DNA of 64,000 nucleotides from Bacillota bacterium (GTDB lineage Bacteria; Bacillota; DTU025). This document shows, in pieces, positions 1 through 64,000 of this stretch; within the stretch, counting starts at the first letter, position 1; each line of letters starts with the position of its first letter. Both the position numbers and the translations under genes were made by a program. The DNA is taken from contig JAGVTS010000064.1 of assembly GCA_019136685.1 (NCBI GenBank), forward strand, positions 3,087 through 67,086. The letters run 5' to 3'. The notes under the pieces are model-generated. The model was given only the letters and a program-made list of their open reading frames with translations, did not search any database and was not told the origin of the DNA.

Positions 1-1
1 C

Positions 2-610
2 GTGGGCCAGATCGAAGGGCATATGGTTTTGCCTCCGCAGAACAAGACGACCAAGTACGAGCATATCATGCCTCAGCTCGTAGCGATCGAGCAGAGCTCT
101 GAGATCGAGGGTCTACTGATCCTGCTGAACACTGTGGGCGGAGATGTTGAAGCCGGGCTGGCCATGTCAGAGCTTCTCGCCGGTATGACCAAGCCCTCGG
201 TCAGCATTGTGCTGGGGGGCGGCCACTCCATTGCTGTGCCGATAGCCGTGAGCTGCAGTTACTCGATTATCGCCAGTACGGCCACGATGACGATCCATCC
301 GCTCAGGCTCTCCGGCCAGTTGGTCATCGGCACACAGCAGACGTACGAGTATCTCGAGCGCATGCAGGAGCGCGTCATCAAATTCGTTGCCGAGCATTCT
401 AGATGCACACCAGAGAGCTTCCGAGAGCTGATGTTTCGCACCGGCGAACTCCTCCGCGATGTCGGGACGGTGTTGGTTGGCCAGGACGCTGTGGATGCCG
501 GCCTGATTGACTCGGTCGGAAGCCTGTCGGACGCTCTCGACAAGCTGAATGAGTTGATATCCATCAGACGCAAGATATCCGGTGGGAAGAAGCGAGGGAA
601 GGTGCACTGA
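2..610 (+). CDS. ClpP-family peptidase-like protein, TepA-like (N-terminus truncated by window edge)
   Basis: Translation has the ClpP/TepA fold signature (..[25 protein letters not shown]..). It sits just upstream of ftsK/spoIIIE, the position tepA (ymfB) holds in B. subtilis. Confidence 0.55.
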
Positions 611-837
611 TGCTCTACACAATCATGCCTCTCGAAGAGGTGTTTGCGGCTCCTCCGTGGGAAGCGGGCTACGCCGGTTCAGCGGCCGCGCCGCATCCTT
701 CGGTTCCGGCAGTCGTAGGTGGAGTGCAGGTGCTAGTTTCGCCCTCGTACGACGGCAGGAACCGCGTGGAGCGCATTATCTCCACCGACCCTGCAGACTA
801 CCTTAACCCGCGGCTGGCCCCCGGCACTTTGATATAG
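610..837 (+). CDS. small hypothetical protein (75 aa) coupled to the upstream gene by a TGATG overlap; occupies a YlzJ-like position between tepA and spoIIIE
   Basis: ATG overlaps the tepA-like stop. GC3 is moderately high. No motif recognised; the YlzJ assignment is positional only. Confidence 0.3.
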   Translation: MLYTIMPLEEVFAAPPWEAGYAGSAAAPHPSVPAVVGGVQVLVSPSYDGRNRVERIISTDPADYLNPRLAPGTLI

Positions 838-931
838 CCTACATCTTGCGTGTAATCGCCGACCTCTGGCGCGCTACATAACCCCTTGCCCGGCCACATA
901 CGGTTGTGTAACCACATGTTGCCGGGGCGAG

Positions 932-1936
932 GTGCGGCTGATGATTATGGCAATTCAGTTCGCCGGCGGACTATCGCTCTTTCTCCTTTCACTGGCGTGT
1001 ATGAGCGCAGCGCTGGGACGCATTATCGGGCCCAGAACGCGTGCGTCGCTTTCGGGAGCGTCTGTGCCCACGGCCTTCGTGACCGGGCTGGCGGCCACTG
1101 CCCTGGTTCAGAGCTCCACTTTGATCAGCGTTACGCTGGTAGGACTGGTGCACGCCGGCGCTATCGGCCTTGGGCCGGGATTCGCGGCTGTTCTGGGCGC
1201 CAATGTCGGAACCACGGTGACCGCGCAGATAGCCGGATTCCGCCCCGCCTGGCTCGGGTGGATAGCGGCTGCGACAGGCGCTGTGCTGATGGCGCTGGCG
1301 ATGCGGGAGCGAGGGGGCGGACGCGCAGCTTCCCGCGCTTTCGGGGGCGTGGCGTCATTTGGATTCGCCGGGATCGTTTACGGCCTGAGTGTCATGGCGG
1401 GGGCGTGCGCGAAGGCGTTCGACTCAGATGCCCTCAAACTGATACTGGCGATTGCGTCCCGCGACAGGGTACTTGCGGCGGCAGTGGGCGCGGCGGCGAC
1501 GGCCGCCGTGCAGAGCAGCGCTCTTGTGACAGCGCTGCTCGTGACGTTGACCCGTGAGGGGTTGATACAACTGCCCGGCGCGGTCGCACTGGTTGTAGGG
1601 AGCAACGTGGGTACATGCTTAGCGTCGCTCGCGGCCTCGCTGCCCACGGGCAGAGAGGCCAGAGCCCTGGCATGGGCCAATATCGTGTTCAACACGCTTG
1701 GGGCGGCGGCGGTCCTGCCATTTACGGAGCCTTTTTCTGAACTGCTGGTCCTTACGTCTGCCGACCCAGGTGTTCAGCTTGCCAACGCCCATGCCCTGTT
1801 CAACATCATTACGGCGGCCGCAGTCCTTCCGTTTTCGCGCCAGTTTGCATCCTTATTTGCCGGCCGCACTAGGGAGCGATCAAGCATTGACAACACTCCA
1901 AGCCATCGTGTTAGGGGTCATTCAAGGTCTTACTGA
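932..1936 (+). CDS. Na+/phosphate cotransporter family (NptA-like, PF02690) membrane protein
   Basis: Polytopic membrane protein with the duplicated QSS(T/A) motif (VQSSTLISVTLVG / VQSSALVTALLVT) typical of Na/Pi-cotransporter II-related proteins. Confidence 0.6.
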   Translation: MRLMIMAIQFAGGLSLFLLSLACMSAALGRIIGPRTRASLSGASVPTAFVTGLAATALVQSSTLISVTLVGLVHAGAIGLGPGFAAVLGANVGTTVTAQIAGFRPAWLGWIAAATGAVLMALAMRERGGGRAASRAFGGVASFGFAGIVYGLSVMAGACAKAFDSDALKLILAIASRDRVLAAAVGAAATAAVQSSALVTALLVTLTREGLIQLPGAVALVVGSNVGTCLASLAASLPTGREARALAWANIVFNTLGAAAVLPFTEPFSELLVLTSADPGVQLANAHALFNIITAAAVLPFSRQFASLFAGRTRERSSIDNTPSHRVRGHSRSY

Positions 1937-2708
1937 GTTTCTGCCGGTGTCGAGCTCGGGGCACTTGGCGCTGGCACAGATGATCATGGGAGTGCAGCCC
2001 TCGGTGACGTTCGCGCTCGGGGTGCACGCGGGAACGGCCCTGGCAGTTCTGGCGCTGTACGGCCGTGACGTCTGGCGCATAATCACCGGCTTCTTCAGGG
2101 GAATAGCCTACCGTGACGGTAGTGCGCGGTTGGCGCTGTGCCTTGTATTCACCAGTATTCCGGCGGCCATTGTGGGCTTTGCCGCCAGCGATGCGGTGGA
2201 GTCCGCCTTCGGCTCGCCAATGTTCGTGGCAATCGGCCTGCTGATATCGGGGGTCGTACTCTGGGTGACGGGCGGTCGCGCGACTCCTGGCCGCGCCTCA
2301 AGGCGACTCGTCACTGGGCGCACCATCACGTACGGCCAGGCCTTGGGGGTTGGCATATCCCAGGCGCTTGCGGTGTTTCCAGGTGTTTCGCGTTCGGGGA
2401 TGACCATCTCGGGGGCGCTCGGGCTCGGCTTCGACAGGGCGTTCGCCGCGACTTACTCATTCATCGCATCGCTTCCGGTGATCCTGGGCGCTGTGGCGCT
2501 CTGGCCGATTTCCAATCCGGACGCCCTCGCTTCTATCCACCTTCCATCGCTGGCGGCGGGAGCAGCCGCCTCCTTCGTGTCAGGAGTAGTCGCAATGCTC
2601 GCCCTCAGGAGCATTGTGCAACACGGCAAGCTCAGGCGGTTCTCATACTACCTCTGGGCATTGGGCCTCGCGGCTATCCTGTGGGAAACTAGAGGATTGT
2701 GGCTTTGA
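1887..2708 (+). CDS. uppP: undecaprenyl-diphosphatase UppP/BacA
   Basis: N-terminal LQAIVLGVIQGLTEFLPVSSSGHL matches the UppP signature. Start set at in-frame TTG 1887; the listed ORF start 1698 would give an unconserved extension overlapping the Na/Pi gene. Confidence 0.85.
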   Translation: MTTLQAIVLGVIQGLTEFLPVSSSGHLALAQMIMGVQPSVTFALGVHAGTALAVLALYGRDVWRIITGFFRGIAYRDGSARLALCLVFTSIPAAIVGFAASDAVESAFGSPMFVAIGLLISGVVLWVTGGRATPGRASRRLVTGRTITYGQALGVGISQALAVFPGVSRSGMTISGALGLGFDRAFAATYSFIASLPVILGAVALWPISNPDALASIHLPSLAAGAAASFVSGVVAMLALRSIVQHGKLRRFSYYLWALGLAAILWETRGLWL

Positions 2709-2741
2709 AAGTAGAATTGAGGTCCTAGGTGGTGAGCATGT

Positions 2742-5135
2742 GTGACAGCACGGCGAGCCCGTCGGCCGGCCCGGGCCGCCGGAGGGGCTAAGAGGCAGAA
2801 AACCAAGGCAAAACCGAGCCGCGAGGAACAAGCGCTCGAAGGGGATCTGGGCGTCGAAATCGGCGGCATATCTCTTCTGGCCGCCGCCGGGGTGGGGCTT
2901 GTGTCGCTCGTGCGGGGCCCGGCCGGGTATGTGGGCGGGGCGCTTGCGACCGCCCTGCTGAGCGCTTTGGGAAGAGGCGCCTATGTCGTCCCCTTGATTG
3001 CGGCGCTAACGGGGATACTGATGCTCTGGCGTCGCACCGGCTATGTGGTGATGGTGCGCCTGGTCGGGCTGGCTGTCGCATCTTCGGCAGCTGTGGTCGC
3101 CTTTGAGCTGGCCGCAGTTGACGGCGCTCCTCTTGCGTTGTCGTTTTCCGACTACTTGGCGAGCTCGGGCGTTCTGGGCGGGGGAGCTGTGGGCGCAGCT
3201 GGAGCCTGGGCATTCATGCGTCTGTTCGGTTACGCAGGAACCGTGGTAGTGCTGTGCGCCATGGGCGCTGCGGGCCTTGCCATGGCCACCAACGTGTCGG
3301 TGGCCAGCGCTGTGACGTGGGTTGCCCGGACGGTTTGGTCGGCCATATGTCTTGCTATCAGGATGATTAGGGCGGGGTTCGATGCGATCGTACTCAATCT
3401 GTTCGAAGAGCGTCCGCCACTACCGGACGTTCCCCATGAGGCGAGAGCAGTGGGCGCTGAGCCTGTCGACGTTTCGCCTCCGACCCCGGTTGGACCGCGT
3501 TCCGATCCAGCCATCGCGCCCGCTGCATCTTCTGTATCCGCTCCATCCGCCGCGGGTGGGGCAGCTAGGCGAGTCGCGGCCGCATCCTCGCCAGCGGCAG
3601 AGGCGCCCGGTCTGCCGCTGCAGCAGCTGAAGTTGATTGACGATGACACTGCCGCAATGCTCCCTCCGCTGTCGATCCTCAGAGCGCCAGTGCGCCGCAG
3701 GGCGGCGCGAAAGGATTCGGAGGATCCCAGTGCGCTGGGGCGAATGCTCGAAGAGACGCTTGCCAGCTTCGGTGTTGATGCTACGGTGGTCGGCGTCAGC
3801 CAGGGTCCCATGGTGACCCGGTTCGAGGTCCAGCCGGGCGTGGGGGTGAAAGTGTCGAAGATCGTCAACCTCGCTGACGATCTGGCCTTGGCTTTCGCCT
3901 CTGCGGGCGTGCGCATCGAGGCGCCGATACCCGGCAAGTCCGCTGTGGGAATCGAAGTGCCCAGCCGAGAGAAGTCCATGGTCTACTTGCGCGAGGTTCT
4001 CGATTCCGACGAGTTCCGCGGGGCCCAATCGCGCCTTACTATGGCGCTGGGCAAGGATATTGCCGGCGCCCCCATAGTGGCCGACCTGGCGGACATGCTC
4101 CACCTGCTGGTTGCCGGGGCTACAGGCTCCGGAAAGAGCGTATGTCTGAACTCGATAATCTGCAGCCTGCTCTTTAAGGCTACGCCTGAGGAAGTCAGGC
4201 TACTGATGATAGATCCCAAACGTGTGGAGCTTTCGGTATACGATGGGATTCCTCACCTCCTCGCCCCGGTGATCACCGATCCCAAGAAGGCCTCCGGCTA
4301 CCTCCGCTGGGTTGTCGAGGAGATGGAGAACAGGTACCGCCTTTTCCAGATAGCGGGAGCCAGGAACATCGCTCAGTACAACGACATGGTCAAGTCGGGC
4401 GATTTGGAGCAGTTCCTGCCGGACCAAGAGGCGGAGGCTGAAGCCGACGCCGAGGCCCCGCTGCCTCGGGCGCTGTCGTATGTCGTTGTGATCGTGGACG
4501 AGCTGGCCGACTTGATGATGGTGGCACAGCGCGAAGTGGAGGACGCCATAGCCAGGCTGGCCTTCATGGCCCGCGCTGCCGGCATTCACCTGCTGATAGC
4601 CACTCAGAGGCCGTCGGTGGATATACTGACCGGAATAATCAAGGCCAACATCCCGTCTAGGATCGCCTTTGCCGTGTCGAGCCAAGTGGATTCGCGCATC
4701 ATACTCGACACCGCGGGCGCCGAGCGCCTGCTGGGCAAGGGCGACATGCTTTTCCACCCGGTGGGGCTGCCTAAGCCCATCCGGGTCCAGGGCGCCTACA
4801 TCTCCGACGAGGAGGTGGCGGCGCTAGTGGACTTTGTGCGACGTCGAGGCGAACCGCTCTACGAAGCCGAGAGTGTGGAGTCCTCCGTGAAGACGGGAGA
4901 AGGGATAGCCGAGGACGACGAGCTGTTTGCGGAAGCGGCCACGCTGGTGGTTCAGACCGGCGAGGCGTCCATATCCAAGATACAACGGAGATTCAGGGTA
5001 GGCTACGCGCGAGCCGCACGGTTGATCGATACCATGGAAGTGCTGGGCATCATCGGCCCTTACGAGGGCAGCAAACCCCGAAAGGTGCTAATGGACGAGG
5101 CTGGACTTGAGGAAGTGCTCGGGCGTCGCGGATGA
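2742..5135 (+). CDS. ftsK: DNA translocase FtsK/SpoIIIE
   Basis: N-terminal 4-TM region, Ala/Pro-rich linker, motor domain with Walker A GATGSGKSVCLNS, Walker B VVIVDELADLM, and a C-terminal winged-helix gamma domain. Confidence 0.9.
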   Translation: MTARRARRPARAAGGAKRQKTKAKPSREEQALEGDLGVEIGGISLLAAAGVGLVSLVRGPAGYVGGALATALLSALGRGAYVVPLIAALTGILMLWRRTGYVVMVRLVGLAVASSAAVVAFELAAVDGAPLALSFSDYLASSGVLGGGAVGAAGAWAFMRLFGYAGTVVVLCAMGAAGLAMATNVSVASAVTWVARTVWSAICLAIRMIRAGFDAIVLNLFEERPPLPDVPHEARAVGAEPVDVSPPTPVGPRSDPAIAPAASSVSAPSAAGGAARRVAAASSPAAEAPGLPLQQLKLIDDDTAAMLPPLSILRAPVRRRAARKDSEDPSALGRMLEETLASFGVDATVVGVSQGPMVTRFEVQPGVGVKVSKIVNLADDLALAFASAGVRIEAPIPGKSAVGIEVPSREKSMVYLREVLDSDEFRGAQSRLTMALGKDIAGAPIVADLADMLHLLVAGATGSGKSVCLNSIICSLLFKATPEEVRLLMIDPKRVELSVYDGIPHLLAPVITDPKKASGYLRWVVEEMENRYRLFQIAGARNIAQYNDMVKSGDLEQFLPDQEAEAEADAEAPLPRALSYVVVIVDELADLMMVAQREVEDAIARLAFMARAAGIHLLIATQRPSVDILTGIIKANIPSRIAFAVSSQVDSRIILDTAGAERLLGKGDMLFHPVGLPKPIRVQGAYISDEEVAALVDFVRRRGEPLYEAESVESSVKTGEGIAEDDELFAEAATLVVQTGEASISKIQRRFRVGYARAARLIDTMEVLGIIGPYEGSKPRKVLMDEAGLEEVLGRRG

Positions 5136-5160
5136 CAAACACACGCGGGAGGTGCTAGCT

Positions 5161-5607
5161 TTGAAGGAGATCGGCGACCTTCTGAGGGAGGCGCGTGAGG
5201 CTTGCGGCATGACACTGCAGCAGGCCAGCGAAATCACCAAGGTCCGCACGAAGTACCTTGAGGCCATCGAAAACGGTGAGTTCGCCGCCATACCCGGGGA
5301 GGTGTACCTCAAGGGTTTCATACGCACTTACGCCGACTGCCTCGGCCTCGATGGCACGCAGGTGCTCGTGCAGTACAAGGAACTGCGGCATGCGCGCGAT
5401 TCGGCGGCGCTGCGTCAGCTTGAGCAGGAGCGGATCGGCAGGATGGAGCGTACCCGCGAGGAGAGGAAGCAGCGGCGTCTGCTCGCGTTGGGAAAGGGTA
5501 TCTTGGCAACGCTGATAGTGGCGGCTGTGGCGCTTGTGCTCTACTACACCGGCCGGTCCATGGGGCTCATCAAGTGGACGCCCTCGTGGCTCGAGTGGCT
5601 CCGGTAA
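5161..5607 (+). CDS. short RodZ-like protein (XRE-type HTH plus single C-terminal TM; no extracytoplasmic domain)
   Basis: HTH (MTLQQASEITKVRTKYLEAIE) followed by the RodZ-typical EVYLKGFIRTYADCLGLD, then a TM helix. TTG start 5161 preceded by GGGAGG. Confidence 0.55.
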   Translation: MKEIGDLLREAREACGMTLQQASEITKVRTKYLEAIENGEFAAIPGEVYLKGFIRTYADCLGLDGTQVLVQYKELRHARDSAALRQLEQERIGRMERTREERKQRRLLALGKGILATLIVAAVALVLYYTGRSMGLIKWTPSWLEWLR

Positions 5608-5625
5608 GCGAAAGAAGGTCGGCCT

Positions 5626-7785
5626 GTGCGCACTGTTCAGGACCTCATTGACGATCTGGGCCGACTTGCCGGGCCCCGATTCGACGAGACGGTATTCGAG
5701 CTGTTCCACCGGGGGCCCAGAGCGTTGGATCGGCTGTCGGCTTACTGGGAGTCGGGCGCGTCGGCGGAGACCCGAAACAGGATCCGCGCCTCCGTACAGA
5801 GCCAGTGGACGCGCATACAGGAAGTCCTGGTGGATATGGCGCCGCGCGCGTTCGGCTCGGCCGGGGCGCGTTTGGCAGTATCTATGGGACCCGTCGATTC
5901 ACTGGCGCGCCGGGCTCAGCGCTGCATAGAGCAGGGCAGGCTGGATACGGCGGCGGCTATCGCTTCAGCGCTGGCCGCGTCGGGTAGCGATGGTGTGGAC
6001 CAGGCCGTGCTGGAGGCACGCATCGCAATGGCGGTCGGTCGGCCCGAGCAGGCCATGTCTCGGCTGGGCGGGTATTGCCAGGCGACCCCGTTCGCATGGT
6101 CCAGCAGTGCGGCTGGGGAATGGTTCGCACGCGCGGCTCAGGACGCAGGTCGGTCAGTTGAGGCCTTTCTGTCCAGGCTGCATCTGGAGCCGGATATGGG
6201 CGCAGTGTCCGAGATCGTCATGTCGCTGGCGGACGCAGACGATGGCCCTGGGCTTGCGTCTTGCATCGCACAGGTGGCGCGCTCCGGGGAACAGGCGCTA
6301 TGGGCGCTGCTGGCCGAATCAGCCGCGGCAGCGCTTGATGATGCCCTGGGCGTCCACAGCGGCCTCGTGACTGACTTTTTCGGGATGGGCAGCGAAATCG
6401 AGAGCCTGATCGATACTATCGAGAGTGTGATCGCCGATATGGAACCGTCGATGCCTGCGCCGGCAGAGCGATCCATGGCCGCAGAGCTTGTGTCGCTGGC
6501 GTGTGATGCATGCGAGACGCTGATCTCCGCTGAGCGTGTGCATTCGGAAGTCAGAGGCCGGCCGGACGAGGAAGGAAGCGGTATCCTGGAGATCATGTCA
6601 TCCTTTTTGGGCGTCACTGACCCTCCGCCCAGATTCGACCATGATAGCGAGAACCGCGCATGGATGTGGGCCTGCAGTAAGCGTCCGCCGCAGGACGCTC
6701 TCTCCCGAGCTAGGCTGGCCGCGTTGATGCACGGGGCTTCGTGGAGAGTGTTCTGGAAGAACGGGGAGTTTGTCGTCGCGGTATCGTTATCATCGTCGCC
6801 GTCGCCGTCGCCCTCAACCTCGCCGCCTTCGGCGTCTGCATCTACCTTGGCTTCGGGCCTAGACGCCTCCGCGATAGAGCGAATGCTCAAGTCGCTGCCG
6901 CCGCAGGAGGCGGCGGAGTCGCTTATACATGCCATCCGGAGCGTGCAGGCTCATCACGCTCGAAACTTGCTGGACGGGGCGTGTCGGACGCTCCGAGAGA
7001 TGACCGGCGCGCTTGGTGCGGTGGGCGATATGGCATCTGACCCGTCTCTAGCGCTTGACGGGGCTCGGCGCGCAGTCGCCAAGATCAGGGCGGAGATGGA
7101 ACGCTGGCTGAGCCATATTGCAGAGGCCTCGGGTTCATCAGAGGATGGGGAGGCAGCGGGTGAGCCGCCTGTCGCGGTGACCGACGAGTGGAGCCTGCCT
7201 GACGAGCTTGACTGCAGTGCTGAGGCGTATCAGGCGCTTCGCACGGCTCACCTGCTCATCGCCGGGTTGGGCGCTGAGGACATGCTCCCGCCTGAGCAGG
7301 CGGAGCTGCCTGCTTTTCTGCTGCAGAAGGCCGTGCAACTCGAAGCCGAGCACAAGCTGGGAGACGCTCTGGCAGCGCACCGGCTGAGGTCGCAGGCGCT
7401 CGCGGCCACGCGCGACCGTGGCAAACGTCGCCGCGAGCTTGATCCGGGTTTTGTGCGTGATGCCGTGTCCCGGGCGCCACGGGGCATCAGCCCCGACAGA
7501 GTTCGGGGTGGGCTCGAGCGCTTGTTCGCTCGTGTTCTGGACGGCAGTTCCAGGCCGCTTACTGGAGACCTGTTCCTGGCTGGTCTGGCTCTGGCCTACC
7601 TGGATCCGATGGGCGACCCGGAGCGGTCGGCCGCTCTGGGATCGGCGCTTCTGGCCATGGGCGAGGCGGCAGCAACTGCGACGACAGGCGATACGCAGGG
7701 GAGTCGGGGCCTACGCAGGTTGGAGCAGGCCGGAATCGAGGCTCTTCGGGTAATGAGTCCATTCAGAGGCAGGGAAGGTCGGTGA
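5626..7785 (+). CDS. hypothetical Ala-rich, acidic, largely helical protein (719 aa) with internal SPSPSPSTSPP linker
   Basis: Long ORF with strong GC3 bias consistent with real coding. GTG start with AGAAGG SD. No motif recognised. Confidence 0.55.
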   Translation: MRTVQDLIDDLGRLAGPRFDETVFELFHRGPRALDRLSAYWESGASAETRNRIRASVQSQWTRIQEVLVDMAPRAFGSAGARLAVSMGPVDSLARRAQRCIEQGRLDTAAAIASALAASGSDGVDQAVLEARIAMAVGRPEQAMSRLGGYCQATPFAWSSSAAGEWFARAAQDAGRSVEAFLSRLHLEPDMGAVSEIVMSLADADDGPGLASCIAQVARSGEQALWALLAESAAAALDDALGVHSGLVTDFFGMGSEIESLIDTIESVIADMEPSMPAPAERSMAAELVSLACDACETLISAERVHSEVRGRPDEEGSGILEIMSSFLGVTDPPPRFDHDSENRAWMWACSKRPPQDALSRARLAALMHGASWRVFWKNGEFVVAVSLSSSPSPSPSTSPPSASASTLASGLDASAIERMLKSLPPQEAAESLIHAIRSVQAHHARNLLDGACRTLREMTGALGAVGDMASDPSLALDGARRAVAKIRAEMERWLSHIAEASGSSEDGEAAGEPPVAVTDEWSLPDELDCSAEAYQALRTAHLLIAGLGAEDMLPPEQAELPAFLLQKAVQLEAEHKLGDALAAHRLRSQALAATRDRGKRRRELDPGFVRDAVSRAPRGISPDRVRGGLERLFARVLDGSSRPLTGDLFLAGLALAYLDPMGDPERSAALGSALLAMGEAAATATTGDTQGSRGLRRLEQAGIEALRVMSPFRGREGR
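6793..6813 (+). repeat. short (TCGCCG)n-like microsatellite encoding the SPSPSP linker inside the 719-aa ORF
   Basis: tcgtcgccgtcgccgtcgccc read directly in the sequence. Confidence 0.5.
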
Positions 7786-7792
7786 ACCCTGA

Positions 7793-8692
7793 GTGGAATA
7801 CGGAATCGGGCGCGTATCCGGAATCGACATGGAGTTGCTGGTCGAGCTCTTCAACGATGCTTACAGCGATTACTATGTCGACATTCAAGTCAACCCGGAT
7901 CGACTACGCAGGCTCATAGAGAGGGAGGATATTCAGGTCGACAATTCCTTTGTCGCGTATGAGGAGCAGCGGCCCGTGGGCGTGGTCTTCCTGGGCGTGA
8001 GAGGCAGGCGCGGCTACATCTGCGGCATGGGGGTGCGCAGGAGCCGGCAGCGAAGGGGCATCGGGGAGCTGTTGATGCGGCGCGTGCTATCCGAAGCCAA
8101 ACGGTTGGGGCTCAACACGATCCAGCTGGAGGTGGTGGCTGCTAACCGCCGAGCGACAGCCCTCTACTCCAAACTGGGGTTTGTGCCCATGCGCGATCTG
8201 GGGCTGTGGGAGAGGAACACTCCTCCGCCCGCACCCGAGCCCGCGCCTGTGCGTGCTGACGTTGCCGTCGCCTCGCAGCCCGGAGCGCGGGTGGGCGCGG
8301 TGCGCATGCCGGGCGTGCTTCCCCTGGTCGATGCGTTCAATGAGATCCGGCCGTGCTGGCAGAATGAGGCGCAGTCGCTCGTGAAGATGAGCGACAGGCT
8401 CGTGGGCTACGTTTCCCATCTGGACAGCGCGGCTACAGCTTATGCCTTATTCGGCGAGTCGGCGGGCGGTTTGTACATAGCCGACTTCGCAGCCGCTTCC
8501 AGGCTAGGCAATGCCCAGAGGCAGAGCATGTGTGAGATTCTGCTGTCGACGGTGGACCGCGACGTGCCGCGCGCGTCCGCGAAGGCTTTCAACATCCCTC
8601 TCCAGGGCTACCAGGAAGCGGCTCTTCGCGCCCGCGGGTTCGAGCTTACCCTTACCCAGCAGGAGATGGTATTGTGCTTAAAGTGGCGATAA
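7793..8692 (+). CDS. GNAT family N-acetyltransferase with an extra C-terminal domain of unknown function
   Basis: Acetyl-CoA binding motif RRSRQRRGIGELLMRRVLSEAKRLGLNTIQLEV...LYSKLGF. Alternative ATG start at 7829. Confidence 0.7.
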   Translation: MEYGIGRVSGIDMELLVELFNDAYSDYYVDIQVNPDRLRRLIEREDIQVDNSFVAYEEQRPVGVVFLGVRGRRGYICGMGVRRSRQRRGIGELLMRRVLSEAKRLGLNTIQLEVVAANRRATALYSKLGFVPMRDLGLWERNTPPPAPEPAPVRADVAVASQPGARVGAVRMPGVLPLVDAFNEIRPCWQNEAQSLVKMSDRLVGYVSHLDSAATAYALFGESAGGLYIADFAAASRLGNAQRQSMCEILLSTVDRDVPRASAKAFNIPLQGYQEAALRARGFELTLTQQEMVLCLKWR

Positions 8693-8943
8693 CTACATTT
8701 GCTACGGTGTTCCTGGCCGAACTGGGCGACAAGACTCAACTTGCAACCATGCTGCTGGTGGCGCAGGGCAAGTCGCCTCTTGCGGTTTTCCTGGGATCAG
8801 CATCGGCACTGGTCGTGTCGTCGCTCGTCGGTGTGCTGGCAGGAGGCGTGGTCGCAAAGTATATTCCCGAGATATGGGTGAGGATAGCGGCAGGGTCAGG
8901 TTTTATCATTCTCGGCGTGCTTCTGCTGCTCGGCCGGTTCTGA
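8674..8943 (+). CDS. UPF0016 (GDT1/TMEM165/MneA family) single-domain half-transporter, 89 aa
   Basis: Signature E-x-G-D-K-T (FLAELGDKTQLATM) plus hydrophobic helices. GTG start overlaps the 3' end of the GNAT gene by 19 nt. Confidence 0.65.
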   Translation: MLKVAITTFATVFLAELGDKTQLATMLLVAQGKSPLAVFLGSASALVVSSLVGVLAGGVVAKYIPEIWVRIAAGSGFIILGVLLLLGRF

Positions 8944-8972
8944 CATACACAAACAGGAGGTGTGTCCGGCAG

Positions 8973-9761
8973 ATGAAGACTAGGATGCTCGTTTCCGCGT
9001 TGCTGGCGACGATTATGGCTATTCTGACTGCTCAGGGCGTGTGGGTCGTCCCCGTGTCGGCGTCCGGCCTGCCCAGCCTGGAGGAGAGGATCACCGCGGC
9101 CGATCTGCACTGGTCTCGGCGATCGCAGGCGGGCGTGACTGAGGTACTGCTGCAGAACTTGGAGGGCGCCGACAGGGACTACCCCGACCAGGGAGAAGTC
9201 TTGTGGAGGCTCGCCAGAGCATACTGGTGGAAGTCGACTCGCTTCCCAAAGGACGACAAGAAGACCAGGATCGAATGGCTGGACAAGGCCAAGGCCACAG
9301 GCGAGAGAGCGGCCAAGGCGGCGCCCGGAAACCCCGACGCCCATTACTGGTATGCAGCTGCGATGGCGGAGACTGGCGTCGCCAGGGGGATACTACAGAG
9401 CCTGTTCATGGTGAAGCCAACGAGGGAGGCGCTGGAACGCGGGCTGGAGGCAGACCCCAACCATGCCAGCTGCCATTACCTCATGGCAGAGCTATACCTG
9501 CAGCTTCCCGGGCCTCCGCTCTCCATAGGCAACAAGCAGAAGTCTGTGCAGGAGGCGCGGCTAGCAGTGAAGTACGGCCCCGACTCGTCATCGCACTGGC
9601 TCGTTCTGGGACGCGCGCTGATAGCCACAAAACAGTATGACGAGGCCCGTCAGGCGCTCAACACTTTGCTGGCAATGGCGCCTGACCCGGGTGATCCAGA
9701 CGGCACCCGGGCCGATCAGGACGAGGCCCGCGCTGAACTGCAGTCGATAGCCAACAAATGA
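8973..9761 (+). CDS. secreted TPR-like repeat protein
   Basis: ATG 8973 preceded by AGGAGG. Signal peptide MKTRMLVSALLATIMAILTAQG, then TPR-like Ala/Trp/Tyr-rich helical repeats. Confidence 0.5.
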   Translation: MKTRMLVSALLATIMAILTAQGVWVVPVSASGLPSLEERITAADLHWSRRSQAGVTEVLLQNLEGADRDYPDQGEVLWRLARAYWWKSTRFPKDDKKTRIEWLDKAKATGERAAKAAPGNPDAHYWYAAAMAETGVARGILQSLFMVKPTREALERGLEADPNHASCHYLMAELYLQLPGPPLSIGNKQKSVQEARLAVKYGPDSSSHWLVLGRALIATKQYDEARQALNTLLAMAPDPGDPDGTRADQDEARAELQSIANK

Positions 9762-11102
9762 GGTGGACTTGACACGAAGATAGCTTTCTGTTCGCTTGGG
9801 TGTTCCAAGAATCTGGTAGATACGGAGACAATGATGGGACTCCTGCGCTCGGCCGGCATGGAGCCGGCGTCCGACCGGGATTCGGCTGACGTGGTGTTCA
9901 TCAATACGTGCGCCTTCATTGCCGACTCGGCGCAGGAGTCGGTCGATACGATATTGGAGTTCGCCCGCGACCGGCGCGACGGCAGAATAGGCGCGCTAGT
10001 GGTGGCGGGATGCCTGGCGCAGCGCTATGGCTCTTCGCTCATGGAAGAGATCCCGGAGATAGATGCGCTCATTGGCACGGGGGACTGCGGCCGGTGCGTG
10101 GAGGCCGTGCAGGCTGCACTCAGGGGCGAGCGCCCTGTGTTCATCGGCGCCCCCGGTTTCCTGGCCCAAGAGGGAGGCCCGCGGGTAATAGCTACCCCGA
10201 AGCACCTTGCGTATCTCAAGATAGCGGAAGGCTGTGCCAACAGGTGCTCTTACTGCCTCATCCCATCTTTGCGAGGCCCCGCGAGGAGCAGGCCAGTGGA
10301 GGCAATCGTCCGCGAGGCTCGGTCTTTGGCGTCGTCGGGAGTGCGAGAGCTGGTGGTGATCGCGCAGGATACGACGGCATATGGGTGCGATTTATACGGT
10401 CGGCCATCGCTGGCCCGGCTCCTCCGCGAGCTGGCCGAGGCGGCGGCAGATGGGATCGAGTGGATCAGGGTGATGTACACTTATCCTTCTCTCATCGACG
10501 ATGAGTTGATCGATGTGTTCGCAGGCGAGGAGAGAATAGTGAAGTACCTGGACATCCCGATGCAGCACGGGTCGGACAGGGTGCTCAAGATGATGAGCAG
10601 GCGGTCATCGAGGGCACAAATGATACAAGTGTGTGGGCGGCTCCGGGAGCGAGTGCCGGGGCTAGTGTTGCGAACATCGCTTATCGTGGGGTTCCCGGGC
10701 GAGACCGATGAGGATTTCGAGGAGTTGCTGAGCTTCATCGACATCGTGCGGCCGGAGCGCGCAGGTGTGTTCGAGTTCTCCGCCGAGGAAGGGACACGCG
10801 CCTACGACATGCCCGGGCAGGTTCCCTCCGAGGTCGCGGCCGGCCGGCGGGGCATTGCAATGGAGGCGCTGGCACGCATATCCCGTGAGTTTGGCGAGTC
10901 GCGCGTGGGCAGCGTGACCAGGGTTCTGGTGGACGGGCCTTCGGATGAATCGGATCTCGTGGTCGAAGCTAGATCTTACGCCGAGGCGCCCGAGGTGGAC
11001 GGCAAAGTGTACATAGGCGATGCCACGCTGGCTGCCGGCGAGATGGTGGACGTCGCGATCACCGATGCCGGCCGGTACGACTTGGCGGCGGACAGGATTT
11101 AG
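9762..11102 (+). CDS. rimO: radical-SAM methylthiotransferase, RimO-like (ribosomal protein S12 methylthiotransferase)
   Basis: MTTase N-domain (KIAFCSLGCSKN...NTCAF...VVAGCLAQR), radical-SAM CANRCSYCLIP, C-terminal TRAM domain. 9762 is the first codon after an in-frame stop; no ATG/GTG/TTG precedes the conserved KIAFCSLGC segment (see findings). Confidence 0.8.
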   Translation, partial: GGLDTKIAFCSLGCSKNLVDTETMMGLLRSAGMEPASDRDSADVVFINTCAFIADSAQESVDTILEFARDRRDGRIGALVVAGCLAQRYGSSLMEEIPEIDALIGTGDCGRCVEAVQAALRGERPVFIGAPGFLAQEGGPRVIATPKHLAYLKIAEGCANRCSYCLIPSLRGPARSRPVEAIVREARSLASSGVRELVVIAQDTTAYGCDLYGRPSLARLLRELAEAAADGIEWIRVMYTYPSLIDDELIDVFAGEERIVKYLDIPMQHGSDRVLKMMSRRSSRAQMIQVCGRLRERVPGLVLRTSLIVGFPGETDEDFEELLSFIDIVRPERAGVFEFSAEEGTRAYDMPGQVPSEVAAGRRGIAMEALARISREFGESRVGSVTRVLVDGPSDESDLVVEARSYAEAPEVDGKVYIGDATLAAGEMVDVAITDAGRYDLAADRI

Positions 11103-11107
11103 CAAAA

Positions 11108-11175
11108 CCCGGGGCAGTGGAAGGGGCCCGACTGCGGCATGCAGCCCGGCCCCTGTTGATTTGCTTGATGGTTAA
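11108..11175. terminator. putative bidirectional intrinsic terminator between convergent rimO and gdh
   Basis: GC-rich imperfect hairpin (GGGGCC..CTGCggcatGCAG..GGCCCC) flanked by an A-run upstream and TGTTGATTTGCTT downstream. Confidence 0.45.
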
Positions 11176-11199
11176 CCGCTCAAGTTTGGGGCGTGCGAA

Positions 11200-12450
11200 T
11201 CACGGGAAGATTCCCCTCATCCTGATAGCCTCGGCAACCTTGCCGATGGAGAGGATGTATGCGCCTGTACGCATGGAGAGGTCGCGCTGCTTCGCGAAAT
11301 CCCATACGTCGGCGAAACTGCGAGTCATGATGCCGTCCAGCCGGGTGTTGACTTCTTCTTCGGTCCAGTAGAAGTTCTGCAGGTTCTGCACCCACTCGAA
11401 ATAGGAGCAAACGACGCCGCCGCCGTTGGCCAGGATGTCGGGCACTACGATGACGCCCTTATCCTCCAGGATCTTGTCGGCTTCGGCGGAAGTGGGGCCG
11501 TTGGCGGCCTCCACGATCAACTTGGCCTTGATTTTGTCGGCGTTCGCCTCGGTGATCTGCCCTTGCAGCGCCGCCGGTATTAGGAGATCTACGTCCAGCG
11601 TGAGCAATTGCTCGTTGGAGATTACGCTTACTCCGGGCGCCGCATATCCTTCGATGAATTTGTGCTCCGCTACATACTTGCTGATCTCAGGCACATTCAG
11701 GCCGGCCGGGTTGTAGATCCCGCCTGTGACATCGCTGACGCCCACTACCTTGCAGCCCAGCTCGTGGGCGAGCTCAGCGGAGACGGATCCCACGTTGCCG
11801 TATCCCTGGATTGCACAGGTGATCTCAGACGGCTTCTTCCCTAATCTAGCGAGCAGTTCCCGCACGGTGAAGATCACGCCTCTGCCTGTGGCCTCGCGGC
11901 GACCGAGCGAGCCTCCGATGGGGATGGGCTTCCCAGTTACCACGCCGGGGCTAAGTACGCCGGTGAACACAGAATACGTGTCGACAAACCAGCCCATTAT
12001 CTGTGCATTGGTGCCCATGTCAGGGGCGGGGATGTCCTTTTCCGGGCCTATCATTGGCAAGATGGCGTACACGTATCGTCGTGTCAGCCTCTTCAGCTCA
12101 TTCTGCGACAGCTTCATCGGGTCGACCCGAATGCCGCCCTTGCCGCCGCCATAGGGGATGCCTGCTACCGCACATTTCCAGGTCATCCAGGACGCAAGCG
12201 CCTTTACCTCGTCCATGCAGACGTCCATTGCATAACGGACCCCGCCCTTGGCCGGGCCTCGCACTGTGGAGTGGTGGCATCTGTAACCCATGAACACCTT
12301 TGTGCTGCCGTCATCCATCTCCACTGGAAGGGCTACTTCCAGCGTGCGTTCGGGCTCGGCAAGTATTTCGAAGATGCCCGGTTCCAGGTTGAGAATCCGA
12401 GAAGCTTCGCGGAGCCTGGCGAGTACCTGCTCATACTGGCTTCCTGCCAT
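11200..12450 (-). CDS. NAD(P)-specific glutamate dehydrogenase (Glu/Leu/Phe/Val dehydrogenase family)
   Basis: Catalytic GGGKGG motif (GIPYGGGKGGIRVDP) and Rossmann GYGNVGS. Start set at ATG 12450 (MAGSQYEQV) preceded by GGAGGT; the longer listed ORF to 12600 is an unsupported extension. Confidence 0.9.
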   Translation of the reverse strand: MAGSQYEQVLARLREASRILNLEPGIFEILAEPERTLEVALPVEMDDGSTKVFMGYRCHHSTVRGPAKGGVRYAMDVCMDEVKALASWMTWKCAVAGIPYGGGKGGIRVDPMKLSQNELKRLTRRYVYAILPMIGPEKDIPAPDMGTNAQIMGWFVDTYSVFTGVLSPGVVTGKPIPIGGSLGRREATGRGVIFTVRELLARLGKKPSEITCAIQGYGNVGSVSAELAHELGCKVVGVSDVTGGIYNPAGLNVPEISKYVAEHKFIEGYAAPGVSVISNEQLLTLDVDLLIPAALQGQITEANADKIKAKLIVEAANGPTSAEADKILEDKGVIVVPDILANGGGVVCSYFEWVQNLQNFYWTEEEVNTRLDGIMTRSFADVWDFAKQRDLSMRTGAYILSIGKVAEAIRMRGIFP

Positions 12451-12648
12451 TTCACTACCTCCAAACAGTGTAGTACGTCGACAACCACCACTTCGACACA
12501 TAGGAGCGTGCTCCTGCCGGGCAATATGAGATTCGTCGCCTCGAAAAGGCCCATGGTGAGAGAAATGTTGACGCATGCGCAGGAAGGAGTTCGCCAGCAA
12601 ACAGCGAAGTTGTATGCGTCCAACAACCTACATGGGGAGGATGGTTTT

Positions 12649-13659
12649 ATGAAGCGCACTCTATCATTGGCACTAGCAATCGGAATGCTGTTCGCGCTGG
12701 TAGTACCGGTGTTCTCGGCTTCGGTTCCCAAGGTCGGAATCGTCTTCGACATCGGCGGTCGCGGCGACCAGTCGTTCAACGATGCTGCCTATGAAGGACT
12801 GATGATGCTCAAGAAGGAGCTTGGTGCACAGACTACTTACATCGAGTCCAAGACTCCTTCCGACTACGAGCCTAACCTGGCGTCGCTTGCCAGAGAGGGC
12901 TATGATGTGGTCTGGGGCATCGGCTTCCTCATGGCTGACGCCATGAAGAAGGTCGCCCAGCAGTATCCCAACGTCAAGTTCGGGATAATCGACTCCGGGT
13001 ACTCCGACGAGGAATACAAGAGCATGAAGAATGTCCTGGGTGTGCTCTTCAAGGAGCATGAAGGATCGTTCCTCCAGGGCGTACTGACCGCCCTGACCAC
13101 CAAGGTCAACAAGGTCGGTTTTGTCGGCGGCATGGATTTCCCTGTTATCGAGCGGTTTGAGGCTGGTTTCAAGGCCGGCGTCTGGACGATCAACCCCAAG
13201 ATCGAGATTTTCGTCAACTACACAGGCGCTTTCGACGATCCGGCCAAGGGGAAGGCCGTTGCTTCGTCAATGTTCCGTCGCGGCGCTGATGTTGTATTCC
13301 ACGCTTCCGGGGCCTGTGGAATCGGAGTCATTGAGGCTGCTGATGAAGTGGGCAAGTGGGCCATCGGCGTCGACTCGGACCAGAATCACCTTTCTCCTAA
13401 GCACGTGCTGAACTCGATGATCAAACGCGTTGACCTTGGAGTTTTCAACGGAACGAAGATGCTCATCGAGCCGAAGTTCGTGGGCCATACAGTGACTCTC
13501 GGCATTGCTGAAGACGGCGTAGGGCTTGCGCCTGAGGCGTCGAACAACGCGTCCAAGGAGGCTACGGCAAAGGCACTCGAGTGGGCCGACAAGATACGCA
13601 AGGGCCAGTACGTTGTGCCGGAGTTCAGGGCTGACGCCGACAAGCTACAGTCCAAGTAG
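12649..13659 (+). CDS. BMP-family (PnrA/Med-like) ABC transporter substrate-binding lipoprotein
   Basis: Signal peptide MKRTLSLALAIGMLFALVVPVFSAS, then BMP-family motifs (KVGIVFDIGGRGDQSFND...). ATG 12649 preceded by GGGGAGG. Confidence 0.85.
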   Translation: MKRTLSLALAIGMLFALVVPVFSASVPKVGIVFDIGGRGDQSFNDAAYEGLMMLKKELGAQTTYIESKTPSDYEPNLASLAREGYDVVWGIGFLMADAMKKVAQQYPNVKFGIIDSGYSDEEYKSMKNVLGVLFKEHEGSFLQGVLTALTTKVNKVGFVGGMDFPVIERFEAGFKAGVWTINPKIEIFVNYTGAFDDPAKGKAVASSMFRRGADVVFHASGACGIGVIEAADEVGKWAIGVDSDQNHLSPKHVLNSMIKRVDLGVFNGTKMLIEPKFVGHTVTLGIAEDGVGLAPEASNNASKEATAKALEWADKIRKGQYVVPEFRADADKLQSK

Positions 13660-13685
13660 CATGAAGTAAGGGAATCTCCGCATTT

Positions 13686-13709
13686 GAGTTCAAGTTCGAG
13701 TTGGAGTTC
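13686..13709 (+). repeat. four tandem hexamers GAGTTC-AAGTTC-GAGTTG-GAGTTC in the SBP-ABC intercistronic region
   Basis: Read directly from the sequence, immediately 5' of the hairpin at 13704-13742. Confidence 0.6.
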
Positions 13710-13742
13710 GGGCGTCCGGGTGCAGGCTCGGCGCCCGAACTC
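13704..13742 (+). promoter_or_regulatory. intercistronic stem-loop (11-bp perfect stem GAGTTCGGGCG / CGCCCGAACTC, 17-nt loop) between SBP gene and ABC ATPase gene
   Basis: Perfect inverted repeat ending 4 nt before the GGAGGG SD of the ATPase gene. This is a typical position for a segmental mRNA-stability or attenuation hairpin in binding-protein operons. Confidence 0.6.
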
Positions 13743-13758
13743 GCATGGAGGGACAGAT

Positions 13759-15321
13759 ATGGCGCAGTCCCAGAGAGTCCCTGTGCTCGCCATGAAAGGG
13801 ATAACGAAGCAGTTTCCCGGAGTCTTGGCTAACGACAGGGTCGACTTCACTCTTGAGCAGGGCGAGATACACGCCCTCCTGGGCGAGAACGGAGCGGGCA
13901 AGTCGACGCTCATGAAGATATTGTACGGCCTTTACGGGGCCGATTCCGGCACGATCAGCGTCCGAGGGCAAGAGGCGCTGATCCGAGAACCCAACGATGC
14001 GCTGCGCCTGGGCATCGGAATGGTGCATCAGCATTTCATGTTGGTCCAGCAATTCACCGTGGCGGAGAACCTTGTGTTAGGCTCCGAACCCCGCAGAAGA
14101 GGGATATTCCTGGACATGAACGCCGCGGTCGCCAAGGTGAAGGAAGTCTCAGAACAGTATGGCCTTGCCATCGATCCCAACGCCAGGATTACCGACATCT
14201 CCGTGGGCATGCAGCAGCGTGTGGAGATACTGAAGGCCCTTCTCCGCGGCGCAGATATCCTTATTCTGGATGAACCTACTGCCGTGCTGACTCCGCAGGA
14301 GGTGTCCGAGCTTTTCGCGATAATGCGGAACCTTCAGGCTCGCGGCAAGTCTATCGTCTTCATCACTCACAAACTCAAAGAGGTGATGGCCATTTCTGAG
14401 CGAGTGACGGTGGTGAGACGAGGACGGGTTGTCGGGTCGCTCGACACGTCGAGCACGAGTGTCGACGAACTGGCAAGGCTGATGGTCGGCCGGGACGTTG
14501 AGCTCGTGGTTGAAAAAGGACCTGCTCACCCAGGTGAAGAGATCCTGGTTGTCGACGACCTTAACGTGCTCGATGCGAGGCGACTGCCGGCTGTGAGAGG
14601 GGTTTCGCTCTCGGTTAGAGGCGGTGAGATACTCGGAATCGCGGGAGTGGATGGCAACGGCCAGACGCAACTGGTGGAGGCCATTACGGGCATGAGACGC
14701 TGCGCGTCCGGCCGTGTGATGTTAGCCGGGAAAGACATAACAAACTCCGAGCCCCGCAGGCTGTTCGAGTCAGGCGTGGTACACATTCCCGCCGATAGGC
14801 AGCGGCACGGGCTGATCTTGGATTTCTCCATAGCTGAGAACATGGTGCTCCAGACGTACTACCGTCCTCCATTCAGCGTCAAAGGCAGGTTGAACTGGGA
14901 GGTTATCAGGAGCGAGGCCAGGCGGCTGATAGAGGAGTTCGATATCCGAACGCCCGGTGAGGATGTACCTGCAGGCTCGCTTTCCGGAGGCAACCAGCAG
15001 AAGGTCATTGTGGCCAGAGAACTGTCGCGCCAACCCGAGCTGGTGATTGCGGCCCAGCCTACTAGGGGCCTCGATGTCGGAGCCATTGAGTTCGTCCACG
15101 GCAGGCTCGTGGAGGCTCGAGACGCCGGAAAGGCTGTTCTCCTAGTTTCACTGGAGCTTGATGAGATACTCGCCCTTGCCGACAGGATAGCGGTGATGTA
15201 CGAGGGCGAGGTCGTGGGCGTGCTCAGCCGAGATGAGGCCACGGAGGAACTCCTGGGGCTGATGATGGCCGGAGCGGCGCGTGGATCTGACCCCGATGCA
15301 TCGGAGGTGGCGACCGGATGA
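13759..15321 (+). CDS. ABC transporter ATP-binding protein with two fused ABC domains (sugar/nucleoside-type)
   Basis: Two Walker A sites (GENGAGKST, GVDGNGQTQ), LSGG signature, Walker B ILILDEPT. ATG 13759 preceded by GGAGGG. Confidence 0.9.
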   Translation: MAQSQRVPVLAMKGITKQFPGVLANDRVDFTLEQGEIHALLGENGAGKSTLMKILYGLYGADSGTISVRGQEALIREPNDALRLGIGMVHQHFMLVQQFTVAENLVLGSEPRRRGIFLDMNAAVAKVKEVSEQYGLAIDPNARITDISVGMQQRVEILKALLRGADILILDEPTAVLTPQEVSELFAIMRNLQARGKSIVFITHKLKEVMAISERVTVVRRGRVVGSLDTSSTSVDELARLMVGRDVELVVEKGPAHPGEEILVVDDLNVLDARRLPAVRGVSLSVRGGEILGIAGVDGNGQTQLVEAITGMRRCASGRVMLAGKDITNSEPRRLFESGVVHIPADRQRHGLILDFSIAENMVLQTYYRPPFSVKGRLNWEVIRSEARRLIEEFDIRTPGEDVPAGSLSGGNQQKVIVARELSRQPELVIAAQPTRGLDVGAIEFVHGRLVEARDAGKAVLLVSLELDEILALADRIAVMYEGEVVGVLSRDEATEELLGLMMAGAARGSDPDASEVATG

Positions 15322-16415
15322 GTCGACCTAGGAATGGGGGCTTATGGCAGGAATTGCGCGTACCTGCTGCCGCTGTGATTATCGGTTTGATCATAGGGGC
15401 GGTATTCATGGCAATGACCGGCGCGAATCCTCTCACGGCTTACGGGGCTCTCTTGTCGGGATGCTTTGGGAAGCCGGTCAACATCTCGGAGACGCTGGTG
15501 TACATTAATCCGCTCATTTTCACTGGCCTTTCTATAGCCGTAGCGTACAGGGCGGGCCTGTTCAACATCGGAGCGGAGGGGCAGATGATTGTGGGGATGG
15601 TCGCTGCGGCGGTAGTTGGTTACGCCGGAACCGGGCTGCCTCGGGCGATCCATCTGCCGCTGACGATTCTTTCGGGCGCTCTTGCCGGAGCTATCTGGGC
15701 CGCGGTGCCCGGGTACCTGAAGGCGCGTTTAGGAGTGCATGAGGTAGTCAACAGCATCATGATGAACTACATCGCCCTCTACCTGTCGCACTACCTGGTG
15801 AACGGTCCAATCAAGGATCCTCAGGTGATTGCGCCTTACAGCCGGGAGATCGCTGATTCCGCCAAGCTCTTTCGCTTTTTCGGCGGCTTCCGCAGCGAGT
15901 TTCGAGTGAACACCGGCATACTGATTGCTGTCGCTGCAGCTTTACTGGTGTACTACGTTCTCTACAAGACTACCACAGGCTACGAAATCAGGGCAGTAGG
16001 GGCAAACGCGGACGCCGCACGTTACGCCGGCATCAACGTGCCCAAGGCTATGGCTGTGTCGATGCTTCTGGCAGGTTCTATGGCAGGGCTGGCAGGGGCG
16101 GTACAGGTATGTGGAATCCAGTACAAATTCCTTGACCTGTTCGCGTTCGAAGGATTCGGGCTAGACGGCATTGCCGTGGCGTTGGTGGGCAAGATCAACC
16201 CATTCGGAGTGGTCGGGGCGGCATCGCTCTTCGGGATACTCTCGCGCGGCGCTCAGATGATGCAAGGCATAGCCCACGTGCCCAAGCAGGTGGCTGGGAT
16301 AGTGCAGGCCGCCATTGTGTTCATGATCGCGGCTGAAGGGCTTGTCGAGGGATGGCTCAGCATACCGGGCCTAAGCCTCAAGAAGGCAGGCAAAGCGCAG
16401 AAGGAGGACGCCTGA
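15318..16415 (+). CDS. ABC transporter permease (BMP-system permease 1)
   Basis: Polytopic membrane protein. ATGA overlap with the ATPase stop. Confidence 0.85.
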
Positions 16416-17365
16416 TGTCTTTTGACTTGGAGACCATCAAGTTCATCACCATAGACCTCTTGGCGTCCACTGTGTTCCTTGCGGCGCCTCTGATACTCGC
16501 GGCAGTGGGCGGAGTATTCAGCGAAAGGTCCGGAGTAGTCAATATCGGTCTTGAGGGAATGATGCTCACCGGAGCATTTGTGGCTGTGCTGTTCTCGTAT
16601 CTCACTCGCAACGCCTGGGTGGGATTCTGGATGGGGGCTGTGGCGGGCGGCGCGATGGCCGGCCTCCATGCCCTGGTGTCGATTAAGTACAGAGCCAACC
16701 AAACGGTATCCGGCGTGGCCATCAATATTCTGGCTACTGCTCTCACGGGCTACCTGTTGCGTGCGATATTTGGCCGCGCAGGTCAAACCGAGCGAGTGAC
16801 TAAGCTGGTTAACTGGACCATACCCTTCCTGCGCAACGTGCCCGTTATCGGCGAGATCCTGGGGAGAAACACGCCCCCGGTTTACCTGGCCTTCGTAGCG
16901 GTTATCATTGGTCATATCATGCTATTCCGAACCCCACTGGGGCTTAGGATACGTGCGTGTGGCGAGCACCCTGAGGCAGCTGATACCGTAGGCGTCAATG
17001 TCACTGGTATCCGGTATCTGTGCGTGATCCTCTCCGGCTTTCTGGCCGGCATGGGGGGATCGACGCTATCCCTCGGTCAGCTGTCCATCTTCCGAGAGGG
17101 CATGAGTTCGGGGCGAGGTTTCATAGCCCTGGCCGCTGTGATATTCGGTAAGTGGACGCCTCTGGGCGCCATGTGGGCGGCGCTGCTCTTCGCCCTGGCT
17201 GACGCTGTCCAGCTCACCGCCCAGACGTGGGGATTCACGGCAATACCGCAAGAATTCCTGCTGATGTTTCCGTATGTGCTGACGATGGCTGCATTGGCAG
17301 GGGTCATAGGCCGGTCTACCCCGCCTGCCGCCAGCGGCAGGCCGTATGTGAGGCGGGGGGCGTAG
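16415..17365 (+). CDS. ABC transporter permease (BMP-system permease 2)
   Basis: Polytopic membrane protein. Start ATG 16415 ([10 protein letters not shown]) overlaps the previous stop (TGATG); AAGGAGGA SD. Confidence 0.85.
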
Positions 17366-17412
17366 ACGCGAGCGTACGCAGCAGCCATGCTCCAGAGCAC
17401 CGTTTCGTACAG

Positions 17413-17435
17413 GGCGGCCCCGCGCACGGGCCGCC
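17413..17435 (+). terminator. GC-rich hairpin (GGCGGCCC cgcgcac GGGCCGCC) downstream of the ABC operon; weak or absent U-tract
   Basis: Perfect 8-bp inverted repeat about 50 nt after the permease stop. Confidence 0.4.
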
Positions 17436-17481
17436 TGTTCCATGATAGACTGGAGCGGAGGAATTCTTGCGGTTTGGTGGA

Positions 17482-18561
17482 ATGATTAGCACCGTGGATA
17501 TCAAGAGCATGTCGCGTGAAGAATGCAGAAGCTTCTTTGAGTCTGTAGGGGAGCCTGGATACAGGGCCGACCAGGTCCTCGAATGGCTCTACGGTCAGCG
17601 AGTCTCATCGTATGAGGATATGACCAACCTGCCCAGGCTGCTTCGGGCTAAGCTCGCCGAGGTTGCCCCTCTCAGGTCGCCCGAAGTGCTTGCCCAGAGA
17701 GTTTCGCCGAGCGGCGACACCGTTAAGTACCTGATGGGCCTAACTGATGATAACGCCGTGGAGGCAGTGCTCATGAGGCATGACTACGGCTTGAGCCTCT
17801 GCGTGTCGTCACAGGTGGGATGCCCAATGGGCTGCGCATTCTGCGCGTCGGGCATCGGAGGCCTGGTAAGGGACCTGACGTGCGGCGAGATGATCGACCA
17901 GATGCTGGCCGCAAGCAGCGACGCCGCAGAACGTCTTGACGGAATGCGGGTCAGTTCGCTGGTGGTGATGGGCAGCGGCGAGCCGCTGCTCAATTACGAT
18001 AACGTCATCAAGTTCATTAGGCTCGTCAACTGGGATCGTGGCTTCGGCATAGGCTACCGACATATTGCGATCTCCACTTGCGGGATAGTCCCGGGCATCC
18101 TGCGCCTTGCCGGCGAGGGCATGCCGCTCACTCTGTCGGTGTCGCTGCATGCTCCGGATGATGTGACCCGATCGTCTATTATGAAGGTGAATGCGGCGTA
18201 TCCCATAAGTACTCTGGTGAAGGCGTGCGGCCAGTACGCCCAGATTACGGGCAGGCGCGTCACCTACGAGTACGCTCTCATAGCCGGGGTGAATGATTCG
18301 CCGGCTCACGCAGAGCGACTGGCGGGCGTGCTTCGCGGCACTTTGTGCCATGTGAATCTGATACCGCTCAACCCGGTGCCGGAAACCCCGTATGTTCGTC
18401 CTGCGTCTTGCGTGGTGGAGGCGTTCGCAAGCGCGCTTCAGTCGCGCGGCGTCGAGGCCACCATCAGGAGGGAGATGGGATGCGGCATCGATGCCGCGTG
18501 CGGGCAACTGAGGCGGAGGTGGGTGAGCCGGCGCGGTGCGGAGGAGGCCGACCCCGGATGA
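17482..18561 (+). CDS. rlmN: 23S rRNA (adenine2503-C2)-methyltransferase RlmN (radical SAM)
   Basis: Radical-SAM CxxxCxxC (VSSQVGCPMGCAFCASG) and N-terminal YRADQVLEWLY. ATG 17482 preceded by GGTGG. Confidence 0.85.
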   Translation: MISTVDIKSMSREECRSFFESVGEPGYRADQVLEWLYGQRVSSYEDMTNLPRLLRAKLAEVAPLRSPEVLAQRVSPSGDTVKYLMGLTDDNAVEAVLMRHDYGLSLCVSSQVGCPMGCAFCASGIGGLVRDLTCGEMIDQMLAASSDAAERLDGMRVSSLVVMGSGEPLLNYDNVIKFIRLVNWDRGFGIGYRHIAISTCGIVPGILRLAGEGMPLTLSVSLHAPDDVTRSSIMKVNAAYPISTLVKACGQYAQITGRRVTYEYALIAGVNDSPAHAERLAGVLRGTLCHVNLIPLNPVPETPYVRPASCVVEAFASALQSRGVEATIRREMGCGIDAACGQLRRRWVSRRGAEEADPG

Positions 18562-18707
18562 TCCGAGTAGCATTGGTCATGTTCAGGCTGGCCTGTCTGG
18601 CTGTGCTCTACTGGTTCTTGTATCGGGTGTGCGTGTGCCTGGTCTCCGATGCGCAGGCCTCGTCGACGGCCTGCCGCGAAGAAGAGGAAGAGGATACTGA
18701 CGGCTAG
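18558..18707 (+). CDS. small membrane ORF (49 aa): one TM helix plus acidic tail (EEEEEDTDG), ATGA-coupled to the rlmN stop
   Basis: ATG overlaps the rlmN stop (ggATGAtcc). Hydrophobic VALVMFRLACLAVLYWFLY. No homology recognised. Confidence 0.3.
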   Translation: MIRVALVMFRLACLAVLYWFLYRVCVCLVSDAQASSTACREEEEEDTDG

Positions 18708-18733
18708 AAGTGGTCGTGGATGGGGTGAGGGCC

Positions 18734-19480
18734 ATGATGTGTGTCTGCGCGACAGACGTAGGGCTGGTTCGGGAGCACAATGAAGATGCCTGCTTCGTCG
18801 GGGAGAACTGCTGTGCTGTGGCTGACGGCATGGGTGGGCACAGGGCCGGCGAAGTCGCCTCCCGCATGGCCATACATGCTGTGGAGCAGGAACTGTCGCG
18901 GAGCGGACCCGCCGGCTTCGACATTGTGCGCTGCATTAGGCAGGCTAACGCGGCCGTTCTGGACGCGTCTAGGCATGCCGACGCACTTGAAGGTATGGGC
19001 ACTACCCTCACTGTGGCAACTGTGAACCCCGGAGCGCTAAGGGTCGGGCACGTGGGCGACTCCAGAGCGTACTTGCTTACCGCAGACGGGATCAAGCAGC
19101 TGACGGATGACCATTCCGTTGTGGGCGAGATGCTTCGCTCGGGGCTGATTACCGCCGAGGAAGCTGCCGCTCACCCCAAGCGGCACGCCATTACCAGGGC
19201 TCTAGGTTTCTTCGATGATCTCGAAGTGGACGTGGGCGAGTGGCCGGTTCGCCCGGGGGATGTTGTGGTCCTGTGTACCGATGGGCTTCATGACCTGGTC
19301 AGCCCAGAGGAGATCCGGGCAGCGTTTGGGAGGTCGCGTGATCCGTCCGGCGCATGCCATGACCTGGTGTCGCTGGCTTGTTCGCGCGGCGGCCACGACA
19401 ACATCACCGTAGCTGCGTGCGTTGTCACAGAATCGGACATGCCTGCGCCCGCGGAAGGGCCGCGAGGCAGTGAGCCATGA
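18734..19480 (+). CDS. stp: PP2C-family Ser/Thr protein phosphatase (Stp/PrpC/PstP)
   Basis: PP2C motifs ...TDVGLVREHNED...AVADGMGGHRAGEVAS...DGLHD. Start could also be GTG 18710. Confidence 0.85.
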   Translation: MMCVCATDVGLVREHNEDACFVGENCCAVADGMGGHRAGEVASRMAIHAVEQELSRSGPAGFDIVRCIRQANAAVLDASRHADALEGMGTTLTVATVNPGALRVGHVGDSRAYLLTADGIKQLTDDHSVVGEMLRSGLITAEEAAAHPKRHAITRALGFFDDLEVDVGEWPVRPGDVVVLCTDGLHDLVSPEEIRAAFGRSRDPSGACHDLVSLACSRGGHDNITVAACVVTESDMPAPAEGPRGSEP

Positions 19481-20799
19481 TGACAGCCGGTCGGCCTTGC
19501 CGCCGCGATGCCGAGCGGTCTTTGGTGGGCACTGTCATGTTGCTTGCCGGGCTTTCCGGAGCTTCGCTTTCGCTCGCGAGATCCGGCAGCGTATTCGGAT
19601 TGGACACCGTGCTCTGTTTCGCCGCAGGCGTGGCTTTTGCCGCTGCTCATCTGTTACTCGCTGCGGCGCGATTCGACGGTGATCAGGTCATCTCAGCGTT
19701 AGTTGCGGCGGCCGCGGCTACCGGGTATGCCTCGGTCTTGAGGCTCCGGTCCGATCTCGCCCTCCGACAGCTGTCATTCATCTGGATCGGGGCCGGCGTG
19801 ATGGTTGCCGCGGCGCTCTGGCAGTGGAAGGGCAGGGCCTCGGGCTCGGGAATGGCGCTAGCGGTGGGGGCCGCGGCGTTGCTCCTGGCCACGCTGGTGC
19901 TGGGGCAGGAGCGCGGGGGGGCTAGGTCGTGGATATTCATAGGCGGCATGGGCTTTCAGCCCTCAGAGTTTGCAAAAATCGCGTGCGTGTTGGCTGGGGC
20001 AGATGCCCTATCGGCGCTGCCCGCATGTAGAGAGGCGCCGTCGCCGTCAGCAGCGCCCCATCGCGCCGGCCTGGGCCAGATGTGGGCACTAAGGCCGGTG
20101 AGAATGCTCTTTTTGATCTGGTCCGTAATTGTGGCCTTCACAGTGTTTCAGCGCGACGTGGGCACCGCCGCAATCATCTACATATCGTGCGTCGCCCTTG
20201 TCTATGTAGCGTCGGGCAACCGACTTGTTGTGATCGGCTCCGCGGCGCTGGGCGCGGCAGGTGTGGCGATGGCCTGCAAGTTCTTCCCACACGTAGGAGT
20301 GAGGTTCGCTGCGTGGTCGAATCCGTGGGCGGATGCTGCCGGTTCATCCTATCAGGTGGTCCAGGCATTCTACGCGCTAGGAAGCGGAGGCATGCTCGGC
20401 CGTGGCTATGGCTCCGGCTCACCGTGGCTGATTCCGGCGGCGCCCACCGACATGTTGTTCGCCGCGTCCGCTGAGGAGATTGGGCTTGCGGGATCGCTGG
20501 GGGTAATTGCTATATACTTCCTGTTAATCGGTCACGCCTACGCCTGCGCCATGCGAGGGAGATCGCCTCGCCAGCGGCTGGCCGCAGTGGGGGCCGCCAA
20601 CATCCTGGCGGTGCAGGCTTTTGTCATTATCGGAGGGAATCTGGGCGTTTTGCCGCTGACCGGGGTCACGTTGCCGTTTGCCAGCTACGGCGGTAGCTCG
20701 ATGATCGCAAGCCTCGCCCTGGCCGGCATCCTTTTGGGCGCCACGGCCCGCACAGACGCCGGCGGCGATTACGATAGCAGCGGCGGTGACGGCCCGTGA
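19477..20799 (+). CDS. rodA: SEDS-family peptidoglycan glycosyltransferase (RodA/FtsW family)
   Basis: SEDS motifs (FQPSEFAKI..., ...GVLPLTGVTLPFASYGGSSM). ATGA overlap with the stp stop. Confidence 0.8.
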   Translation: MMTAGRPCRRDAERSLVGTVMLLAGLSGASLSLARSGSVFGLDTVLCFAAGVAFAAAHLLLAAARFDGDQVISALVAAAAATGYASVLRLRSDLALRQLSFIWIGAGVMVAAALWQWKGRASGSGMALAVGAAALLLATLVLGQERGGARSWIFIGGMGFQPSEFAKIACVLAGADALSALPACREAPSPSAAPHRAGLGQMWALRPVRMLFLIWSVIVAFTVFQRDVGTAAIIYISCVALVYVASGNRLVVIGSAALGAAGVAMACKFFPHVGVRFAAWSNPWADAAGSSYQVVQAFYALGSGGMLGRGYGSGSPWLIPAAPTDMLFAASAEEIGLAGSLGVIAIYFLLIGHAYACAMRGRSPRQRLAAVGAANILAVQAFVIIGGNLGVLPLTGVTLPFASYGGSSMIASLALAGILLGATARTDAGGDYDSSGGDGP

Positions 20800-22178
20800 A
20801 CCACAGGATAAGCAGGTTGCTCGGAGCATGGATGGTCGGTTGCGCTGTGCTGGCTCTGGCCGCCACTTACTACCAGGCCGTCACGGCCGACAGGCTTGCG
20901 GCGAGCCCGGCTAACCCGCGTATTGCCAATGCGGAAAAAGGTATCTGGCGTGGGAGTATTGTGGATCGCAACGGAGAGGTTCTAGCGGAATCGCTCGAAC
21001 GCGGAGCTGACTCACGGGTCTACCGCGGGCCCGGCTCTCTGGCGCCGCTTGTAGGGTACGCCCATCCGACGCTTGGTAAGTCGGGCCTGGAATCCACGAT
21101 GGACCCATGGCTTACGGGAAGAGGTTGGTCGTACAGCCGAACCGGCTTGCTCTCAACCATCTCGCGCCAGCCAGAGCGGGGCTACTCGGTGCGGCTCACC
21201 ATAGACTCGCACACACAGCGCGCGTGCGAGGCAGCGCTTGCGGGGCGACGCGGGGCTGCAGTTGTTTTGGATGCCGCGAATGGCGAGGTGCTGGCCGCAG
21301 CCAGTTGCCCGTGGTTCCATCCGGCACTGCTGGAATCGGCATGGGATACTGTGATAGCGCGGGAGGACTCGCCGTTGATATGCAGGCCGCTCGCCGGTCT
21401 GTATCCGCCGGGCTCCACCATCAAGCCGGCGATAGCAGGGGCAGCCATCGACATGGGTTTGGCAAGCAGTGGAACAGTATATGATTGCCGAGGCTCGATC
21501 CGTGCAGGGGGCGCCATCATCAGCGACGCCGCCGGTGCTCACGGCAGTATCGACTTGGGCACAGCCATTGCGCTCTCGTGCAATACGGCCTTCGTCCATC
21601 TGGCGCTGGAGGCAGGGGCCCGTCTTCCGGAAGCCCTCGGCAAGTTCTACTTGTCCAGGTCGCTGCCGCTCGACGCGCCTATGGCCGCGGGAACGCTCTC
21701 GGGCGAGGCTAGCGACGAGGCCCTGGGCCAGCTGGCCATCGGCCAAGGCGATCTGGTGGTGACGCCGCTTCATGTGGCGATGATTGCGGCCGCGGTTGTC
21801 AATCACGGAGTGATGATGCGCCCTCGCCTCGTCGCGGAGATATACTCCGACAGCGGGGCGGTGGTGAAGCGCTCCAGCCCTGGTGTGTTGGGCGTGCCCA
21901 TGACGGCGGAAGCCGCCCGTATCGTAGCCGGCGGAATGCTGGAGGCAGTGGAATGGGGCACTGCCCGAGCGGCGAATCTTCCGGATTACGTGGTGGGCGG
22001 CAAGACGGGCACTGCCGAGAACCCGCACGGGGCGCCGCACGCATGGTTCGCAGGCTTCACCCAGCACGCGGGGAGGAAAGTGGCCTTGGCCATCATTATC
22101 GAGAACGGGGGCTCCGGCGGGCAGGTCGCAGCGCCCTTGGCCGGCAGCGTATTCAGAGCAGTCTTGAGCGGGAGGTGA
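20796..22178 (+). CDS. pbpA: class B penicillin-binding protein (transpeptidase, PBP2/PbpA-type)
   Basis: SxxK (GSTIKP), SxN (LSCNTAF), KTG (GGKTGTAE). GTGA overlap with the SEDS stop. Confidence 0.85.
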   Translation: MNHRISRLLGAWMVGCAVLALAATYYQAVTADRLAASPANPRIANAEKGIWRGSIVDRNGEVLAESLERGADSRVYRGPGSLAPLVGYAHPTLGKSGLESTMDPWLTGRGWSYSRTGLLSTISRQPERGYSVRLTIDSHTQRACEAALAGRRGAAVVLDAANGEVLAAASCPWFHPALLESAWDTVIAREDSPLICRPLAGLYPPGSTIKPAIAGAAIDMGLASSGTVYDCRGSIRAGGAIISDAAGAHGSIDLGTAIALSCNTAFVHLALEAGARLPEALGKFYLSRSLPLDAPMAAGTLSGEASDEALGQLAIGQGDLVVTPLHVAMIAAAVVNHGVMMRPRLVAEIYSDSGAVVKRSSPGVLGVPMTAEAARIVAGGMLEAVEWGTARAANLPDYVVGGKTGTAENPHGAPHAWFAGFTQHAGRKVALAIIIENGGSGGQVAAPLAGSVFRAVLSGR

Positions 22179-22182
22179 GGGA

Positions 22183-24150
22183 GTGACCGGCGAACTCCTG
22201 GGTGGCAGGTATTCTATTCTCGACACAATAGGCGAAGGCGGCATGGCTACAGTCTACCGTGCCACGGACGCATTCCTACAACGAACAGTCGCTATTAAGG
22301 TGCTCAGGCCGCAGTATGCATCGGACGCTGAGTTTCGTGAGAGATTCAGACGGGAGGCCCAGAGCGCCGCGGCTCTATCTCACCCCAACATCGTCAATGT
22401 GTACGATGTGGGCCGGGAAGGCGGATCCAACTACATCGTCATGGAATGTGTAGACGGTCGGACACTCAACGATATCATAGTGAGCGAGGGCAGGCTCAGT
22501 GCGGACCGGACCGCCGATTACGGCACGCAGATACTTGACGCACTAGATCACGCGCACGCCAACGGAGTCATCCACCGCGACATAAAGCCGCACAACATAC
22601 TGATAACGCGCGATGGGCGAGTGAAAGTGACTGACTTCGGCATAGCGCGGGCGGTGTCGGCGAGCGCTCTTACCGAGACGGGCAGAGTCATCGGAACGGT
22701 GAACTACACCTCTCCTGAGCAGGCACGCGGGGCTCCAGCTACTGCGGAGTCCGACATTTACTCACTGGGTGTAGTGATGTATGAGATGCTCACGGGCAAG
22801 CTGCCTTTCGCCGGCGACACGCCGGTGGCAGTCGCCCTCAAACACGTGCAGGAAGAACCGGCCCCGATTTCTCTCTTGAACCCGGCTGTTCCGCCCGAGT
22901 TCGAGCGCGTAGTCATGCGTGCGCTGGCTAAGAACCCTGAGGATCGATGGCGAACGGCCCGGTCCTTCAAACATGCGATTGCCCGCGCTCGCCAGGAAAT
23001 AGCCGACGGCGGGCAACGAGCGCCGCTTCCCGCTGTGGGCACGGAGCGTGAGGTCCCGCCGGCGAGGCAGCTCCACGACGAGCACAACATCACCAGGCCG
23101 TTCGAGAAGACGGGGGAGGCCTTCGAAGTGCAACGCGACGATCCTAAACGTTCCCGGCGGCAGCCCGCGCCCGAAGGCGCCCGATCACGGCGCCTCAGGA
23201 TCTGGGCTACCGTAGTGGTATTCATGTTGCTGATGGCGGGCGCGGTCTTTGGCGCGCTTCACGCGTTCAGAGAATGGATCCAGGTGGAGGAGGTTGCTGT
23301 GCCCGAGCTCGTTGGGCTGACTCTTCCAGAGGCTGAGGGGGTCGTAAGGCGTAACCGACTTGCTCTGGATGCATCGGTCAAGCGCTATGACGACAAAGTG
23401 GAGTACAACCGGATCATCTCGCAGGACCCTGCGCCAGGTGTGAAGCGCAAGGTGCATTCGGTGGTGCGTGCTGTAGTCAGCTTGGGTCCGGAGATGGTGA
23501 CGGTGCCCGACCTGTTCAACAAGACCGAGCGGGAGGCACGATTCGAGCTGGAGGGACTCAACATCGCTCTGGGCGAGAAGACCGACGGGTATCACGAGGA
23601 AGTGCAGCCCGGCAGGATAATCGAGCAGAAGCCGGAGGCGGGCATGTATGTTTCCAAGGGGTCACGGATTGACGTCGTCATCTCGGTGGGTCCTCCGCCT
23701 CCGCCGCCCGAGGTGCCTTTGGTTATCGGGATGACCCTGGAGAAAGCAACAGAGACGCTGAGCGCCCTGGGCCTTGCAGTGGGCGAGGTGAAGACGAGGT
23801 TCAGCATCCTCTACCAGGAAGGAACGGTTGTTGACCAGTCGCCCGCTCCCTATGTGCAGGCAGAGCCGGGCACGACTGTGGACTTGGTCGTGGCTGAACG
23901 GAATAGGGAAGGCGATGGATCCACGTCCTATCTGGGGTCGCGCCGATTCGCAGTCACCTACACCGTTCCGCCTGGCCCCTCCATGCAGGAGATAGTGATC
24001 AAAGTCATCGATACCTACGGCGAACGGACCAGCTATGGCCCCCGCTCGCACAGTCCTGGCGATAACATAGCCCATGTAGTGGAGGTATTTGGACCCGGGA
24101 AGATAGAGGTGTGGGTAGATGGACGTCCGGTGAGAGCCGACGATGTATGA
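22183..24150 (+). CDS. prkC: Ser/Thr protein kinase with C-terminal PASTA repeats (PrkC/PknB-type)
   Basis: Kinase subdomains (GGMATVYRA, AIK, HRDIKPHNIL, DFGIA), TM helix, three PASTA-like repeats and an extra C-terminal domain. Confidence 0.9.
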   Translation: MTGELLGGRYSILDTIGEGGMATVYRATDAFLQRTVAIKVLRPQYASDAEFRERFRREAQSAAALSHPNIVNVYDVGREGGSNYIVMECVDGRTLNDIIVSEGRLSADRTADYGTQILDALDHAHANGVIHRDIKPHNILITRDGRVKVTDFGIARAVSASALTETGRVIGTVNYTSPEQARGAPATAESDIYSLGVVMYEMLTGKLPFAGDTPVAVALKHVQEEPAPISLLNPAVPPEFERVVMRALAKNPEDRWRTARSFKHAIARARQEIADGGQRAPLPAVGTEREVPPARQLHDEHNITRPFEKTGEAFEVQRDDPKRSRRQPAPEGARSRRLRIWATVVVFMLLMAGAVFGALHAFREWIQVEEVAVPELVGLTLPEAEGVVRRNRLALDASVKRYDDKVEYNRIISQDPAPGVKRKVHSVVRAVVSLGPEMVTVPDLFNKTEREARFELEGLNIALGEKTDGYHEEVQPGRIIEQKPEAGMYVSKGSRIDVVISVGPPPPPPEVPLVIGMTLEKATETLSALGLAVGEVKTRFSILYQEGTVVDQSPAPYVQAEPGTTVDLVVAERNREGDGSTSYLGSRRFAVTYTVPPGPSMQEIVIKVIDTYGERTSYGPRSHSPGDNIAHVVEVFGPGKIEVWVDGRPVRADDV

Positions 24151-25168
24151 TACCGGCATTGTGGTGAGGCTGACCGGCGGCATCTGCTGGGTGCTCGCAG
24201 ACGCGGGCGGTGAGGCCGTACGCTGCGCTGCCCGCGGCAATGTCAGAAAACGCGCAGGCGGAGTGGCGGTGGGCGATCGCGTTCGCATATCCCGCGAGCC
24301 AGGCGGCGAAGACGGGGTGCTGGAAGAGGTGCTGCCCAGGCTGACGTATTTGATCCGCCCTCAAGTGGCCAATGTGGATCAGGCGATTGTGGTGATGTCC
24401 GTTGCCCGGCCCGAACCCAATCTGCATCTGCTCGACAGGCTGCTTGTGCTGGTGGAGCACTCACACTTGGACGCTGTGGTCTGCTTCACCAAAGCCGATC
24501 TGGCATGCCCGGGCGAAGGCGAACGCCTGGTCGATTCCTACTCCCGTGCAGGCTACAGGGCGATCCTAACGAGCGCCCGCGCGCGTCAGGGCATTCGCGA
24601 GTTATCCGCAGCGCTCGCAGGCAAGACGTCCGTATTTGCCGGGCCCTCGGGCGCCGGCAAGTCGGCGCTGCTCAACGCGGTTCAGCCAGGCCACAACCTG
24701 GCTGAAGGCGAGCTCTCCACGCGCATAGGTAGAGGGCGTCACACCACGAGAGAGGTCCGTCTCATCCCGTTGGACGTGGGAGGCACAGTCGCTGATACGC
24801 CGGGCTTTTCTGTCCTCGACATCGAGTCAATCAAACCTCGCGATCTCGCTACGGCTTTTCGCGAGATGCGCGAATACGTCGAGGGATGCAGGTTCGCTGG
24901 ATGTGTGCATGACGCTGAGCCGGAATGCGCTGTTAAGCAGGCGGTGGAGGAAGGCAAGATAGGGCAGGGTAGATACGAGCGATACTTGATGTTCCTGGAG
25001 TCTACAGCAAGCATGCCCAGAGAGAGAGGGTGTTGGCGTGGCTCAGCTCAAAGTGGCTCCGTCCATTTTGTCGGCGGATTTCGCGCGGCTTTCCGCGGAG
25101 ATCGGCAGAGTGTCGGCATCTGCCGACATGTTGCACGTGGACGTAATGGACGGAAGATTCGTTCCTAA
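24143..25168 (+). CDS. rsgA: ribosome small-subunit-dependent GTPase RsgA/CpgA
   Basis: Circularly permuted GTPase: G4 ...FTKADL, G1 GPSGAGKSALLNAV, DTPGF, C-terminal zinc finger CRFAGCVHDAEPEC. ATGA overlap with the prkC stop. The last ~43 codons overlap rpe out of frame. Confidence 0.85.
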   Translation: MYDTGIVVRLTGGICWVLADAGGEAVRCAARGNVRKRAGGVAVGDRVRISREPGGEDGVLEEVLPRLTYLIRPQVANVDQAIVVMSVARPEPNLHLLDRLLVLVEHSHLDAVVCFTKADLACPGEGERLVDSYSRAGYRAILTSARARQGIRELSAALAGKTSVFAGPSGAGKSALLNAVQPGHNLAEGELSTRIGRGRHTTREVRLIPLDVGGTVADTPGFSVLDIESIKPRDLATAFREMREYVEGCRFAGCVHDAEPECAVKQAVEEGKIGQGRYERYLMFLESTASMPRERGCWRGSAQSGSVHFVGGFRAAFRGDRQSVGICRHVARGRNGRKIRS

Positions 25169-25715
25169 CATCACGATAGGCCCTCCGGTGGTCAAGAGTA
25201 TCAGGCGGGCCACCCGGCTTCCGCTGGACGTGCACCTGATGATAGTCGAGCCGGAGAGGCACGTGCAAGCTTTCGTGGACGCCGGCGCCGACATCATATC
25301 GGTACATGCCGAAGCCACATTCCATCTCAACAGGCTGCTCGGCGAGATCCGATCGTCAGGATGCCGCGCTGCGGTGGCCATAAACCCCGCAACGGGCCTC
25401 GGCGCAGTAGAGCACGTGCTGCACATGGTGGACATGGTGCTAGTCATGACGGTAAACCCTGGGTTTGGCGGCCAGCGCATGATCGAGGAAGCGCTCGTCA
25501 AAGTGAGCGAACTTCGCGACATAGCCGAACGGCGAGGGCTTTCTTTGGATATCCAGGTGGATGGGGGGATCACTGAGGGTACTGTTGCCCAGGCAGCTCT
25601 GGCAGGCGCCAACGTGTTTGTCGCCGGCAGCTACGTGTTTGGCGCAGTGGATCCAGATGATGCCGTGGCTAGGCTAAAATTGGAAGCCGGGAAGGCACTG
25701 GCGCAGAAGTCGTAG
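25038..25715 (+). CDS. rpe: ribulose-phosphate 3-epimerase
   Basis: N-terminal MAQLKVAPSILSADFARL and MVNPGFGGQ motifs. GTG start preceded by GAGAGAGGG. Confidence 0.9.
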   Translation: MAQLKVAPSILSADFARLSAEIGRVSASADMLHVDVMDGRFVPNITIGPPVVKSIRRATRLPLDVHLMIVEPERHVQAFVDAGADIISVHAEATFHLNRLLGEIRSSGCRAAVAINPATGLGAVEHVLHMVDMVLVMTVNPGFGGQRMIEEALVKVSELRDIAERRGLSLDIQVDGGITEGTVAQAALAGANVFVAGSYVFGAVDPDDAVARLKLEAGKALAQKS

Positions 25716-25816
25716 CGTGCCATTCCTGCCGGGTCATTACAGAGGGGCCCGCGGGACCCGTGTGATATAATCATCCGTGCAGCTTGAGGGCTGTTTACCA
25801 GAGGGGAGGGTACGCC

Positions 25817-26419
25817 TTGAAGCTACCGGATGTGAATGTGAAACTAGTGGCGGCAAGCCTGGCTGTCGCCCTGGCTCTGCTTTTCGGAGGAAACGCGCTT
25901 GTTCGCATGACTAGAGTTTCGATTCCCGTGGAACGCGCGCTGCGACAGATGGCTGAGGTCAAGTCGTATTCGATTGAATCAACCCCATACGGCGCCGTGC
26001 TCAACGTCGAACTCGGCGATGTGTCGGAGCTTTCTGAAACAGTCATGAAGGTAACCATGGCCGCTGCGCATCTTGCCGGGCGAGACGGCGTATGGATACG
26101 CATTCTGGATTCCCGCGACGACACTCTACGGGACGTGTACCATCGTCTCCATTTCTCATTGCAGGAGGCCATAGCTACTGGTTCGTTCGAAGACCTAGAG
26201 CGCACGTCCGAGCAGTCGGCGCGCGAGGCGGGCATCTCGGGCGCCAGGATTGTGGTAGACTCAGAGTACGTATATGTGTCCATGTCACACGGCGCAAGCC
26301 GGCTGTACGAAGTGGTTCCCCGGCGGCCGTATGAAACCGGCGCCGTGACCGGCTCGACTTCGGTCGCGCGGTCCGATTCCCGCTCCTTTGGGGCCGCGGG
26401 AGGTGTGCGCATATGGTAA
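25817..26419 (+). CDS. hypothetical N-terminally membrane-anchored protein (about 200 aa)
   Basis: TTG 25817 preceded by GAGGGGAGGG. N-terminal TM (LVAASLAVALALLFGG). Stop overlaps the start of the downstream FtsH-like gene (ATGGTAA). No motif recognised. Confidence 0.45.
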   Translation: MKLPDVNVKLVAASLAVALALLFGGNALVRMTRVSIPVERALRQMAEVKSYSIESTPYGAVLNVELGDVSELSETVMKVTMAAAHLAGRDGVWIRILDSRDDTLRDVYHRLHFSLQEAIATGSFEDLERTSEQSAREAGISGARIVVDSEYVYVSMSHGASRLYEVVPRRPYETGAVTGSTSVARSDSRSFGAAGGVRIW

Positions 26420-27903
26420 GGGACATCGCAATCGGTGCATGGGCTGCGGCTCTGATCTTCTGTTTGATTGCCGGGTACGATCCGGCCCTGGTTGTGTTGG
26501 CCGGCGGGGTGGCTGCTCTTGCGCAATTGCTCCTGTCGGGGCGCATTGTCGGCCAGCGGTTTGAGTTCGCAGGACGAGCCTGCGCCGGGCAGAAAGCGCC
26601 CGCTCTGACCTTTGGAGACGTGGGAGGACAGGAGACTGCCAAGCGTGAGCTTGTAGAGGCCCTGGAGTTCATAAAGAACGAAGACACCGCGGTGCATCTG
26701 GGGATACGCCCGCTCCGCGGCATACTGCTGAGCGGACCGCCCGGCACGGGGAAGACTCTTCTCGCCAGAGCTGCCGCGAGTTACACGGATGCAGTGTTCG
26801 TATCCGCAGCCGGCAGCGATTTCGTGGAGATGTACGCGGGCATCGGAGCCAAGCGCGTGCGCGACCTGTTTGGCACGGCGCGCGCCACAGCAGTCGCTCA
26901 GCGCAAGAAGACGGCAGTCATATTTATAGACGAAATAGACGTGCTGGGCGGTGTGCGCGGCAAGCACTCCAGCCATCTGGAGTACGACCAGACCCTCAAC
27001 CAGCTGCTAGTAGAGATGGACGGGCTGGTGTCGGCATCTCGCGACGGGGTGAGAGTGCTGGTCATAGGCGCCACGAACCGCGCCGATCTGCTGGACCCGG
27101 CGCTGCTCAGGCCGGGCAGGTTCGACAGGGTAGTCAGTGTGGACCTGCCTGATCGTGAAGGACGCCGCCGCATACTGGAGATACACACCAAGCGGAAGCC
27201 ACTGGCGGATGATGTAGACCTCGGGCGCGTTGCAGCCGAAGCCTTCGGCTTCTCCGGCGCCTACTTGGAGAGCCTGACCAATGAAGCAGCGATCATGGCG
27301 CTGCGAGCCGGAAGGGCCCGCATAACCATGGACGACTTCTCCGAGGCGATGGAGAAGGTGATCATGGGCGAGAAGATCAACAGGCGCCCGGATGTAGACG
27401 AGCTGCTCAGAGTGGCAGTACACGAGGTCGGTCACGCAGTTGCGAGCGAACGGTTGAGGCCGGGCTCAGTGGCTGCGGTCACCGTATCGTCGCGCGGAAA
27501 GGCTCTGGGGTACGTGCGGCAGGCGCCGAAGTCCGACACATATCTGGAGACCCGTATGGAGCTGGAGAACAGGATGTCCACGTTGCTTGCGGGCGCTGTG
27601 TCGGAGGAACTGATCCTGGGCGAGCGTAGCACCGGGGCGGCGCAGGACATTGAACAGGCTGTGGAGACGGCGCGCAAGATCGTCAATTGCGGCCTGTCGG
27701 ACCTAGGGATAATCAGCGAAGAGGATATTCCGCGCGACAAATACCATGAGGCCATATGGCGCCTGGTGAGGGCGCAAGAAGACCGCACCCGGTCTTTGCT
27801 GGGTGAATACTCGGAGCTGATTCGGGAGATTGCCGGCGACCTCATGGATGCGGAGAGAATAGACGGAGACGCTTTCAGGGACCGGCTGGCCCGGACGGCG
27901 TGA
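26413..27903 (+). CDS. short FtsH-family AAA+ zinc metalloprotease paralog (N-terminal TM hairpin, no periplasmic domain)
   Basis: AAA Walker A GPPGTGKT, Walker B IFIDEID, second region of homology [21 protein letters not shown]41 zinc site HEVGHAV. Only ~50 aa precede the AAA module. Confidence 0.75.
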
Positions 27904-27942
27904 TGCGCGGGCCTGGCGGCGCACAGGGAGGCAAGCTACGAG

Positions 27943-29244
27943 ATGAAGGCGGAGATTCTTTCGGTCGGCACTGAACTACTGTTGGGGCAGATCGTCGACA
28001 CGAACGCTGCATACATCGCGCGCCGACTGGCGGAACTGGGCGTCACTTTGCACCGAAAGACCACTGTAGGCGACAACTTGGTCCGCGTATCGGCTGCCGT
28101 GCGGGAGGCGCTTGAGCGCGCGGACATCGTGATCGCCACCGGCGGCCTGGGGCCGACGGAAGACGACCTCACACGTGAGGCAGTGGCGGAAACGCTGTCG
28201 GTGGGGCTCGTGGAAAGCCCTGAGGTTCTTGCCGACCTGGCGAGGTACTTCGAGGCCCGCGGCGTCCGCATGACTGAGAATAACCGCAGGCAGGCGCGGA
28301 TGCCCGAACCGGGAGCAGGAGGGCTGATACCGAACCCGATGGGCACTGCTCCGGGCGTCCTGTTCGAGTCAGGCGACAAGCGTGTGATATGCATGCCGGG
28401 CGTGCCCCGGGAGATGGAACGGATGATGGACTCCTGGGTCGTGCCGTACCTTCGTAACCGGCAGCGCGGGCCCGGCGGCACTCAGGTGATAAAGTCGAAG
28501 GTTGTGCGGACTTCGGGGATTGGCGAGTCGACTTTGGAAGCGCTCATAGTCGACTTGGCGCACGGGCGCGATAATCCTACGGTAGCTACCTACGCCGGCG
28601 GAGGCGAGTGCCAGGTGAGGATCACTGCCCGGGCCGACTCTCTCGCCGAGGCGGACGCTCTCATACAATCCGTCCTTGCGCTTTTGCGCGCTCGCCTCGG
28701 GTCGCTGGTGTATGGATACGACGCCGACACATTGGAAGAAGCGGTGGGCCGCCTGCTCGCCGGCGCGGGGCTGACTCTTGCGTGCGCTGAGTCGTGCACC
28801 GGAGGGCTGATAGCCGCCATGCTCACCAATGTGCCCGGCAGTTCAGGGTACTTCGACCGTGGCGTCGTTACCTACAGCAACCGCGCCAAGGTCGAGCAAC
28901 TCGGGGTGGAAGAGAAAACCCTGGCCGCGCACGGGGCCGTGAGCCGTGATACTGCAGTCGAGATGGCTACCGGAGTGGCTCGGATTGCCGGTGTGGACAT
29001 CGGCCTTTCGGTGACTGGAGTAGCGGGCCCAGGGGGAGGCACGGATGCCAAGCCCGTCGGCATGGTCCATTTCGCCCTGGCAGACATGTGCCGGCCTTCG
29101 GTGATAACGGCTCGAATGAGGTTCGGAGGCGATCGTGGCGCGGTGCGGACCCGGGCGGCCAAGTTCGCGCTGGATCTCGTGAGGAGGCATCTCGCGGGGG
29201 ATTGCCGGGATCACCCGGCAGATCACCCCGCGACTGGGCAATAA
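27943..29244 (+). CDS. cinA: competence/damage-inducible protein CinA (NMN deamidase family)
   Basis: N-terminal MKAEILSVGTELLLGQIVDTNAAYIARRL and C-terminal CinA domain (SCTGGLIAAMLT). Confidence 0.9.
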   Translation: MKAEILSVGTELLLGQIVDTNAAYIARRLAELGVTLHRKTTVGDNLVRVSAAVREALERADIVIATGGLGPTEDDLTREAVAETLSVGLVESPEVLADLARYFEARGVRMTENNRRQARMPEPGAGGLIPNPMGTAPGVLFESGDKRVICMPGVPREMERMMDSWVVPYLRNRQRGPGGTQVIKSKVVRTSGIGESTLEALIVDLAHGRDNPTVATYAGGGECQVRITARADSLAEADALIQSVLALLRARLGSLVYGYDADTLEEAVGRLLAGAGLTLACAESCTGGLIAAMLTNVPGSSGYFDRGVVTYSNRAKVEQLGVEEKTLAAHGAVSRDTAVEMATGVARIAGVDIGLSVTGVAGPGGGTDAKPVGMVHFALADMCRPSVITARMRFGGDRGAVRTRAAKFALDLVRRHLAGDCRDHPADHPATGQ

Positions 29245-29259
29245 TAACCCGGATGGGCG

Positions 29260-29862
29260 GTGCCGCTTATGGAGGAATATCGATGCGAGTCTGGAATTCC
29301 AATTATCAGAACGTTCATCGCTCTACCGGTAGCAGGGTCGCCGGTGGAGGCGATATGCACGATGGTTGGCGACATGGAGAGGGCGGGAGTATGCGCCAAG
29401 TGGGTTAAGCCCCGAAACATGCACCTCACCCTGAAGTTTCTGGGCGATCTGCCCCGTGCGCGTATCCGGCAGCTCGCCGGTGCGGTGAGCCGTGCTGTGC
29501 AGGGCGAGCCGAAGTTCGATATCGCGCTTCGCGGCGCCGGCGCCTTCCCCAATCCCGCACGTCCCCGCGTGCTCTGGGTGGGGGTGCGCGAAGGCGCCGA
29601 CCGTTTAACGAGGCTTTCGCGTTCCATCGATGAGTCGACTGTAGCCTCGGGTTTCGCCCCAGCCGACAAGGCGTTTCGGCCTCACCTCACCATAGGAAGG
29701 GCCCGGGGGGAGTCGGGGGGCACGCGGGCAGCCGACATCATCTCGCGCAATTCTGATACCTTTTGGGGAACGGTCTCAGTGGACTGCATACACGTAGTAG
29801 CCAGTGTACTGCAGCCGTCAGGCCCTGTTTACACATCACTTGCCCGTATTCCGCTGGAGTGA
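29260..29862 (+). CDS. thpR: RNA 2',3'-cyclic phosphodiesterase ThpR/LigT (2H phosphoesterase)
   Basis: Two H-x-T/S-x motifs ([15 protein letters not shown]). GTG 29260 or ATG 29269 as start. Confidence 0.8.
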
Positions 29863-29887
29863 CCAGCATAGTAAGGAGCGATCGGTC

Positions 29888-30985
29888 TTGAACGAACGAC
29901 AGAAGGCGCTGGAAGTGGCGGTTACTCAGATCGAAAAGGCATTTGGCAAAGGCTCCATAATGCGCCTGGGTGAGTCGACGGGTACCACTGCAATCGGCGT
30001 GATCCCCACCGGTGCGATTGCGATCGACATAGCTCTGGGTGTGGGCGGGATACCCCGCGGTCGGGTGGCAGAGATATACGGCCCGGAATCGTCCGGCAAG
30101 ACCACTGTGGCGCTGCATATCATCGCAGAGGCGCAGAAGCTGGGCGGGGTTGCCGCCTTCATCGACGCCGAGCACGCCCTGGACGCAGCCTATGCCAAAC
30201 GCCTCGGGGTGGACATCGACAACCTGCTGGTGTCGCAGCCCGACACTGGAGAACAGGCGCTGGAGATAACTGAGGCCCTGGTCAGAAGCGGCGCAGTGGA
30301 TGTTGTCGTAGTTGACTCAGTGGCTGCGCTCGTACCCCGCTCGGAGATTGAGGGCGAGATGGGCGATTCCCACGTGGGCCTTCAGGCCAGGCTGATGTCG
30401 CAGGCCCTGCGGAAACTGACAGGCGCCATCTCCAAATCCAATACGAGCGTCGTGTTTATCAACCAGATTCGCGAGAAGGTTGGCGTCATGTTCGGCAATC
30501 CTGAAACGACTCCGGGCGGTCGGGCGCTCAAGTTCTATGCGTCCGTGCGGATGGAGGTGCGCCGGGTGGAGTCGCTCAAGCAAGGTTCTGAGCAGATAGG
30601 CAACCGCACCCGGGCTAAAGTGGTCAAGAACAAGGTGGCTCCGCCATTTAGGGACGCCGAGTTCGACATCATATACGGCGAGGGCATATCACGAGAAGGA
30701 TCCTTGCTGGATGTGGGCGATGTAACCGGAGTCATAACCAGGAGCGGAACTTGGTACTCATACGGTGATCTCAGGTTGGGCCAGGGCAAGGAGAATTCGC
30801 GCCAATTCCTCAAGGCCAACCCTGAACTGGCCGCGGAGATTGAAACCAAGATCAGGGAGTCGGTCGGGCTGGCGAGCCCCAATGCCCCGGCCGAAGGCGA
30901 CTCGTCGGCCGGTAAAGATGGAACCGGCCAGTCCGACTCAGAGGATGGCGCCGCCAAGGGGCGGGGCGGACGTGGCAAGCGATAG
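29888..30985 (+). CDS. recA: recombinase RecA
   Basis: [27 protein letters not shown], Walker [13 protein letters not shown] 29888 preceded by AAGGAG at 10 nt; the longer listed ORF start is unsupported. Confidence 0.95.
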
Positions 30986-31466
30986 ACGCCCACGCACGCT
31001 GGCGGGGGCGTTCTCGGCTGCATACAGGCTCCTGGCTGTGCAGGCTCGCACAGAGTCTGGGCTCCGGGAGGCCCTGCTCAGGAGAGGTTACAGCGTCGAG
31101 CATGTTGCCCAGGTCATGGCGGAGATGGTGCGCCTGGGCTACATAGACGATGTCGCGGCGGCATCTCGCTGGGCAGAGTACGCCGCCGCCGAACGTCGGT
31201 ACGGCGTGCGGGGTATCGCCGCGAAGCTCTCTGGGCGCGGAATCGACCCTCTGCTTGCGGCGCAGGCTGCGCAGGCGGCCTACGAGGCGGAGGGGGCAGA
31301 TGAATACCAGGTAGCGCGGGATCTGGCCGCCAGCCGCGTGTCTCTGGGTGAGCTGTCCGATGATGAGCTGAGCGGGCGAGCGGTAAGGCGCGTTGCAAGG
31401 TTCCTTGAGCGGAGGGGGTTTCGCGCCGACACGATATCGCGAGTGGTGAGGGACCTCACTCGCTGA
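30972..31466 (+). CDS. recX: RecA regulator RecX
   Basis: Helical-repeat protein with RecX-like motifs (REALLRRGY..., ...YIDD..., ...[12 protein letters not shown]...). GTG 30972 overlaps the recA end; ATG 30945 is an alternative start. Confidence 0.7.
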
Positions 31467-31486
31467 CAAGCTGGGCTGGATCAGCT

Positions 31487-31516
31487 TGACAGTGCTTGGG
31501 CCCTACATATAGAATC
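31487..31516 (+). promoter_or_regulatory. sigma-A-type promoter TTGACA-N18-TAGAAT upstream of rny
   Basis: Hexamers read directly. The -35 overlaps a 7-bp inverted repeat (CAAGCTG..CAGCTTG) that immediately follows the recX stop. Confidence 0.5.
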
Positions 31517-31677
31517 TAGTCTGGGGCTGGGGTTTCCGGCCCGGCGAACACCATGCCGCGTGTCCCGTTCAAGCCGAGTTGGCGCTCGGCTTTACTTGTA
31601 CTGCAACCGAGCTTGTTGATTACGTACACGATTGTTTGTGCCAAGGGAGGTGGATCAGCATTAGCCCATTCATACAG

Positions 31678-33201
31678 ATGCTTGTCTATGTGTTGATAGC
31701 CGGCGTCGGAGCCGGTGGAGGATATCTGGCTCGCAAGTGGCTGGCAGAAGCGAAGATAAAGTCCGCTGAAAACGAGGCGGAGCGCATAGTAGAGGAGGCC
31801 GGAAAGGACGCCGAGGCTTTGAAGCGCGAGGCGGTCGTGGAGGCCAAAGAAGAAGTCCACAGGATGCGCAGTGAGTTCGAAAGAGAATCCCGCGACAGGC
31901 GGGTTGAACTACAGCGTTCGGAAAGACGGCTGCTTCAGAGGGAAGAATCGCTTGACAGAAAGAGTGATCAACTCGAGAAAAAGGAAGGCGTCCTTGAGCG
32001 GCGTGAGCACGACATAGAAAAGGCACAGGCTGAGGCGGAGCAATTGTGTCAGAAGCAGAGGCAGGAACTCGAAAGGATCGGAGGGCTCACTTCCGAACAG
32101 GCTCGTCAGCAGTTGCTGACGGAAGCTGAGGCCGAAATCCAGCACGAGCTTGCGGTCATGATAAAGGAGTGCGAGGCGCAGGCGAAGGATGAATCCGACA
32201 AGCGGGCACGAGAGATCATAACCCAGGCGATACAGAGGTGCGCCGCCGATCACGTGGCTGAAGTCACTGTGTCGGTGGTGGCGCTTCCCAACGATGAGAT
32301 GAAAGGGCGCATCATTGGCCGAGAGGGTCGAAACATACGCGCCCTAGAGACCCTTACCGGAATTGACCTGATCATCGACGACACGCCTGAGGCGGTTATC
32401 CTGTCGGGATTCGACCCGGTCAGGCGCGAGGTAGCCCGCGTCGCCCTAGAGCGCCTGATCCAGGACGGCAGGATACATCCGGCGAGAATCGAAGAGATGG
32501 TTGAGCGCGCCCGCAAGGAAGTGGATGCCGTAGTTCGCGAAGAAGGCGAAAGGGCCACTTTTGAAGTAGGCGTGCACGGCATCCATCCGGAGCTGATCAA
32601 GCTTCTAGGCAGGCTCCGATTCCGCACGAGTTATGGTCAGAATGTGTTGCGTCACTCTATTGAAGTGGCCCAGCTGGCAGGCGCCATGGCTGCTGAGCTT
32701 GGCGCAGACGTAGGCCTTGCCAAGCGAGGAGGACTGCTGCACGACATAGGCAAGGCAGTCGACCACGAGGTGGAAGGGCCCCATGTGACCATCGGCGCCG
32801 ATATCGCCAAGAAGTATCGCGAGTCGCAGGCAGTGACAAACGCTGTCGCGTCCCATCATGGCGACGTTGATCCGAAGACCATCGAAGCCGTGCTGGTGCA
32901 GGCGGCAGATGCAGTATCGGCCGCACGTCCCGGGGCGCGCCGCGAAACCCTGGAGACCTATATCAAGCGTCTCGAAAAACTGGAAGAGATAGCCGATTCG
33001 TTCGATGGCGTCGACAAGGCCTACGCCATCCAGGCCGGTCGCGAGATCCGAATCATGGTCAAGCCCGACCGAATCGACGACGCAACGTCCATCAAATTGG
33101 CGCGCGACATTGTCAAGCGAATAGAGCAGGAGTTGGAATACCCGGGTCAGATAAAGGTGACTGTCATCCGCGAAACCAGAGCCGTAGACTACGCCAAATG
33201 A
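31678..33201 (+). CDS. rny: ribonuclease Y
   Basis: N-terminal TM, coiled coil, KH domain ([14 protein letters not shown]) and HD domain (HD...GK). ATG 31678 has no nearby SD. An ATT codon at 31660 lies 8 nt after GGGAGG and would give a TM helix matching B. subtilis in length (see findings). Confidence 0.9.
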
Positions 33202-33272
33202 CAGGGTGCCTAGGGTCCGTGCCGCGCGTAGAATGATCAGCAGGAATACAGGCCGATCATCGGGGGAAGAAG

Positions 33273-33812
33273 GTGGCTCAGGTGAGAGAGGCGCGCTACA
33301 GAGAAGGCGATGGTTCTTCGACTAGTGTCGGCTTGCTCGTGTCGATTCTAGTCCGATATCCCGAGATCTGTACCGTGTCGTACACGCCAGATTCGAGGGT
33401 TCTCGGGTTTTCGTTCATGGTGGCAAGGAGAGTGGATGCCGATGAGTTCGATGCCTTCAGGCGCCTGGCTCTTGCGAGCATCTCAGTCTACCTCGACCTA
33501 GTAAGGCTCGAAGACGCGCCAGTAGCCGAGATCAGCTCCTCCTACCTGGGAAGCGTAACGCAAGTTCAGCTGACGCGCGATGTTGCCACATTGACCGGCG
33601 ACGAGATATCCTTGCTCATCGGGCTGATTCTGGATGCCTTCGGAGACGACCTGGCCACTGACAGGTCTGAAGATCTGGGCGAGGAAGAGCTGATGGTGCA
33701 GGAGGAGTTCATTGCCAACCTGCTGGCGGATCTGAAGGAGACCACGCAGGAGAAGCGCCTCATAGGCTTCCGGGAAGAGGGCAGGGTAATGGTGTTTAAC
33801 AGGCCTGCCTGA
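33273..33812 (+). CDS. hypothetical acidic protein (179 aa) inserted between rny and ymdB
   Basis: GTG start preceded by GGGGGAAGAAG. Moderate GC3. No motif recognised. Confidence 0.45.
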   Translation: MAQVREARYREGDGSSTSVGLLVSILVRYPEICTVSYTPDSRVLGFSFMVARRVDADEFDAFRRLALASISVYLDLVRLEDAPVAEISSSYLGSVTQVQLTRDVATLTGDEISLLIGLILDAFGDDLATDRSEDLGEEELMVQEEFIANLLADLKETTQEKRLIGFREEGRVMVFNRPA

Positions 33813-33902
33813 TGGCATGGGCCTGATTTGCGAATATGATGGAGAAAGGTGGGCAGGCTAACAGTTAGGCCTGCCCACGTTTGCCCTCGAGGAGGAATAT
33901 GT

Positions 33903-34694
33903 TTGAAAGTCGCAATGTTCGGCGACGTGATCGGGAGGCCGGGACGGGCACGTGCGTTGTCGGTCATAGCCCAGCTCAGAGCTGACGAGGCAGTGGACTT
34001 CGTTGTAGTCAACGGCGAGAACGCTGCAGGAGGAATGGGCCTCACGCCTGAAGTGGCGCGGGAGATGCTTGATGGCGGGGTCGACGTGATAACCACTGGG
34101 AATCACGTGTGGAATAAACGAGAGATGGCTGACTACCTTGATAAGGCCGACCGTGTGTTGCGCCCGGCGAACTACCCGTCGGGAGTGCCGGGCAGAGGAT
34201 GGACAGTCGTATCCTGCGCAGGTCTGCGCCTGGCAGTGTTGAACCTGCAGGGTCGAGTGTTCATGCAGCCCATTGACTGCCCGTTCGCCCGGGGTAGGCA
34301 GGCGGTGGACGAAATCGGGTCTTCTGCAGATATCGTTGTCGTAGACTTTCACGCGGAAGCGACTTCAGAGAAACAGGCGCTTGGGCTTTACCTAGACGGC
34401 CGTGCAGCTGCGGTAGTAGGCACGCACACGCATGTTCAGACCGCCGATGAGAGAGTGCTTCCGGGAGGCACTGCTTTCGTTACTGATCTGGGCATGTGCG
34501 GGCCGGTCAACTCAGTCATAGGCATGGACGCAAACACGGTGATTCCACGGTTTGTCACGGCCTTGCCGTCGCGTTTCGCCGTTGCAAAGGGTCCGGTCGT
34601 TGTGTCGGGGGCCATTATCGAAGCGGATCATTCCACTGGAAGAGCGCGAGGGATAGATCGATTCATTGAGGTATTTCACGATTCCCCTCGGTGA
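33903..34694 (+). CDS. ymdB: YmdB-family metallophosphoesterase (2',3'-cyclic-nucleotide phosphodiesterase)
   Basis: MFGDVIGRPGR, GENAAGGMG, TGNHVWNK, HAE motifs. TTG 33903 is 7 nt after AGGAGG. Confidence 0.85.
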   Translation: MKVAMFGDVIGRPGRARALSVIAQLRADEAVDFVVVNGENAAGGMGLTPEVAREMLDGGVDVITTGNHVWNKREMADYLDKADRVLRPANYPSGVPGRGWTVVSCAGLRLAVLNLQGRVFMQPIDCPFARGRQAVDEIGSSADIVVVDFHAEATSEKQALGLYLDGRAAAVVGTHTHVQTADERVLPGGTAFVTDLGMCGPVNSVIGMDANTVIPRFVTALPSRFAVAKGPVVVSGAIIEADHSTGRARGIDRFIEVFHDSPR

Positions 34695-34788
34695 GTCATG
34701 TGCCAAACAGTAGAAGGAGTTGTCCAATAGAGGACTAATACACTACTCTAGAAACGTCAATACGATCAGCCGGCAGGAGGATAAGAGC

Positions 34789-35049
34789 ATGGAGGTCCTA
34801 AAGGTTTCTGCAAAGTCGAATCCAAACTCGGTAGCCGGAGCTTTGGCAGGGGTTATCCGCGAACGCGGCGGCGCTGAGGTGCAGGCCATAGGCGCCGGAG
34901 CCATCAACCAGGCGGTCAAGGCCGTGGCCATCGCACGGGGTTTCGTGGCGCCAAGTGGTCTCGACCTCGTATGCGTTCCGGCGTTTGTCGATGTTACCAT
35001 CGACGGCGAGGAACGCACCGCGATCAAGCTGATCGTGCAACCCCGGTAG
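34789..35049 (+). CDS. spoVS: stage V sporulation protein S
   Basis: 86 aa; MEVLKVSAKSNPNSVAGALAGVIRERG...AINQAVKAVAIARGF is a near-canonical SpoVS sequence. CAGGAGGA SD. Confidence 0.9.
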   Translation: MEVLKVSAKSNPNSVAGALAGVIRERGGAEVQAIGAGAINQAVKAVAIARGFVAPSGLDLVCVPAFVDVTIDGEERTAIKLIVQPR

Positions 35050-35081
35050 CCGTCATATTCCATCGGAAGTCATTTACCATG

Positions 35082-35103
35082 GTGCCGGGCGCAAGCCCGG
35101 CAC
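35082..35103 (+). terminator. GC hairpin GTGCCGGGC-gcaa-GCCCGGCAC after spoVS (no U-tract)
   Basis: Perfect 9-bp stem 33 nt after the spoVS stop. Confidence 0.4.
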
Positions 35104-35242
35104 TCGGCGTGAAGTGCCTGAAATGGCGCGTGCAGGTGCGGCGAACCGACTCTGGATACAGTTTCTTGGAGGTAAACCGGTCCTCAAGGGCGAATCCACA
35201 ACCCACCTTGGGAGGTGGAGTCGTAGCAGAGGAAGGGTTACT

Positions 35243-35776
35243 ATGTGCGACGGGGAGACTGTACTGCTCCGCCAGCTGACGGAGCACGATCTTGGTACGA
35301 TGGCGAGGTGGGATGCGGATCACGAGCTGACGGGCCTAATGGGGGAAACCGTCAGAACCGAGAGCGAATCGCGCGCCAGGTTTACCAAGCTGCTCAGCGA
35401 CAGGAACAGCTTGGCGATGGCCATTATCACGCAGGATGGCTTGCTCATAGGCGATATTGAGCTGACGGAGATAGCCTGGCGCAGCGGCGATGCAGAACTG
35501 GTGGTGCGAATAGGCGACCCGGAGTACCGTGGGAGAGGCATGGGTTCCTGCGCTGTCCGCGCCATGTTGGAGGCGGCATTCGAGCGGTTGAACCTTGCCC
35601 GCGTATACCTGAGAGTCTGCGCCGATAACCGCAGGGCTATCAGATGCTATCTCAAGTGCGGATTTCGCCGGGAAGGAGTGGTCCGGCGGAAGCTGGGCCC
35701 AAGCGGCGATGCACGCCGAGTGGTGTTGATGACCATTATGAGGTCGGACTTCGCCAGAATAGAGATCGCCTCCTAG
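35243..35776 (+). CDS. GNAT family N-acetyltransferase (RimL/RimJ-like)
   Basis: GNAT fold motifs (IGDIELTEIAWRSGDAELVVRIGDPEYRGRGMGS...YLKCGFRREG). ATG 35243 preceded by GAGGAAGGG. Confidence 0.7.
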   Translation: MCDGETVLLRQLTEHDLGTMARWDADHELTGLMGETVRTESESRARFTKLLSDRNSLAMAIITQDGLLIGDIELTEIAWRSGDAELVVRIGDPEYRGRGMGSCAVRAMLEAAFERLNLARVYLRVCADNRRAIRCYLKCGFRREGVVRRKLGPSGDARRVVLMTIMRSDFARIEIAS

Positions 35777-35834
35777 GCAGGCAGGCGGTGCGCGGCACTG
35801 ACTTCCGTCTGGGATTCTGTACGACACTCGATCC

Positions 35835-35861
35835 AAAGAGGGCTGGGGCCCTCTTTTTTTT
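35835..35861 (+). terminator. canonical rho-independent terminator (AAAGAGGGC-tggg-GCCCTCTTT plus T8)
   Basis: Perfect 9-bp stem followed by TTTTTTTT, 60 nt after the GNAT stop and upstream of the mraZ control region. Confidence 0.75.
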
Positions 35862-35946
35862 GTCCGGTTTCGTCAGAGTGGCAATGATGGCCAAATATTT
35901 GTGCAACGTTGCAGGAGAAAGCGTTCGGACCTCGAAATGATAGTGC

Positions 35947-35975
35947 GAGTGGAGCAAAGTGGAGCAAAGTGGTGG
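35947..35975 (+). promoter_or_regulatory. MraZ operator: three to four direct GTGG repeats at a 10-bp period (gAGTGGagcAAAGTGGagcAAAGTGGtgg) immediately upstream of mraZ
   Basis: Tandem 10-mer AAAGTGGAGC x2 plus a flanking AGTGG; fits the described MraZ-binding direct-repeat architecture (GTG[G/T] with 10-nt spacing). Confidence 0.6.
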
Positions 35976-35981
35976 ATCACG

Positions 35982-36410
35982 GTGTTCATAGGGGAGTTCA
36001 GACACTCTCTGGACAACAAAGGTCGGATCATAGTGCCCTCCAGATTCCGCGAGGAACTTGATGGCAGGTTCATCTTGACTCGCGGCCTTGATACGTGCCT
36101 GTTCGGGTTCACCGAATCCGAATGGAGCAATCAGGAAGAGAAGCTGACTACGCTCCCCATGACAATGGCTGATGGGCGCGCTTTCTCCAGGTTGTTTTTC
36201 TCCGGCGCCAGCGAGTGCGAACTCGACCGCCAGGGAAGAGCCCTGATCCCGCCTCATCTGCGGCAATATGCCCGGATAGAACGGGATATCGTAGTAATCG
36301 GAGTCTCATCCAGATTCGAGATATGGGCGCAGGAAGTGTGGGAAGAGTACCTGTCACAGGTATCGAGTTCCTACGAAACGATTGCAGAAAAACTCGTATC
36401 GCTGGGGTAA
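35982..36410 (+). CDS. mraZ: transcriptional regulator MraZ
   Basis: VFIGEFRHSLDNKGRIIVPSRFRE aligns to B. subtilis [24 protein letters not shown], with a duplicated SpoVT/AbrB-like domain. GTG start with GGTGG 6 nt upstream. Confidence 0.9.
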   Translation: MFIGEFRHSLDNKGRIIVPSRFREELDGRFILTRGLDTCLFGFTESEWSNQEEKLTTLPMTMADGRAFSRLFFSGASECELDRQGRALIPPHLRQYARIERDIVVIGVSSRFEIWAQEVWEEYLSQVSSSYETIAEKLVSLG

Positions 36411-36476
36411 TCACGGCGGCTTCCGAAGGCGGGCAGCCGCCCCGGCAGCGGGAGTTTTGTGAGCGGGAGTTGACTG

Positions 36477-37436
36477 ATGGACTACAGCCACCAACCGGTA
36501 ATGGTTCAGGAGGTCATGAGTTACCTGGCGCCGGCTCCCGGAGATGTGATCGTTGACTGCACACTGGGCGGCGCCGGCCATTCGAGGGTGATCGCCGCGG
36601 CGATTGGCCGGCAGGGTATGCTCATCGGCATTGATCGTGATCGGCAAGCGCTGCAAGCGGCCTCGGAGGCGCTCTCCGACGCACCCTGTCGGGTCAGCCT
36701 GGTGCATGGCGACTATGGCGACATAGAGTCTCTGCTCGGGAAGCTTGGGCATCCCGCACCGGACGGCGTGCTGTTTGATTTCGGAGTCAGTTCTCATCAG
36801 CTGGACGCGGTTGAACGCGGCTTCACCTACAGGGAGGACGCTCCGCTCGATATGCGGATGGACCAGGGCATTCAGTTGACTGCGGCCGACATAGTCAACA
36901 CGGCGTCGGTTCGAGACTTGGAGACGATCATCTCAGACTACGGCGAGGAAAGATGGGCGCGGCGGATTGCCCGCCATATCGCCCTTGAGCGACAGAATGC
37001 GCCAATACTGACTACCGGATGCCTTGTGCAGGCGGTGGCTTCGGCAATTCCGCCTGGAGCAGGAGGGCGCGATGGCCCGCACCCGGCCCGCAGAACGTTC
37101 CAGGCGCTCAGAATAGCCGTCAACGACGAGTTGGGCGCGGTTCGAAGGGGAACCGAAGGAGCCGTTCGAGTTGCCGCCTGTGGGGCGCGCATAGTGGCGC
37201 TGTCATACCATTCCCTGGAGGACAGGATTGTAAAGGAGCTTTTCCGAGCCAGAGAACGCCCGTGTTCATGCCCGCCGTCGTTTCCGACGTGCATATGCGG
37301 TCGGCGCAAGGCTCTCGAAGTGATCACACGTAAGCCGGTCCGTCCGTCGGAAAACGAAGTGCAAGTGAATCCCAGAGCACGAAGCGCCAAGCTCAGGGCT
37401 GCAATCAAAGTTCTAGGCCCGGGGGAGGATGAATAG
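36477..37436 (+). CDS. rsmH: 16S rRNA (cytosine1402-N4)-methyltransferase RsmH (MraW)
   Basis: HQPVMVQEVMSYLAP...DCTLGGAGHS...DFGVSSHQLD motifs. Confidence 0.9.
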   Translation: MDYSHQPVMVQEVMSYLAPAPGDVIVDCTLGGAGHSRVIAAAIGRQGMLIGIDRDRQALQAASEALSDAPCRVSLVHGDYGDIESLLGKLGHPAPDGVLFDFGVSSHQLDAVERGFTYREDAPLDMRMDQGIQLTAADIVNTASVRDLETIISDYGEERWARRIARHIALERQNAPILTTGCLVQAVASAIPPGAGGRDGPHPARRTFQALRIAVNDELGAVRRGTEGAVRVAACGARIVALSYHSLEDRIVKELFRARERPCSCPPSFPTCICGRRKALEVITRKPVRPSENEVQVNPRARSAKLRAAIKVLGPGEDE

Positions 37437-37957
37437 TGATGGAGTGCAGTTACGCTAAGATAGGTGAGCTGGGGCGCGATTCGGCCAGGCGCAGATCGTC
37501 GCGAACCGTGCGGCTTATGTCTGCGTGCGGGCTCGTTGCCGTGCTGGCCGTTGCCTTTTCGGTCGCCGTTCTTGCGGAGAGAGTAGCGATTGTGCGCGCA
37601 AGCGACAGACGCGATAGAGCCGGGGCGCGGGCAGAGTCGCTTAGGAATGAGTGGGAGCGGATGTCGCTAGAGCTCGCACGTATCACGTCTCTTGATAGAG
37701 TAGATAAGGTGGCCCGGGCTGAACTGGGAATGGTCGATCCGCCGCGTATGGGAGTGGTGCTCATCGATGCGCGGCCCGTGCTAGATACAGCCAACCGGGC
37801 AATCCCGCCCAGCGAGACTGCGGACGTATCACAACCGCCCACTGTGCTCGCGAACGTGGCTGCCATCGTCGAGCAGATGGCAGTGGCGGCAGTATCGAAC
37901 CTCATTGCCGCGTGGTTCGTTGTTCCCACGACCCAACTGCCGTCTGTGCTCGAATGA
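37436..37957 (+). CDS. ftsL: cell division protein FtsL
   Basis: Small bitopic protein (single TM, coiled coil) with the FtsL-typical ARAELGMVDPP segment, in the dcw position between rsmH and the PBP gene. Confidence 0.65.
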   Translation: MMECSYAKIGELGRDSARRRSSRTVRLMSACGLVAVLAVAFSVAVLAERVAIVRASDRRDRAGARAESLRNEWERMSLELARITSLDRVDKVARAELGMVDPPRMGVVLIDARPVLDTANRAIPPSETADVSQPPTVLANVAAIVEQMAVAAVSNLIAAWFVVPTTQLPSVLE

Positions 37958-37984
37958 ACCAAACAAGATGTGGGGGCTCCTTAG

Positions 37985-40114
37985 GTGTCGGTTCGACATG
38001 CGCCACGGTCAGGATTCTGGATTCCGCCGTCGGTCATCGCAAGAAAGAGGATCTACATACTCTTTCTTCTGCTGACTGGCGTTTTTGCTGCGCTCGTCCT
38101 GCGTCTTATCTGGCTGCAGATTGTGAGGGGCCCCGAGCTCCATGCTCGTGCGCTGGAGCAGAGAATGCGGCCTGTTCCAGTCGACCCACGGCGCGGCACG
38201 ATCTACGACCGGAAGATGCGGGAGCTGGCCGTAAGTGTTAGCGCCGATTCAGTGTATGCCATTCCGGCCGAAGTTCGCGACCCCGCGTCGGTTGCGCGCA
38301 TGCTCGCCCCGCTTCTGCAAATGGGAGATGACACGCTTCTTTCGAGGCTGACTGCGCGGCAGCAGACCGTGTGGCTCAAGCGCAAGGTTGAGCATGATGT
38401 GGCGGCGCGCATCAAGGAGCTCGCAGCTCCGGGGATAGGCGTTGCAGAGAGCGGCCAGCGTTTCTACCCCAGAGACACCTTGGCAGCGCAGGTGATCGGC
38501 ATTGCAGGAATCGACAATCAGGGTCTTGAAGGTCTCGAACAGCTGTACGATGCCGAGCTCAGAGGAGTACGCGGTCAGATAGTGGCTGAGCGTGACGCTA
38601 CCGGCAAGGAGATACCCGAAGGCGAGCACTCCTATGCCCCCGCCAAAGACGGAAAGAGCATCGTACTCACCATCGATGAAGTGATCCAGTACATATGCGA
38701 GCGCGAACTCGAACGGGCCATGGCCGACACGCAATCTGAGAAAGGCATCATTCTGGCCATGGATCCAGCCACAGGCGAGGTCCTGGCCATGGCCATGCGT
38801 CCGACGTTCAACCCCAATGACTACAACCGTTACCCTTCGAGCCTGCGCCGGAACACCGCCGTGTGCGACATGTTCGAGCCTGGCTCTACTTTCAAAGTGG
38901 TCACGTCCGCGGCCGCTCTGGAAGAGGGAGTGGTCACGCCCAACACCGGGTTCTACGACCCCGGCTATGTCAAAGTTGAAGACAGGACCATACGATGCTG
39001 GAAGGCCGGAGGTCACGGATCCCAGAGTTTTACCGAGGCTGTGGAGAATTCGTGCAACCCGGTCTTTGCTACCCTCGCCGTCAGGCTCGGGCCGGAGACC
39101 TTTGCCCGCTACGTGCGTGCGTTCGGCCTCGCCGACAAGACCGGCATCGACTTCCCGGGCGAGGCAACCGGCATGATGCACAGCACGTCCAAGATGGGAC
39201 CCGTGGAGCTGGCTACGAGCGGGTTCGGACAGGGAATCTCAGTCACTCCGCTGCAGCTTCTGAACGCTCTGTGCGCTGTGGCGAACGGCGGCACTCTTAT
39301 GCAGCCTATGCTGGTCCGCGAGGTGATTGACGAGTCCGGCGCGTCCGTTCGGAAGATCCTGCCGACCCGGATCAGGCAAGTCATATCGGAGCGAAGCGCC
39401 CGACAGCTCTCCACGATACTCCAGTCCGTGGTGGTTAACGGGTCCGGCGCGCGCGCGGCGGTTCCCGGATATGCAGTGGCGGGCAAGACAGGGACCGCGC
39501 AGAAGCCTGAGCGTGGAGGGTACGGCGACAAGCGGATCGCTTCGTTCATGGGATACGCTCCGGCGAACGATCCGCGCATCGCGGTGCTGGTCGTGCTGGA
39601 TGAACCCAAGACTGATGTTAAGTACGGGGGCGTGCTCGCTGCGCCTGCCTTCGCAGCAGTGATAGCGGACGTCATGCGCTACATGGAGATTCCTCCGACG
39701 TATGCCGCGAGCGTGCCGTCACAGGAGTCAGCCTCCGGGCTCGTGACTGTGCCGGACCTGCTCGGCCTGGCCGAGCCTGAGTCGAGGGCGTCACTTAAGG
39801 CCGCTGGGCTCGTGTGCAGGCTCCAGGGCGCAGGGGCCGTTGTGACCAACCAGGTGCCCAAGGCGGGTTCGCGCGTCGCTGCCGGGACGACGGTCGTCGT
39901 TTACTTTGGTCCTGAGGAACTGTATAATCTTGAGGGCGATTTTGTGGAAGTGCCGGACGTGACTGGGAAGACTCTTAAGGAGGCCGTAATCTTGCTGGGC
40001 GCCAAAGGCTTCACAGTGCAGCCTATGGGCCGCGGCATTGTGGCGCAGCAACAACCACTGGGCGGCGCCTCGGCAAGAAAGGGCTCGGCCGTAACTATAT
40101 TCCTCGAGGAATGA
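37985..40114 (+). CDS. class B PBP with two C-terminal PASTA domains (PBP2B/SpoVD/FtsI-type)
   Basis: SxxK (GSTFKV), SxN (NSCNPVF), KTG (AGKTGTAQ), and two PASTA repeats at the C-terminus. Confidence 0.85.
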   Translation: MSVRHAPRSGFWIPPSVIARKRIYILFLLLTGVFAALVLRLIWLQIVRGPELHARALEQRMRPVPVDPRRGTIYDRKMRELAVSVSADSVYAIPAEVRDPASVARMLAPLLQMGDDTLLSRLTARQQTVWLKRKVEHDVAARIKELAAPGIGVAESGQRFYPRDTLAAQVIGIAGIDNQGLEGLEQLYDAELRGVRGQIVAERDATGKEIPEGEHSYAPAKDGKSIVLTIDEVIQYICERELERAMADTQSEKGIILAMDPATGEVLAMAMRPTFNPNDYNRYPSSLRRNTAVCDMFEPGSTFKVVTSAAALEEGVVTPNTGFYDPGYVKVEDRTIRCWKAGGHGSQSFTEAVENSCNPVFATLAVRLGPETFARYVRAFGLADKTGIDFPGEATGMMHSTSKMGPVELATSGFGQGISVTPLQLLNALCAVANGGTLMQPMLVREVIDESGASVRKILPTRIRQVISERSARQLSTILQSVVVNGSGARAAVPGYAVAGKTGTAQKPERGGYGDKRIASFMGYAPANDPRIAVLVVLDEPKTDVKYGGVLAAPAFAAVIADVMRYMEIPPTYAASVPSQESASGLVTVPDLLGLAEPESRASLKAAGLVCRLQGAGAVVTNQVPKAGSRVAAGTTVVVYFGPEELYNLEGDFVEVPDVTGKTLKEAVILLGAKGFTVQPMGRGIVAQQQPLGGASARKGSAVTIFLEE

Positions 40115-41667
40115 ACAGTATGCCTGAAAAGCAACTTGATCAGCTGCTCGCATGCCTTGACGCGCCTGAAGTAGCGGGCGATGCGCACGTCCGGGTCACG
40201 AGCCTCACATATGACTCTCGCAACGTGGCCGGCCCCGGCGCCCTCTTCGCGGCGTTTGAGGGGGCCCGATTTGATGGGCACCGTTTCATCGGCGAGGCGG
40301 TCGGGCGCGGCGCATGCGCAGTGCTCGCCTTGCCCGGACGCGCCGTGGAGGCGCCTGAAGGAGTGACTGTGGTTCGCGTGCCCGACACCCGCCGCGCGCT
40401 GGGCGCCATTGCTCGGGAGTTCTACGACGACCCATCGGGGCGGATGGCGGTAACAGGAGTGACCGGTACCAAGGGCAAGACCACTACTACATATATGGTC
40501 GCCCATATCCTGGAGTCGGTGGGGATGCCGGCAGGACTCATCGGCACAATTGGATACAGAACAGGCCGGTCGATTCGCCCTGCTCCCAACACCACGCCCG
40601 AGGCCGCCGATTTGCAGGAGATCTTCTACGAGATGCGCCAGAGCGGGCTGGATCAGGCTGTGATGGAGGTATCGTCGCACGCCATCGCGCTTGGGCGTAC
40701 TGCTCTGATCGACTTCGACGTGGCGGTTTTCACCAACATCGGCCACGACCATCTCGACTTTCACCGGACTATCGACCAGTATGCTGAAGCCAAAGCCGAC
40801 CTCTTTCGCGGGCTGGGTCGGTTCGGTCCACGGCTCGGCAAGCCGTGGCCTAAGTCGGCGGTTATCAACACCGATGATCTATACTCAATGAAGATGATCA
40901 AGGCATCCCGGGCCGCCGGAGCTCATGTAGTGGCATTCTCGGCCAAGCCCGGGCCGTGGCGAGACGGCTGTGATGATCTGGCGACAGCCGATGATGTCCA
41001 TATGGGGCGGAGCAGCACATCTTTTATCCTGCAACATGCCGCGTCAGGCGTGCGCATCCCAGTCAGGACACGCCTTGCGGGGGCCTTCAACGTCTATAAC
41101 GCCCTCGCTGCTGTGGCCGCCTCGTATGAGTTGGGAGTGTCTGTGGAGCAGTCGGCGGCTGCGCTGGCCAGTTTTTCGGGAGTCCCGGGCAGGTTCCAAT
41201 CGGTCGACCGGGGCCAGGAGTTCGCGGTCATAGTCGACTATGCCCATTCTCCCGACTCTCTGGCGAATGTTCTGGCCACTGCACGGGAGATCACTCGCGG
41301 CCACGTGATCTGCGTATTTGGTTGCGGCGGCGATCGTGACCGCACGAAGCGCCCACTCATGGGCCGGATTGCGGCTGAGATGGCAGACTACTCCATTGTC
41401 ACCTCCGACAACCCACGCAGTGAAGACCCGGCTTCTATCGCGCGGGAGGTTTCGGCGGGGATGGGGGCGAACAATGGTCGATGGGCAGTGATCCTGGACC
41501 GAGCCGAGGCTATCCGCGAGGCGATCGGGCGTGCGCGCCCGGGCGACCTGGTGCTGATAGCAGGCAAGGGCCATGAGACGTATCAGGTTTTCGCCGATCG
41601 CACCATCGATTTCGATGACGTTCAAGTGGCGGAGGCTGCTTTGAGGGAGTTGGTCCCAGGTGCTTGA
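40111..41667 (+). CDS. murE: UDP-N-acetylmuramoyl-L-alanyl-D-glutamate--2,6-diaminopimelate ligase MurE
   Basis: Mur ligase P-loop GVTGTKGKTTTT; first Mur ligase after the PBP gene in dcw order. Confidence 0.85.
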   Translation: MNSMPEKQLDQLLACLDAPEVAGDAHVRVTSLTYDSRNVAGPGALFAAFEGARFDGHRFIGEAVGRGACAVLALPGRAVEAPEGVTVVRVPDTRRALGAIAREFYDDPSGRMAVTGVTGTKGKTTTTYMVAHILESVGMPAGLIGTIGYRTGRSIRPAPNTTPEAADLQEIFYEMRQSGLDQAVMEVSSHAIALGRTALIDFDVAVFTNIGHDHLDFHRTIDQYAEAKADLFRGLGRFGPRLGKPWPKSAVINTDDLYSMKMIKASRAAGAHVVAFSAKPGPWRDGCDDLATADDVHMGRSSTSFILQHAASGVRIPVRTRLAGAFNVYNALAAVAASYELGVSVEQSAAALASFSGVPGRFQSVDRGQEFAVIVDYAHSPDSLANVLATAREITRGHVICVFGCGGDRDRTKRPLMGRIAAEMADYSIVTSDNPRSEDPASIAREVSAGMGANNGRWAVILDRAEAIREAIGRARPGDLVLIAGKGHETYQVFADRTIDFDDVQVAEAALRELVPGA

Positions 41668-43084
41668 CTACACACTCGCAAAGGTAGCGCGCGCAGTCCA
41701 AGGCGAGCTGGCAGCAGGTTCGGCTTGCGCGCGAGTACTGTCGGCCGCCATTGACAGCAGGGCTCTAGGCTCCGGCGCGCTCTTCTTTGCACTGCCCGGC
41801 GAGCGCGTCGACGGCCACGGGTTCGTGGCTCAAGCTGCGGCGGCCGGAGCAAGCGGGGCTGTAGTATCGACAGCGTATCCTCTCGACTTCTACGGCGGCT
41901 TGCCGGAGGAGTTCGGACTCATCAGGGTGGATGACCCCGCGCGGGCCCTGGCTCGTCTGGCCGGCTGGCACAGACGTCTCATGAAGGCCAGCATAGTGGG
42001 GGTAACCGGCAGTGCCGGCAAGACCACGACTAAGGACATGATTGCTGCAGTCCTGCGAGAGGGCTTCTCGGTGCTCGCAACAGAGGGGAACATGAACAAC
42101 GAGATCGGGCTGCCGCTGACGCTGCTCCGGCTTGAGCCCGACCACGATGTGGCGGTGCTGGAGATGGCGATGCGCGCCCCGGGCGAGATCGCCGCCCTTG
42201 CGGAAACGGCGCGACCGGACGTAGGCGTCATCACCAACGTGGGTTTTGCCCACATAGGTCTGCTAGGCTCGCAAAGTAGCATCGCTGACGCCAAAGCCGA
42301 GCTGATTAGCGCGTTGCCGGCTCATGGATTCGCCGTGCTCAACGGGGAGGACCCGCGCGTTCGGGCGATGGAGCGATTTGCCCCCGGGCGTTCGCTGCTC
42401 TACGGGCTATCCCCCGAGTGCCTGATCCGAGCGGTGGACGTGGCTCTGTCGGAAGACGACACATCCTTCGCGGTGACCTTGGACGGGCAGGCTCTGCCTG
42501 ACGTAAGGTTCACCGTGTCTGTGCCCGGGCGCCACAACGTGATGAATGCCCTGGCGGCGCTGGCGGTAGGCTGGCGCCTGGGAATTGAGCCCGGGGCCAT
42601 GGCTCGCGGGCTCGCCTCATTCCGGCCGTCCGCCATGAGGATGCACTTTATGCAGGCGCCGGGCGGCTTCACAGTCATAGATGACACCTACAACGCCAAT
42701 CCGGCATCTGTGCGGTGCGCCATCGACGCAGCCTTGCAGCACGCAGGGCAGCGCCGCGTCATAGCGGTCCTCGGAGACATGCTGGAGCTGGGCGATGCCG
42801 GGGTGGCAGACCACGCGGAGCTGGGTGAGTACGCCGTCTCCGAAGGGGTGTCGGGGTTGGTCACTGTGGGGTCGCTGGCTGCGCTGGCCGCGCGAAGCGC
42901 GGTTCAAGCCGGCCTGGATCCGCGCCGGTGCCGTGAGTGCGATGACAACGCCTCCGCAGCGCGCGCAGCGACTGACATGGCGAACGAGGGCGATGTGATA
43001 CTGGTAAAAGGATCGAGGGGAATGCGCATGGAGCAGATAGTGTCGGCTCTTGCTAAGGCCCCGGATAGTAGCGGTGATAGGTAA
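41660..43084 (+). CDS. murF: UDP-N-acetylmuramoyl-tripeptide--D-alanyl-D-alanine ligase MurF
   Basis: Mur ligase P-loop GVTGSAGKTTTK; position after murE. Confidence 0.85.
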   Translation: MLDYTLAKVARAVQGELAAGSACARVLSAAIDSRALGSGALFFALPGERVDGHGFVAQAAAAGASGAVVSTAYPLDFYGGLPEEFGLIRVDDPARALARLAGWHRRLMKASIVGVTGSAGKTTTKDMIAAVLREGFSVLATEGNMNNEIGLPLTLLRLEPDHDVAVLEMAMRAPGEIAALAETARPDVGVITNVGFAHIGLLGSQSSIADAKAELISALPAHGFAVLNGEDPRVRAMERFAPGRSLLYGLSPECLIRAVDVALSEDDTSFAVTLDGQALPDVRFTVSVPGRHNVMNALAALAVGWRLGIEPGAMARGLASFRPSAMRMHFMQAPGGFTVIDDTYNANPASVRCAIDAALQHAGQRRVIAVLGDMLELGDAGVADHAELGEYAVSEGVSGLVTVGSLAALAARSAVQAGLDPRRCRECDDNASAARAATDMANEGDVILVKGSRGMRMEQIVSALAKAPDSSGDR

Positions 43085-44052
43085 TGTCTGCAGTTCTCAT
43101 ACGTTCGTTAGTAGCAACTGCCGTTGCGCTTATGGCGGCAGTAGTCACAGCGCCGCCCATCATACGTTCGCTTGCCCGTCTCAAGGTTGGGCAGATCGTC
43201 AGAAGCGACGGCCCTGCGTCGCACATGGCCAAAACGGGCACGCCCACCATGGGCGGGGTCATCATGCTCATCGGTACGCTGGCCGGAAGCCTGGCCGCAG
43301 CGGGATCGCACGTGCGCGACCTGGGCTGGGCTCTGTTCGTCAGCACCGGATGCGGTCTCATCGGGATGCTCGACGACTACATCTCGATCGTCGCCCATCG
43401 TTCGCTCGGACTCAGGGCGCGGCAGAAACTGCTGCTCCAGTTGGCGCTGGGTCTGGTGCTCGGGGCCTACGGCTACATTACGCCGGGGCTGGGATCGGCG
43501 ATAGCCATCCCGTTCACGAGAGGCGCTCAACTGGATCTTGGAGTATGGTACATACCCTTCGCGGCGCTGGTGCTGGTGTCGACGACCAATGCGGTGAACC
43601 TCACCGACGGTCTGGACGGCCTGGCAGGCGGCACAGTAGCTATTGCGTCCTTTGCCTACGTGGCCATCGCGTCCCGGCTGGGCCTGCCTTCAGTGGGCGT
43701 GTTCGCGGGCGCCTTGGGCGGGGCTTGCCTGGGCTTCGTGTGGTGGAACGCTCATCCGGCGGCAGTGATCATGGGCGATACCGGGTCGCTGGCGCTGGGC
43801 GCGGCATTGGCGTCCATGGCGGTGATGACCAAGACGGAGTTGCTCTTGATCGTGATCGGCGGCGTGTTTGTCGCCGAGACCCTCTCAGTGGCTATCCAGG
43901 TGATCTCATTCAAGCTCACGCGCAGGCGGGTCTTCCGGATGGCGCCGCTTCATCACCATTTCGAGCTCGTGGGCGTGGCAGAGCCCAAGATCGTGGTGAG
44001 GTTCTGGATTGTGGCGGCGTTCTTCGCCGCCCTGGGATGCGCCGGGCTCTAG
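43084..44052 (+). CDS. mraY: phospho-N-acetylmuramoyl-pentapeptide transferase MraY
   Basis: Polytopic membrane protein with MraY motifs (KTGTPTMGG, NAVNLTDGLDGLA, HHHFEL). Confidence 0.9.
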   Translation: MSAVLIRSLVATAVALMAAVVTAPPIIRSLARLKVGQIVRSDGPASHMAKTGTPTMGGVIMLIGTLAGSLAAAGSHVRDLGWALFVSTGCGLIGMLDDYISIVAHRSLGLRARQKLLLQLALGLVLGAYGYITPGLGSAIAIPFTRGAQLDLGVWYIPFAALVLVSTTNAVNLTDGLDGLAGGTVAIASFAYVAIASRLGLPSVGVFAGALGGACLGFVWWNAHPAAVIMGDTGSLALGAALASMAVMTKTELLLIVIGGVFVAETLSVAIQVISFKLTRRRVFRMAPLHHHFELVGVAEPKIVVRFWIVAAFFAALGCAGL

Positions 44053-44092
44053 GCAGTGAAAGGAGGTGCGCCGGGGCGCCGGCGCGTGCAGT

Positions 44093-45196
44093 ATGAGCGA
44101 GCACAAGGGCCTTCCTGACCTCATGATCTTCATCATCACACTCGCGCTGCTCAGCCTGGGCATAGTGATGGTGTTCAGCGCGAGTTCAGTGACAGCCTAC
44201 CACGAACAGGGCGACGCTTACTACTACCTGAAGCGCCAGTCGCTCTGGGCCGTGATCGGCCTTGTGGCTCTGGTGATCTGCATGAACATTGATTACCGCC
44301 TGTGGGCAAAACTTGCCGGTCCGTTGATTGTGGTATCCATAATCGCCCTCACGGTAGTGCTTGTGCCGGGTGTTGGGATCACTATCTCGGGTTCCCGGCG
44401 CTGGCTCGGCGTGGGCCCAGTGCGCGTGCAGCCATCCGAATTCGCCAAACTGTCGGTGGTCATCTTCCTTGCGGCATACCTGTCGGCATCGCCTGACCGG
44501 GTTAAGAGCGTTGTGCGCGGGATATTCGTTCCCCTGATTCTCGTGGGCATATGCGTGCTTCTAGTCCTCCGCGAGCCCGATCTGGGCACCTCCATAGGCA
44601 TGGCCGCAGTGGCGTGGCTGATGCTCCTGACAGCAGGCGGAAGTCCAGGCTGGCTCGGAGGCCTGGCGGCCATGACCGCCCCTGTGATCTACCTGTATGC
44701 CAGGCATGATCCGGTGCGCATGAGACGTCTCACCTCGTTTTTGGATCCGTGGGCCGACCCGCTGGACTCGGGTTTTCACATCATCCAGTCCCTATTGGCT
44801 CTGGGTTCGGGCGGGCTTGTCGGCACGGGACTTGGGCTGTCAAGGCAGAAGTTCTACTACCTGCCGGAACAGCACACGGACTTCATATTCGCGATAATCG
44901 GCGAGGAGCTAGGTTTTCTTGGCGCGGCCACAGTGGTCTTTCTGTACGCGCTCCTTGCGTGGCGGGGGTTTCGAGCCTCGCTGAACGCCCCGGACTCCTT
45001 TGGATCGCTCTTGGCCGCCGGCATCACCATAATGGTGGCTGTGCAGGCGGCGATGAACATAGCAGTAGTTACGGGCTCGATGCCCATAACCGGCATCACG
45101 CTGCCTTTGATAAGCTCAGGAGGCTCCTCTCTGGTGCCTATGCTTGCGGGCGTAGGCATACTGCTCAACATAACGCGCCACGCAGGGCAAAGATAG
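44093..45196 (+). CDS. ftsW: SEDS-family FtsW/SpoVE
   Basis: SEDS motifs (VQPSEFAKL, GITLPLISSGGSS). ATG 44093 (MSEHKG...). This is the dcw position of ftsW/spoVE. Confidence 0.85.
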   Translation: MSEHKGLPDLMIFIITLALLSLGIVMVFSASSVTAYHEQGDAYYYLKRQSLWAVIGLVALVICMNIDYRLWAKLAGPLIVVSIIALTVVLVPGVGITISGSRRWLGVGPVRVQPSEFAKLSVVIFLAAYLSASPDRVKSVVRGIFVPLILVGICVLLVLREPDLGTSIGMAAVAWLMLLTAGGSPGWLGGLAAMTAPVIYLYARHDPVRMRRLTSFLDPWADPLDSGFHIIQSLLALGSGGLVGTGLGLSRQKFYYLPEQHTDFIFAIIGEELGFLGAATVVFLYALLAWRGFRASLNAPDSFGSLLAAGITIMVAVQAAMNIAVVTGSMPITGITLPLISSGGSSLVPMLAGVGILLNITRHAGQR

Positions 45197-45203
45197 GTGG
45201 GAG

Positions 45204-46436
45204 TTGTATCAGTTGAAGGACGATGAAGCCGGCGGCGGAGCCGGCAGACGCAAGAGATTCTTGTTCGCCGGAGGCGGCACCGGTGGACACATATACCCCG
45301 CCCTCGCCATCGCCCGTGAGCTCTTAGCCCGTTTCCCCGGATCCGAGACGCTGTTCGTCGGAGGCATGAGGGGCCTGGAGAGCGAACTCATCCCCAGAGA
45401 GGGCTTCGCGTTCAGGGCCATCTGTGTGTCGGGTTTTCGGCGCAGGCTGTCATTGGATACACTGGCCACTGCAGCCAGAGCAGGATGGGGTGTGGCGCAG
45501 TCGTTGTCAATCGTGGCGCGATTTCGTCCGGACGCGGCCATAGGCACCGGGGGCTATGCGTCGGGGCCGGCCATGCTGGCCGCGTCGTGGCTCGGCGTGC
45601 CGGTGCTCATACATGAGCAGAACGTGGTGCCTGGCGCCACTAACAGGATGTTGTCGGGGCGGGCAGCTATCGTCGCCATCAGCTGGGAGGAGTCGCGCAG
45701 GTATCTCAAGCGCCCGGATAGCGCCGTGCTCACCGGCAACCCAGTGCGCCCGGAGGTGATCACCGCTACACGCGAGGAGGGGCTGGCGGCGTTCGGCCTT
45801 GACGGATCACGGCCGACCGTGTTGGCGTTTGGAGGGAGTCAGGGCTCAGCCAGCATCAACCGTGCGTTTATCGGCGCTCTGCCGACGCTTGTGGCCCGGG
45901 GCAATGCCCAGTTCGTACTGGCGACGGGCAAGGACAAGTTCAGTCAGTCGGTCGCCCTTGCCCGAGATGTCGGAGTGCCTGTAGCCATTTCCTCAGACGG
46001 AATAGCCAGGTCGGAGCGGGGAGATATTATCATCATGCCATACATTTACAATATGCCGCAGGCCCTGGCCTGCACTGACCTGGCACTTACCAGATCTGGG
46101 GCCATTACCCTTGCGGAACTAGCTGTTCGCGGAGTGCCTGCATTGCTGGCGCCGCATCCGAATGTTCCCGATAATGTGCAGGAGAAGAATGCGCGGGCGA
46201 TGGAGCGGCGGGGCGCGGCGCGAGTGATAGTCGACAGAGACCTGGAACCGGCTGCGCTGGTCAGCGCGGTCGGATCGCTCATAGCGGATCCCGGCGCTTT
46301 GCGTGCGATGGCCGACGCTTCGCGCTCGGCAGGCATGCCCGATGCGGGAGGACGGGCGGCGGACTGCGTGGAGCGGATCATGAGGGCAGGAGGCCGGAGA
46401 CGCAGGACATGCTCCCGAATGGGCCTTTTGGCATAG
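45204..46436 (+). CDS. murG: UDP-N-acetylglucosamine--lipid I N-acetylglucosaminyltransferase MurG
   Basis: FAGGGTGGHIYPALA N-terminal signature. Start codon uncertain (TTG 45204 or 45213). Has an ~40-aa C-terminal extension. Confidence 0.85.
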   Translation: MYQLKDDEAGGGAGRRKRFLFAGGGTGGHIYPALAIARELLARFPGSETLFVGGMRGLESELIPREGFAFRAICVSGFRRRLSLDTLATAARAGWGVAQSLSIVARFRPDAAIGTGGYASGPAMLAASWLGVPVLIHEQNVVPGATNRMLSGRAAIVAISWEESRRYLKRPDSAVLTGNPVRPEVITATREEGLAAFGLDGSRPTVLAFGGSQGSASINRAFIGALPTLVARGNAQFVLATGKDKFSQSVALARDVGVPVAISSDGIARSERGDIIIMPYIYNMPQALACTDLALTRSGAITLAELAVRGVPALLAPHPNVPDNVQEKNARAMERRGAARVIVDRDLEPAALVSAVGSLIADPGALRAMADASRSAGMPDAGGRAADCVERIMRAGGRRRRTCSRMGLLA

Positions 46437-46480
46437 AATAGCATCGTCGGGGCGCCCGGGCGACAAAAGAGGTGCAATCC

Positions 46481-47893
46481 ATGGAAGCAAACGAACGCAT
46501 ACACTTCATCGGAATCGGCGGAAGCGGAATGAGCCCCCTCGCGCACATCATGTCCGGTATGGGCTGGCGCGTGTCGGGTTCTGACATACGCTACTCTCCC
46601 CATCTAGCAGATCTTGCAGCCAGAGGAGCCCAGGTCTATCAGGGTCATGACCCTTCCGTGGTTCAGGGCGCCGCCAGGGTTGTGGTGTCGGCGGCCGTGC
46701 CCCAGGGCGACCCAGAGCTTGCTGCCGCCCGCCGGCTCGGAATACCCGTGACTACCCGAGCCGAGCTTTTGGGCGAGATCATGAGGCCCCGGCGCGGGAT
46801 AGCGGTGACCGGTACTCATGGCAAGACCACCACCAGTGCCATGATAGCGCTAGTCATGGAGGAGGCGGGACTCGATCCTACGGTGGCAGTGGGCGCAGGG
46901 CTGCCGTGGATTGCCACCGGCGGCAAGGCCGGCCGCGGCGAGTTCATGGTGGTAGAAGCAGACGAAGCCTACCGGTCCTTCCTGACACTGGATCCGGAGG
47001 TCGCCGTGGTCACCAACATCGACGACGACCACAGGGACCATTACGGCTCGTTCGAGGCCATAGTTGACGCATTCACACAGTTCTTGGAGAGGATAAAGCC
47101 TCTGGGCTTTGCCGTGCTGTGCGCCGATGACCCTAACGTGGCCCGTGCAGCATCGCGGCTCCAGCGGAGGGTGGTTCGGTACGCAGTGGCGGCCGAGGCC
47201 GATTATGTCGTGTCGGAACCGCGTTCGCTCGGATTCGGATCGCGCTTCGTGGCGTTGCATCGCGGAAGGCCCATGGGACAGGTTGAGCTTTCAGTGCCCG
47301 GGATGCATAACATGAGTAACGCCATAGCCGCGATCGCTCTGTGCGATCAGCTCGGCATCGACTTTGACGTGGTGCGGACGGGGTTGGCCCGCTTCTCGGG
47401 GGCCGACCGCAGATGCCAGGTGTTGGCACGTACGCCCGATGTGACGCTGGTAGACGACTACGCGCATCATCCTGCAGAGATACGCGCCACCTTGGCTGCG
47501 CTGCGGAAGGCGGCATGCGGGAGGTTGGTGGCTGTGTTCCAGCCCCAACGATTCTCCAGGACCAGGCTACTACATGATGAATTCGTCCGCTCGTTCAGCC
47601 TCGCAGATGTGATTGCAGTTACCGAGATTTACTACGAGGGCACCGGAGAATCGCCTATCCCCGGGGTCACCGGACGACATCTAGCCGAGAGCATTGAGGC
47701 GTATGAGGGCAGGCCAGTTGTGTATCTGCCCGACCGGGACGCTCTCGAGGGTTTCCTGAGAAGCGCTGTGATCCCCGGAGATACCATCGTCACGATGGGC
47801 GCGGGCGACATATACAGGACATCGCGACGTTTCGCCGAAGAGCTACTGCGCTCGGGAGCGCAACCCGGGCCATCGGAAGACGGGCGGTGGTAA
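46481..47893 (+). CDS. murC: UDP-N-acetylmuramate--L-alanine ligase MurC
   Basis: IHFIGIGGSGMSPLA and GTHGKTTT motifs. ATG 46481 preceded by AAAGAGGTG. Confidence 0.9.
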   Translation: MEANERIHFIGIGGSGMSPLAHIMSGMGWRVSGSDIRYSPHLADLAARGAQVYQGHDPSVVQGAARVVVSAAVPQGDPELAAARRLGIPVTTRAELLGEIMRPRRGIAVTGTHGKTTTSAMIALVMEEAGLDPTVAVGAGLPWIATGGKAGRGEFMVVEADEAYRSFLTLDPEVAVVTNIDDDHRDHYGSFEAIVDAFTQFLERIKPLGFAVLCADDPNVARAASRLQRRVVRYAVAAEADYVVSEPRSLGFGSRFVALHRGRPMGQVELSVPGMHNMSNAIAAIALCDQLGIDFDVVRTGLARFSGADRRCQVLARTPDVTLVDDYAHHPAEIRATLAALRKAACGRLVAVFQPQRFSRTRLLHDEFVRSFSLADVIAVTEIYYEGTGESPIPGVTGRHLAESIEAYEGRPVVYLPDRDALEGFLRSAVIPGDTIVTMGAGDIYRTSRRFAEELLRSGAQPGPSEDGRW

Positions 47894-47897
47894 CTCG

Positions 47898-48815
47898 ATG
47901 ACGAGCATGGTCACGGGCGAGCAAGCCAGACGACTTGAGATGGTGTACGGCGGAAAAGTCATGCTGAACGAGCCGATGAAGAGATACACGTCGTTTCACA
48001 TCGGCGGTCCGGCTGACGCACTGGTTGAACCGCACGACGTGGAAGCCCTGCAGAGGGTGTTGCAGTGGGCCTGGAACGAGGGGCTGCCCGTTTTCGTGCT
48101 CGGCAACGGAACCAACTTGCTCGTGGCGGACGAGGGAATCCGGGGAGTCGTGGTGAGGGTGGGCCCCGGCCTTGACGACATTTCGTTCGAGGGCGCATAT
48201 GTACGGGCGGGCGCCGGGGTGAACTTGCCCGTGCTGGCCAGGGAGTGTGCCGAGCGGGGGCTCGCAGGCCTTGAGTGGGCCGTGGGAATCCCCGGCTCGC
48301 TGGGCGGCGCCCTCACGATGAACGCAGGCGCGTACAGTCACACAGTCGGCGACGTGACCCGCGAGGTCAGGATGATCGGCCTAGATGGCACGTTCTCAGT
48401 CAAGACAGGCGAAGAGATGCAGTTTACGCAGAGGTCCAGCCGGCTTTCGCACGGCGACGTCATAGCATACCAGGCGCTCCTGGCCTTGCGCCACGCAGAC
48501 CCTGACGAGATACGTGCCCGCACAGCAGGGTACATGAAAGACAGGAAGATCAAGCAACCTCTCCACATGCCCAGCGCGGGATGTGTATTCCAGAACCCAT
48601 CAGGGCGGGGGGCCGGCAGGTACATAGATGCGGCCGGGCTCAAAGGGCTCCGAGTGGGCGGAGCCGAAGTATCGCAGGTCCATGCCAATTTCATCGTCAA
48701 CATAGGCGGCGCCAGTGCTCGCGATGTGCTTATCCTGATGGGCGTGATCAGGCGCACCGTGTACGAAAAGTTCGGGGTGGACTTAGTGCCCGAGGTACGT
48801 GTAGTAGGCGGCTAG
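47898..48815 (+). CDS. murB: UDP-N-acetylenolpyruvoylglucosamine reductase MurB
   Basis: FAD-binding domain pattern (..GGPADALVEP.., GNGTNLLV, ...GLEWAVGIPGSLGGA). Confidence 0.85.
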   Translation: MTSMVTGEQARRLEMVYGGKVMLNEPMKRYTSFHIGGPADALVEPHDVEALQRVLQWAWNEGLPVFVLGNGTNLLVADEGIRGVVVRVGPGLDDISFEGAYVRAGAGVNLPVLARECAERGLAGLEWAVGIPGSLGGALTMNAGAYSHTVGDVTREVRMIGLDGTFSVKTGEEMQFTQRSSRLSHGDVIAYQALLALRHADPDEIRARTAGYMKDRKIKQPLHMPSAGCVFQNPSGRGAGRYIDAAGLKGLRVGGAEVSQVHANFIVNIGGASARDVLILMGVIRRTVYEKFGVDLVPEVRVVGG

Positions 48816-48858
48816 GCTAGGTGTTGGCCTCGCTTAATAAGGCTTTGAGGTGGAATCC

Positions 48859-50142
48859 ATGGAGTGGCTGAGGATAGAAGGAGGCCGTGAGCTTCGAGGA
48901 AGGGTGTCGGTGCCCGGCGCCAAGAACTCATGCCTTAAGTTGATGGCCCTGTGCATAATGGCATCCTCTGAATGCACCATCACCAACGTGCCCTCCATCA
49001 CTGATGTCGACACCATGTGCGACCTGCTCCGGGCGGTGGGAGCCGGTATTGTGCGCCAGCGCGCTTCGGTTCTGTCTGTCGACCCGAGGCCGATTGCATG
49101 TACCCGTCTGCCGGAGCAGCTGGTCAGGTGCATGCGCGCCTCGGTACAGGTGTTAGGGCCGTTGCTTGCCAGATTCGGCGAGGTTCAGATGCCATATCCC
49201 GGCGGATGCCCCATAGGATCACGTCCGATAGATCTGCACCTTAAGGGGCTTGCCGCCATGGGCGCTCAGTTTTCGGAGGAGCACGGGCTGATCAGCGGGC
49301 GTGCCAATCGCCTAGTGGGTACGGAGATACATCTGGATTTTCCCAGTGTAGGCGCTACCGAGAACCTGATGGCTGCGGCGTGCCTGGCAACTGGAACCAC
49401 CGTGATACGCAACGCTGCCCGCGAGCCTGAGATCGTGGACCAGCAGAACTTCCTTACGCGACTCGGAGGGCAGATCCGAGGCGCCGGCACCGACACCATC
49501 AGGATCACTGGTGTGCCTGAGCTGGGAAGCACTACTTATCCGGTGATGCCCGACAGGATACAGGCGGGAACCTACATGATCGCCGCCGCAGCTACCCGCG
49601 GCGACATCACAGTCACCGACGTAGTGCCGGAGCACCTGGAGGCGGTCGGGTCTAAGCTGGCCGAGTCCGGAGCGGCCGTTATTGCCTCGGAAGATTCCGT
49701 AAGGGTGGTCATGGGCGACAGGCCGGCGCCCATATCAGTCAAGAGCATGCCATACCCGGGGTTCCCCACCGATCTGCAGGCGCCCATGGCCGCCCTGCTC
49801 ACGGTGGGTCGGGGCACAAGCGTGGTCACCGAGAACATCTTCAACAACAGGTTCCGCTACGTCGACGAACTGAGCCGCATGGGCGCCCAGATATCAGTGG
49901 ACGGCAGGACCGCCATAATCCGCGGGGTGAGTGAACTGACGGGCGCGCGGGTCGCTGCTCCGGATTTGCGCGCAGGGGCCGCTCTTGTAGTCGCGGGCCT
50001 TGCGGCCCGCGGCGAGACCATCATCGACGGCGTAGAGCACATCACACGAGGTTATGACGGCCTTTCCGAGCGATTGGCGTCCTGCGGAGCCCACATCAGC
50101 CATACTGTGGATGCTCCGGAGGCAGCATCCTTCGATTCGTGA
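48859..50142 (+). CDS. murA: UDP-N-acetylglucosamine 1-carboxyvinyltransferase MurA
   Basis: VPGAKNS, active-site Cys loop (PYPGGCPIGSRPIDLH). ATG 48859 preceded by GAGGTGG; GTG 48850 is an alternative. Confidence 0.9.
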   Translation: MEWLRIEGGRELRGRVSVPGAKNSCLKLMALCIMASSECTITNVPSITDVDTMCDLLRAVGAGIVRQRASVLSVDPRPIACTRLPEQLVRCMRASVQVLGPLLARFGEVQMPYPGGCPIGSRPIDLHLKGLAAMGAQFSEEHGLISGRANRLVGTEIHLDFPSVGATENLMAAACLATGTTVIRNAAREPEIVDQQNFLTRLGGQIRGAGTDTIRITGVPELGSTTYPVMPDRIQAGTYMIAAAATRGDITVTDVVPEHLEAVGSKLAESGAAVIASEDSVRVVMGDRPAPISVKSMPYPGFPTDLQAPMAALLTVGRGTSVVTENIFNNRFRYVDELSRMGAQISVDGRTAIIRGVSELTGARVAAPDLRAGAALVVAGLAARGETIIDGVEHITRGYDGLSERLASCGAHISHTVDAPEAASFDS

Positions 50143-50153
50143 AATCCCCTTCT

Positions 50154-50177
50154 GCCGTGGTATAATGGGGTCAGGCT
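50154..50177 (+). promoter_or_regulatory. extended -10 promoter GCCGTGGTATAATGGGGTCAGGC upstream of divIB-ftsA-ftsZ (copy 1 of a repeated 23/24-mer)
   Basis: TGGTATAAT matches TGnTATAAT. The same 15-mer plus GTCAGGC recurs at 58095-58118. Confidence 0.5.
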
Positions 50178-50203
50178 GGTCGCGCCGGGTGGAGGTGCAA
50201 GCT

Positions 50204-50953
50204 GTGCCTGACTATTCCCACATGTCTCAGTCGCCGGAGCGGCAGCGGGGGATACCATTTCCCGCCATTGCGCTGCTCTTTGTCGTTCTGTGCGTCGTCG
50301 CCTTCCTGCACTCTCCGTACTTTGAGATCAGGCAAGTGCGCGTCAGCGGCGCTGACTACCTGCTAGAGCACGAGATCCTGTTGATTGCGGATATCCCTGA
50401 GAAGTCCAACGTGTTTCTTGTCCCCACGAAAGAGATAGAGAGAAGACTCGTCGCTACGCCGCGGATACGTGAAGCGCGCGTAGATAGGATCATCCCCGAC
50501 ACGCTCCGGATCCATCTGGAGGAGCGCGCTACCGTGACTTACCTTCCGTACGGAGGCTACTTCATCGACATCGATGAGCACGGCTGCGCGGTCGCTGTGT
50601 CGGAGGCGATCACCGACCCCGACGTGCCTCTGCTGCTCGGGGTAATCCCTACGTACGTGGCCGTGGGCGAGCGCGTTAAGCCCGAGCGGTCGGTCGCCAT
50701 CGGGGCCGCGATCGGGGCAGCACTTGTACGGCAGAAGATACCCAACCTGTCGGAAGTGGACGTGACCTCGCTAGAAGACGTAGTTATCCGGACTTCAGAT
50801 GGAATCCGCGTGCTAGTGGGTTGCCTCGATGGCATCGAGGAGCGAGTAAGGCTTCTCGATTCGATCCTGGCCTCAGTGAGAGAACAGGGCACGCCGGTGG
50901 ATTATGTCGACGTCCGAGTGGAGGCCAAGCCCGTGATACGGGTGAAACGATAA
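50204..50953 (+). CDS. divIB: cell division protein DivIB/FtsQ (POTRA domain)
   Basis: Short cytoplasmic N-terminus, TM (IPFPAIALLFVVLCVVAFL), POTRA (YFEIRQVRVSGADYL...). GTG 50204 is 6 nt after GGAGGTG (ATG 50222 is an alternative). The listed ORF start 50054 overlaps murA and is rejected. Confidence 0.75.
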   Translation: MPDYSHMSQSPERQRGIPFPAIALLFVVLCVVAFLHSPYFEIRQVRVSGADYLLEHEILLIADIPEKSNVFLVPTKEIERRLVATPRIREARVDRIIPDTLRIHLEERATVTYLPYGGYFIDIDEHGCAVAVSEAITDPDVPLLLGVIPTYVAVGERVKPERSVAIGAAIGAALVRQKIPNLSEVDVTSLEDVVIRTSDGIRVLVGCLDGIEERVRLLDSILASVREQGTPVDYVDVRVEAKPVIRVKR

Positions 50954-51041
50954 ACCGCCGGACGCAAGAGGGAAACGAGCGGAGTTCTAGAATCATGCAA
51001 CGATATGGCGACCCGGTTCGGTGTGGGCGGAGGGAGCTAGT

Positions 51042-52256
51042 TTGGGCAAGAGAGACATCGTAGTTGGGCTCGACATCGGATCGAGCAAAGTATGTGCGGT
51101 CATATGCGAAAAACGCGATGATTCATCCCTGGATGTGGTGGGCATGGGAGTCAGCCCATCCGCGGGCCTCAGGCGCGGGGTGATTGTGGATATCGACTCT
51201 GCGGCGGCGGCCATATCCGATGCTGCCGCGCGGGCCGAGAACATGTCAGGTTGTGCTCTGGTTTCAGCGGTGGCCAGCGTGTCGGGGGCGCATGCAGTGA
51301 CAACATACAGCAAGGGGATGGTCGCTGTTAGCAGGCCCGATAGGGAGATAGGCCAGGACGACGTGGAAAGGGTGCTCGATGCTTCAAGAGTGGTGGCAAT
51401 TCCGCCCGACCGCGAAGTGATCCATGTGCTTCCACGAGAGTTCGTGATAGACGGGTGCCGAGGCATCCGTCGCCCGGTGGGAATGTCGGGTATCAGGCTT
51501 GAGGTGGAGACGTGCATAATCACCGGTTCGGCCACGTCGATTCAGAACGTGCGGCGCGCGGCGGCGCGCGTGGGCCTGGAAATAGATCAATTGGTGCTGC
51601 AACCCATCGCAGCGGCCGAAGCTGTGCTAACTGAGTCGGAGAAGGATCTGGGCGTGCTGATGATCGATATCGGCGGCGCCACCACCGACATCGCGTGCTA
51701 CCTCGACGGCACACTGCAGCACACTGCGGTGATACCCGTGGGCGGAAGCCACATCACAAACGATGTCGCGTTGGTGCTGCGTCTGCCTGTGGGTTACGCT
51801 GAGGAACTCAAGATCAAGTACGGCGCGGCCCGTGCGGATATGGTGAACCCGGACGAGATGTGCGGAAAGGACAACGGAATATCACGGCACAAACTATGCC
51901 AGATAATCGAAGCACGAGTGTATGAGATAATGGAAATGGTCAAGGCTGAGGCGGATGCGCGCGGCCTTGCCGGGCAACTCCCGGCCGGAATCGTGGTGAC
52001 CGGCGGCGCCGCTTTGATGCGCGGCACGGCCGAGGCGGCACAGGATGTGCTCAAACTGCCGTCACGCCTGGGCGTTCCCACGGGGGTATCGGGCATGGCC
52101 GATGTTGTGGCGAGCCCGGCATATGCCACGGCGCTGGGCCTGGTGAAGTATGCGTGGGGCAGTTCAGGCGCGGCGTCCGGGTCAGCCGGCAGGCGCCGAT
52201 CCAGCGGCTTTGCCGCGAACGTTCGTGAGTGGTTTCGGGAGATTTTCTCCTCGTGA
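51042..52256 (+). CDS. ftsA: cell division protein FtsA
   Basis: Actin-fold motifs (IVVGLDIGSSKVCAV, ...DIGGATTDIA..). TTG 51042 preceded by GGAGGGAG. Confidence 0.9.
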   Translation: MGKRDIVVGLDIGSSKVCAVICEKRDDSSLDVVGMGVSPSAGLRRGVIVDIDSAAAAISDAAARAENMSGCALVSAVASVSGAHAVTTYSKGMVAVSRPDREIGQDDVERVLDASRVVAIPPDREVIHVLPREFVIDGCRGIRRPVGMSGIRLEVETCIITGSATSIQNVRRAAARVGLEIDQLVLQPIAAAEAVLTESEKDLGVLMIDIGGATTDIACYLDGTLQHTAVIPVGGSHITNDVALVLRLPVGYAEELKIKYGAARADMVNPDEMCGKDNGISRHKLCQIIEARVYEIMEMVKAEADARGLAGQLPAGIVVTGGAALMRGTAEAAQDVLKLPSRLGVPTGVSGMADVVASPAYATALGLVKYAWGSSGAASGSAGRRRSSGFAANVREWFREIFSS

Positions 52257-52277
52257 GAGCTGCAAGGGGGATGCGAG

Positions 52278-53351
52278 GTGTTTGAACTAGAGATCGAGAT
52301 CGATCACTTGGCCAGCATCAAGGTAGTAGGTGTAGGCGGTGGCGGCAGCAACGCCATCAACAGGATGATCAGTGCGGGGCTTCGGGGCGTCGAGTTTATC
52401 GCTCTGAACACGGATGCCCAGGCTTTGCGCATGGCTGATGCTCCAAACAAGATACAGATCGGCGAGAAGCTCACTAAGGGGCTTGGCGCCGGCGCGAATC
52501 CCGAGATCGGCAAGAAGGCCGCCGAGGAAAGCCGCGAGCAGCTGGGGCAGTCGCTCAGCGGCGCCGACATGGTCTTCATTACCTGCGGCATGGGTGGAGG
52601 CACCGGTACCGGCGCCGCGCCCATCATAGCGGAGATCGCCAAAGAGCAGGGGGCTCTCACAGTGGGCGTGGTGACCAAGCCGTTCGCCTTCGAGGGCAGA
52701 CGCCGGATGGCCCAGGCCGACCAGGGAATTGCCGCGCTCAAAGACAAAGTTGACACGCTAATCGTTATTCCCAACGACCGTCTGCTGCAGGTAGTGGAGC
52801 GCAACACTTCGATCCTGGAAGCGTTCCGAGTGGCAGACGACGTGCTGCGCCAGGGCGTTCAGGGCATTTCCGACCTGATCATAGTGCCCGGCCTGATCAA
52901 CTTGGACTTCGCTGATGTCAGGACGATCATGACAGACGCGGGCTCCGCTCTCATGGGCATCGGCATAGCGTCGGGCGAAAACCGTGCGTCCGAGGCGGCC
53001 CGCACCGCTATATCCAGCCCGCTGTTGGAGGCCTCGATAGAAGGCGCCAAGGGCGTTCTGATGAACATCACAGGCTCATCCAACCTGGGGCTGTTCGAAG
53101 TGAACGAGGCGGCCGAGATAGTGTCGAGCTCCGCCGATCCCGATGCGCTCGTGATCTTCGGCGCCGTTATCGATGAATCCATGGGCGAAGATCTAAAAGT
53201 CACCGTAATTGCCACGGGATTCGAGACGGCTGTCCGCTCCCAGGCAGTGCCCGCGGGTTCCAGGCTTCCTCACGCCGACAGGGTTCAGATCAAGCCGCTG
53301 GCCGGCGGCGATGATCTTGATATCCCGCCTTTCCTCCGGCGCGCCAGGTAG
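52278..53351 (+). CDS. ftsZ: cell division protein FtsZ
   Basis: Tubulin signature [10 protein letters not shown] and [17 protein letters not shown]. Confidence 0.95.
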
Positions 53352-53393
53352 AAACGCTTCGAATACATAGCCTCCACATAGCAACAACATATA

Positions 53394-53440
53394 GCGGCGC
53401 ATCCATTCTTAAGCAGGCAGGGTGCGCCGCTTCTTCATCT
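53394..53440 (+). terminator. intrinsic terminator after ftsZ (GCGGCGCA ... TGCGCCGC plus TTCTTCATCT)
   Basis: Perfect 8-bp inverted repeat with a 21-nt loop followed by a T-rich tract, 43 nt after the ftsZ stop. Confidence 0.55.
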
Positions 53441-53537
53441 CGGAATCCATCGCGCCGTTCGTCGCCCTAACCCGACACCTTTCGGAGTGAGGGGGTGCTA
53501 CACTGAATACAATTGCGTAGTGGGGGGGGTGCCGCAG

Positions 53538-54437
53538 GTGATCCGCTTGTATGTCGACTCCCTGCTACTCCTGGCCGGCAGCACGTTCATCCTCGACCTG
53601 GTCACCTTGTGGGCTGTAAGGCAGATAGGCGGCGCGGGCGCGCCCAAAGCTAGATCCGGGCCCAGGCTGGCGGCTGGGGCCGGCTTGTCGACGGCAGTGT
53701 TCGTGGCCATGGCGAGCTTGGCACAGGCGGGGCTAGTCAGCCTGACGTCAGGCGTCTCGATTCTGGCCGCGGCGGCTGGAGCCGGCGCTTCGCTGATCCT
53801 GGCTTTCCCCGGGATGTCGGTGCGAGGCGCGGTTACGGCGTTTGTCTACCGCTCTCTCCTGACCGCGCTGGCCGGAGGCGCGGCGACTGCCGCATACTCC
53901 TTTACCGCGGGGAATCCGGCGGCCTCGTTCATCGCGGCCATCGCAACGGTGGGAGTGGTGGCCGAGGCCGGCTGGGGAGCAGTCCATCGCGGCATTCGCG
54001 ACGGGCTGTTCGTGGTTCCCGTCGACATCGATTTCGGCGCCGACCGTGTTTCGGTTCAGGCACTGATCGACACAGGCAATCGCCTGCGCGACCCGGCTTC
54101 CGGCAATCCCGTGATAATAGTGGAGTACGGCGCGATCGAGTCCGCACTGCCCTGGCAGGTCAGGGCAGCTTTAGCCAAGTCCGATGACGACTTCATGGCT
54201 CGGGCGCGGGCTGTCGCCGGTTCGACCTGGTCGTCGCGGTTCAGAGCCGTTCCGTACTCCTCCGTAGGCAGGGAGAAGGGGATGATGGTAGGCTTCAGGC
54301 CCGACCGAGTACGCGTGGCGGACGGCAGGAGAATGGTCACTACTTCGCGCGCTGTAGTATGCGTTCATACATCCGCACTATGCCCGGGAGGCAACTACCG
54401 GGCGCTGGTCAACCCGGATATCCTGACGGTCGCGTGA
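53538..54437 (+). CDS. spoIIGA: sigma-E processing aspartic peptidase SpoIIGA
   Basis: Five N-terminal TM helices and the catalytic [11 protein letters not shown] (D-T-G). GTG 53538 after a poly-G SD. TGcTACACT extended -10-like element at ~53496-53504. Confidence 0.85.
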
Positions 54438-54460
54438 GTCCACATGGGAGGCTTGCTCAG

Positions 54461-55189
54461 ATGGAGATGATTGAGAGAGCCCTCTGGATAGTACGATTGC
54501 TGCTCATCAAGCTCCTCGGCAGACTGGCTACGGCCGACGACTCAGTCTGTTACGTGGGGAGCCACGAGACGCTTCCGGCTCCGCTTACCCCGGACGAGGA
54601 GGCGTGCCTGATCGGCCGACTTATGGGTGGGGAGGAGGATGTCAGGGCAGAACTGGTGGAGCGCAATCTGAGGTTGGTCGTGTACATCGCCCGCAAGTTT
54701 GAAAGCACCGGAGTGGGCGTGGAGGACCTGGTGTCCATCGGTACCATAGGCCTAATAAAGGCCGTCAATACATTCGATCCGAGCAAGCGGATAAAGCTGG
54801 CCACTTATGCGTCCAGGTGTATTGAAAACGAGATACTGATGCACCTGCGCAAGACCAACAGAATCCGAAGCGAGGTATCATTCGACGAACCGCTCAACGT
54901 TGATTGGGACGGCAATGAACTTCTCCTTTCGGACGTGTACGGGACTGACGACGACCTGATATACCAGGCCATCGAGGAGGAAGTAGATCGTGCCCTGCTC
55001 AGCGAGGCTTTAGCCGCCTTGACCGGCAGGGAGAAGCGCATCATGGAGCTGAGATTCGGCTTCACAGGCGGGTCCGAAAAGACTCAGAAGGAGGTAGCCG
55101 ACCTGCTCGGGATATCGCAATCATACATATCCAGGCTGGAGAAGAGGATCCTGATCAAGCTGAGGCACCAGATAGTCAGGGCTGAGTGA
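54461..55189 (+). CDS. sigE: RNA polymerase sporulation sigma factor SigE (pro-sigma-E)
   Basis: Pro-sequence [22 protein letters not shown], then ...[57 protein letters not shown], near-identical to B. subtilis SigE. Confidence 0.9.
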
Positions 55190-55394
55190 GACGATCACTG
55201 CAGCAGTCGGCGGCACGTGCCCAAGTCGCGCCCGGTCGGGGGAAGATCCACCCGGCCGGGCGCTCCACTATCTTGACAGCCAATGTGTTTGCACTCAATT
55301 CGAATAAGTGCAACAGAATAAACGTCGAGCATCGGAGCAATACTCTTACTGGAATCCCGGCGACGCGAAGTCAAGATTGTGGGGTTGTTCCGAA

Positions 55395-56168
55395 ATGGCG
55401 CTGAACAAAGTTGAGATCTGCGGCGTCAATACCTCGAAGCTTCCGGTGCTCTCGAGCACGAAGATAAGGGAGCTTCTGGAGGCAGTGCGCGACGGCGATG
55501 AGGAAGCGCGTGACAGGTTGATATACAGCAACCTCCGGCTGGTGTTGTCGGTCATTCAGCGCTTCACCAACAGAGGCGAATACGTTGATGACTTATTCCA
55601 GGTGGGCTGTATCGGCCTGATCAAGGCCATCGACAACTTCGACCTGGGGCAGAACGTCAAGTTCTCCACATACGCAGTACCCATGATAATCGGCGAAATC
55701 AGAAGGTACCTGAGGGACAATAACCCGATCAGAGTGTCGCGATCCCTGCGCGACATCGCCTATCGGGCTCTGCAGGTCCGTGACAGGCTCGTCGCTGATA
55801 CCTCTCGAGAGCCAACGGTGACCGAGATCGCCGCCGCCTTGGGCCTCCCGCGCGAGGAGATAGTGTACGCCCTGGACGCCATACAGGAACCGATATCCCT
55901 CTTCGAGCCGATATACCACGACGCGGGCGATCCCATCTACGTAATGGACCAGGTGTCGGATGACAAGAACCTGGACGTCAACTGGCTTGAGGGCATTTCC
56001 ATCAAGGAGGCCATGCTGAGGTTGCCGGCGCGCGAGCGCCTGATACTCCGACTCCGATTCTTTGAGGGTAGGACTCAGATGGAGGTGGCCGACGAGATCG
56101 GGATTTCGCAGGCACAAGTATCTAGACTTGAGAAGGCCGCTCTGAAACAGATGAGGGCCTCGATGTAA
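55395..56168 (+). CDS. sigG: RNA polymerase sporulation sigma factor SigG
   Basis: MALNKVEICGVNTSKLPVL...LRLVLSVIQRFTNRGEYVDDLFQVGCIGLIKAIDNFDL...YAVPMIIGEIRRYLRDNNPIRVSRSLRDIAY..., near-identical to B. subtilis SigG. Confidence 0.9.
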   Translation: MALNKVEICGVNTSKLPVLSSTKIRELLEAVRDGDEEARDRLIYSNLRLVLSVIQRFTNRGEYVDDLFQVGCIGLIKAIDNFDLGQNVKFSTYAVPMIIGEIRRYLRDNNPIRVSRSLRDIAYRALQVRDRLVADTSREPTVTEIAAALGLPREEIVYALDAIQEPISLFEPIYHDAGDPIYVMDQVSDDKNLDVNWLEGISIKEAMLRLPARERLILRLRFFEGRTQMEVADEIGISQAQVSRLEKAALKQMRASM

Positions 56169-56182
56169 AGGAGGGTTACGCC

Positions 56183-56962
56183 ATCAAACACGAACTCGCT
56201 GTCAGGGTAATCACGTGCGCCGCAATACTCGCTCTGTCATTCGTATGCTTCATGGCCGCGACTGCTCGCCCTTCCGGAGCTAGGGCGCCTGAAGAGGCGA
56301 CGCCCGCCTACAACTCGGGGAACCTCATCAGGCTGCACGTCGTTGCGCCCGGCGACGATCCCCAGAGCCAGCGCCTGAAATTCGCCGTGCGCGACAGTGT
56401 GCTTGAGGAGACCGGCAGGCTCCTGCAATCGGCGGACGATGCGAATCAGGCAACCCGGATCCTTCGAGCAAACCTATGGCAGATAGAAGCGGCGGCCGAG
56501 GAAGCGGTGGCCAGGAGCGGCACTTCACATCGAGTGCAAGCCGCTCTGGGCACATTTTCTTTTCCGGGCGTCTCGTACGGAAACGCCTTGCTGCCGGCCG
56601 GAGACTACCTTGCTCTGAAAGTGGCGATTGGGCCCGCGTTGGGCGCCAACTGGTGGTGTGTGCTGTTCCCACCCCTGTGTCCGGTGGACCTGGAGAGGAC
56701 ACGCATCCTGGAGGTCGCTGCGACCGCGGGCGATTCCTCTGCCCCAGGTTGGCAGAGCAATGCCGGCGGGCGGCTTCTCACACTTGAACTGGCGATGCAT
56801 GCCGGACCTCTGGCCGGGGCCGTCGCCCGCAGAGAGGCCACGTTCTACCAGATCGCCACCGGTTCTCCGCGTCTGACTCTGGCCCAACTCACCTGGGAAA
56901 TTCCTGCCTGGGCCTGCCGTCTTCTGAAGTGGCCCCAGCTTCAGCAGGCACGCAGCCGGTAG
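56183..56962 (+). CDS. spoIIR: stage II sporulation protein R (SpoIIR), forespore signal activating SpoIIGA
   Basis: IRLHVVAPGDDPQSQRLKFAVRDSV and GANWWCVLFPPLC match SpoIIR hallmarks (B. subtilis IRLRILANSDSDQDQQLKRHIRDAV ... GANWWCVLFPPLC). First ATG is 56252, but the signal peptide (IKHELAVRVITCAAILALSFVCF) is encoded upstream with no canonical start. ATC 56183 lies 7 nt after AAGGAGGG. Confidence 0.8.
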   Translation: MKHELAVRVITCAAILALSFVCFMAATARPSGARAPEEATPAYNSGNLIRLHVVAPGDDPQSQRLKFAVRDSVLEETGRLLQSADDANQATRILRANLWQIEAAAEEAVARSGTSHRVQAALGTFSFPGVSYGNALLPAGDYLALKVAIGPALGANWWCVLFPPLCPVDLERTRILEVAATAGDSSAPGWQSNAGGRLLTLELAMHAGPLAGAVARREATFYQIATGSPRLTLAQLTWEIPAWACRLLKWPQLQQARSR

Positions 56963-57017
56963 AACCGCCTCCTGCCGAAGCCTCAGCGCTTCGATTGCAC
57001 TCATCTGTTGCCTCCTG

Positions 57018-57025
57018 CATACAAT
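57018..57025 (+). promoter_or_regulatory. sigma-E-like -10 element CATACAAT upstream of ylmC (tentative)
   Basis: Matches the sigma-E -10 consensus CATACA-T. A putative -35 (TCATCTG) sits at suboptimal spacing. Confidence 0.25.
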
Positions 57026-57060
57026 GTGAAGGTTCATCATCTCCTGCAGGAGGTGCCTCA

Positions 57061-57330
57061 ATGATTCTCCGAGCTTCCGAACTCCGTGTCAAAGAAGTCG
57101 TCAGCGTCAACGACGGCAAGCGGCTTGGCTACATATTCGACCTCGAGATCGACATGGATACGGGCAAGGTCATTAGCTTCGTGATTCCCGGAGGCGGCAG
57201 GATCCTGGGTTTTCTGGGGCGCGGAGGTGAACTCGTGATCGACTGGGAGAACATCAAGAAAGTCGGCAAGGACGTGGTTTTGGTAGACGACTCCGAGCTC
57301 GCCGGCGCCGGCGGGTACACACCGGGCTAG
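57061..57330 (+). CDS. ylmC: PRC-barrel sporulation protein YlmC/YmxH family
   Basis: MILRASELRVKEVVSVNDGKRLGYIFDLEIDMDTGKV aligns to B. subtilis YlmC MISISEFQVKEVVNVSNGKKLGSIGDIDINVTTGKI. ATG preceded by GGAGGTG. Confidence 0.85.
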   Translation: MILRASELRVKEVVSVNDGKRLGYIFDLEIDMDTGKVISFVIPGGGRILGFLGRGGELVIDWENIKKVGKDVVLVDDSELAGAGGYTPG

Positions 57331-57436
57331 GCACGGCACGCGCTTGGAAAGTGTCCGTATGCCGCAACCAATGGCTTCACTTGCCTTCGAGGGGGGACAA
57401 TATCCGAGACGCATAACACAATAGCGCCGATTAGCC

Positions 57437-57465
57437 TTGAAAGCCGGGGCGCATGATGCTATACT
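57437..57465 (+). promoter_or_regulatory. strong sigma-A-type promoter TTGAAA-N17-TGcTATACT driving the Hint-domain gene
   Basis: Near-consensus -35, 17-nt spacer, extended -10 (TGn), then GGAGGA SD 8 nt before ATG 57489. Confidence 0.6.
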
Positions 57466-57488
57466 GCGCCTGCTGGAGGAGATGCTTC

Positions 57489-57995
57489 ATGCAATGTTGC
57501 TTGCCGGAGAATACAGCATTACTCATCAAAGACTCCACAGGTGAGGTCAAGCGAGTTACGCTGGACTATTTCGATGCCATGCTTAACGACGAACCGGATG
57601 GTCCCGCCCTCGGCAGCCTGAAGGCGCTCGGCCGCGACGGCTGGGTGGAGTTGACATCGGTCAGTCGCAGGCGCCTATGGGAAGGCGAGGAGCTGTTGTG
57701 CGTCCGCACACGTTCAGGGCAGATCGCGTTGACCGGCGACCACAGGATCGCGGTCAAGCGTGGCATGGAGGATATCGTCGTGCCTGCCAGGGACCTTGGC
57801 ACAGGAGACGCCATGATGGTCTTTGAACAGCCGGCGCTGGGCAAGAGCGCTCGTCCTATCGGGGAAGAGCCGGTATTCAGGCCTTTCGGCGTGCTGTCGG
57901 TGATCAGAACCGTTGGCTACGATGGGCGTATGTATCAAGTTGAAACCGCCGACCACACGCTGGTGGCCAACGACTTCCTTACGCACACGGTGTAG
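57489..57995 (+). CDS. stand-alone Hint (intein-like / Hedgehog-intein) domain protein, 168 aa, essentially no exteins
   Basis: Begins MQ-C-CLPENTALLIKDSTGEVKRVTLDY (intein block A with Cys at the junction), has TGDHRIAV (block B T-x-x-H), ends MYQVETADHTLVANDFLTHTV (blocks F/G, with the terminal HN replaced by HT). Confidence 0.6.
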   Translation: MQCCLPENTALLIKDSTGEVKRVTLDYFDAMLNDEPDGPALGSLKALGRDGWVELTSVSRRRLWEGEELLCVRTRSGQIALTGDHRIAVKRGMEDIVVPARDLGTGDAMMVFEQPALGKSARPIGEEPVFRPFGVLSVIRTVGYDGRMYQVETADHTLVANDFLTHTV

Positions 57996-58094
57996 TCGAA
58001 GTTCGTACGGCTGCTTGCCGTCTGGTCTCTGCGTCATAGTCGCATACCTGACCTTCCGAAATGCGCCAACACCGCCAGGAGCGCCCGGAGGCCC

Positions 58095-58118
58095 GCCGTG
58101 GTATAATGGTGGTCAGGC
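58095..58118 (+). promoter_or_regulatory. extended -10 promoter GCCGTGGTATAATGGTGGTCAGGC upstream of the HlyD-like gene (copy 2 of the repeated motif)
   Basis: Same TGGTATAAT plus downstream GGTCAGGC as at 50154-50177, with a 1-nt insertion. Confidence 0.5.
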
Positions 58119-58171
58119 AATTGTGGCCGTCCGTGCCATGCGTCCAGGAAGAGCGAGAGGCAGAGACAGGG

Positions 58172-59443
58172 ATGTGGACTACTCCGAAGCGAAAACGCCC
58201 GAGGCTTGAGGAGCGTACTGCCGCCGAGCGTGCTCAGAAACGTTTTGCAAAGGCTGCGGCCGTGGTTGTGGTCGCAGTGCTTTCATATTCTCTCTTCGCC
58301 GCCGTTCGCCCCATGATTACGATGAGGTCATCCGGAACAGCCCATGCGTATTCGGGATGGGTCGAGGTATCGTTTCCAGGCGATGCGGTGATCGTTCGCG
58401 ACGAGCGAATTGTCGCCACCCCGATCAGCGGCGTAATCCACTTCGTCGTGGAAAACGGTGAACGGGTTGCAGCCGGCGCAGTTGTGGCTGAGGTGCGCGA
58501 CAGGGCGGCTTCCGAAGCCCCGCAGTCCGGTTCACTTAGGGCTGAGGAGGAGACCGACCGGTTTGTGCAGGAGTGCGCCATGCGCGAGCAGCGCGAGAAG
58601 GAGCGGCTTTCGGCGCTGAGAGTTCAGATTGCCATCAAGGAAACCGAGCTTCGGGCGTACATCGATCGCAAGGACGCCAAGAATGCTAACCGACTCCACG
58701 CGGAACTCGCCGAACTCCGTCAACGCGAAGATCAAGCAGTTGACGCCCTTGCCCGGATCCAGGAGGAGGCGCGAGCCGCAGCAGCAGCGGTGGCCGAAGC
58801 CAAGCGCCGATCCGATATCTCCTCCACTCGCGCGCTTGCCGTGCTGCGGGCCTTCGGCGCATCCCTTGTCAGCACCCACATCGATGGGCTGGAGGGCGTG
58901 TATAGCCCGGCCAACCCCGACCTCCTCGGGGTCTCGCCCGCCGACCACACACCTTATCCGCGCGCCTGCTCCGAGGGAGATTCAGTTGCCGCAGGCGCCG
59001 CGGTCTTTCGGGAAGTGCAGAACCTCCGCACCAACTTGCTGGTCTTCGCGGATGTGCCTGAAGATGCAGTGCCGGGGGCAGGGAGCAGGGTGCGCGTGCG
59101 CTTCCCCAGGCTTGCCCTAGAGGCCGTCCCTGCCACTGTGATAGGCAGCCGACGACGACCGGATATGTCGGCCAATACCTGGTCATTTCACATTGCCCTC
59201 GACCGGTACGCTACGACCCTGACGGACCTGCGCTCGGAGAAGGTCACACTGGTGACCGAGCGCGTATCAGGGATCTTGATTCCTCGCTCAGCCCTGGCGC
59301 GAAAAGACGATGAGTATGGCGTATGGCTGCTCAGGACCAACCGGTTCATCTGGCGCAGCGTGACCGTGCTCGGCATGAACGAGGAGGAGGCGGCAGTCGA
59401 GGGAATACGAGAGGGCGACCGGGTGCTTATCAGGCCGCGGTAG
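58172..59443 (+). CDS. HlyD-family / membrane-fusion-protein-like secretion protein (N-terminal TM, lipoyl-like hairpin, long coiled coil, beta-barrel)
   Basis: TM AAAVVVVAVLSYSLFAAV; lipoyl-like ISGVIHFVVENGERVAAGAVVAEV; ~100-aa coiled coil; C-terminal beta-rich region. ATG 58172 after GAGAGGCAGAGACAGGG. Occupies the slot where ylmD lies in B. subtilis. Confidence 0.5.
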   Translation: MWTTPKRKRPRLEERTAAERAQKRFAKAAAVVVVAVLSYSLFAAVRPMITMRSSGTAHAYSGWVEVSFPGDAVIVRDERIVATPISGVIHFVVENGERVAAGAVVAEVRDRAASEAPQSGSLRAEEETDRFVQECAMREQREKERLSALRVQIAIKETELRAYIDRKDAKNANRLHAELAELRQREDQAVDALARIQEEARAAAAAVAEAKRRSDISSTRALAVLRAFGASLVSTHIDGLEGVYSPANPDLLGVSPADHTPYPRACSEGDSVAAGAAVFREVQNLRTNLLVFADVPEDAVPGAGSRVRVRFPRLALEAVPATVIGSRRRPDMSANTWSFHIALDRYATTLTDLRSEKVTLVTERVSGILIPRSALARKDDEYGVWLLRTNRFIWRSVTVLGMNEEEAAVEGIREGDRVLIRPR

Positions 59444-59495
59444 AGGAATCCGCAGCATGGCGGAGAATATCTAGCTCTGTACGAGGTGGGAAGTC

Positions 59496-60188
59496 TTGCC
59501 GTCTATCTTCGATAATCTTCGTTGTGTGCTCGATAACATCGCCGCGTCCGCCGCGCGGGCGGGGCGTGACCCGTCCGAGGTCCGGCTGGTAGCTGTGACC
59601 AAGAACGTGGACGCGGCCAGGATATGCAGCCTAGTATCGGCCGGCGTCGGCCATCTTGGCGAGAACCGGGTGCAGGAGGCGGCTCAGAAGATCCCGCAGG
59701 TAGCCGGATCGCCTACCTGGCACTTAGTGGGGCACTTGCAGCGCAACAAGGCGCGGCACGCTGTGGAATTGTTCTCGGTGCTCCAGTCTCTCGACAGCCT
59801 GGAGCTTGCGGCTGAGCTCGACCGGAGGTGCGCGACCCGTGGGGTCTCCCTCGATGCGCTACTACAGGTGAACATATCCGGGGAGTCCACCAAGTATGGA
59901 GTGGCGCCTGATGCGGCAGCCGGCATGCTTCGGGAGATGCCCAGGTTCGAGCATCTGCGGGTTCTCGGCCTGATGACCATGGCCCCGTATTCGGAGGATG
60001 CCGAGGATGCCCGGGTCTGGTTTCGGGCTCTACGCCATTTGGCCGGTGAGCTTTCGACTCTCCGCCTGAGCAACGTGGCCATGGACGAGCTGTCCATGGG
60101 GATGTCCGGCGACTATCAGGTGGCTGTGGAAGAAGGCTCGACCATCGTGCGGGTGGGAACGGCAATTTTCGGCCCGCGTGTTCGCTGA
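59496..60188 (+). CDS. ylmE: YggS/YlmE family pyridoxal-phosphate homeostasis protein
   Basis: VRLVAVTKNV (PLP Lys), GHLQRNKA and ...MGMSGD... motifs. TTG start preceded by GAGGTGGGAAG. Confidence 0.85.
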   Translation: MPSIFDNLRCVLDNIAASAARAGRDPSEVRLVAVTKNVDAARICSLVSAGVGHLGENRVQEAAQKIPQVAGSPTWHLVGHLQRNKARHAVELFSVLQSLDSLELAAELDRRCATRGVSLDALLQVNISGESTKYGVAPDAAAGMLREMPRFEHLRVLGLMTMAPYSEDAEDARVWFRALRHLAGELSTLRLSNVAMDELSMGMSGDYQVAVEEGSTIVRVGTAIFGPRVR

Positions 60189-60220
60189 GCCGCCAGGCGT
60201 ACTCGACTGGAGGTGAGCTT

Positions 60221-61015
60221 ATGGACCTGGAGTCATTGGCGCGCGAATCGGCGCACAAGACCATTGAATCCAGCTCCCCTGTTTCCATGGGCTTCCTTGA
60301 GCCAAAGGAGCAGGAAACCGTAGTCCGAGCCCTGTCCGGCAACGCGGACGTTGTCGTGAAGCGCTACGGGGGATACCGGGGAGCGGTTCGTCGGAAGACT
60401 GTGGTGATGCCTGCCTACTACATCGACGAAGCCTACGATCCGCAAGTGTCGTTCTTTGTCGTGCGTAGCGCTGTTGTTACGGCCAACGGGGGCCGTGAAT
60501 CCGTGGTGGCCTCCCTGCGCGCAATGGGTATCCCCAGCGAGAGCATTGGCGACCTTTTCTGGACCGGCCAAGAATGGCAGGGGGTTATCGACGCGAATGT
60601 CTTTCGCAGCGACGACAAGGGTAGCGGTCGAGGTCGCGGCGGCCGCGCTTCAGGCGATCTGGCAGAGCTGGATCCGGCGGAGGTTTCCTATCCTGGCCAG
60701 GCCGCCAAGACCATACGGGCCACCGTGGCTTCCATGCGCCTTGATGCAGTGGCCGGGGCGGGCTTCCCTGCGTCACGTACCCGCCTAGCGCAGGAGATTC
60801 GGGTTGGTAGGGTTCGCGTCAACGGCGTCACTTGCGATTCGCCGGCAGCGCACGTATCCCAGGGAGATGTGATTGTCTGCCGCGGGCGCGGCAGGCTTGT
60901 CGTTGAAGAGGTGGCCGGCGCCACAAAGCGTGGGCGCATCTCTCTAGTTCTTACGCGCTACTCGGTGCAGATACCTGACCGCAGGGAGGAGAGTGGAGAT
61001 GCTTACGCCACTTGA
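60221..61015 (+). CDS. ylmH: YlmH-family RNA-binding protein (S4 domain)
   Basis: C-terminal S4 domain (RLDAVAGAGFPASRTRLAQEIRVGRVRVNGV). Position between ylmE and divIVA. Confidence 0.7.
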   Translation: MDLESLARESAHKTIESSSPVSMGFLEPKEQETVVRALSGNADVVVKRYGGYRGAVRRKTVVMPAYYIDEAYDPQVSFFVVRSAVVTANGGRESVVASLRAMGIPSESIGDLFWTGQEWQGVIDANVFRSDDKGSGRGRGGRASGDLAELDPAEVSYPGQAAKTIRATVASMRLDAVAGAGFPASRTRLAQEIRVGRVRVNGVTCDSPAAHVSQGDVIVCRGRGRLVVEEVAGATKRGRISLVLTRYSVQIPDRREESGDAYAT

Positions 61016-61496
61016 GGTGCATTCTAAACAGTTCACAGCCAGGTTCGGGCGATATAGCGCCGCCGAGGTGGACGACTTTCTGGACCTAGTGGGCCAGAGC
61101 TACGACCAGATCTACCGGGAGAACGCCGAGCTCAAGGAGAGGCTACGTTCGCTTTCCGAAAAGCCGCCGCAACATGATCCGGCCGACATCGGCGAGACGC
61201 TTAAGCAAACTCTATTAATGGCGCAGAACGCCGCGGAGGATGCCCGGCGAAGCGCTGAGGAGAAAGCCCGGCTGGTCGTGGAGAATGCTGAGCGTGAGGC
61301 TGCTGCCGTTCTTGATCGCGCCCAGGAGAAGGTGCGCAGTCAAGAACAGCGTCTGGAAGATCTCGTGGCCCAGCACGGCACACTCCGGGCCCGCATGAAG
61401 GCCATGCTCGAGGCGTATCTGGAGATGCTTGAAGATTCAGCAGTGAGCCTATCTGATATGCAGCTCGGTTCAGCCCGCGACGGCCGGAAGGAGTAA
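60993..61496 (+). CDS. divIVA: cell division/sporulation protein DivIVA
   Basis: MEMLTPLEVHSKQFTARFGRYSAAEVDDFLDLVGQSYDQIYRENAELKERL is a canonical DivIVA N-terminal domain, followed by coiled coil. Confidence 0.85.
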   Translation: MEMLTPLEVHSKQFTARFGRYSAAEVDDFLDLVGQSYDQIYRENAELKERLRSLSEKPPQHDPADIGETLKQTLLMAQNAAEDARRSAEEKARLVVENAEREAAAVLDRAQEKVRSQEQRLEDLVAQHGTLRARMKAMLEAYLEMLEDSAVSLSDMQLGSARDGRKE

Positions 61497-61618
61497 AACC
61501 CGCCGTGCCCGGGCAGTCTACACCATGCGAGGTGTAGCGCTTGCACAGGAAACCTCGGGCCAGATCCCATGAACATGCCCGTGTCCGCTCTGGGGCAGGC
61601 TTTTCGGGGAACTCTCTT

Positions 61619-61879
61619 GTGCCCAGGATCGTTGAACTGTCAAGAAGGCTCGAGGAGTCCAGTATCGCCGAGTACGTCGAGTTCATGCGGAACCCCCGTC
61701 GCGTCATCTGGTCGAATTTCCTGGGTGGGGCGGCGCGGGGGTTCGGCTTTGCTGTCGGGGCATCGGTACTCGCCGCTATCTTCCTGTATTTGCTGTCCGC
61801 TATCATCGCGCTTAATGTTCCGATAATCGGCAAGTTCGTCTCTGAGATTGTGAGGTTCGTCGAGGAACACCGGGGCTGA
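61619..61879 (+). CDS. small hypothetical membrane protein (about 86 aa)
   Basis: One or two TM helices (GFGFAVGASVLAAIFLYLLSAIIALNV). Start uncertain (GTG 61619). No motif recognised. Confidence 0.3.
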   Translation: MPRIVELSRRLEESSIAEYVEFMRNPRRVIWSNFLGGAARGFGFAVGASVLAAIFLYLLSAIIALNVPIIGKFVSEIVRFVEEHRG

Positions 61880-61908
61880 AGGTATGGGAAGAAGGCGGAG
61901 GCGGTGGG

Positions 61909-62475
61909 ATGGATCCCAGAACGCTGGGAATATACAGGAAGAAGCTCCTGAGGGCCAAGGAGCGCGCGGAATCCCGAATCACTCTACTGGAAGAGACATC
62001 CGGCTTCGACCGCCCTGAATCCGATTGGGCCGGCGAGTTATCGAGCTACGACAACCATACAGCTGACTCCAGCTCCGCGCTGGAGATGCGCTCTATCAAC
62101 CTGGGCCTGATAAACCACAGCGAGGACCGGCTTGCGCAGATCGATGCGGCCCTGACCCGGGTGGATCAGGGTGCTTACGGGAAGTGTGTCCAGTGCGGCC
62201 GGGATATACCTCCGGAGCGCCTCGACGCCATTCCATGGGCTGCGAGCTGTGCGAGCTGCGGCGTCAGGCAGCCGTCATCCGCGGGCGTGGGAGACGCCAG
62301 GCCCATCGAGGAAGAGGTGATACGGCCGCCCTTCGGGGGTGTAGATCCAGCCAGGGCTTACGATGACCCGGGGGTGCACGGCGAAGACATATGGGACGCC
62401 CTCGCGTCCTATGGTAATGCCAACAGCCCGCAGGACGACGAAGCCGGCCACTCCGGCGACGTGGATTCCCACTGA
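61909..62475 (+). CDS. DksA/TraR-family C4 zinc-finger protein (YlyA/YteA-like)
   Basis: C-x2-C-x17-C-x2-C (CVQCGRDIPPERLDAIPWAASCASC) after a coiled-coil region. Sits directly upstream of lspA, as ylyA does in B. subtilis. Confidence 0.7.
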   Translation: MDPRTLGIYRKKLLRAKERAESRITLLEETSGFDRPESDWAGELSSYDNHTADSSSALEMRSINLGLINHSEDRLAQIDAALTRVDQGAYGKCVQCGRDIPPERLDAIPWAASCASCGVRQPSSAGVGDARPIEEEVIRPPFGGVDPARAYDDPGVHGEDIWDALASYGNANSPQDDEAGHSGDVDSH

Positions 62476-62501
62476 GTGCTGGGATGCTGATGGGTGGAGC
62501 G

Positions 62502-62531
62502 TTTACGGGGTCATGCTGGTGTGCTACAATG
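62502..62531 (+). promoter_or_regulatory. candidate promoter TTTACG-N18-TGcTACAAT for lspA-lgt-rluD with very short leader
   Basis: Extended -10 TGcTACAAT ends 14 nt before the lspA GTG start. Confidence 0.4.
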
Positions 62532-62544
62532 AATCACGGACTTT

Positions 62545-63015
62545 GTGCTGACTATGGAGTGGAGGCTTGTGGCGCTGTTTCTGGTGTCGGCCTGGGTTAT
62601 GCTGCTGGATCAGGTTTCGAAATCCGTCGTTGCGCGGTTGGTTCCGATGTACGACACAGTCGCTTGCTTGGGCGGGCTTCTTCGCATAACTCATGTTCGG
62701 AATAGCGGCGCCGCATTTGGCGTCTTCCAGGGCCGGCAACCCCTGCTCATAGCGGCCGCGCTGGCGGCGGCGGGTATTGTGGTCGTGTCTTACCCCAGAG
62801 TATCCCCTTCGAACTGGCCGGCCCGGTTCGGTCTTGGCCTGGGGCTTGGAGGCGCGCTGGGCAACCTCATCGATAGGTTGCGCTTCGGGGGGGTTGTTGA
62901 TTTTCTGGAAGTCGGGCCATGGCCGGTGTTCAATTTGGCCGACACCGCCATTGTTGTGGGGGTCGCGCTGATTCTAGCTGGGATGATGCGCAGCCCAGGG
63001 CGGAAGGAGGAGTAA
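62545..63015 (+). CDS. lspA: lipoprotein signal peptidase II
   Basis: LspA motifs (LLDQVSK, NSGAAFG, FNLADTAIVVG). Confidence 0.85.
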   Translation: MLTMEWRLVALFLVSAWVMLLDQVSKSVVARLVPMYDTVACLGGLLRITHVRNSGAAFGVFQGRQPLLIAAALAAAGIVVVSYPRVSPSNWPARFGLGLGLGGALGNLIDRLRFGGVVDFLEVGPWPVFNLADTAIVVGVALILAGMMRSPGRKEE

Positions 63016-63018
63016 TTA

Positions 63019-63807
63019 GTGCATCCTGTCCTATTCAACTTGTGGAAATACCCTGTCTACTCGTGGGGGCTTTCGCTTGCCGTCGCCTTTGTCGTCGGAA
63101 CGGTGTATGCCGCTACGACCGGCAAGAAGAGGGGCGTGGATCCCGACAACGTGATTGACCTCGCGCTGTTCGCGTGTATTGCATCGATAATCGGGGCGAG
63201 GCTCCTCTACGTCTTGCTCAACATCGGAAGTTACATCAATTACCCTGTCAGCGTGTTCTATATGCGCGACGGGGGTCTTTCCTACTTCGGCGGGCTGGGC
63301 GCCGGCATCGGCATCGGCGTGCTATACTGCCGCAAGCAGAAAATCTCCATCGGCAAGATGGCGGACGTTGCCGCCCCTGCCGTAACCATCGGCTACGCCA
63401 TCGTGCGCATTGGCTGCTTACTCAACGGATGCTGCTACGGCCACCTGAGCGAAGCGCCGTGGGCCCTTGCCGCCGGCCCTGGCGACATGCTGCGCCATCC
63501 CACTCAGCTCTATGCGGCGATCTCCAGCGTCATAATATTCTTCCTACTGAAGGCCGCCGAGCCGAAGAAGAGGTTCGAGGGCCAGATACTCTGGCTGTAT
63601 GTAGGCCTCTACTCTGCGGCCCGGTTCATAGTTGAGTTCTGGCGGGTAGGCACGCGCGACTACTTCGCGCCCTTCACCGCCACTCAGATTGTCTGCGTGC
63701 TCCTGGCAGTGTTGGCCTTTGGAGTGATCCGGGTCAAGGCGGCCCGCACGGCAACGCCGATCGAGCCGGGCATGCCGGGCGCCAAGGGGCCTTCGGCGCG
63801 GGCGTAG
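63019..63807 (+). CDS. lgt: prolipoprotein diacylglyceryl transferase
   Basis: Lgt signature (YGLSLAVAF..., GARLLYVL, GGLSYFGGLGAG, NGCCYG). Confidence 0.9.
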   Translation: MHPVLFNLWKYPVYSWGLSLAVAFVVGTVYAATTGKKRGVDPDNVIDLALFACIASIIGARLLYVLLNIGSYINYPVSVFYMRDGGLSYFGGLGAGIGIGVLYCRKQKISIGKMADVAAPAVTIGYAIVRIGCLLNGCCYGHLSEAPWALAAGPGDMLRHPTQLYAAISSVIIFFLLKAAEPKKRFEGQILWLYVGLYSAARFIVEFWRVGTRDYFAPFTATQIVCVLLAVLAFGVIRVKAARTATPIEPGMPGAKGPSARA

Positions 63808-63809
63808 GC

Positions 63810-64000
63810 CATGGGAGCGAGCGTCTCGAGCCCTGCTAATGCCGATGCAGGCTTGAGGCTGGACGTGTATCTTGCGAAGGAGCAGGTTGCTCCTTCGCGT
63901 TCTTTTATCCAGAGACTCATAGAAGACGGAGCGGTTCGGGTGAACGGTAGAGTGGAGACCAAACCCTCTTATCGGGTGCGCGCAAGCGACATCATAGAAG
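63810..64000 (+). CDS. rluD: RluA-family pseudouridine synthase (RluD-like), 5' part only (runs off window end)
   Basis: N-terminal S4 domain (LRLDVYLAKEQVAPSRSFIQRLIEDGAVRVNGRVETKPSYRV). Position after lspA-lgt. Confidence 0.55.

What the first reader, a model, noticed from the sequence alone, without database searches (positions are those of the whole stretch)
25817..27903. Translationally coupled pair: membrane-anchored unknown protein plus a truncated FtsH-family AAA-metalloprotease
The 496-aa protease has a complete AAA module and M41 HExxH site but only a ~50-aa N-terminal TM hairpin. It lacks the periplasmic domain of bona fide FtsH. Its start overlaps the stop of a ~200-aa N-terminally anchored protein with no recognisable domain (ATGGTAA). 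The arrangement suggests a dedicated adaptor/substrate-protease pair. SpoVK-like sporulation AAA proteins lack the protease domain, so this is not simply SpoVK.
Basis: partly seen in the sequence, partly recalled or inferred. Interest (0 to 1): 0.5.

Follow-up and report, generated by a model that had tools for sequence, protein, structure and literature searches.

The report
Short FtsH protease with obligate partner
A shortened copy of the membrane protease FtsH, lacking its outer domain, is always encoded just after a small, unnamed membrane-anchored protein in many spore-forming Firmicutes, which suggests an undescribed two-subunit membrane protease.

Summary
A 200-aa single-pass membrane protein (25817-26419) ends in ATGGTAA. 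That sequence holds the start of a 496-aa FtsH paralogue (26413-27903) with a two-helix N-terminal hairpin, a complete AAA module and an intact M41 zinc site, but no FtsH_ext domain.

The pair is not a local oddity. At least 559 species genomes encode the short FtsH. In 87 of 87 loci examined, the partner gene lies directly upstream on the same strand. Stop and start overlap in 49 of these, and the gap is 30 nt or less in 24 more. Flanking genes vary (often rimO-pgsA upstream and cinA-recA-rny downstream), so only these two genes travel together.

The partner belongs to a family of about 730 sequence clusters. It has no Pfam or NCBIfam model, is always labelled hypothetical, and its confident AlphaFold model has no PDB relative.

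A near-perfect extended -10 promoter (TGnTATAAT) precedes the pair in 75 of 86 loci.

Desulforamulus reducens carries both the pair and a canonical 68-kDa FtsH, so the short form is a second paralogue there.

Best reading: an obligate two-subunit membrane AAA+ protease whose partner probably supplies the missing extracytoplasmic module. Its topology, substrates and any role in sporulation are untested.

The parts
25761..25771 (+). Extended -10 promoter-like element TGTGaTATAAT (TATAAT at 25766-25771, TG at 25763-25764) with no -35 hexamer.
   Evidence: Sequence. A perfect TGnTATAAT occurs within 200 nt upstream of the partner gene in 65 of 86 loci, and TGn with one mismatch or none in 75 of 86. 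The consensus scan that requires a -35 found nothing.
25803..25810 (+). Ribosome-binding site GGGGAGGG, 6 nt before the TTG start of the partner gene.
25817..26419 (+). Partner gene: a 200-aa single-pass membrane protein of an unnamed conserved family.
   Evidence: The family has 730 clusters at E <= 1e-3, all about 175-200 aa. No Pfam or NCBIfam model matches.
25829..25909 (+). Transmembrane anchor of the partner (residues 5-31), ending in the conserved LLFGG motif.
   Evidence: Hydropathy. Conservation.
25949..26326 (+). Soluble alpha/beta domain of the partner (residues about 45-170). Conserved motifs: D..R...L..YY..HF...EAIATGxF..MA and VDxxxVYVxL..G..YLYEVxPR. R169 is nearly invariant.
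   Evidence: Alignments A2 and A3. AlphaFold2 model with pLDDT 88.7. No PDB fold relative and no PDB sequence relative.
26327..26416 (+). Low-confidence, variable C-terminal tail of the partner (residues 171-200), often containing a Gly-Gly.
   Evidence: pLDDT below 50 for residues 180-190. The tail is variable in the alignment.
26413..26419 (+). ATGGTAA stop/start overlap between the two genes (7 nt).
   Evidence: Across 87 loci, 49 overlap (26 by 4 nt, 12 by 1 nt, 5 by 7 nt) and 24 have a gap of 0-30 nt.
26413..27903 (+). Short FtsH paralogue, 496 aa.
   Evidence: It scores 423 bits on TIGR01241, below the 600-bit equivalog cut-off.
26413..26541 (+). N-terminal two-helix membrane hairpin (residues 1-43) with the turn G21-Y-D-P. 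There is no extracytoplasmic domain.
   Evidence: The family consensus is M.kEi.iG...a.l.FL...G.d..P. No FtsH_ext hit in Pfam.
26722..27345 (+). AAA+ module and lid (residues 104-311): Walker A 108-115, pore loop M140-Y-A-G, Walker B D173/E174, and the second region of homology around R233-R239.
   Evidence: and the translation. The pore-loop Tyr is present in 82 of 83 family members.
27409..27900 (+). M41 peptidase domain with H337EVGH341 (nt 27421-27435) and D412 (nt 27646-27648). It is about 20 aa shorter than T. maritima FtsH after residue 430.
   Evidence: HExGH is kept in 83 of 83 complete family members.

Best explanation
The two genes encode the two subunits of a second, specialised FtsH-type membrane protease found in a subset of mostly endospore-forming Firmicutes.

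The 496-aa protein is the ATP-driven zinc protease. It sits in the membrane by a bare two-helix hairpin, with its AAA and M41 rings in the cytoplasm. By analogy with solved FtsH structures it is presumably a hexamer.

The 200-aa protein is a non-catalytic subunit made in fixed proportion by translational coupling. Its single membrane helix (conserved LLFGG) is proposed to pack against the protease hairpin. Its conserved alpha/beta domain is proposed to sit on the outer face of the membrane (N-in, C-out). There it would supply in trans the module that canonical FtsH carries between its two helices, for assembly, gating or choice of membrane-protein substrates.

The pair is its own transcription unit, driven by a housekeeping-type extended -10 promoter.

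Shown here:
- both genes are real and conserved;
- the catalytic motifs are intact;
- co-occurrence was complete in the loci examined, and the start and stop codons usually overlap;
- the promoter motif is conserved;
- the short form coexists with a canonical FtsH in D. reducens.

Inferred, not shown: physical complex formation, stoichiometry, membrane orientation, and what the partner does.

The confidence given is for the whole statement, including the outward-facing orientation. That the two proteins work together as a dedicated pair I hold at about 0.8.
For: - Catalytic competence: AAA, lid and M41 domains are present. HEVGH and D412 align with the HEAGH and GAANDIERA motifs of T. maritima FtsH. 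HExGH is kept in 83 of 83 family members.
- No ectodomain: residues 1-43 are a hydrophobic hairpin with a four-residue turn, and Pfam finds no FtsH_ext.
- Obligate pairing, protease to partner: a partner HMM hits the ORF directly upstream, on the same strand, in 87 of 87 loci, with E from 1e-23 to 1e-62. These include 80 species from a scan in which at least 559 species genomes matched.
- Obligate pairing, partner to protease: the short FtsH lies directly downstream in every partner-based look-up.
- Coupling: 49 of 87 stop/start overlaps and 24 of 87 gaps of 30 nt or less.
- Only the pair is constant. CinA is downstream in 53 of 71 loci. In Paenibacillaceae, Alicyclobacillus, a Negativicutes MAG and some Clostridia the neighbours are unrelated.
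- Co-inheritance: pairwise identities of the two proteins correlate, r = 0.76.
- The partner is a folded, conserved protein: about 730 clusters and a model with pLDDT 88.7 and pTM 0.78.
- Orientation: the 7-aa N-flank has a conserved Arg or Lys, net charge about +1.4 plus the amino terminus, against +0.7 over the 15-aa C-flank. The soluble part has no Cys in 78% of members. No partner-protease fusion appears among the top 150 family representatives, all 260 aa or shorter.
- Own promoter: TGnTATAAT in 65 to 75 of 86 loci.
- Second paralogue: D. reducens has Dred_0126, a canonical FtsH with FtsH_ext, as well as the pair.
Against: - No experiment or complex model links the two proteins physically. 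AlphaFold multimer was not available.
- Membrane orientation is ambiguous on a plain Lys+Arg count: 1.65 in the N-flank against 2.09 in the C-flank, and the C-flank has more in 50% of sequences.
- The partner shows no detectable sequence or fold similarity to the canonical FtsH ectodomain or to any known FtsH modulator. 'Replaces the ectodomain' is therefore an argument from architecture only.
- Neither protein appears in the D. reducens proteome and surfaceome tables, although the canonical FtsH does. Abundance may be low, or expression conditional despite the strong promoter motif.
- A canonical FtsH could not be looked for in the window's own organism.
Confidence: 0.5

Rival explanations
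1. The partner faces the cytoplasm (N-out, C-in). It would act as an adaptor or gate in the gap between the membrane and the AAA ring, delivering substrates to the pore or restricting their access.
For: The plain positive-inside count slightly favours the C-flank, 2.09 against 1.65 Lys+Arg. A helical stalk at residues 31-43 would hold the domain close to the membrane. The 25-residue linker of the protease leaves room for it (sequence). The pairing evidence fits this model equally well.
Against: A 7-residue N-tail carrying a conserved Arg or Lys and almost no acidic residues is a poor candidate for translocation. The soluble domain is Cys-poor. No fusions to the protease were seen, although N-out/C-in would make a fusion topologically easy.
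Confidence: 0.2
2. The partner is the protease's dedicated substrate or a proteolytic switch, a membrane protein whose regulated destruction carries a signal. In this model the flexible C-terminal tail is the site where degradation starts.
For: The last 20-30 residues are low-confidence and variable. From established knowledge, FtsH needs about 20 unstructured terminal residues to begin degradation.
Against: Making a substrate in fixed 1:1 proportion with its protease, by overlapping codons, across hundreds of species is unusual for a signalling substrate. The tail is the least conserved part of the protein, while the folded domain and the membrane helix are the conserved parts. The tail would also have to be cytoplasmic, which the favoured orientation does not give.
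Confidence: 0.12
3. The short protein is simply this organism's only FtsH, a shorter housekeeping enzyme, and the upstream gene is an unrelated neighbour.
For: No second FtsH-like gene lies in the 64-kb window or in any fetched locus. The rest of the genome could not be searched.
Against: The protein scores 423 bits against the 600-bit cut-off of the FtsH equivalog model. It belongs to a distinct clade of roughly 495 aa sharing 53-75% identity. D. reducens has both the pair and a canonical FtsH. The upstream gene is present in 87 of 87 loci whatever the other neighbours are.
Confidence: 0.03
4. The pair is a sporulation-specific protease, switched on by a compartment-specific sporulation sigma factor. 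This follows the hypothesis of Garcia et al. 2021 for their paralogue FtsH(P2).
For: The window carries spoIIGA-sigE-sigG-spoIIR. Most named carriers belong to endospore-forming lineages, such as Desulforamulus, Thermaerobacter, Cohnella, Alicyclobacillus and Lutispora. Garcia et al. report that FtsH(P2) co-evolves with SpoIID.
Against: The conserved promoter is a housekeeping-type TGnTATAAT, not a sigma E, F, G or K type -10 (compared by eye with the B. subtilis consensus sequences). Whether this family is Garcia's P1 or P2 could not be established, because no supplement is held. To my knowledge, not tested here, the family is absent from Bacillus subtilis, so its spread does not track sporulation one to one.
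Confidence: 0.1

Closest known systems
Canonical bacterial FtsH (M41 AAA+ zinc metalloprotease; TIGR01241; e.g. T. maritima 2CE7/7TDO, E. coli 7VHP)
   Same: The AAA module, lid and M41 domain are the same. HExxH plus the Asp ligand, the N-terminal membrane anchor and the cytoplasmic catalytic part are all present. PDB matches have E from 1e-83 to 1e-97.
   Different: It has no 70-100 aa extracytoplasmic FtsH_ext domain between the two helices. The pore-loop aromatic residue is Tyr rather than Phe. The M41 domain has a deletion of about 20 aa. It scores below the equivalog cut-off. It sits in a different genomic place and always has an upstream partner gene.
FtsH with HflK/HflC, or other SPFH-family modulators
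   Same: The concept is the same: membrane-anchored accessory proteins with extracytoplasmic domains that associate with FtsH and modulate substrate access.
   Different: The partner has no Band 7/SPFH domain and no other Pfam domain. It is much smaller, has a different predicted fold, and is genetically inseparable from its protease, which HflKC is not.
FtsH(P1) and FtsH(P2) paralogues of Firmicutes (Garcia et al. 2021, Mol Biol Evol, PMC8136486)
   Same: That comparative-genomics paper recognises FtsH paralogue subfamilies in Firmicutes. It speculates that P2 is a sporulation protease because it co-evolves with SpoIID.
   Different: In the text that could be read (the passages that mention FtsH), the paper describes no partner gene, no loss of the ectodomain and no promoter. 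Whether the present family equals P1 or P2 could not be checked, because no supplement is held.
Mitochondrial i-AAA protease Yme1
   Same: Both are M41 AAA+ proteases with a reduced membrane anchor. From my recollection of the literature, both also have a Tyr in pore loop 1. The PDB match to 6AZ0 has E = 1.8e-77.
   Different: Yme1 is eukaryotic, has a single helix and faces the intermembrane space. No equivalent of the partner protein is known for it.
SpoVK (sporulation AAA ATPase)
   Same: Both are AAA+ proteins of spore-formers.
   Different: SpoVK has no membrane anchor and no M41 domain. The window protein has both.

Membership tests
FtsH family (AAA+ / peptidase M41) | AAA+ module with Walker A, Walker B and the second region of homology | tested here: met
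   PF00004 E = 1.1e-36 and AAA_lid_3 E = 2.2e-11. [12 protein letters not shown] and RPGRFDR are present in the translation.
FtsH family (AAA+ / peptidase M41) | C-terminal M41 domain with HExxH and a third zinc ligand (Asp) | tested here: met
   PF01434 E = 1.4e-26. HEVGH aligns with HEAGH, and GAAQDIEQA aligns with GAANDIERA of T. maritima FtsH. HExGH is kept in 83 of 83 relatives.
FtsH family (AAA+ / peptidase M41) | N-terminal membrane anchor of two helices | tested here: met
   Hydrophobic block at residues 1-43 with the conserved turn G-x-D-x-x-P. This rests on hydropathy only. No dedicated topology predictor was available.
Canonical FtsH (equivalog TIGR01241 / NF008004) | Extracytoplasmic FtsH_ext domain (PF06480) between the two helices | tested here: not met
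   No PF06480 hit at E <= 1. Only about four residues lie between the helices. D. reducens Dred_0126 does have PF06480.
Canonical FtsH (equivalog TIGR01241 / NF008004) | Score above the curated whole-protein cut-off | tested here: not met
   423.1 bits against a cut-off of 600, and 289 bits against a cut-off of 1008.
Canonical FtsH (equivalog TIGR01241 / NF008004) | Being the sole or housekeeping FtsH of the genome | tested here: inconclusive
   This is not testable for the window's organism, since no other FtsH lies in the 64 kb. In D. reducens MI-1 the pair coexists with canonical Dred_0126.
SpoVK-type sporulation AAA ATPase | Soluble AAA-only protein without a protease domain | tested here: not met
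   An M41 domain and a membrane hairpin are both present.
SPFH/Band 7 FtsH modulators (HflK/HflC, stomatin-like), tested for the partner | Band 7 / SPFH domain | tested here: not met
Anti-phage defence systems (PADLOC) | Match to a defence-system protein model beyond a generic AAA hit | tested here: not met
   The partner has no hit. The protease has only generic AAA hits (IetA 1e-30, TRIP13), far weaker than its FtsH matches. The gene context is core genome.
FtsH(P2) of Garcia et al. 2021 | Membership of that paper's paralogue cluster and its SpoIID-like phyletic profile | not testable with these tools
   The paper's supplementary tables are not held. Only the main-text statement is available.

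The most novel reading that the evidence does not exclude
The pair is a 'split' FtsH machine. A separate single-pass protein, with a fold that has no solved relative, forms the extracytoplasmic crown of a hexameric AAA+ protease that has lost its own ectodomain. This would be a previously undescribed class of obligate subunit for membrane AAA+ proteases. It would be confined to (mostly endospore-forming) Firmicutes, and might couple events outside the membrane, in the cell wall or the spore intermembrane space, to ATP-dependent degradation of membrane proteins.
Probability: 0.35. Interest if true: 0.7.

Novelty: new variant of a known kind. Interest (0 to 1): 0.55.

Why it matters
FtsH is the only membrane-bound ATP-dependent protease of bacteria, and how it selects membrane substrates is still debated. 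Here the ectodomain has been lost, and in every locus examined a separate, uncharacterised protein accompanies the enzyme, across at least 559 species.

If the two proteins form a complex, it would be a natural experiment on what the ectodomain is for. It would also define a new accessory-subunit family, give a function to about 730 clusters of hypothetical proteins, and name a module that annotation pipelines now call only 'AAA family ATPase' plus 'hypothetical protein'.

The system is directly testable in cultured carriers such as Desulforamulus reducens, Cohnella, Alicyclobacillus herbarius and Anoxybacter fermentans.

Tried and rejected
- The first AlphaFold run used only 10 close homologues and gave pLDDT 54, which was unusable. 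It was redone with 131 sequences.
The large co-occurrence test was therefore run from the protease side. The partner side was checked with four single look-ups.
- A partner profile searched against PDB sequences found only a de novo designed protein, at E = 0.0017.
- Rfam found nothing in the leader region.
- The sigma-70 scan that requires a -35 found nothing. The promoter is of the extended -10 type.
- PADLOC gave only generic AAA hits.
- Literature searches for the pair, for locus tags and for FtsH lacking the periplasmic domain found no characterisation.
- The D. reducens proteome and surfaceome tables were checked as a topology test, but neither protein was detected.
- I compared the conserved TATGT(C/A)AAC element by eye with the LexA, CtsR, Spo0A, Rex, WalR and DnaA consensus sequences. 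None fits convincingly.
- The long antisense ORFs over the region (for example 25795-26976 on the minus strand) were set aside as probable by-products of high G+C content. This was a judgement, not a test.
Full report
**1. What is in the window**

The region lies in a high-G+C (about 62%) Firmicute-type chromosome segment. The gene order is a penicillin-binding protein, the PASTA kinase PrkC, RsgA, Rpe, then the two genes of the finding, then CinA, a 2'-5' RNA ligase-like protein, RecA, RecX and RNase Y. Downstream come YmdB, the cell-division and cell-wall cluster, and spoIIGA-sigE-sigG-spoIIR. The organism therefore has endospore genes.

The first gene starts at TTG 25817, behind the ribosome-binding site GGGGAGGG, and stops at TAA 26417-26419. 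The second starts at ATG 26413 inside ATGGTAA and ends at 27903. Public gene callers give the same boundaries on independent assemblies.

**2. The protease**

- Pfam finds AAA (104-244), the AAA lid (267-311) and Peptidase_M41 (333-436), but no FtsH_ext.
- The FtsH equivalog model of NCBIfam matches residues 59-485 at 423 bits, below its 600-bit cut-off.
- Walker A, Walker B, the arginine-rich second region of homology and a pore loop M-Y-A-G are present in the translation.
- HEVGH and D412 align with HEAGH and with the Asp of GAANDIERA in the solved T. maritima enzyme. From the literature, that Asp is the third zinc ligand.
- About 20 residues of the M41 domain are missing after residue 430.
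- Residues 1-43 are one hydrophobic block that reads as two helices joined by G-Y-D-P. This turn is conserved across the family as G-x-D-x-x-P.

The enzyme looks catalytically competent but exposes almost nothing outside the membrane.

**3. The protease family**

The 120 listed are nearly all full-length proteins of about 490-580 aa with 53-95% identity. They come from Clostridia, Limnochordia, Desulfotomaculia, Halanaerobiales and others, and are mostly named 'AAA family ATPase'.

Named carriers include Thermaerobacter, Thermovorax, Fervidicola, Tepidanaerobacter, Lutispora and Hydrogenispora. They also include the Bacilli Cohnella, Longirhabdus and Alicyclobacillus.

**4. The partner**

It has no Pfam, NCBIfam or PADLOC match. 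A simple search found only 14 relatives. An exhaustive HMMER search with a profile found 730 representative clusters at E <= 1e-3 and 459 at E <= 1e-10. The 150 best-scoring representatives, the only ones listed, are nearly all about 165-225 aa and matched over most of their length. Every named member is 'hypothetical protein'.

Conserved features:
- a membrane helix ending in LLFGG, followed by a Pro;
- the motif D..R...L..YY..HF...EAIATGxF..MA;
- a terminal hairpin VDxxxVYVxL..G..YLYEVxPR with a nearly invariant Arg;
- a variable tail of 20-30 residues.

With 131 sequences, AlphaFold2 gave a confident model, pLDDT 88.7 and pTM 0.78. It has a long helix (membrane segment plus stalk), then a beta-beta-alpha-beta unit, two helices and a three-stranded sheet.

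**5. The pairing**

This is the main result.

- In five distant genomes looked up through the protease, a gene of 185-224 aa with no Pfam domain overlapped the protease start.
- I then built an HMM of the partner and searched the six-frame ORFs of all 87 loci held: 80 from the species scan, six earlier loci (two of which show the same D. putei region) and the window. All 87 had a hit directly upstream on the same strand, with E from 1e-23 to 1e-62.
- Taking the start that best fits the family's N-terminus, 49 of 87 junctions overlap (26 by 4 nt, 12 by 1 nt, 5 by 7 nt as in the window). A further 24 have a gap of 0-30 nt. The remaining 14 have larger gaps or uncertain starts.
- Look-ups that started from partner proteins also found the short FtsH directly downstream.
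- The flanks vary. CinA follows in 53 of 71 loci, with ThpR, RecA and RNase Y beyond. RimO and PgsA, or Rpe, RsgA and PrkC as in the window's clade, lie upstream.
- In Paenibacillaceae and Alicyclobacillus the pair sits between tseB-like or ypmA-like genes and asnS or other genes. In some Clostridia and a Negativicutes MAG the neighbours are unrelated.
- Pairwise identities of the two proteins correlate at r = 0.76. The partner evolves much faster, with mean identity 24% against 55%.

Only these two genes are inseparable.

**6. Regulation**

Within 200 nt upstream of the partner gene, 65 of 86 loci have a perfect TGnTATAAT, and 75 of 86 have TGn followed by a hexamer with at most one mismatch. 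The anchored consensus is TATGnTATAAT with no -35. In the window this is TGTGATATAAT at 25761-25771.

This is the extended -10 form used by the housekeeping sigma factor, judged from the established consensus. It does not resemble the -10 elements of the sporulation sigma factors. The pair therefore appears to be its own, housekeeping-type transcription unit.

A second element, TATGT(C/A)AAC, follows the -10 in many loci by eye, though it did not reach the column-consensus threshold. It remains unexplained.

**7. Is it a second FtsH?**

No other FtsH-like gene lies in the window or in the fetched loci, and the rest of the source genome could not be searched.

In Desulforamulus reducens MI-1 the pair lies in the order rimO-pgsA-partner-short FtsH-cinA-deaD-recA. 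This matches the published tags Dred_1922 (CinA), Dred_1921 and Dred_1920. The same genome has Dred_0126, a 68-kDa FtsH with FtsH_ext, AAA and M41 domains and helices at 15-33 and 112-134.

In that carrier, at least, the short form is an additional paralogue. Dred_0126 was detected in that study's proteomes. Tags 1923 and 1924 do not appear.

**8. Orientation of the partner**

The 7-residue N-flank carries 1.65 Lys+Arg and 0.29 Asp+Glu, including a conserved Arg or Lys just before the helix. The 15-residue C-flank carries 2.09 and 1.35.

Net charge and charge density favour N-in, C-out. The plain positive count is ambiguous. The soluble part lacks Cys in 78% of members. No fusion to the protease appears among the top family representatives. 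A fusion would be topologically awkward only if the C-terminus is outside.

I put N-in, C-out at roughly 60-65%.

**9. Mechanism proposed**

The pair is an obligate two-subunit membrane AAA+ protease. The short FtsH provides the unfoldase and peptidase. The partner, made in fixed proportion, probably binds through its membrane helix and supplies an extracytoplasmic module in place of the lost ectodomain.

Rivals:
- a cytoplasm-facing adaptor or gate;
- the partner as a dedicated substrate, with its flexible tail as the site where degradation starts;
- a sporulation-specific role, which the carriers' lifestyle and Garcia et al. 2021 suggest but the promoter type does not support;
- the short form as the sole FtsH, which is unlikely.

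**10. Comparison and novelty**

The enzyme meets the FtsH family features (AAA, M41, zinc site, two-helix anchor). It fails those of the canonical equivalog (ectodomain, model cut-off). One comparative paper recognises FtsH paralogues in Firmicutes.

I found no description of the partner, of the invariant pairing, or of the conserved promoter.

I classify this as a new variant of a known kind, of moderate interest. It is well supported as a conserved module, and its function is open and directly testable.

Noticed in passing
window 25761-25790; L007-L086, upstream of the partner gene: Many partner-upstream regions (not counted exactly) carry a conserved TATGT(C/A)AAC element 3-5 nt after the TGnTATAAT -10. 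The window's clade and some others also have (G)TATTACA(T) about 24 nt upstream of the -10. By eye, no known operator consensus fits (LexA, CtsR, Spo0A, Rex, WalR, DnaA).
   Followed up: partly
window 24998/24999 (3' end of rsgA), compared with L089 2147-2222: Compared with another assembly that encodes the identical partner protein, the window lacks 36 nt that include the rsgA stop codon. The rsgA ORF therefore runs on to 25168, across the rpe start at 25038. This is either strain variation or an assembly artefact.
   Followed up: partly
window 53487-56962: spoIIGA, sigE, sigG and spoIIR follow ftsA and ftsZ at the end of the cell-division and cell-wall cluster. The source organism therefore has the core endospore regulatory genes.
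   Followed up: yes
window 27700-27740 (short FtsH residues about 430-441): Relative to T. maritima FtsH, the M41 domain lacks about 20 residues between the CGLSD segment and the following helix. This explains why Pfam reports two separate M41 stretches.
   Followed up: partly
window 26830-26841 (short FtsH residues 140-143); all family loci: The pore-loop aromatic residue is Tyr (M-Y-A/V-G) in 82 of 83 family members. From recollection of the literature, canonical bacterial FtsH has Phe at this position and mitochondrial Yme1 has Tyr.
   Followed up: partly
L040 and L058: Two different contigs of one MAG (isolate AS09scLD_395) each carry a copy of the pair. Some genomes may therefore hold two copies, or the bin may be mixed.
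   Followed up: no
L072, L078, L060: In a few loci the protease ORF can be read much longer (532-763 aa, depending on the start chosen), with the family motif further from the start. These may be N-terminal extensions or start-codon ambiguity in high-G+C DNA.
   Followed up: no
L041 and L082 record titles: Two carriers are labelled 'Betaproteobacteria bacterium' and 'Calditrichales bacterium'. Their loci have the typical Firmicute arrangement (for example PrkC-RsgA-Rpe-pair-CinA in L041). Mis-binning or mislabelling is likely.
   Followed up: no

Follow-up and report, generated by a model that had tools for sequence, protein, structure and literature searches.

Two near-identical sequences of 23 and 24 nt, lying in one division and sporulation gene cluster, are probably two independent, vertically inherited sigma-A extended -10 promoters whose extra likeness is specific to the lineage and does not mark a shared element. 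This reading draws on sequence, position and patterns of conservation, from which promoter activity, transcription start sites and the function of a leader hairpin at one of the two sites are predicted.

The window, by which we mean the whole 64-kb stretch of DNA that was analyzed, comes from an uncultured, digester-associated, spore-former-type lineage of Bacillota with ~62% G+C. Searching it bore out the observation in the earlier note of a near-identical 23/24-nt motif at two loci, consisting of a shared 15-mer and GTCAGGC and differing by a 1-nt indel. The 15-mer, GCCGTGGTATAATGG, is found exactly at 50154-50168 and 58095-58109, both on the + strand, and no further copy with up to 2 mismatches was found on either strand of the 64 kb (expected, 0.07). 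GTCAGGC follows at 50170-50176 after a single G at site 1 and at 58112-58118 after TG at site 2. The range first given for site 2 stands, but site 1 ends at 50176 rather than 50177. When 250 nt around each site were aligned pairwise, the likeness was confined to the 23/24-mer and the flanks were unalignable, and a long duplication was rejected for want of any likeness outside the motif. Both motifs are intergenic and on the coding strand, site 1 upstream of divIB-ftsA-ftsZ and site 2 upstream of an HlyD_2-like gene at the head of the ylmE-ylmH-divIVA cluster.

50154-50176, + strand: site 1 motif, GCCGTGGTATAATGGGGTCAGGC, in the spacer between murA and divIB
58095-58118, + strand: site 2 motif, GCCGTGGTATAATGGTGGTCAGGC, between a 168-aa ORF (ending at 57995) and the HlyD_2-like gene
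58172-59443, + strand: HlyD_2 / BSH_RND_rel-like membrane-fusion-type gene, with the start ATG 58172 common to most homologues (421-428 aa)

The gene calls were upheld, with murA ending at 50142, and divIB, which encodes POTRA_1 / FtsQ_DivIB_C domains and has ftsA and ftsZ next downstream, most likely starts at GTG 50204. An ATG within TATAATGG lies in the frame of each ORF and is the start that gene callers assign to the HlyD-like gene; this 445-aa call from 58106 is probably an over-extension, and comparison of the homologues makes ATG 58172 the most likely start. A coding origin of the likeness was rejected. Because the indel gives different peptides at the two sites (MGSG versus MVVRQ), no Shine-Dalgarno sequence precedes the ATG, and most homologues have the shorter length, the likeness is one of DNA.

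At both sites TG stands at -15/-14, a gene of the same strand follows after a leader of plausible length, and the element is conserved in orthologous positions. From these sequence features, the identification of both motifs as sigma-A-type extended -10 promoters is convincing, with the following predicted elements.

50158-50166, + strand: extended -10 TGGTATAAT of the divIB promoter, with TGnTATAAT kept in every lineage examined
50139-50144, + strand: weak -35-like GTGAAA of site 1, with a 16-nt spacer, overlapping the murA stop TGA (50140-50142)
50167-50173, + strand: G-rich discriminator GGGGTC and predicted +1 A (50173) of site 1, the +1 being placed by spacing
58099-58107, + strand: extended -10 TGGTATAAT of the HlyD-like/ylm operon promoter, with no recognizable -35
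58108-58115, + strand: putative discriminator GGTGGTC, which has one base more than that of site 1, and predicted +1 A (58115) of site 2

The predicted +1 lies 31 nt from the start codon of divIB (GTG 50204) and 57 nt from that of the HlyD-like gene (ATG 58172). The GTGAAA hexamer at site 1 is not conserved in distant relatives. The site 1 promoter, in the murA-divIB spacer, would drive divIB-ftsA-ftsZ, and the site 2 promoter would drive the HlyD-like-ylmE-ylmH-divIVA group. At both promoters, near-consensus downstream elements would take the place of the -35, namely YRTG at -17 to -14, TATAAT, a G-rich GGGA-type discriminator contacted by sigma region 1.2, C-1/A+1, and G+2. Since two strong promoters of the same class in one genome are necessarily alike where RNA polymerase reads them, ~15 of the 22 shared bases are accounted for by the -17/-16 YR, the TG, the -10 hexamer, the G-rich discriminator, Y-1/R+1, and G+2. 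The likeness had been thought to be more than promoter function needs; for these bases that does not hold, and it survives at the divIB site only, where the GTCAGGC region is almost invariant.

Extended -10 promoters of a Gram-positive "-16 region" TRTG class have reportedly been described. The two sites resemble the extended -10 (TGn) class in having TG one base before a perfect TATAAT, a weak or absent -35, a coding-strand position ahead of operons, and Y-R before the TG (CGTG here and TGTG, TATG or CATG in relatives). Unlike the TRTG class, these predicted promoters carry C at -17 in place of T, in a lineage of high G+C. A GGGA downstream element, or optimal discriminator, is likewise said to act through sigma region 1.2. 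GGGA at -6/-3 shifts RNA polymerase affinity ~100-fold in Thermus aquaticus and ~10-fold in E. coli (PMC3526302). Both sites are similarly G-rich after TATAAT (site 1, GGGG; site 2, GGTG) in the setting of an extended -10 and no -35, but neither matches GGGA exactly, the element is not strictly kept at site 2, where sister species have GA, and a role for sigma region 1.2 is putative.

The exact 15-mer repeat by itself is not unusual: the window contains 8 independent exact 15-mer pairs, where Markov-1 simulations give ~4.8 repeated 15-mers, with a maximum of 11. The composite of 15-mer and 7-mer with one indel, both copies intergenic, on the coding strand and with TGNTATAAT, is unusual, at ~1e-7 for a given pair when estimated from base composition. 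TGNTATAAT occurs 3 times in the 64 kb, 2 of them in the motif pair, and TATAAT 4 times, all on the coding strand. Once the positions explained by promoter function are removed, 7 shared positions are left (-19, -18, -13, -3, -2, +3, and +4), at ~5e-4 for the pair by the same kind of estimate, and pure coincidence is not a comfortable explanation for them. Three of the 7 vary among sister species, -13 at both sites and -19 and -18 at both sites only if lineage L044 is counted for site 2. We regard the 7 positions as a probable lineage-specific coincidence, with a short gene-conversion tract as the less likely source.

Exact patterns were also scanned in 185,579 species genomes (species-representative MAGs). 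Each related genome gave one match and no additional copies were found there, so the motif is not common in this collection, a point on which the earlier note had let its case depend. The remaining 10 matches are in unrelated taxa and within the estimated range for chance. Neither GTCAGGC nor GGTCAGGC is significantly enriched in the window. Rfam gave 0 matches at the gathering threshold over the whole window and 0 around the two sites at E<=1, the search for tRNA genes and tRNA-derived sequences likewise gave 0, and a tRNA-like or Rfam element was rejected as the identity of the motif.

The gene order murA-divIB-ftsA-ftsZ-spoIIGA-sigE-sigG-spoIIR-PRC-168aa-HlyD-like-ylmE-ylmH-divIVA is kept in syntenic contigs of relatives, and in these contigs an extended -10 is present at both positions down to ~53-60% HlyD-like protein identity. 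Orthologues of the site 1 motif are found in L001, L002, L005, L022, L034-L037, and L044. The site 2 motif is identical in L001 and L026; an extended -10 occupies its position in L005, L007, L010, L013, L028, L029, L044, L046, and L047, is displaced in L032, and is absent in L045. Because both promoters are at the same positions over this range of divergence, the likeness does not stem from a recent duplication as had been suggested; in the distant relatives the downstream sequence is unrelated. More broadly, a short sequence found almost unchanged in two intergenic spacers might be a dispersed repeat, a mobile promoter cassette, a member of a REP/MITE-like family, or a recently duplicated promoter. 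This we consider highly improbable, as there are 2 copies in 64 kb even with 2 mismatches and one match per related MAG, and the unalignable flanks carry no inverted repeats or target duplications.

The site 2 sequences in these relatives drift downstream of TATAAT.

Window and L026: GGTGGTCAGGC
L005, L046, and L007: GATGGTCAGGC
L044: GAAGGTCGAACCAGGC, in which a 5-nt insertion splits the motif
L027: GGTGGACAAGGC
L028: TGTGTGCAGGGC
Lineages at 51-60% identity: unrelated downstream of TATAAT
L045: no promoter

This drift bears on the proposal that GGTCAGGC, with or without the upstream GCCG, serves both promoters as a functional site that co-regulates divIB-ftsAZ and the ylm/divIVA operon, either as an operator over the start site or as a common initial transcribed sequence acting in start-site choice, initiating-NTP sensing, or promoter escape. 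The identity does extend beyond the known promoter contacts, the candidate +1 is the same A despite the 1-nt indel, and GGTCAGGC is kept at site 2 in five of the close lineages sampled (window, L026, L005, L046, and L007). Both operons also encode division proteins, and the earlier observation that both motifs precede cell-envelope or division genes is true, but it weighs little because the entire region is a dcw, division, and sporulation-sigma cluster. Against a shared site, L044, with 85% DivIB identity, has site 2 split while site 1 is intact, site 2 already differs in lineages at 77-79% identity, and GGTCAGGC is absent there at 51-60%. The site 2 motif is lost in L044, L027, L028, L010, L029, L013, and L032, the 23/24-mer has neither dyad nor direct-repeat symmetry, and a third copy was found neither within the 64 kb nor among related MAGs. 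It is thus unlikely that the two promoters share a regulator site or a conserved initial transcribed sequence, as was first proposed. The two sites differ likewise at -6 to -3, where site 1 has GGGG in all lineages and site 2 has GGTG in the window, GATG or GAAG in sister species (GATGG following TATAAT), and TATG or TGCT in distant lineages.

Short-tract ectopic gene conversion might instead have homogenized ~20-25 bp of the two promoters, which are 7.9 kb apart in direct orientation, in the ancestor of the species group or in this species. The likeness does break off abruptly at either end of the 23/24-mer. In the window species, GCCG at site 1 matches site 2, where all sister species have GGCG, and GG after TATAAT at site 2 matches site 1, where L005, L046, L007, and L044 have GA. 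Two states derived in this species, C at position -18 in site 1 and perhaps G at position -5 in site 2, each raise the likeness and may point to gene conversion or to convergent selection. However, these are two single-base states in a window chosen for likeness, and so subject to ascertainment bias; the outgroup site 2 sequences of L027 and L028 are already like that of the window, which fits gradual drift better than a replacement event; the 1-nt indel persists; and homologous recombination would have only a short seed of 12-15 shared bp to work from. We therefore rate gene conversion as quite improbable and keep to the reading of two separately inherited promoters.

Site 1 differs from this pattern of drift. 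The earlier note had conservation running past the -10 into the predicted +1 region at both loci, which is right for the divIB site, where TGnTATAATGGGGTCAGG is almost invariant among lineages with DivIB 59-64% identical, and fails for the HlyD-like site. After TATAAT, eight lineages share GGGGTCAGG(C/T) with almost no variation. Since the second promoter varies freely in this region, the conservation at divIB exceeds what a promoter needs. The sequence GGGGTCAGGC (-6 to +4) and the GCCTGAC that lies at the start codon of divIB are complementary and form the arms of an inverted repeat.

50170-50176, + strand: GTCAGGC, the 5′ arm, overlapping the discriminator and predicted start site
50191-50197, + strand: Shine-Dalgarno GGAGGTG of divIB, in the loop or interior of the hairpin in predicted folds
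50204-50212, + strand: divIB start GTG (50204-50206) and 3′ arm GCCTGAC (50206-50212), with (G/T)TG CCT GAC invariant in all lineages

Both arms are almost invariant, and the stem is predicted in 8/8 lineages. The rare Pro codon CCT is fixed in the 3′ arm; CCT makes up only 18.6% of Pro codons. The stem-loop would hold the ribosome-binding site in its loop, and the extra constraint acts at the divIB promoter alone. No pair of the 8-pair stem is changed on both sides in the 8 lineages (0 compensatory changes); the changes are one-sided (C:G to U:G and G:U to G:C), and a variant in L035 breaks 2 pairs. As there are no compensatory changes and the 5′ arm overlaps the promoter, constraint on the RNA and constraint on the DNA are inseparable here. 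A dimeric operator made of GTCAGGC...GCCTGAC was rejected, since the spacing of the arms ranges from 25 to 31 nt among lineages, a better fit to an RNA stem than to a rigid protein site. The site 2 leader gave no hairpin signal (fold z-scores near 0), and CCTGACC (58047-58053) was rejected as a partner of GGTCAGGC there, as it is present in this species only and absent in L005 and L007.

Because the 5′ arm coincides with the discriminator and +1, the full stem would be present only in read-through RNA from murA. This raises a tentative, and on balance doubtful, scheme of a promoter-embedded RNA switch, in which mur read-through transcripts carry the full hairpin, internal transcripts do not have the 5′ arm, and DivIB translation or mRNA stability would depend on the promoter used, and in which site 2, in the species group of the window, would have come by convergence to an identical start-site sequence for some related cause. 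In modelled folds, the unpaired probabilities of the Shine-Dalgarno sequence and start codon had no consistent difference between read-through and promoter-initiated RNA.

The dcw cluster of Bacillus subtilis reportedly has a divIB-proximal sigma-A promoter, read-through from murB, and promoters P1-P3 for ftsAZ. The present cluster is alike in having a predicted promoter for divIB itself besides mur read-through, and in the order spoIIGA-sigE-sigG with ylm-divIVA, but murA rather than murB precedes divIB, and a deeply conserved stem joins the divIB start-site region to the start codon. We know of no description of such a leader stem for Bacillus divIB. Gram-positive start-codon or Shine-Dalgarno leader hairpins and 5′ stabilizer stem-loops are comparable, with a stem of 8-12 bp that closes on the start codon, the Shine-Dalgarno sequence inside, and conserved arms; the predicted hairpin here differs in that its 5′ arm is also the promoter discriminator and +1 and in its lack of covariation.

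The result is an ordinary one of small practical value, and the divIB leader hairpin is a modest side finding. The main result yields likely promoter positions and corrected starts for divIB and the HlyD-like gene in an uncultured, digester-associated lineage of Bacillota. It also cautions that, in a genome of high G+C, near-identity of 20-25-mers around TATAAT can stem from the many positions read by RNA polymerase together with drift. The divIB hairpin would matter more if it is functional, since it may then allow DivIB to be made independently of read-through of the mur operon.

The window carries the 15-mer GCCGTGGTATAATGG as exact + strand copies at 50154-50168 and 58095-58109, followed by GTCAGGC after a single G in the first case (50170-50176) and after TG in the second (58112-58118). 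The repeat at two loci that the earlier note reported is thus real, and its coordinates are accurate except for an end at 50177 that lies one base too far. We write the composite as TATAATGGN(1-2)GTCAGGC and call its copies sites 1 and 2. Gene order was assigned by Pfam scans of the window, which agree with the genes named earlier.

Sites 1 and 2 and the genes around them (functions by Pfam scan except where marked).
47898: murB
48850-50142: murA, following murB
50154-50176, + strand: site 1, in the murA-divIB spacer
After murA: divIB (POTRA_1 / FtsQ_DivIB_C), then ftsA and ftsZ
After ftsZ: spoIIGA, sigE, sigG, spoIIR
After spoIIR: PRC-barrel protein, then a 168-aa ORF ending at 57995 (listed by order)
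58095-58118, + strand: site 2
After the 168-aa ORF: HlyD_2-like protein, ylmE (PLP-binding), ylmH (S4), divIVA
After divIVA: DUF5665, DksA/TraR-type protein, lspA, lgt

No further copy of GCCGTGGTATAATGG with up to two mismatches occurs on either strand of the whole window (0.07 expected), and in pairwise alignment of ~250 nt around each site the likeness is confined to the motif and ends at its edges. The window holds eight independent exact 15-mer pairs, compared with ~4.8 repeated 15-mers (maximum 11) in Markov-1 simulations, so the 15-mer by itself is unremarkable. What is unusual is the composite, which adds an extra 7-mer to an A+T-rich core in a window of 62% G+C and whose copies each lie between genes, on the coding strand. 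Sites 1 and 2 account for two of the three TGNTATAAT sites in the 64 kb, and neither GTCAGGC nor GGTCAGGC is enriched in the window. One of the eight exact pairs of at least 15 nt is a 16-mer, CTGTTCGAGTCAGGCG (14761-14776 and 28360-28375), which contains GTCAGGC by happenstance. Two more extended -10-like sites lie on the coding strand, cccgtgTGATATAAT at 25763-25771 and TGCTACAAT at 62522-62530, the latter upstream of lspA, and both are without a GG discriminator and without GTCAGGC.

At each site the ATG within TATAATGG (50165-50167 and 58106-58108) shares its reading frame with the ORF that follows, and public gene calls begin the HlyD-like protein there (a 445-aa model, public protein P0001, at 11233 of L001; L numbers denote contigs of relatives or other genomes). 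A coding origin of the likeness was rejected, as the 1-nt indel yields two different peptides and no Shine-Dalgarno (SD) sequence precedes the motif ATG; the likeness is therefore at the nucleotide level. The divIB start is likely GTG 50204, with GGAGGTG (50191-50197) ahead of it, and the HlyD-like start is likely ATG 58172; homologues of the HlyD-like protein are mostly 421-428 aa, and the 445-aa call is probably over-extended by 22 residues at its N-terminus.

Judged by their bases, both sites are built as expected of housekeeping promoters that do not depend on a -35. A Y-R step before TG is the Gram-positive '-16 region' pattern, and core enzyme prefers G at +2 and Y-1/R+1.

Promoter elements (site 1; site 2).
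Y-R before TG: CG; CG
TG at -15/-14: yes; yes
-10 hexamer: TATAAT; TATAAT
Discriminator: GGGGTC; GGTGGTC
Predicted -1/+1: C/A, 7 nt past the hexamer; C/A, 8 nt past the hexamer
Predicted +2: G; G
-35: weak GTGAAA; none

A GGGA-type discriminator alters RNA polymerase binding ~100-fold in Thermus aquaticus and ~10-fold in E. coli, an effect ascribed to sigma region 1.2 (PMC3526302). The earlier suggestion that conservation exceeds what promoter function needs holds only in part: known promoter elements cover ~15 of the 22 shared bases, but seven shared positions (-19, -18, -13, -3, -2, +3 and +4) are left without a promoter explanation. From base composition, the chance of matching these seven is estimated at ~5e-4 for the pair, in a window singled out for the likeness of its two sites. 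Because three of the seven positions differ between sister species, we regard this residual identity as coincidence; gene conversion over a short tract is a less likely source of it.

Syntenic relatives were collected by three routes: graded HlyD-like homologues were looked up by exact protein, metagenome contigs were scanned with a DivIB profile, and species genomes were scanned for a DNA pattern. Gene order is conserved in all the syntenic contigs collected. The source is an uncultured Bacillota/Clostridia MAG lineage carried by digester samples, among them those that gave GCA_050945425.1 and GCA_025563055.1, where near-identical contigs occur. Site 1 was aligned in eight lineages (window, L005, L035, L044, L010, L038, L013 and L032) with DivIB identity to the window as low as 59-64%. 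TGnTATAATGGGGTCAGG(C/T) is present in seven of the eight, the sole exception being L035 with GGGAACAGGC, which bears out the claim of conservation past the -10 hexamer at divIB, and all eight have (G/T)TG CCT GAC at the divIB start. Upstream of the TG, including the -35 region, site 1 is not conserved; where the window has GCCG, all sister species have GGCG, and lineages farther out have ATCG, GCA- or GACG.

At site 2 the extended -10 is positionally conserved directly after the 168-aa ORF, while the sequence past TATAAT shifts steadily from lineage to lineage. In the 53-60% lineages the TGA stop of this ORF also supplies the TGA within TGATATAAT, the extended -10 (L010 9927-9935, L013 9944-9952), so that in L010 and L013 the promoter and the last bases of the preceding gene overlap. 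In L032 the promoter is located one gene farther upstream, and L045 has none at the site 2 position.

Sequence after TATAAT at site 2.
Window, L001, L026: GGTGGTCAGGC
L005, L046, L007: GATGGTCAGGC
L044 (85% DivIB identity): GAAGGTCGAACCAGGC
L027 (-10 hexamer TATGAT): GGTGGACAAGGC
L028: TGTGTGCAGGGC
L010: TATGGCCGATGC
L029, L047: TATCACTG / TAGCACTG
L013: TGCTGCATGAGG

The 168-aa ORF (57453-57995) is itself conserved between the PRC-barrel and HlyD-like genes in all relatives examined and has no Pfam match; a promoter-like TTGAAA-17-TATACT with TG (57437-57465) overlaps its annotated start. The sister species L005 has ~600 bp of intergenic DNA (9404-10000) between this ORF and the site 2 promoter, versus ~100 bp in the window. 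Between ftsZ and spoIIGA, the distant relative L013 carries a group II intron maturase fragment (GIIM; 3999-5570) and ~1.9 kb of extra DNA, and L029 and L030 carry ~1.5 kb extra.

Where both sites are known in one genome, we compared them with each other. They share 15+7 bases in the window, 12+8 in L005, 12 plus fragments in L044, and TG-TATAAT only in L010/L040, L038, L013 and L032. As likeness drops in this order, near-identity is, by sequence comparison, a derived feature at the level of the species group. The comparative data support neither a shared regulator site nor a common conserved initial transcribed sequence, given the variation past TATAAT at site 2, nor a recent duplication, given the positional conservation of the extended -10 there in relatives. 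The motif is also not common: an exact scan for TGGTATAATGGN{1,2}GTCAGGC across 185,579 species, each represented by one genome, yielded 12 matches, with no family of copies in any single genome. Two are orthologues, one per MAG (L022 at site 1, L026 at site 2), and the other ten come from unrelated taxa, including Ignavibacteriaceae, Planctomycetota, Oscillospiraceae and an archaeon; that many matches is estimated to be within chance range. The 19-mer TGGTATAATGGGGTCAGGC recurs exactly in two Oscillospiraceae MAGs (L019 2466-2484, L020 7733-7751), in intergenic DNA that resembles a promoter setting, probably by chance.

The extra conservation at divIB coincides with a predicted leader stem. 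Its arms, GTCAGGC (50170-50176) and GCCTGAC (50206-50212), are reverse complements of each other; the second arm opens with the final base of the divIB start codon, and the stem joins GGGGTCAGGC, just past the divIB -10, to (G/T)TGCCTGAC at the divIB start.

Predicted divIB leader stem.
Window 50167-50215: z = -0.1, not exceptional
L010 1534-1585: z = -2.0
L013 362-410: -34.2 kcal/mol, z = -2.0
L032 1347-1392: -36.9 kcal/mol, z = -2.6

Folding predicts the stem in every lineage, and in distant ones it is lengthened where a run of GGGG pairs with UCU, UCC or CCC; its interior varies, yet the SD lies in the loop in each. Both arms stay invariant among lineages whose DivIB is 59-64% identical. 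A rigid protein operator at these arms is disfavoured by their spacing, which ranges from 25 to 31 nt and favours RNA pairing. Among Pro codons of genes in the window, CCT has a share of only 18.6%, but it is fixed at the divIB start in all lineages, which supports nucleotide-level constraint on the 3′ arm. The aligned lineages contain no compensatory double changes in stem pairs; two changes affect one side of the stem and preserve pairing, and a single variant disrupts two pairs. The 5′ arm occupies bases that also belong to the promoter, and a transcript begun at A50173 would hold only four of the stem's pairs. In the models, read-through and promoter-initiated RNA could not be told apart by how accessible their SD and start codon are. 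Searches for known RNAs gave no tRNA and no Rfam family, whether at gathering threshold over the window or, around the two sites, at E<=1.

Of the interpretation first offered, the reading as promoters and the extra conservation at divIB are supported, and the shared regulator, shared initial sequence and duplication are not. We conclude that the pair adds one more example to a well-known class of promoters. The modelled divIB leader hairpin is a conserved feature with a putative function, a modest by-product that is worth one experiment.

Follow-up and report, generated by a model that had tools for sequence, protein, structure and literature searches.

The 64-kb window, by which we mean the whole stretch of 64,000 nucleotides of Bacillota bacterium DNA analyzed here (GCA_019136685.1 JAGVTS010000064.1:3087-67086), raises the question of how the signal protein SpoIIR is expressed when its gene directly follows sigG. 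A sequence-only reading had claimed that spoIIGA, sigE and spoIIR, the three components of the sigma-E activation checkpoint, are co-localized, and that spoIIR belongs to the transcription unit of sigG. The co-localization is confirmed: all four genes, sigG included, match family HMMs, and spoIIGA, sigE, sigG and spoIIR are contiguous on the + strand without an intervening gene. The segment is organized as ftsA-ftsZ / spoIIGA-sigE / sigG-spoIIR / ylmC and is a conserved sporulation segment ending the division and cell-wall (dcw) cluster, with the following genes downstream of ftsZ:

53538..54437, + strand: spoIIGA, membrane aspartic protease processing pro-sigma-E; Pfam Peptidase_U4 match
54461..55189, + strand: sigE, encoding pro-sigma-E with the N-terminal pro-sequence included; NCBIfam equivalogs
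55395..56168, + strand: sigG, late forespore sigma factor; TIGR02850 and NF006071, full length
56183..56962, + strand: spoIIR in the reading with an ATC start, 259 codons; Pfam PF09551
57061..57330, + strand: ylmC/ymxH-family sporulation protein (PRC barrel); TIGR02888 with 88.5 bits, cut-off 44.2

SpoIIGA, with the start taken at GTG 53538 in a reading frame open from GTG 53487, aligns with positions 2-284 of the 284 of the Pfam profile PF03419 (Peptidase_U4) at 180.9 bits, and its translation bears a DTG motif (codons 54069-54080) which we take to be the catalytic Asp motif of this aspartic protease family. Against NCBIfam TIGR02854, on the other hand, only profile positions 88-293 are aligned and the score of 127.6 bits misses the equivalog cut-off of 209.55; hence, the membrane half of the protein is divergent. 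SigE exceeds the cut-offs of NF006158 and TIGR02835 (388.7 and 385.8 bits versus 339 and 348.6, respectively), and as the alignment begins at profile positions 5-7, the pro-sequence is covered; the SigE proteins of relatives are called at the identical length of 242 aa. SigG matches TIGR02850 (485.6 bits, cut-off 457) as well as NF006071 (472.7 bits, cut-off 372) over the full length, and its score of 309.3 bits on the SigF model is lower than the 485.6 bits on TIGR02850. The identity of SpoIIR likewise holds in HMM alignments, with 133.6 bits on PF09551 (cut-off 25; profile 3-126 of 128) and 149.5 bits (E = 6e-44) on TIGR02837, the latter being just 2.4 bits below the equivalog cut-off of 151.9 and starting at residue 15 of the long form of the protein. 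The core motif NWWCVLFPPLC is present and invariant in an alignment of 17 sequences including the window protein.

From a search for this motif in species-representative genomes, the best-scoring 80 of more than 600 matching SpoIIR loci were sampled. Directly upstream of spoIIR, sigG is found in 25 of these 80 loci, a share that is not an unbiased frequency of the linkage because only the best-scoring matches are covered. In 23 of the 25 linked loci, the gap between both genes amounts to -4 to about 40 nt, and the window shows the same design; ylmC is the next gene after spoIIR in most of them. The linked groups comprise several orders of Clostridia plus Negativicutes, including Halanaerobiales, Neomoorellales and Thermincolaceae, and among the taxa are Moorella (with the cultured acetogen Moorella thermoacetica), Thermincola, Sporomusa, Pelosinus, Orenia, Fuchsiella and many metagenome-assembled genomes. 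Besides, Orenia possesses a second pair of a sigG-like gene and spoIIR elsewhere, overlapping in ATGA. Among the close and more distant relatives of the window, all eight loci examined are linked (seven of the clade and the two outgroups L089 and L090, with the duplicates L081 and L082 counted once). As the same order occurs in many other spore-formers, the layout is ordinary and not special to this genome. The earlier view of a compact wiring not seen described is thus not supported in the sense of a genome-specific or unusual arrangement, but it may hold for the open literature, in which no statement of spoIIR adjoining sigG was found. The sigG-spoIIR layout is a widespread and possibly ancient, albeit little discussed, alternative to that of B. 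subtilis.

At the junction of both genes, the stop codon TAA of sigG (56166-56168) contributes its final A as the first base of the predicted ribosome binding site of spoIIR:

56168..56175, + strand: Shine-Dalgarno sequence of spoIIR, AAGGAGGG, assigned from the sequence; one base common with the sigG TAA

In most of the 25 linked loci compared, the Shine-Dalgarno sequence abuts or overlaps the sigG stop. Accordingly, the statement that the sigG TAA is part of the spoIIR Shine-Dalgarno sequence was correct, whereas the "zero intergenic space" claimed along with it depends on the start codon chosen, the gap being 14 nt when counted from ATC 56183 and 83 nt when counted from the annotated ATG 56252. 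A scan of the + strand between 53200 and 57600 did not return any terminator-like site, and RNA structure at the junction is not significant when compared to shuffled sequences (fold z = 0.20); a terminator or attenuator at this position was accordingly rejected. A SigG-SpoIIR fusion by frameshift was rejected as well, because the junction insertions in the relatives L084 and L085 differ in length (22 and 31 nt) and neither is a multiple of three.

A search for a promoter of the sigma-F type between 55190 and 55395 had been suggested, and a forespore-type motif is indeed found in this stretch:

55316..55344, + strand: sigma-F/sigma-G-type promoter of sigG and presumably also of spoIIR; GAATA-N15-AGCAATACT

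The motif matches the consensus form of forespore sigma factors (PMC3789822), and its 15-nt spacer is as expected for sigma-F-type promoters with GYATA as -35 and GGnnAnAnT as -10 (PMC5942855, PMC3789822), albeit with A at the position of Y in the -35 and AG for GG in the -10. With a PWM trained without the window copy, the latter scores at 19.9 bits, close to the lower end of the scores in the training set. Upstream of sigG, G[TA]ATA-N15-GG[CTA]AATA[AC]T is present in 23 of the 24 testable linked loci in addition to the window, and in the close relatives L082, L083 and L085 the -35 and -10 are conserved while the spacer is variable. By its sequence, the promoter is thus assigned to the forespore sigma class, within which sigma-F and sigma-G are indistinguishable by sequence, and it would presumably be read by one of these two factors.

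Unlinked spoIIR genes carry their own sigma-F/G-type motif, with the -10 ending 32 nt (median) upstream of the start codon, and a PWM score above the 95th background percentile was obtained for 38 of 53 unlinked but only 2 of 26 linked spoIIR genes (Fisher p = 4e-8). Within sigG of the window, the PWM, blind to a different or degenerate promoter form inside this gene, gave at best -0.8 bits in the last approximately 300 nt and 5.3 bits over the whole ORF (spacers of 14-16 nt) versus 19.9 bits upstream, and with both scans empty a separate spoIIR promoter inside sigG was discarded. Bacterial promoters frequently lie inside the coding region of an upstream gene, and spoIIR might still be transcribed independently from an unrecognized promoter in the 3' portion of sigG, in which case its position next to sigG would reflect nothing but compact packing; the longer gaps in two linked loci (L020, 97 nt; L069, 311 nt) could hold a promoter, and L030 has a 14-bit match 14 nt before the sigG stop. 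However, this is unlikely considering that the sigma-F/G-type motif is absent from the sigG ORF in 24 of 25 linked loci while most unlinked spoIIR genes have it at the right distance, and that a Shine-Dalgarno sequence abutting the sigG stop leaves no room for a promoter in most loci. The terminator scan, the fold and the PWM scan bear out the earlier remark that neither a terminator nor a promoter is visible between sigG and spoIIR. With sigG lacking a promoter motif, the junction lacking a terminator or structure and a conserved promoter located upstream, co-transcription of sigG and spoIIR, as proposed from the sequence alone, is most likely.

The boundaries of the units are marked by the following elements:

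53394..53430, + strand: hairpin 3' of ftsZ, then CTTCTTCATCT; predicted fold with a 12-bp outer stem
55228..55263, + strand: strong hairpin, 38 nt past the sigE stop; -33.8 kcal/mol, region z = -2.9
56976..56993, + strand: small hairpin CGAAGC-N6-GCTTCG, 14 nt past the spoIIR stop; predicted fold, no U tract
57018..57025, + strand: CATACAAT, mother-cell (sigma-E/K) type -10, 43 nt before ylmC

According to its predicted fold, the hairpin 3' of ftsZ, missed by the simple terminator scan because its loop is long, would delimit the spoIIG unit on its upstream side in the manner of a terminator. The hairpin past sigE has a T-poor tail (TCCACTATCT) and is found at the same site, with different stem sequences, in the relatives L083 and L085, while most other linked loci show canonical U-tract terminators at this position. 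The hairpin of the window probably acts as a (leaky) terminator or insulator that separates spoIIGA-sigE from sigG-spoIIR. The small hairpin past spoIIR, weak within the window itself, may be where the sigG-spoIIR unit ends; the relative L081 has CGCAGC/GCTGCG here, representing a compensatory change, and canonical terminators follow spoIIR in Moorella and other linked loci. An Rfam search over the whole 64-kb window did not give a match at gathering score, and between 48 and 62 kb only two chance-level matches were obtained at E < 1. For CATACAAT, which we take as a match to the sigma-E/sigma-K -10 consensus, similar elements of the form CATA[CT]A[AC]T precede ylmC by 26-80 nt in nearly all linked loci, their position being exactly -43 in the window's clade, which points to a separate promoter for ylmC. 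Sigma-E and sigma-K share a -10 element (PMC3789822).

Since the hairpins flanking the sigG-spoIIR unit in the window do not possess U tracts, some read-through from the spoIIG promoter, or into ylmC, might occur. Taken further, most of the spoIIR mRNA could be read-through of the spoIIGA-sigE transcript from its sigma-A/Spo0A promoter, which would place SpoIIR synthesis before septation or in the mother cell and leave compartment specificity to post-transcriptional control. All four genes are indeed on the same strand, the hairpin past sigE is T-poor in its tail, and a spoIIGA-sigE-sigG transcript is known in B. subtilis and C. acetobutylicum (PMC3789822; PMC5942855). Nevertheless, such an origin of the bulk of spoIIR mRNA is quite improbable, as the -33.8 kcal/mol hairpin is kept in relatives with other stem sequences and canonical terminators are found at this site in other taxa. 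Moreover, among the best 80 SpoIIR loci, spoIIGA-sigE is inverted to the opposite strand with sigG-spoIIR unchanged in three, and sigE is 1.9-4.4 kb away in four others. Also in B. subtilis, sigG expression does not need the read-through transcript (PMC5942855).

In the public annotation, spoIIR starts at ATG 56252 and encodes 236 aa, and between the preceding stop at 56129-56131 and this codon an in-frame ATG, GTG or TTG is not present. ATC 56183, however, sits 7 nt after the Shine-Dalgarno sequence AAGGAGGG, and GG[AG]GGG-N6/7-ATCAAAC is invariant in all clade assemblies examined, with the outgroups having TTG or GTG at the position of ATC. The reading from ATC 56183 comprises a hydrophobic segment at residues 10-24 (Kyte-Doolittle 2.48), then ATA/RP, which is encoded only upstream of ATG 56252; a hydrophobic N-terminal segment is conserved in SpoIIR homologues and is absent from the annotated 236-aa form. 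Because ATG 56252 is not conserved among relatives and its use would delete this conserved segment, it was rejected as the true start, and the non-canonical ATC 56183 is the likely start of spoIIR throughout the window's clade. As a practical point, the start annotated in this clade is likely wrong and strips the predicted signal peptide. In model bacteria, translation initiates very poorly at ATC, hence the real SpoIIR output from it is uncertain. That spoIIR is decaying in the clade, with its start codon lost and the gene either untranslated or giving a cytoplasmic protein from ATG 56252, could be read from the lack of ATG, GTG and TTG between the Shine-Dalgarno sequence and codon 24 and from the choice made in the public annotation, but is highly improbable given that the frame, the hydrophobic N-terminus and NWWCVLFPPLC are kept across relatives of 67-90% identity, that the invariant element in every clade assembly examined is the Shine-Dalgarno-N6/7-ATCAAAC stretch and not ATG 56252, and that spoIIGA and the pro-sequence-bearing sigE are intact.

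Taken as a whole, the explanation by a dcw-end segment in which sigG-spoIIR is one forespore unit feeding the route from SpoIIR via SpoIIGA to sigma-E is probably correct. It builds on the observed gene identities, adjacency, motif positions and comparative conservation, and the biochemical roles of the proteins would be those established in B. subtilis and C. difficile. In this scheme, spoIIGA-sigE would be produced as in other spore formers, and after asymmetric division polymerase with the forespore factor sigma-F (later sigma-G) would start at 55316-55344, resulting in one sigG-spoIIR mRNA. From this, spoIIR would be translated via its own strong Shine-Dalgarno sequence overlapping the sigG stop and a weak ATC start, and SpoIIR bearing the predicted signal peptide would reach the intermembrane space and activate SpoIIGA for cleavage of pro-sigma-E.

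While the proteins and the signaling pathway are textbook, the layout of the transcription unit is a departure from model organisms that is widespread among the deep branches of spore-forming Bacillota, and the linkage is of some interest with regard to timing and to effects of chromosome position. Provided that spoIIR is co-transcribed with sigG, transcription of the latter in these bacteria must be early and sigma-E-independent, with sigma-G being held back post-transcriptionally, and the position effects of B. subtilis, with origin-proximal spoIIR and origin-distal spoIIGA-sigE, cannot both hold here. The linked locus is found at about 31-38% round the record (0.78 of 2.53 Mb in M. thermoacetica and 2.2 of 6.0 Mb in Sporomusa). 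If these records start at oriC, linked spoIIR would not be part of the origin-proximal DNA that the forespore captures first, and chromosome translocation would then time sigma-E activation; in the window's clade, the weak ATC start would cut the SpoIIR dose further. Under co-transcription, the relocation of spoIIR would also become a step in the evolution of the sporulation network that can be dated. It is conceivable, though rather doubtful, that a sigG-spoIIR operon at the dcw end is ancestral to the checkpoint leading from sigma-F to sigma-E and that spoIIR was later relocated close to the origin, under a sigma-F promoter of its own, in which case the movers may be Bacilli, Clostridium-type and Lachnospiraceae/Oscillospiraceae-type lineages. 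If true, this move would have uncoupled the early signal from sigG and permitted the dampened 14-nt sigG promoter of Bacilli.

The checkpoint resembles that of B. subtilis in having the same SpoIIGA, pro-sigma-E with a pro-sequence, sigma-G and SpoIIR with a signal sequence (predicted in the case of the window), in the order spoIIGA-sigE-sigG by ftsZ and in a forespore-type promoter before sigG. In contrast to spoIIR of the window, located behind sigG, the B. subtilis gene is an unlinked one, driven by a sigma-F promoter of its own; it is origin-proximal, a location of importance for timing (Khvorova et al., 2000, reviewed in PMC5034851). Furthermore, the sigG promoter of B. subtilis has a dampening 14-nt spacer (PMC5942855), compared to 15 nt in the window. 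Also in C. difficile, spoIIGA, sigE and sigG are clustered and the sigG promoter is nearer to the sigma-F form (PMC3789822), and spoIIR is required for pro-sigma-E processing (PMC3789822). There, however, spoIIR is separate and sigma-F-dependent with its own native promoter, and a sigG-spoIIR transcript is not described (PMC3789822). Further counterparts are the loci of Moorella thermoacetica, Sporomusa, Pelosinus, Orenia, Thermincola and many metagenome-assembled genomes. These differ from the window's clade in spoIIR starting with ATG, GTG or TTG instead of ATC and in mostly canonical U-tract terminators after sigE and spoIIR instead of GC-rich hairpins without U tracts, but they have the identical order ftsZ-spoIIGA-sigE-sigG-spoIIR-ylmC with a short gap, the same promoter motif before sigG and none in sigG, and a CATA..T -10 before ylmC.

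On the + strand between 48.8 and 60.2 kb of the window, a distal division and cell-wall cluster is followed by sporulation genes:

48850-50142, + strand, murA-type enolpyruvyl transferase gene
50054-50953, + strand, ftsQ/divIB
51021-52256, + strand, ftsA
52278-53351, + strand, ftsZ
53538-54437 (alternatively from 53487), + strand, spoIIGA
54461-55189, + strand, sigE
55395-56168, + strand, sigG
end at 56962, + strand, spoIIR
57061-57330, + strand, ylmC/ymxH
57453-57995, + strand, 180-aa ORF following ylmC
between the 180-aa ORF and ylmE, + strand, gene for an HlyD-like protein
59496-60188, + strand, ylmE

The identities assigned to spoIIGA, sigE and spoIIR in the sequence-only reading are all right. 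SpoIIGA has a full-length Pfam match and the catalytic DTG motif, while on the NCBIfam equivalog model it reaches 127.6 bits, under the cut-off of 209.55, in an alignment of the C-terminal two-thirds only. SigE and SigG both pass their NCBIfam equivalog cut-offs, and the SigE alignment begins at the first residues of the model, so that the pro-sequence is present. SpoIIR aligns in the HMM search as well, passing Pfam by a wide margin though missing the NCBIfam cut-off by 2.4 bits. The N-terminal membrane domain of SpoIIGA (53487-54437) is divergent and Ala/Gly-rich. The 180-aa ORF, starting with ..CLPENTALL and finishing with ..THTV, has a sub-threshold Pfam Intein_splicing hit (E = 0.033) as sole match; in its place, the relatives L083, L085, L087, L089 and L090 carry a 168-aa gene without Pfam matches.

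For assessing the distribution of the layout, one genome per species was scanned for the NWWCVLFP motif, resulting in more than 600 SpoIIR loci, and the neighbors of the best 80 were identified by tblastn with the proteins of the window. In 25 of these best 80, sigG is located directly upstream of spoIIR on the same strand, a frequency biased by the 80 being those most similar to the query, and often the entire ftsZ-spoIIGA-sigE-sigG-spoIIR-ylmC series is present. Linked loci were found in Moorella mulderi, Thermincola, Pelosinus (three loci), Syntrophaceticus, Sporomusa acidovorans, S. silvacetica, Orenia metallireducens and Fuchsiella alkaliacetigena, thus spanning Negativicutes, Halanaerobiales, Neomoorellales and Thermincolaceae, and the long-studied acetogen Moorella thermoacetica DSM 521 shows the same gene order with a sigG-spoIIR gap of 25 nt. 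Unlinked spoIIR genes occur in Desulfosporosinus, Desulforamulus, Ruminiclostridium, Acetivibrio, Oscillospiraceae, Lachnospiraceae, Syntrophomonas, Tepidanaerobacter, Wukongibacter and Alicyclobacillus. The arrangement is ordinary in distribution and wide in taxa. The full ftsZ-spoIIGA-sigE-sigG-spoIIR cluster is also found in locus L017 (JAGUVT010000103.1), labelled 'Deltaproteobacteria bacterium', which is probably a mislabelled or misbinned Bacillota genome.

Among the 25 linked loci, 23 have their best spoIIR start -4 to about 40 nt from the sigG stop, which the Shine-Dalgarno (SD) sequence typically adjoins, e.g., TAG|GGAGGGAGAACGATG and TGA|GGAGGATTAGTATG. In the window, the sigG stop TAA (56166-56168) and AAGGAGGG (56168-56175) share position 56168, in agreement with the claim that the stop is part of the spoIIR SD. 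Both the mechanical ORF list and the public annotation (protein record P0001, 236 aa) start spoIIR at ATG 56252, and no ATG, GTG or TTG precedes it in the spoIIR frame, which is open from 56132. The 23 codons beginning at ATC 56183 encode IKHELAVRVITCAAILALSFVCF, the hydrophobic core of a signal/anchor segment (Kyte-Doolittle peak 2.48, residues 10-24, then ATA|RP). A hydrophobic N-terminal segment is present in SpoIIR homologues of 44-77% identity, and the TIGR02837 profile alignment extends into it. Moreover, all seven other assemblies compared from the clade (L081/L082, L083, L084, L085, L087, L088; 67-90% protein identity) have GG[AG]GGG followed by 6-7 variable bases and an invariant ATCAAAC, whereas several carry GTG, GCG or TCA in place of ATG 56252. 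Two more distant relatives bear a canonical start where the window has ATC (TTG in L090, GTG in L089). Hence, the most likely start of spoIIR in this clade is ATC 56183, 7 nt past the SD, and we conclude from these comparisons that the annotated ATG 56252 is probably wrong, as the resulting SpoIIR would lose its export signal.

Regions upstream of sigG in linked loci share the motif G[TA]ATA-N15-GG[CTA]AATA[AC]T, starting 56-117 nt ahead of the start codon and matching the forespore sigma-F/G promoter form (PMC3789822) as well as the spacing usual for sigma-F promoters, 15 nt (PMC5942855). Within 55190-55395, the range proposed for a sigma-F promoter search, the window has a candidate site of this sigma-F/G type at 55316-55344 (GAATA-N15-AGCAATACT), scoring 19.9 bits with a position weight matrix (PWM) trained without the window copy; in close relatives, both elements are conserved and the spacer is variable. 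For unlinked spoIIR, a PWM site above the background 95th percentile precedes the gene in 38 of 53 cases. The median distance from the end of the -10 element to the start codon is 32 nt, and a hydrophobic N-terminus is encoded after that codon. In contrast, when the window is counted with the 25 linked loci, only two of these 26 reach the same score within the 390 nt preceding spoIIR (Fisher p = 4e-8). The PWM maximum over the entire sigG ORF (spacers 14-16 nt) is 5.3 bits for the window and does not exceed 14 bits for the linked loci.

At the sigG-spoIIR junction of the window, scanning and folding revealed no significant structure and no terminator-like site, the latter in line with the sequence-only reading. 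In most linked loci, a U-tract hairpin separates sigE from the sigG promoter. In the window this position is occupied by a very stable GC-rich hairpin with a T-poor tail (55228-55263, -33.8 kcal/mol), retained after sigE with different stem sequences in L083 and L085, which may represent a U-tract-less terminator of this high-GC lineage (61.5% G+C). Directly 3' of spoIIR, Moorella and several other linked loci have a canonical terminator, and the window a small hairpin at 56976-56993, whose stem shows a compensatory change in one relative. In three loci spoIIGA-sigE is inverted with sigG-spoIIR orientation unchanged, and sigG and spoIIR behave as one module. Taken together, the promoter upstream of sigG, the motif pattern, the bare junction, the bracketing and the module behavior best support the reading that a forespore promoter drives a bicistronic sigG-spoIIR mRNA. 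The proposal that spoIIR sits on the sigG transcript thus gains promoter, junction and module evidence, co-transcription itself being deduced from sequence.

In the metagenome-assembled loci L003, L035 and L076, the inverted spoIIGA-sigE lies between ftsZ and sigG, sigG-spoIIR-ylmC orientation is kept, and the sigG promoter variant GAATAG...GGCAATACT is the same as in the clade of the window. Orenia metallireducens (L031; L052 5213-6654) has two sigG-spoIIR pairs, the second located away from spoIIGA-sigE, overlapping by ATGA and adjoining an oppositely oriented germination permease gene; its SigG-like sigma factor is divergent and under both SigG and SigF cut-offs. Before ylmC, a mother-cell sigma-E/K-type -10 element, CATACAAT (57018-57025), is placed at exactly -43 across the whole clade, and nearly all linked loci of other taxa have CATA[CT]A[AC]T-like elements ahead of ylmC. 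The palindrome CTCCTGCAGGAGG (57018-57053 region) could allow anti-SD pairing with the ylmC SD.

As SpoIIR is required for sigma-E activation, a shared sigG-spoIIR promoter would have to fire early and independently of sigma-E. Clostridia mostly have a 15-nt spacer in the sigG promoter (PMC5942855), as do 24 of the 25 sigG promoters compared here. Given such an early promoter, sigma-G activity would have to be held back post-transcriptionally. The timely expression of spoIIR in B. subtilis relies on its origin-proximal location, and the mother cell is favored by spoIIGA-sigE being origin-distal (PMC5034851); with all genes adjacent, both effects cannot apply. Among available complete genomes, that of M. 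thermoacetica has the linked locus at 0.78 of 2.53 Mb and those of two Sporomusa species at 2.25 of 5.96 and 2.20 of 6.05 Mb, while Wukongibacter, the sole unlinked one, has spoIIR at 0.52 of 6.42 Mb. If these records start at oriC, linked spoIIR would be origin-distal and sigma-E activation then dependent on chromosome translocation, a reading that we consider possible but less likely than not.

No paper mentioning the sigG-spoIIR linkage was found in the openly accessible literature searched, in line with the initial impression of an undescribed wiring. It is under-discussed and amenable to test in cultivable species, and probably represents the ancestral state. By analogy, with proteins of the same families, the system of the window would work like the sigma-F -> SpoIIR -> SpoIIGA -> sigma-E checkpoint of B. 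subtilis and C. difficile, although the operon layout of both is unlike that of the window. Many public genomes, in contrast, have an identical layout, and the ATC start and U-poor hairpins are all that sets the clade of the window apart from them.

Follow-up and report, generated by a model that had tools for sequence, protein, structure and literature searches.

A putative near-cognate ATC start codon behind a conserved Shine-Dalgarno sequence in spoIIR of an uncultured Bacillota clade

The window, i.e. the whole 64 kb stretch of DNA that was analysed, contains the gene order ftsA-ftsZ-spoIIGA-sigE-sigG-spoIIR-ylmC, and the order sigE-sigG-spoIIR-ylmC was found again in the relatives examined. 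The source is a metagenome-assembled genome of an uncultured Bacillota. The sigG gene (plus strand, as are all the features described here) occupies 55395-56168 with 257 codons and a TAA stop at 56166-56168, matches TIGR02850 with 485 bits, and lies directly 5' of spoIIR. A Shine-Dalgarno (SD) sequence, AAGGAGGG, is located at 56168-56175 with its core GGAGGG at 56170-56175 and shares the last base of the sigG TAA. It is followed by the 7-nt spacer TTACGCC (56176-56182) and by ATC at 56183-56185, the near-cognate codon at which spoIIR is proposed to start. The letters at the junction read CAG ATG AGG GCC TCG ATG TAA, then AGGAGGG, then TTACGCC, and then ATC AAA CAC GAA. The spacing of the SD for ATC 56183, pointed out in a preliminary description of this DNA, was recovered as a 7-nt spacer in frame with the ATG at 56252. 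When the spoIIR coding sequence is re-defined from the ATC, it spans 56183-56962 (259 codons and the stop) and contains the matches to Spore_II_R and TIGR02837; ATG 56252-56254, the start in public gene calls (P0001, 236 aa), then becomes an internal Met24.

Translation of 56129-56965 showed that the true upstream limit of the spoIIR frame is an in-frame TGA at 56129-56131 and that the frame is open from 56132, the translated product including the peptide KEGYAIKHELAVRVITCAAILALSFVCFMAATARPSGARA, as the preliminary description had read it. The preliminary description had placed the preceding in-frame stop at the TAA of 56166-56168, which is the sigG stop and lies in another frame; on the upstream side, the open spoIIR frame extends 12 codons beyond the limit it gave. 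Its observation that no ATG, GTG, or TTG stands ahead of ATG 56252 was confirmed by the listing of open reading frames and by translation, ATG 56252 being the first such codon. On inspection of the sequence, no SD was seen ahead of ATG 56252, and GTG 56215 and ATG 56245 were found to lie in a frame other than that of spoIIR.

The identity of the product was examined with protein profiles. Spore_II_R (Pfam PF09551) matched residues 47-170 with 133.6 bits, against a cut-off (gathering score) of 25. With TIGR02837, the ATC-started protein scored 149.5 bits in an alignment that begins at residue 15, nine codons before Met24, and extends to profile position 6, whereas the protein started at ATG 56252 scored 145.4 bits and reached only profile position 25; hence, the ATC start gains 4.1 bits. 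The score of the ATC-started protein is 2.4 bits under the equivalog cut-off of 151.9, and the clade member L177 (143.8) and the outgroup L180 (132) are below this cut-off too. Furthermore, the sporulation neighbourhood of SpoIIR, spoIIGA-sigE-sigG-spoIIR-ylmC, is complete.

The N-terminus encoded from the ATC consists of (M)KHELAVR with a net charge of +1, followed by an uncharged hydrophobic core of 20 residues, V9-A28 (VITCAAILALSFVCFMAATA, 56207-56266), which ends in A-T-A, and then by R-P. This hydrophobic segment is present only if translation begins at or near ATC 56183. It had been described as a textbook signal peptide with A-R-A as the cleavage site. The basic n-region and the hydrophobic core of that description hold, and the rest appears overstated: a cleavable Sec signal peptide was defined by a positive n-region, an h-region of approximately 7-15 residues, and an A-x-A with a permissive +1 residue, whereas the h-region here is 20 residues long and anchor-like, and the A-R-A has Pro at +1 and is missing in L002 and L085. 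Signal peptidase I (SPase I) is not known to cleave with Pro at +1. At the end of the core, A26-T27-A28 precedes R29; this site is A-x-A in 12 of 13 lineages and V-T-A in L173. In Bacillus subtilis, a cleaved form of SpoIIR was not detected and membrane anchors can substitute for its N-terminal domain (PMC13174948); the earlier statement that the signal peptide is required because SpoIIR is secreted was thus overstated. Deletion of this domain in B. subtilis markedly impairs sporulation and does not abolish it (PMC13174948), so the prediction that SpoIIR lacking the segment would be non-functional was too strong. "Signal-anchor-like hydrophobic domain" appears to be the better label for the segment and is the safer description.

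Subsequently, the region was compared among 13 distinct lineages with 67-90% protein identity to the window, which were obtained by genome, metagenome, and exact-protein look-ups (window, L171, L001, L087, L002, L081, L083, L085, L086, L093, L173, L174, L176, and L177). L087 equals L001 except for the spacer; selection statistics were calculated on 13 sequences, with L087 omitted and L001 counted once. The unit GG[A/G]GGG-N7-ATC-A[A/G]A-C was present in all 13 lineages, with the SD core, which is situated in non-coding DNA, being GGAGGG in 12 of them and GGGGGG in one. The spacer was 7 nt long in every lineage and variable in sequence at six of its seven positions (TTACGCC, TAACACC, TATCACC, AAGCATC, TTACGCT, CTACACC, and AAGCAAC). 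The gap between sigG and spoIIR was 14 nt in ten lineages and 36, 45, and 61 nt in L002, L085, and L177, respectively. Since the gap and the spacer sequence vary at a fixed spacer length, what is conserved is the unit of SD, spacing, and ATC, not the DNA around it. The ATC showed no variation among the 13 lineages or among 10 same-species assemblies. The latter were obtained through the 236-aa database protein that is identical to the ATG-started call of the window; this protein occurs on at least 16 contigs, 10 of which were fetched (different JGI and Logan samples). All 10 independent assemblies match the window exactly from ATC 56183 to 56281 and differ from it by 0-3 substitutions, only in sigG upstream of the SD, and by no indels. 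The species is also represented in the samples behind Ga0591955-62, DRR520374, and SRR31066034/35.

The SD was also examined within the window. AAGGAGG can pair with the standard 16S anti-SD over seven contiguous bases, and the distance from GGAGG to the start is 8 nt here, the likely gene starts of the window clustering at 7-9 nt. AAGGAGGG occurs once in the 64 kb against 1.95 occurrences expected and is unsurprising alone. AGGAGG occurs at 51 sites on both strands, mostly intragenic, and only at the spoIIR site do a start-like distance to a near-cognate codon, a long open reading frame (259 codons), and the lack of an upstream canonical start coincide. In a search for other starts composed of an SD and a near-cognate codon in the window, all candidates lay inside longer open reading frames or antisense to a gene. 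The invariance of the third base of ATC is not significant alone, as approximately 15% of the third positions of the gene are invariant; other columns with Ile throughout are likewise ATC in 12 or 13 of 13 sequences. The conservation of AAA as the second codon is not significant by itself either. The real support for the proposed ATC start is comparative and does not come from statistics within the window. Every comparative test run agrees with the earlier proposals that translation probably starts at ATC 56183, behind the SD, and that a hydrophobic segment is encoded 5' of ATG 56252. We consider it very likely that initiation is SD-driven at the near-cognate ATC 56183; SpoIIR would then comprise 259 aa and carry a hydrophobic anchor at its N-terminus.

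Ribosomes might enter the spoIIR frame by another way, namely at an upstream near-cognate codon, by reinitiation after the sigG stop, or through a frameshift fusion of sigG and spoIIR. Such an entry would be suited by the position of the sigG stop, which in 10 of 13 lineages directly adjoins the SD and leaves 14 nt to the ATC, by a frame that in most lineages stays open over at least 17 upstream codons, and by the in-frame ATG of L002 at position -5. However, the frame relation of sigG and spoIIR differs between lineages: spoIIR is in the -1 frame relative to sigG in the window and in the same frame in L002, where the sigG TAG is an in-frame stop 12 codons upstream of the ATC, and intergenic in-frame stops separate the two genes in L085 and L177. 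A conserved fusion, which would call for a fixed frame with no in-frame stop, is ruled out by the TAG of L002. The lineages with gaps of 36-61 nt retain only SD-N7-ATC, nothing else upstream being conserved. In these long-gap lineages, in-frame peptides 5' of the ATC have only E-G in common, which is the SD read as codons, and the two in-frame spacer codons before the ATC each encode four different amino acids. Reinitiation would still use the ATC and so modifies the favoured explanation and does not replace it. Taken together, we regard another mode of entry as improbable.

The segment between the ATC and ATG 56252 was then analysed for coding constraint. For codons 2-23, the mean pairwise pS was 0.389 and pN was 0.098 (pN/pS 0.25; 13 sequences), and pN/pS was 0.28 for codons 24-46 and 0.20 for the Spore_II_R domain. 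The variable columns among these 22 codons numbered 11, 6, and 20 at the first, second, and third codon positions, respectively. Codons 2-23 are under protein-level purifying selection. The similarity of the protein between lineages starts at the ATC position. Three marks expected of a near-cognate start were found together at this site: a conserved SD spacing, no canonical alternative that preserves the N-terminus, and a constraint that begins at the ATC.

These data bear on the public annotation, according to which translation starts at ATG 56252, SpoIIR is a 236-aa protein with no hydrophobic segment, and the upstream frame is untranslated. ATG 56252 is the first canonical start of the frame, its codon (codon 24) is ATG, GTG, or TTG in 10 of 13 lineages, and B. 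subtilis SpoIIR minus its N-terminal domain retains some activity (PMC13174948). Against this, the SD is absent before 56252, the 22 upstream codons show purifying selection equal to that on the remainder of spoIIR, and the homologous codon, which is ATG, GTG, TTG, GCG, TCA, or ACG across the lineages, is one of the last three in L002, L085, and L177. GTG and TTG can each arise from ATG by a single mutation; this explains the pattern, and the alternative of selection to keep codon 24 as a start was considered and set aside. Downstream of the ATC, the first canonical start is codon 7, 9, 18, 24, 51, or 69 depending on the lineage. In L177 it is codon 69, which lies within the Spore_II_R domain, and a start there would remove the conserved NLIRLHVVAPGDD motif. 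Upstream of the ATC, the open frame has no in-frame ATG, GTG, or TTG in 12 of 13 lineages; the exception is L002, in which an in-frame ATG with no SD precedes the ATC by five codons and may serve as an earlier start. We judge a start at ATG 56252 to be very improbable.

The 15 closest database proteins (67-100% identity) have their called starts at six positions, none of which is the ATC. If initiation occurs at the ATC, these six positions would all be wrong because standard gene callers cannot see an ATC start; in 14 of the 15 mis-started proteins the membrane-targeting segment would be truncated or missing, and the remaining one would begin five codons too early. Localisation or signal-peptide predictions made for SpoIIR of this clade from the current annotation would then be wrong. 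As a method, scattered called starts in close orthologues combined with a conserved SD-N7-AUN could serve as a signature of missed near-cognate starts.

Loss of a canonical start is a classic first step of gene decay, and the TIGR02837 score lies 2.4 bits under the equivalog cut-off; both would suit a decay of spoIIR in this clade, the gene being a pseudogene or having background expression only. However, pN/pS is 0.20-0.28 over the whole gene in 13 lineages at a pS of about 0.4-0.5, no frameshift or stop was found, the SD and its spacing are conserved, and the complete spoIIGA-sigE-sigG-spoIIR-ylmC cluster is retained, so that decay is extremely improbable. A sequencing or assembly error (a substitution or an indel) that conceals a canonical start or shifts the frame has practically no chance of being the explanation and, named in the preliminary description as what would refute its proposal, is excluded by the ten independent identical assemblies: the genome is metagenome-assembled and GTG 56215 and ATG 56245 sit in another frame, but assemblies from different samples and pipelines agree over the region, the same frame and the same ATC recur in twelve further lineages, and use of GTG 56215 or ATG 56245 with a frameshift is ruled out by the frame preserved in 13 lineages.

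The origin of the ATC was examined in a survey of 177 spoIIR loci, in which a canonical start was sought ahead of the most hydrophobic 15-mer. Such a start was lacking at 25 loci, every one of them a member of the ATC clade. The remaining 152 loci, which have a canonical start, comprise the other Clostridia and seven loci of the clade with a sporadic in-frame GTG, TTG, or ATG; every locus outside the ATC clade has a canonical start before the hydrophobic segment. In the outgroup L180 (46% identity), the TGA of sigG is followed by AAGGAAGG, 8 nt, and TTG GCG CAC GAA, which aligns codon for codon with ATC AAA CAC GAA and places the TTG on the ATC position. Two other outgroups, P0017 and P0018 (about 44% identity), have a GTG or ATG start three codons upstream. 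As the nearest outgroups show the same architecture with canonical codons, the ATC would be the derived state, fixed before the clade diversified; on this comparison, the putative ATC start arose secondarily and became fixed in a single clade of uncultured Bacillota.

In the mechanism we propose for initiation at ATC 56183, the SD (AAGGAGG) would set the P site of the 30S subunit 7-8 nt downstream, on the AUC. The fMet-tRNA would read AUC with a third-position mismatch and place Met at the N-terminus, as the precedents in Escherichia coli and Listeria lead us to infer. In the resulting SpoIIR of 259 residues, the short positive n-region and the 20-residue hydrophobic segment would together account for the first 28. 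Near-cognate initiation is already permitted in translation table 11. In E. coli, AUC initiates at 1-2% of AUG and gives an N-terminal Met, as determined by mass spectrometry (bioRxiv 10.1101/063800); by this precedent the AUC of spoIIR would work at a few percent of AUG, although E. coli figures may not transfer to this organism. A special tRNA was also considered and discarded, the window containing no tRNA genes.

Two known systems can be compared with that proposed here. The AUU start of infC, the gene for IF3, is found in E. coli and many bacteria, and IF3 discriminates against initiation at such near-cognate AUN codons. Like the ATC of spoIIR, it is a near-cognate AUN start conserved over a long evolutionary distance. 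In infC, however, the weak codon closes an autoregulatory loop with IF3 as the product, and no such loop is evident for SpoIIR. The rnhC gene of Listeria monocytogenes is, like spoIIR, a Bacillota gene with a fixed ATC start, one of the few fixed non-canonical starts in the core genome, and that start is reported as experimentally confirmed (PMC13068326). It differs in gene and function and in the kind of support, which is experimental for rnhC and comparative for spoIIR. The putative start of spoIIR is a well-supported further case of known near-cognate initiation, and one that corrects a systematic mis-annotation.

RNA structure was also examined around the start. The start region appeared unstructured in a single-sequence fold (z = +0.74), and folding of the alignment revealed no conserved RBS-occluding or regulatory hairpin (-7.2 kcal/mol, covariation term -0.09). 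A CCUC:GAGG pairing of the sigG 3' end with the SD is possible, weak, and unsupported. Rfam gave no match in 54000-58200 at E <= 1.

A promoter-like element, GAATA-N17-CAATACT, lies at 55316-55344, 5' of sigG, its core being invariant in 13 of 13 aligned loci with two outgroups included. Judged by the consensus, it may be forespore-type. [quoted passage not shown] With a gap of 14 nt, no promoter- or terminator-like element in between, and a conserved promoter-like element 5' of sigG, co-transcription is likely; spoIIR is probably transcribed together with sigG from the forespore-type promoter-like element upstream. Relative to SpoIIR of B. subtilis and Clostridioides difficile (PMC13174948, PMC3789822), the clade differs in the ATC start, in the 14-nt gap after sigG with no promoter-like motif of spoIIR's own, and in a C-terminal extension of about 90 aa.

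A start codon whose predicted efficiency is a few percent of that of ATG would be fixed throughout a clade, in the one gene by which sigma-E activation in the mother cell is launched. Either small amounts of SpoIIR may be sufficient, or its synthesis may be deliberately throttled on the transcript shared with sigG. Speculatively, the weak start codon might hold SpoIIR output low relative to sigma-G or couple its synthesis to sigG translation. The three lineages with gaps of 36-61 nt imply that tight coupling of sigG and spoIIR cannot be universal, and the lack of ATG revertants in 13 lineages is weak evidence of selection for weakness. That the ATC, as a codon discriminated against by IF3, is a selected control device and no tolerated defect, which together with the overlap of the SD and the sigG stop keeps SpoIIR low and dependent on sigG translation, seems to us a tentative and rather doubtful idea. 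If it were true, premature sigma-E activation from spoIIGA-sigE read-through transcripts would be prevented, and the timing or stoichiometry of the forespore-to-mother-cell signal would be set by the start codon. A comparable case is B. subtilis sigG, whose translation is dampened by its GTG start and by a hairpin at the RBS, in the same developmental module as the sigG-spoIIR pair of the clade (PMC5942855). The GTG of B. subtilis sigG is a canonical codon with only about a 1.3-fold reduction (PMC5942855), whereas the effect of ATC is expected to be far stronger; the RBS-occluding hairpin also sets B. subtilis sigG apart, none having been found at spoIIR here.

A strong GC-rich hairpin was observed at 55228-55263 of the window, approximately 40 nt 3' of the sigE stop codon. 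The minimum free energy of the region was -47.1 kcal/mol (z = -2.72), and none of 200 shuffled sequences was equally stable. Both arms are apparently kept across the lineages in the alignment of the sigG-upstream loci, and no U-tract is present 3' of the hairpin. The hairpin may be a terminator or an attenuator acting on read-through from spoIIGA-sigE into sigG-spoIIR. Downstream of it, GAATA-N17-CAATACT was found at 55316-55344, upstream of sigG. Its core, GAATAAA...GGAGCAATACT, was invariant in all 13 aligned loci, an alignment that takes in two outgroups with 44-46% SpoIIR identity. By its resemblance to the consensus, the element is a putative forespore (sigma-F/sigma-G)-type promoter.

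The longest sigE ORF begins at ATG 54359 and shares 79 nt (54359-54437) with the 3' end of spoIIGA (53487-54437). The SigE models matched this ORF only from residue 42-47 onward, and the public sigE calls are 242-246 aa in length; accordingly, the real start of sigE is probably downstream of ATG 54359.

Among the lineages, the longest gap between sigG and spoIIR (61 nt) was observed in L177, a member of the clade in which spoIIR is proposed to start at ATC. A GC-rich inverted repeat, GCGCGC-GTCATG-GCGCGC, is located at about 945-968 in L177, directly 5' of the conserved SD. This repeat could form a lineage-specific structure affecting access to the ribosome-binding site.

The SpoIIR of the clade extends about 90 aa C-terminal of the Spore_II_R domain (residues 171-259; 56693-56959), and the tail of this extension, LTLAQLTWEIPAWACR[L/I]LKWPQLQQA, is strongly conserved. 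The 259-, 238-, and 226-aa forms differ by an indel of 21-33 residues. In the database protein P0016 (221 aa), the first ~90 residues are an unrelated proline- and arginine-rich sequence, and a close match to the database protein P0003 begins at about residue 91. P0016 appears to come from a clade member whose low-coverage assembly contains a frameshift, and not to be a real variant.

Finally, an ORF of 168 aa is located 3' of ylmC (57489-57995); wherever the contigs of the clade members and of both outgroups reach that far, it is conserved at this position. A Pfam search with this ORF gave no family above the threshold, the sole hint being a weak match to Intein_splicing (PF14890, E = 0.027, 14.7 bits). 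By eye, the protein looks Hint-like, with an N-terminal CLPENTALLI, LTGDHRI, and a C-terminal VANDFLTHTV.
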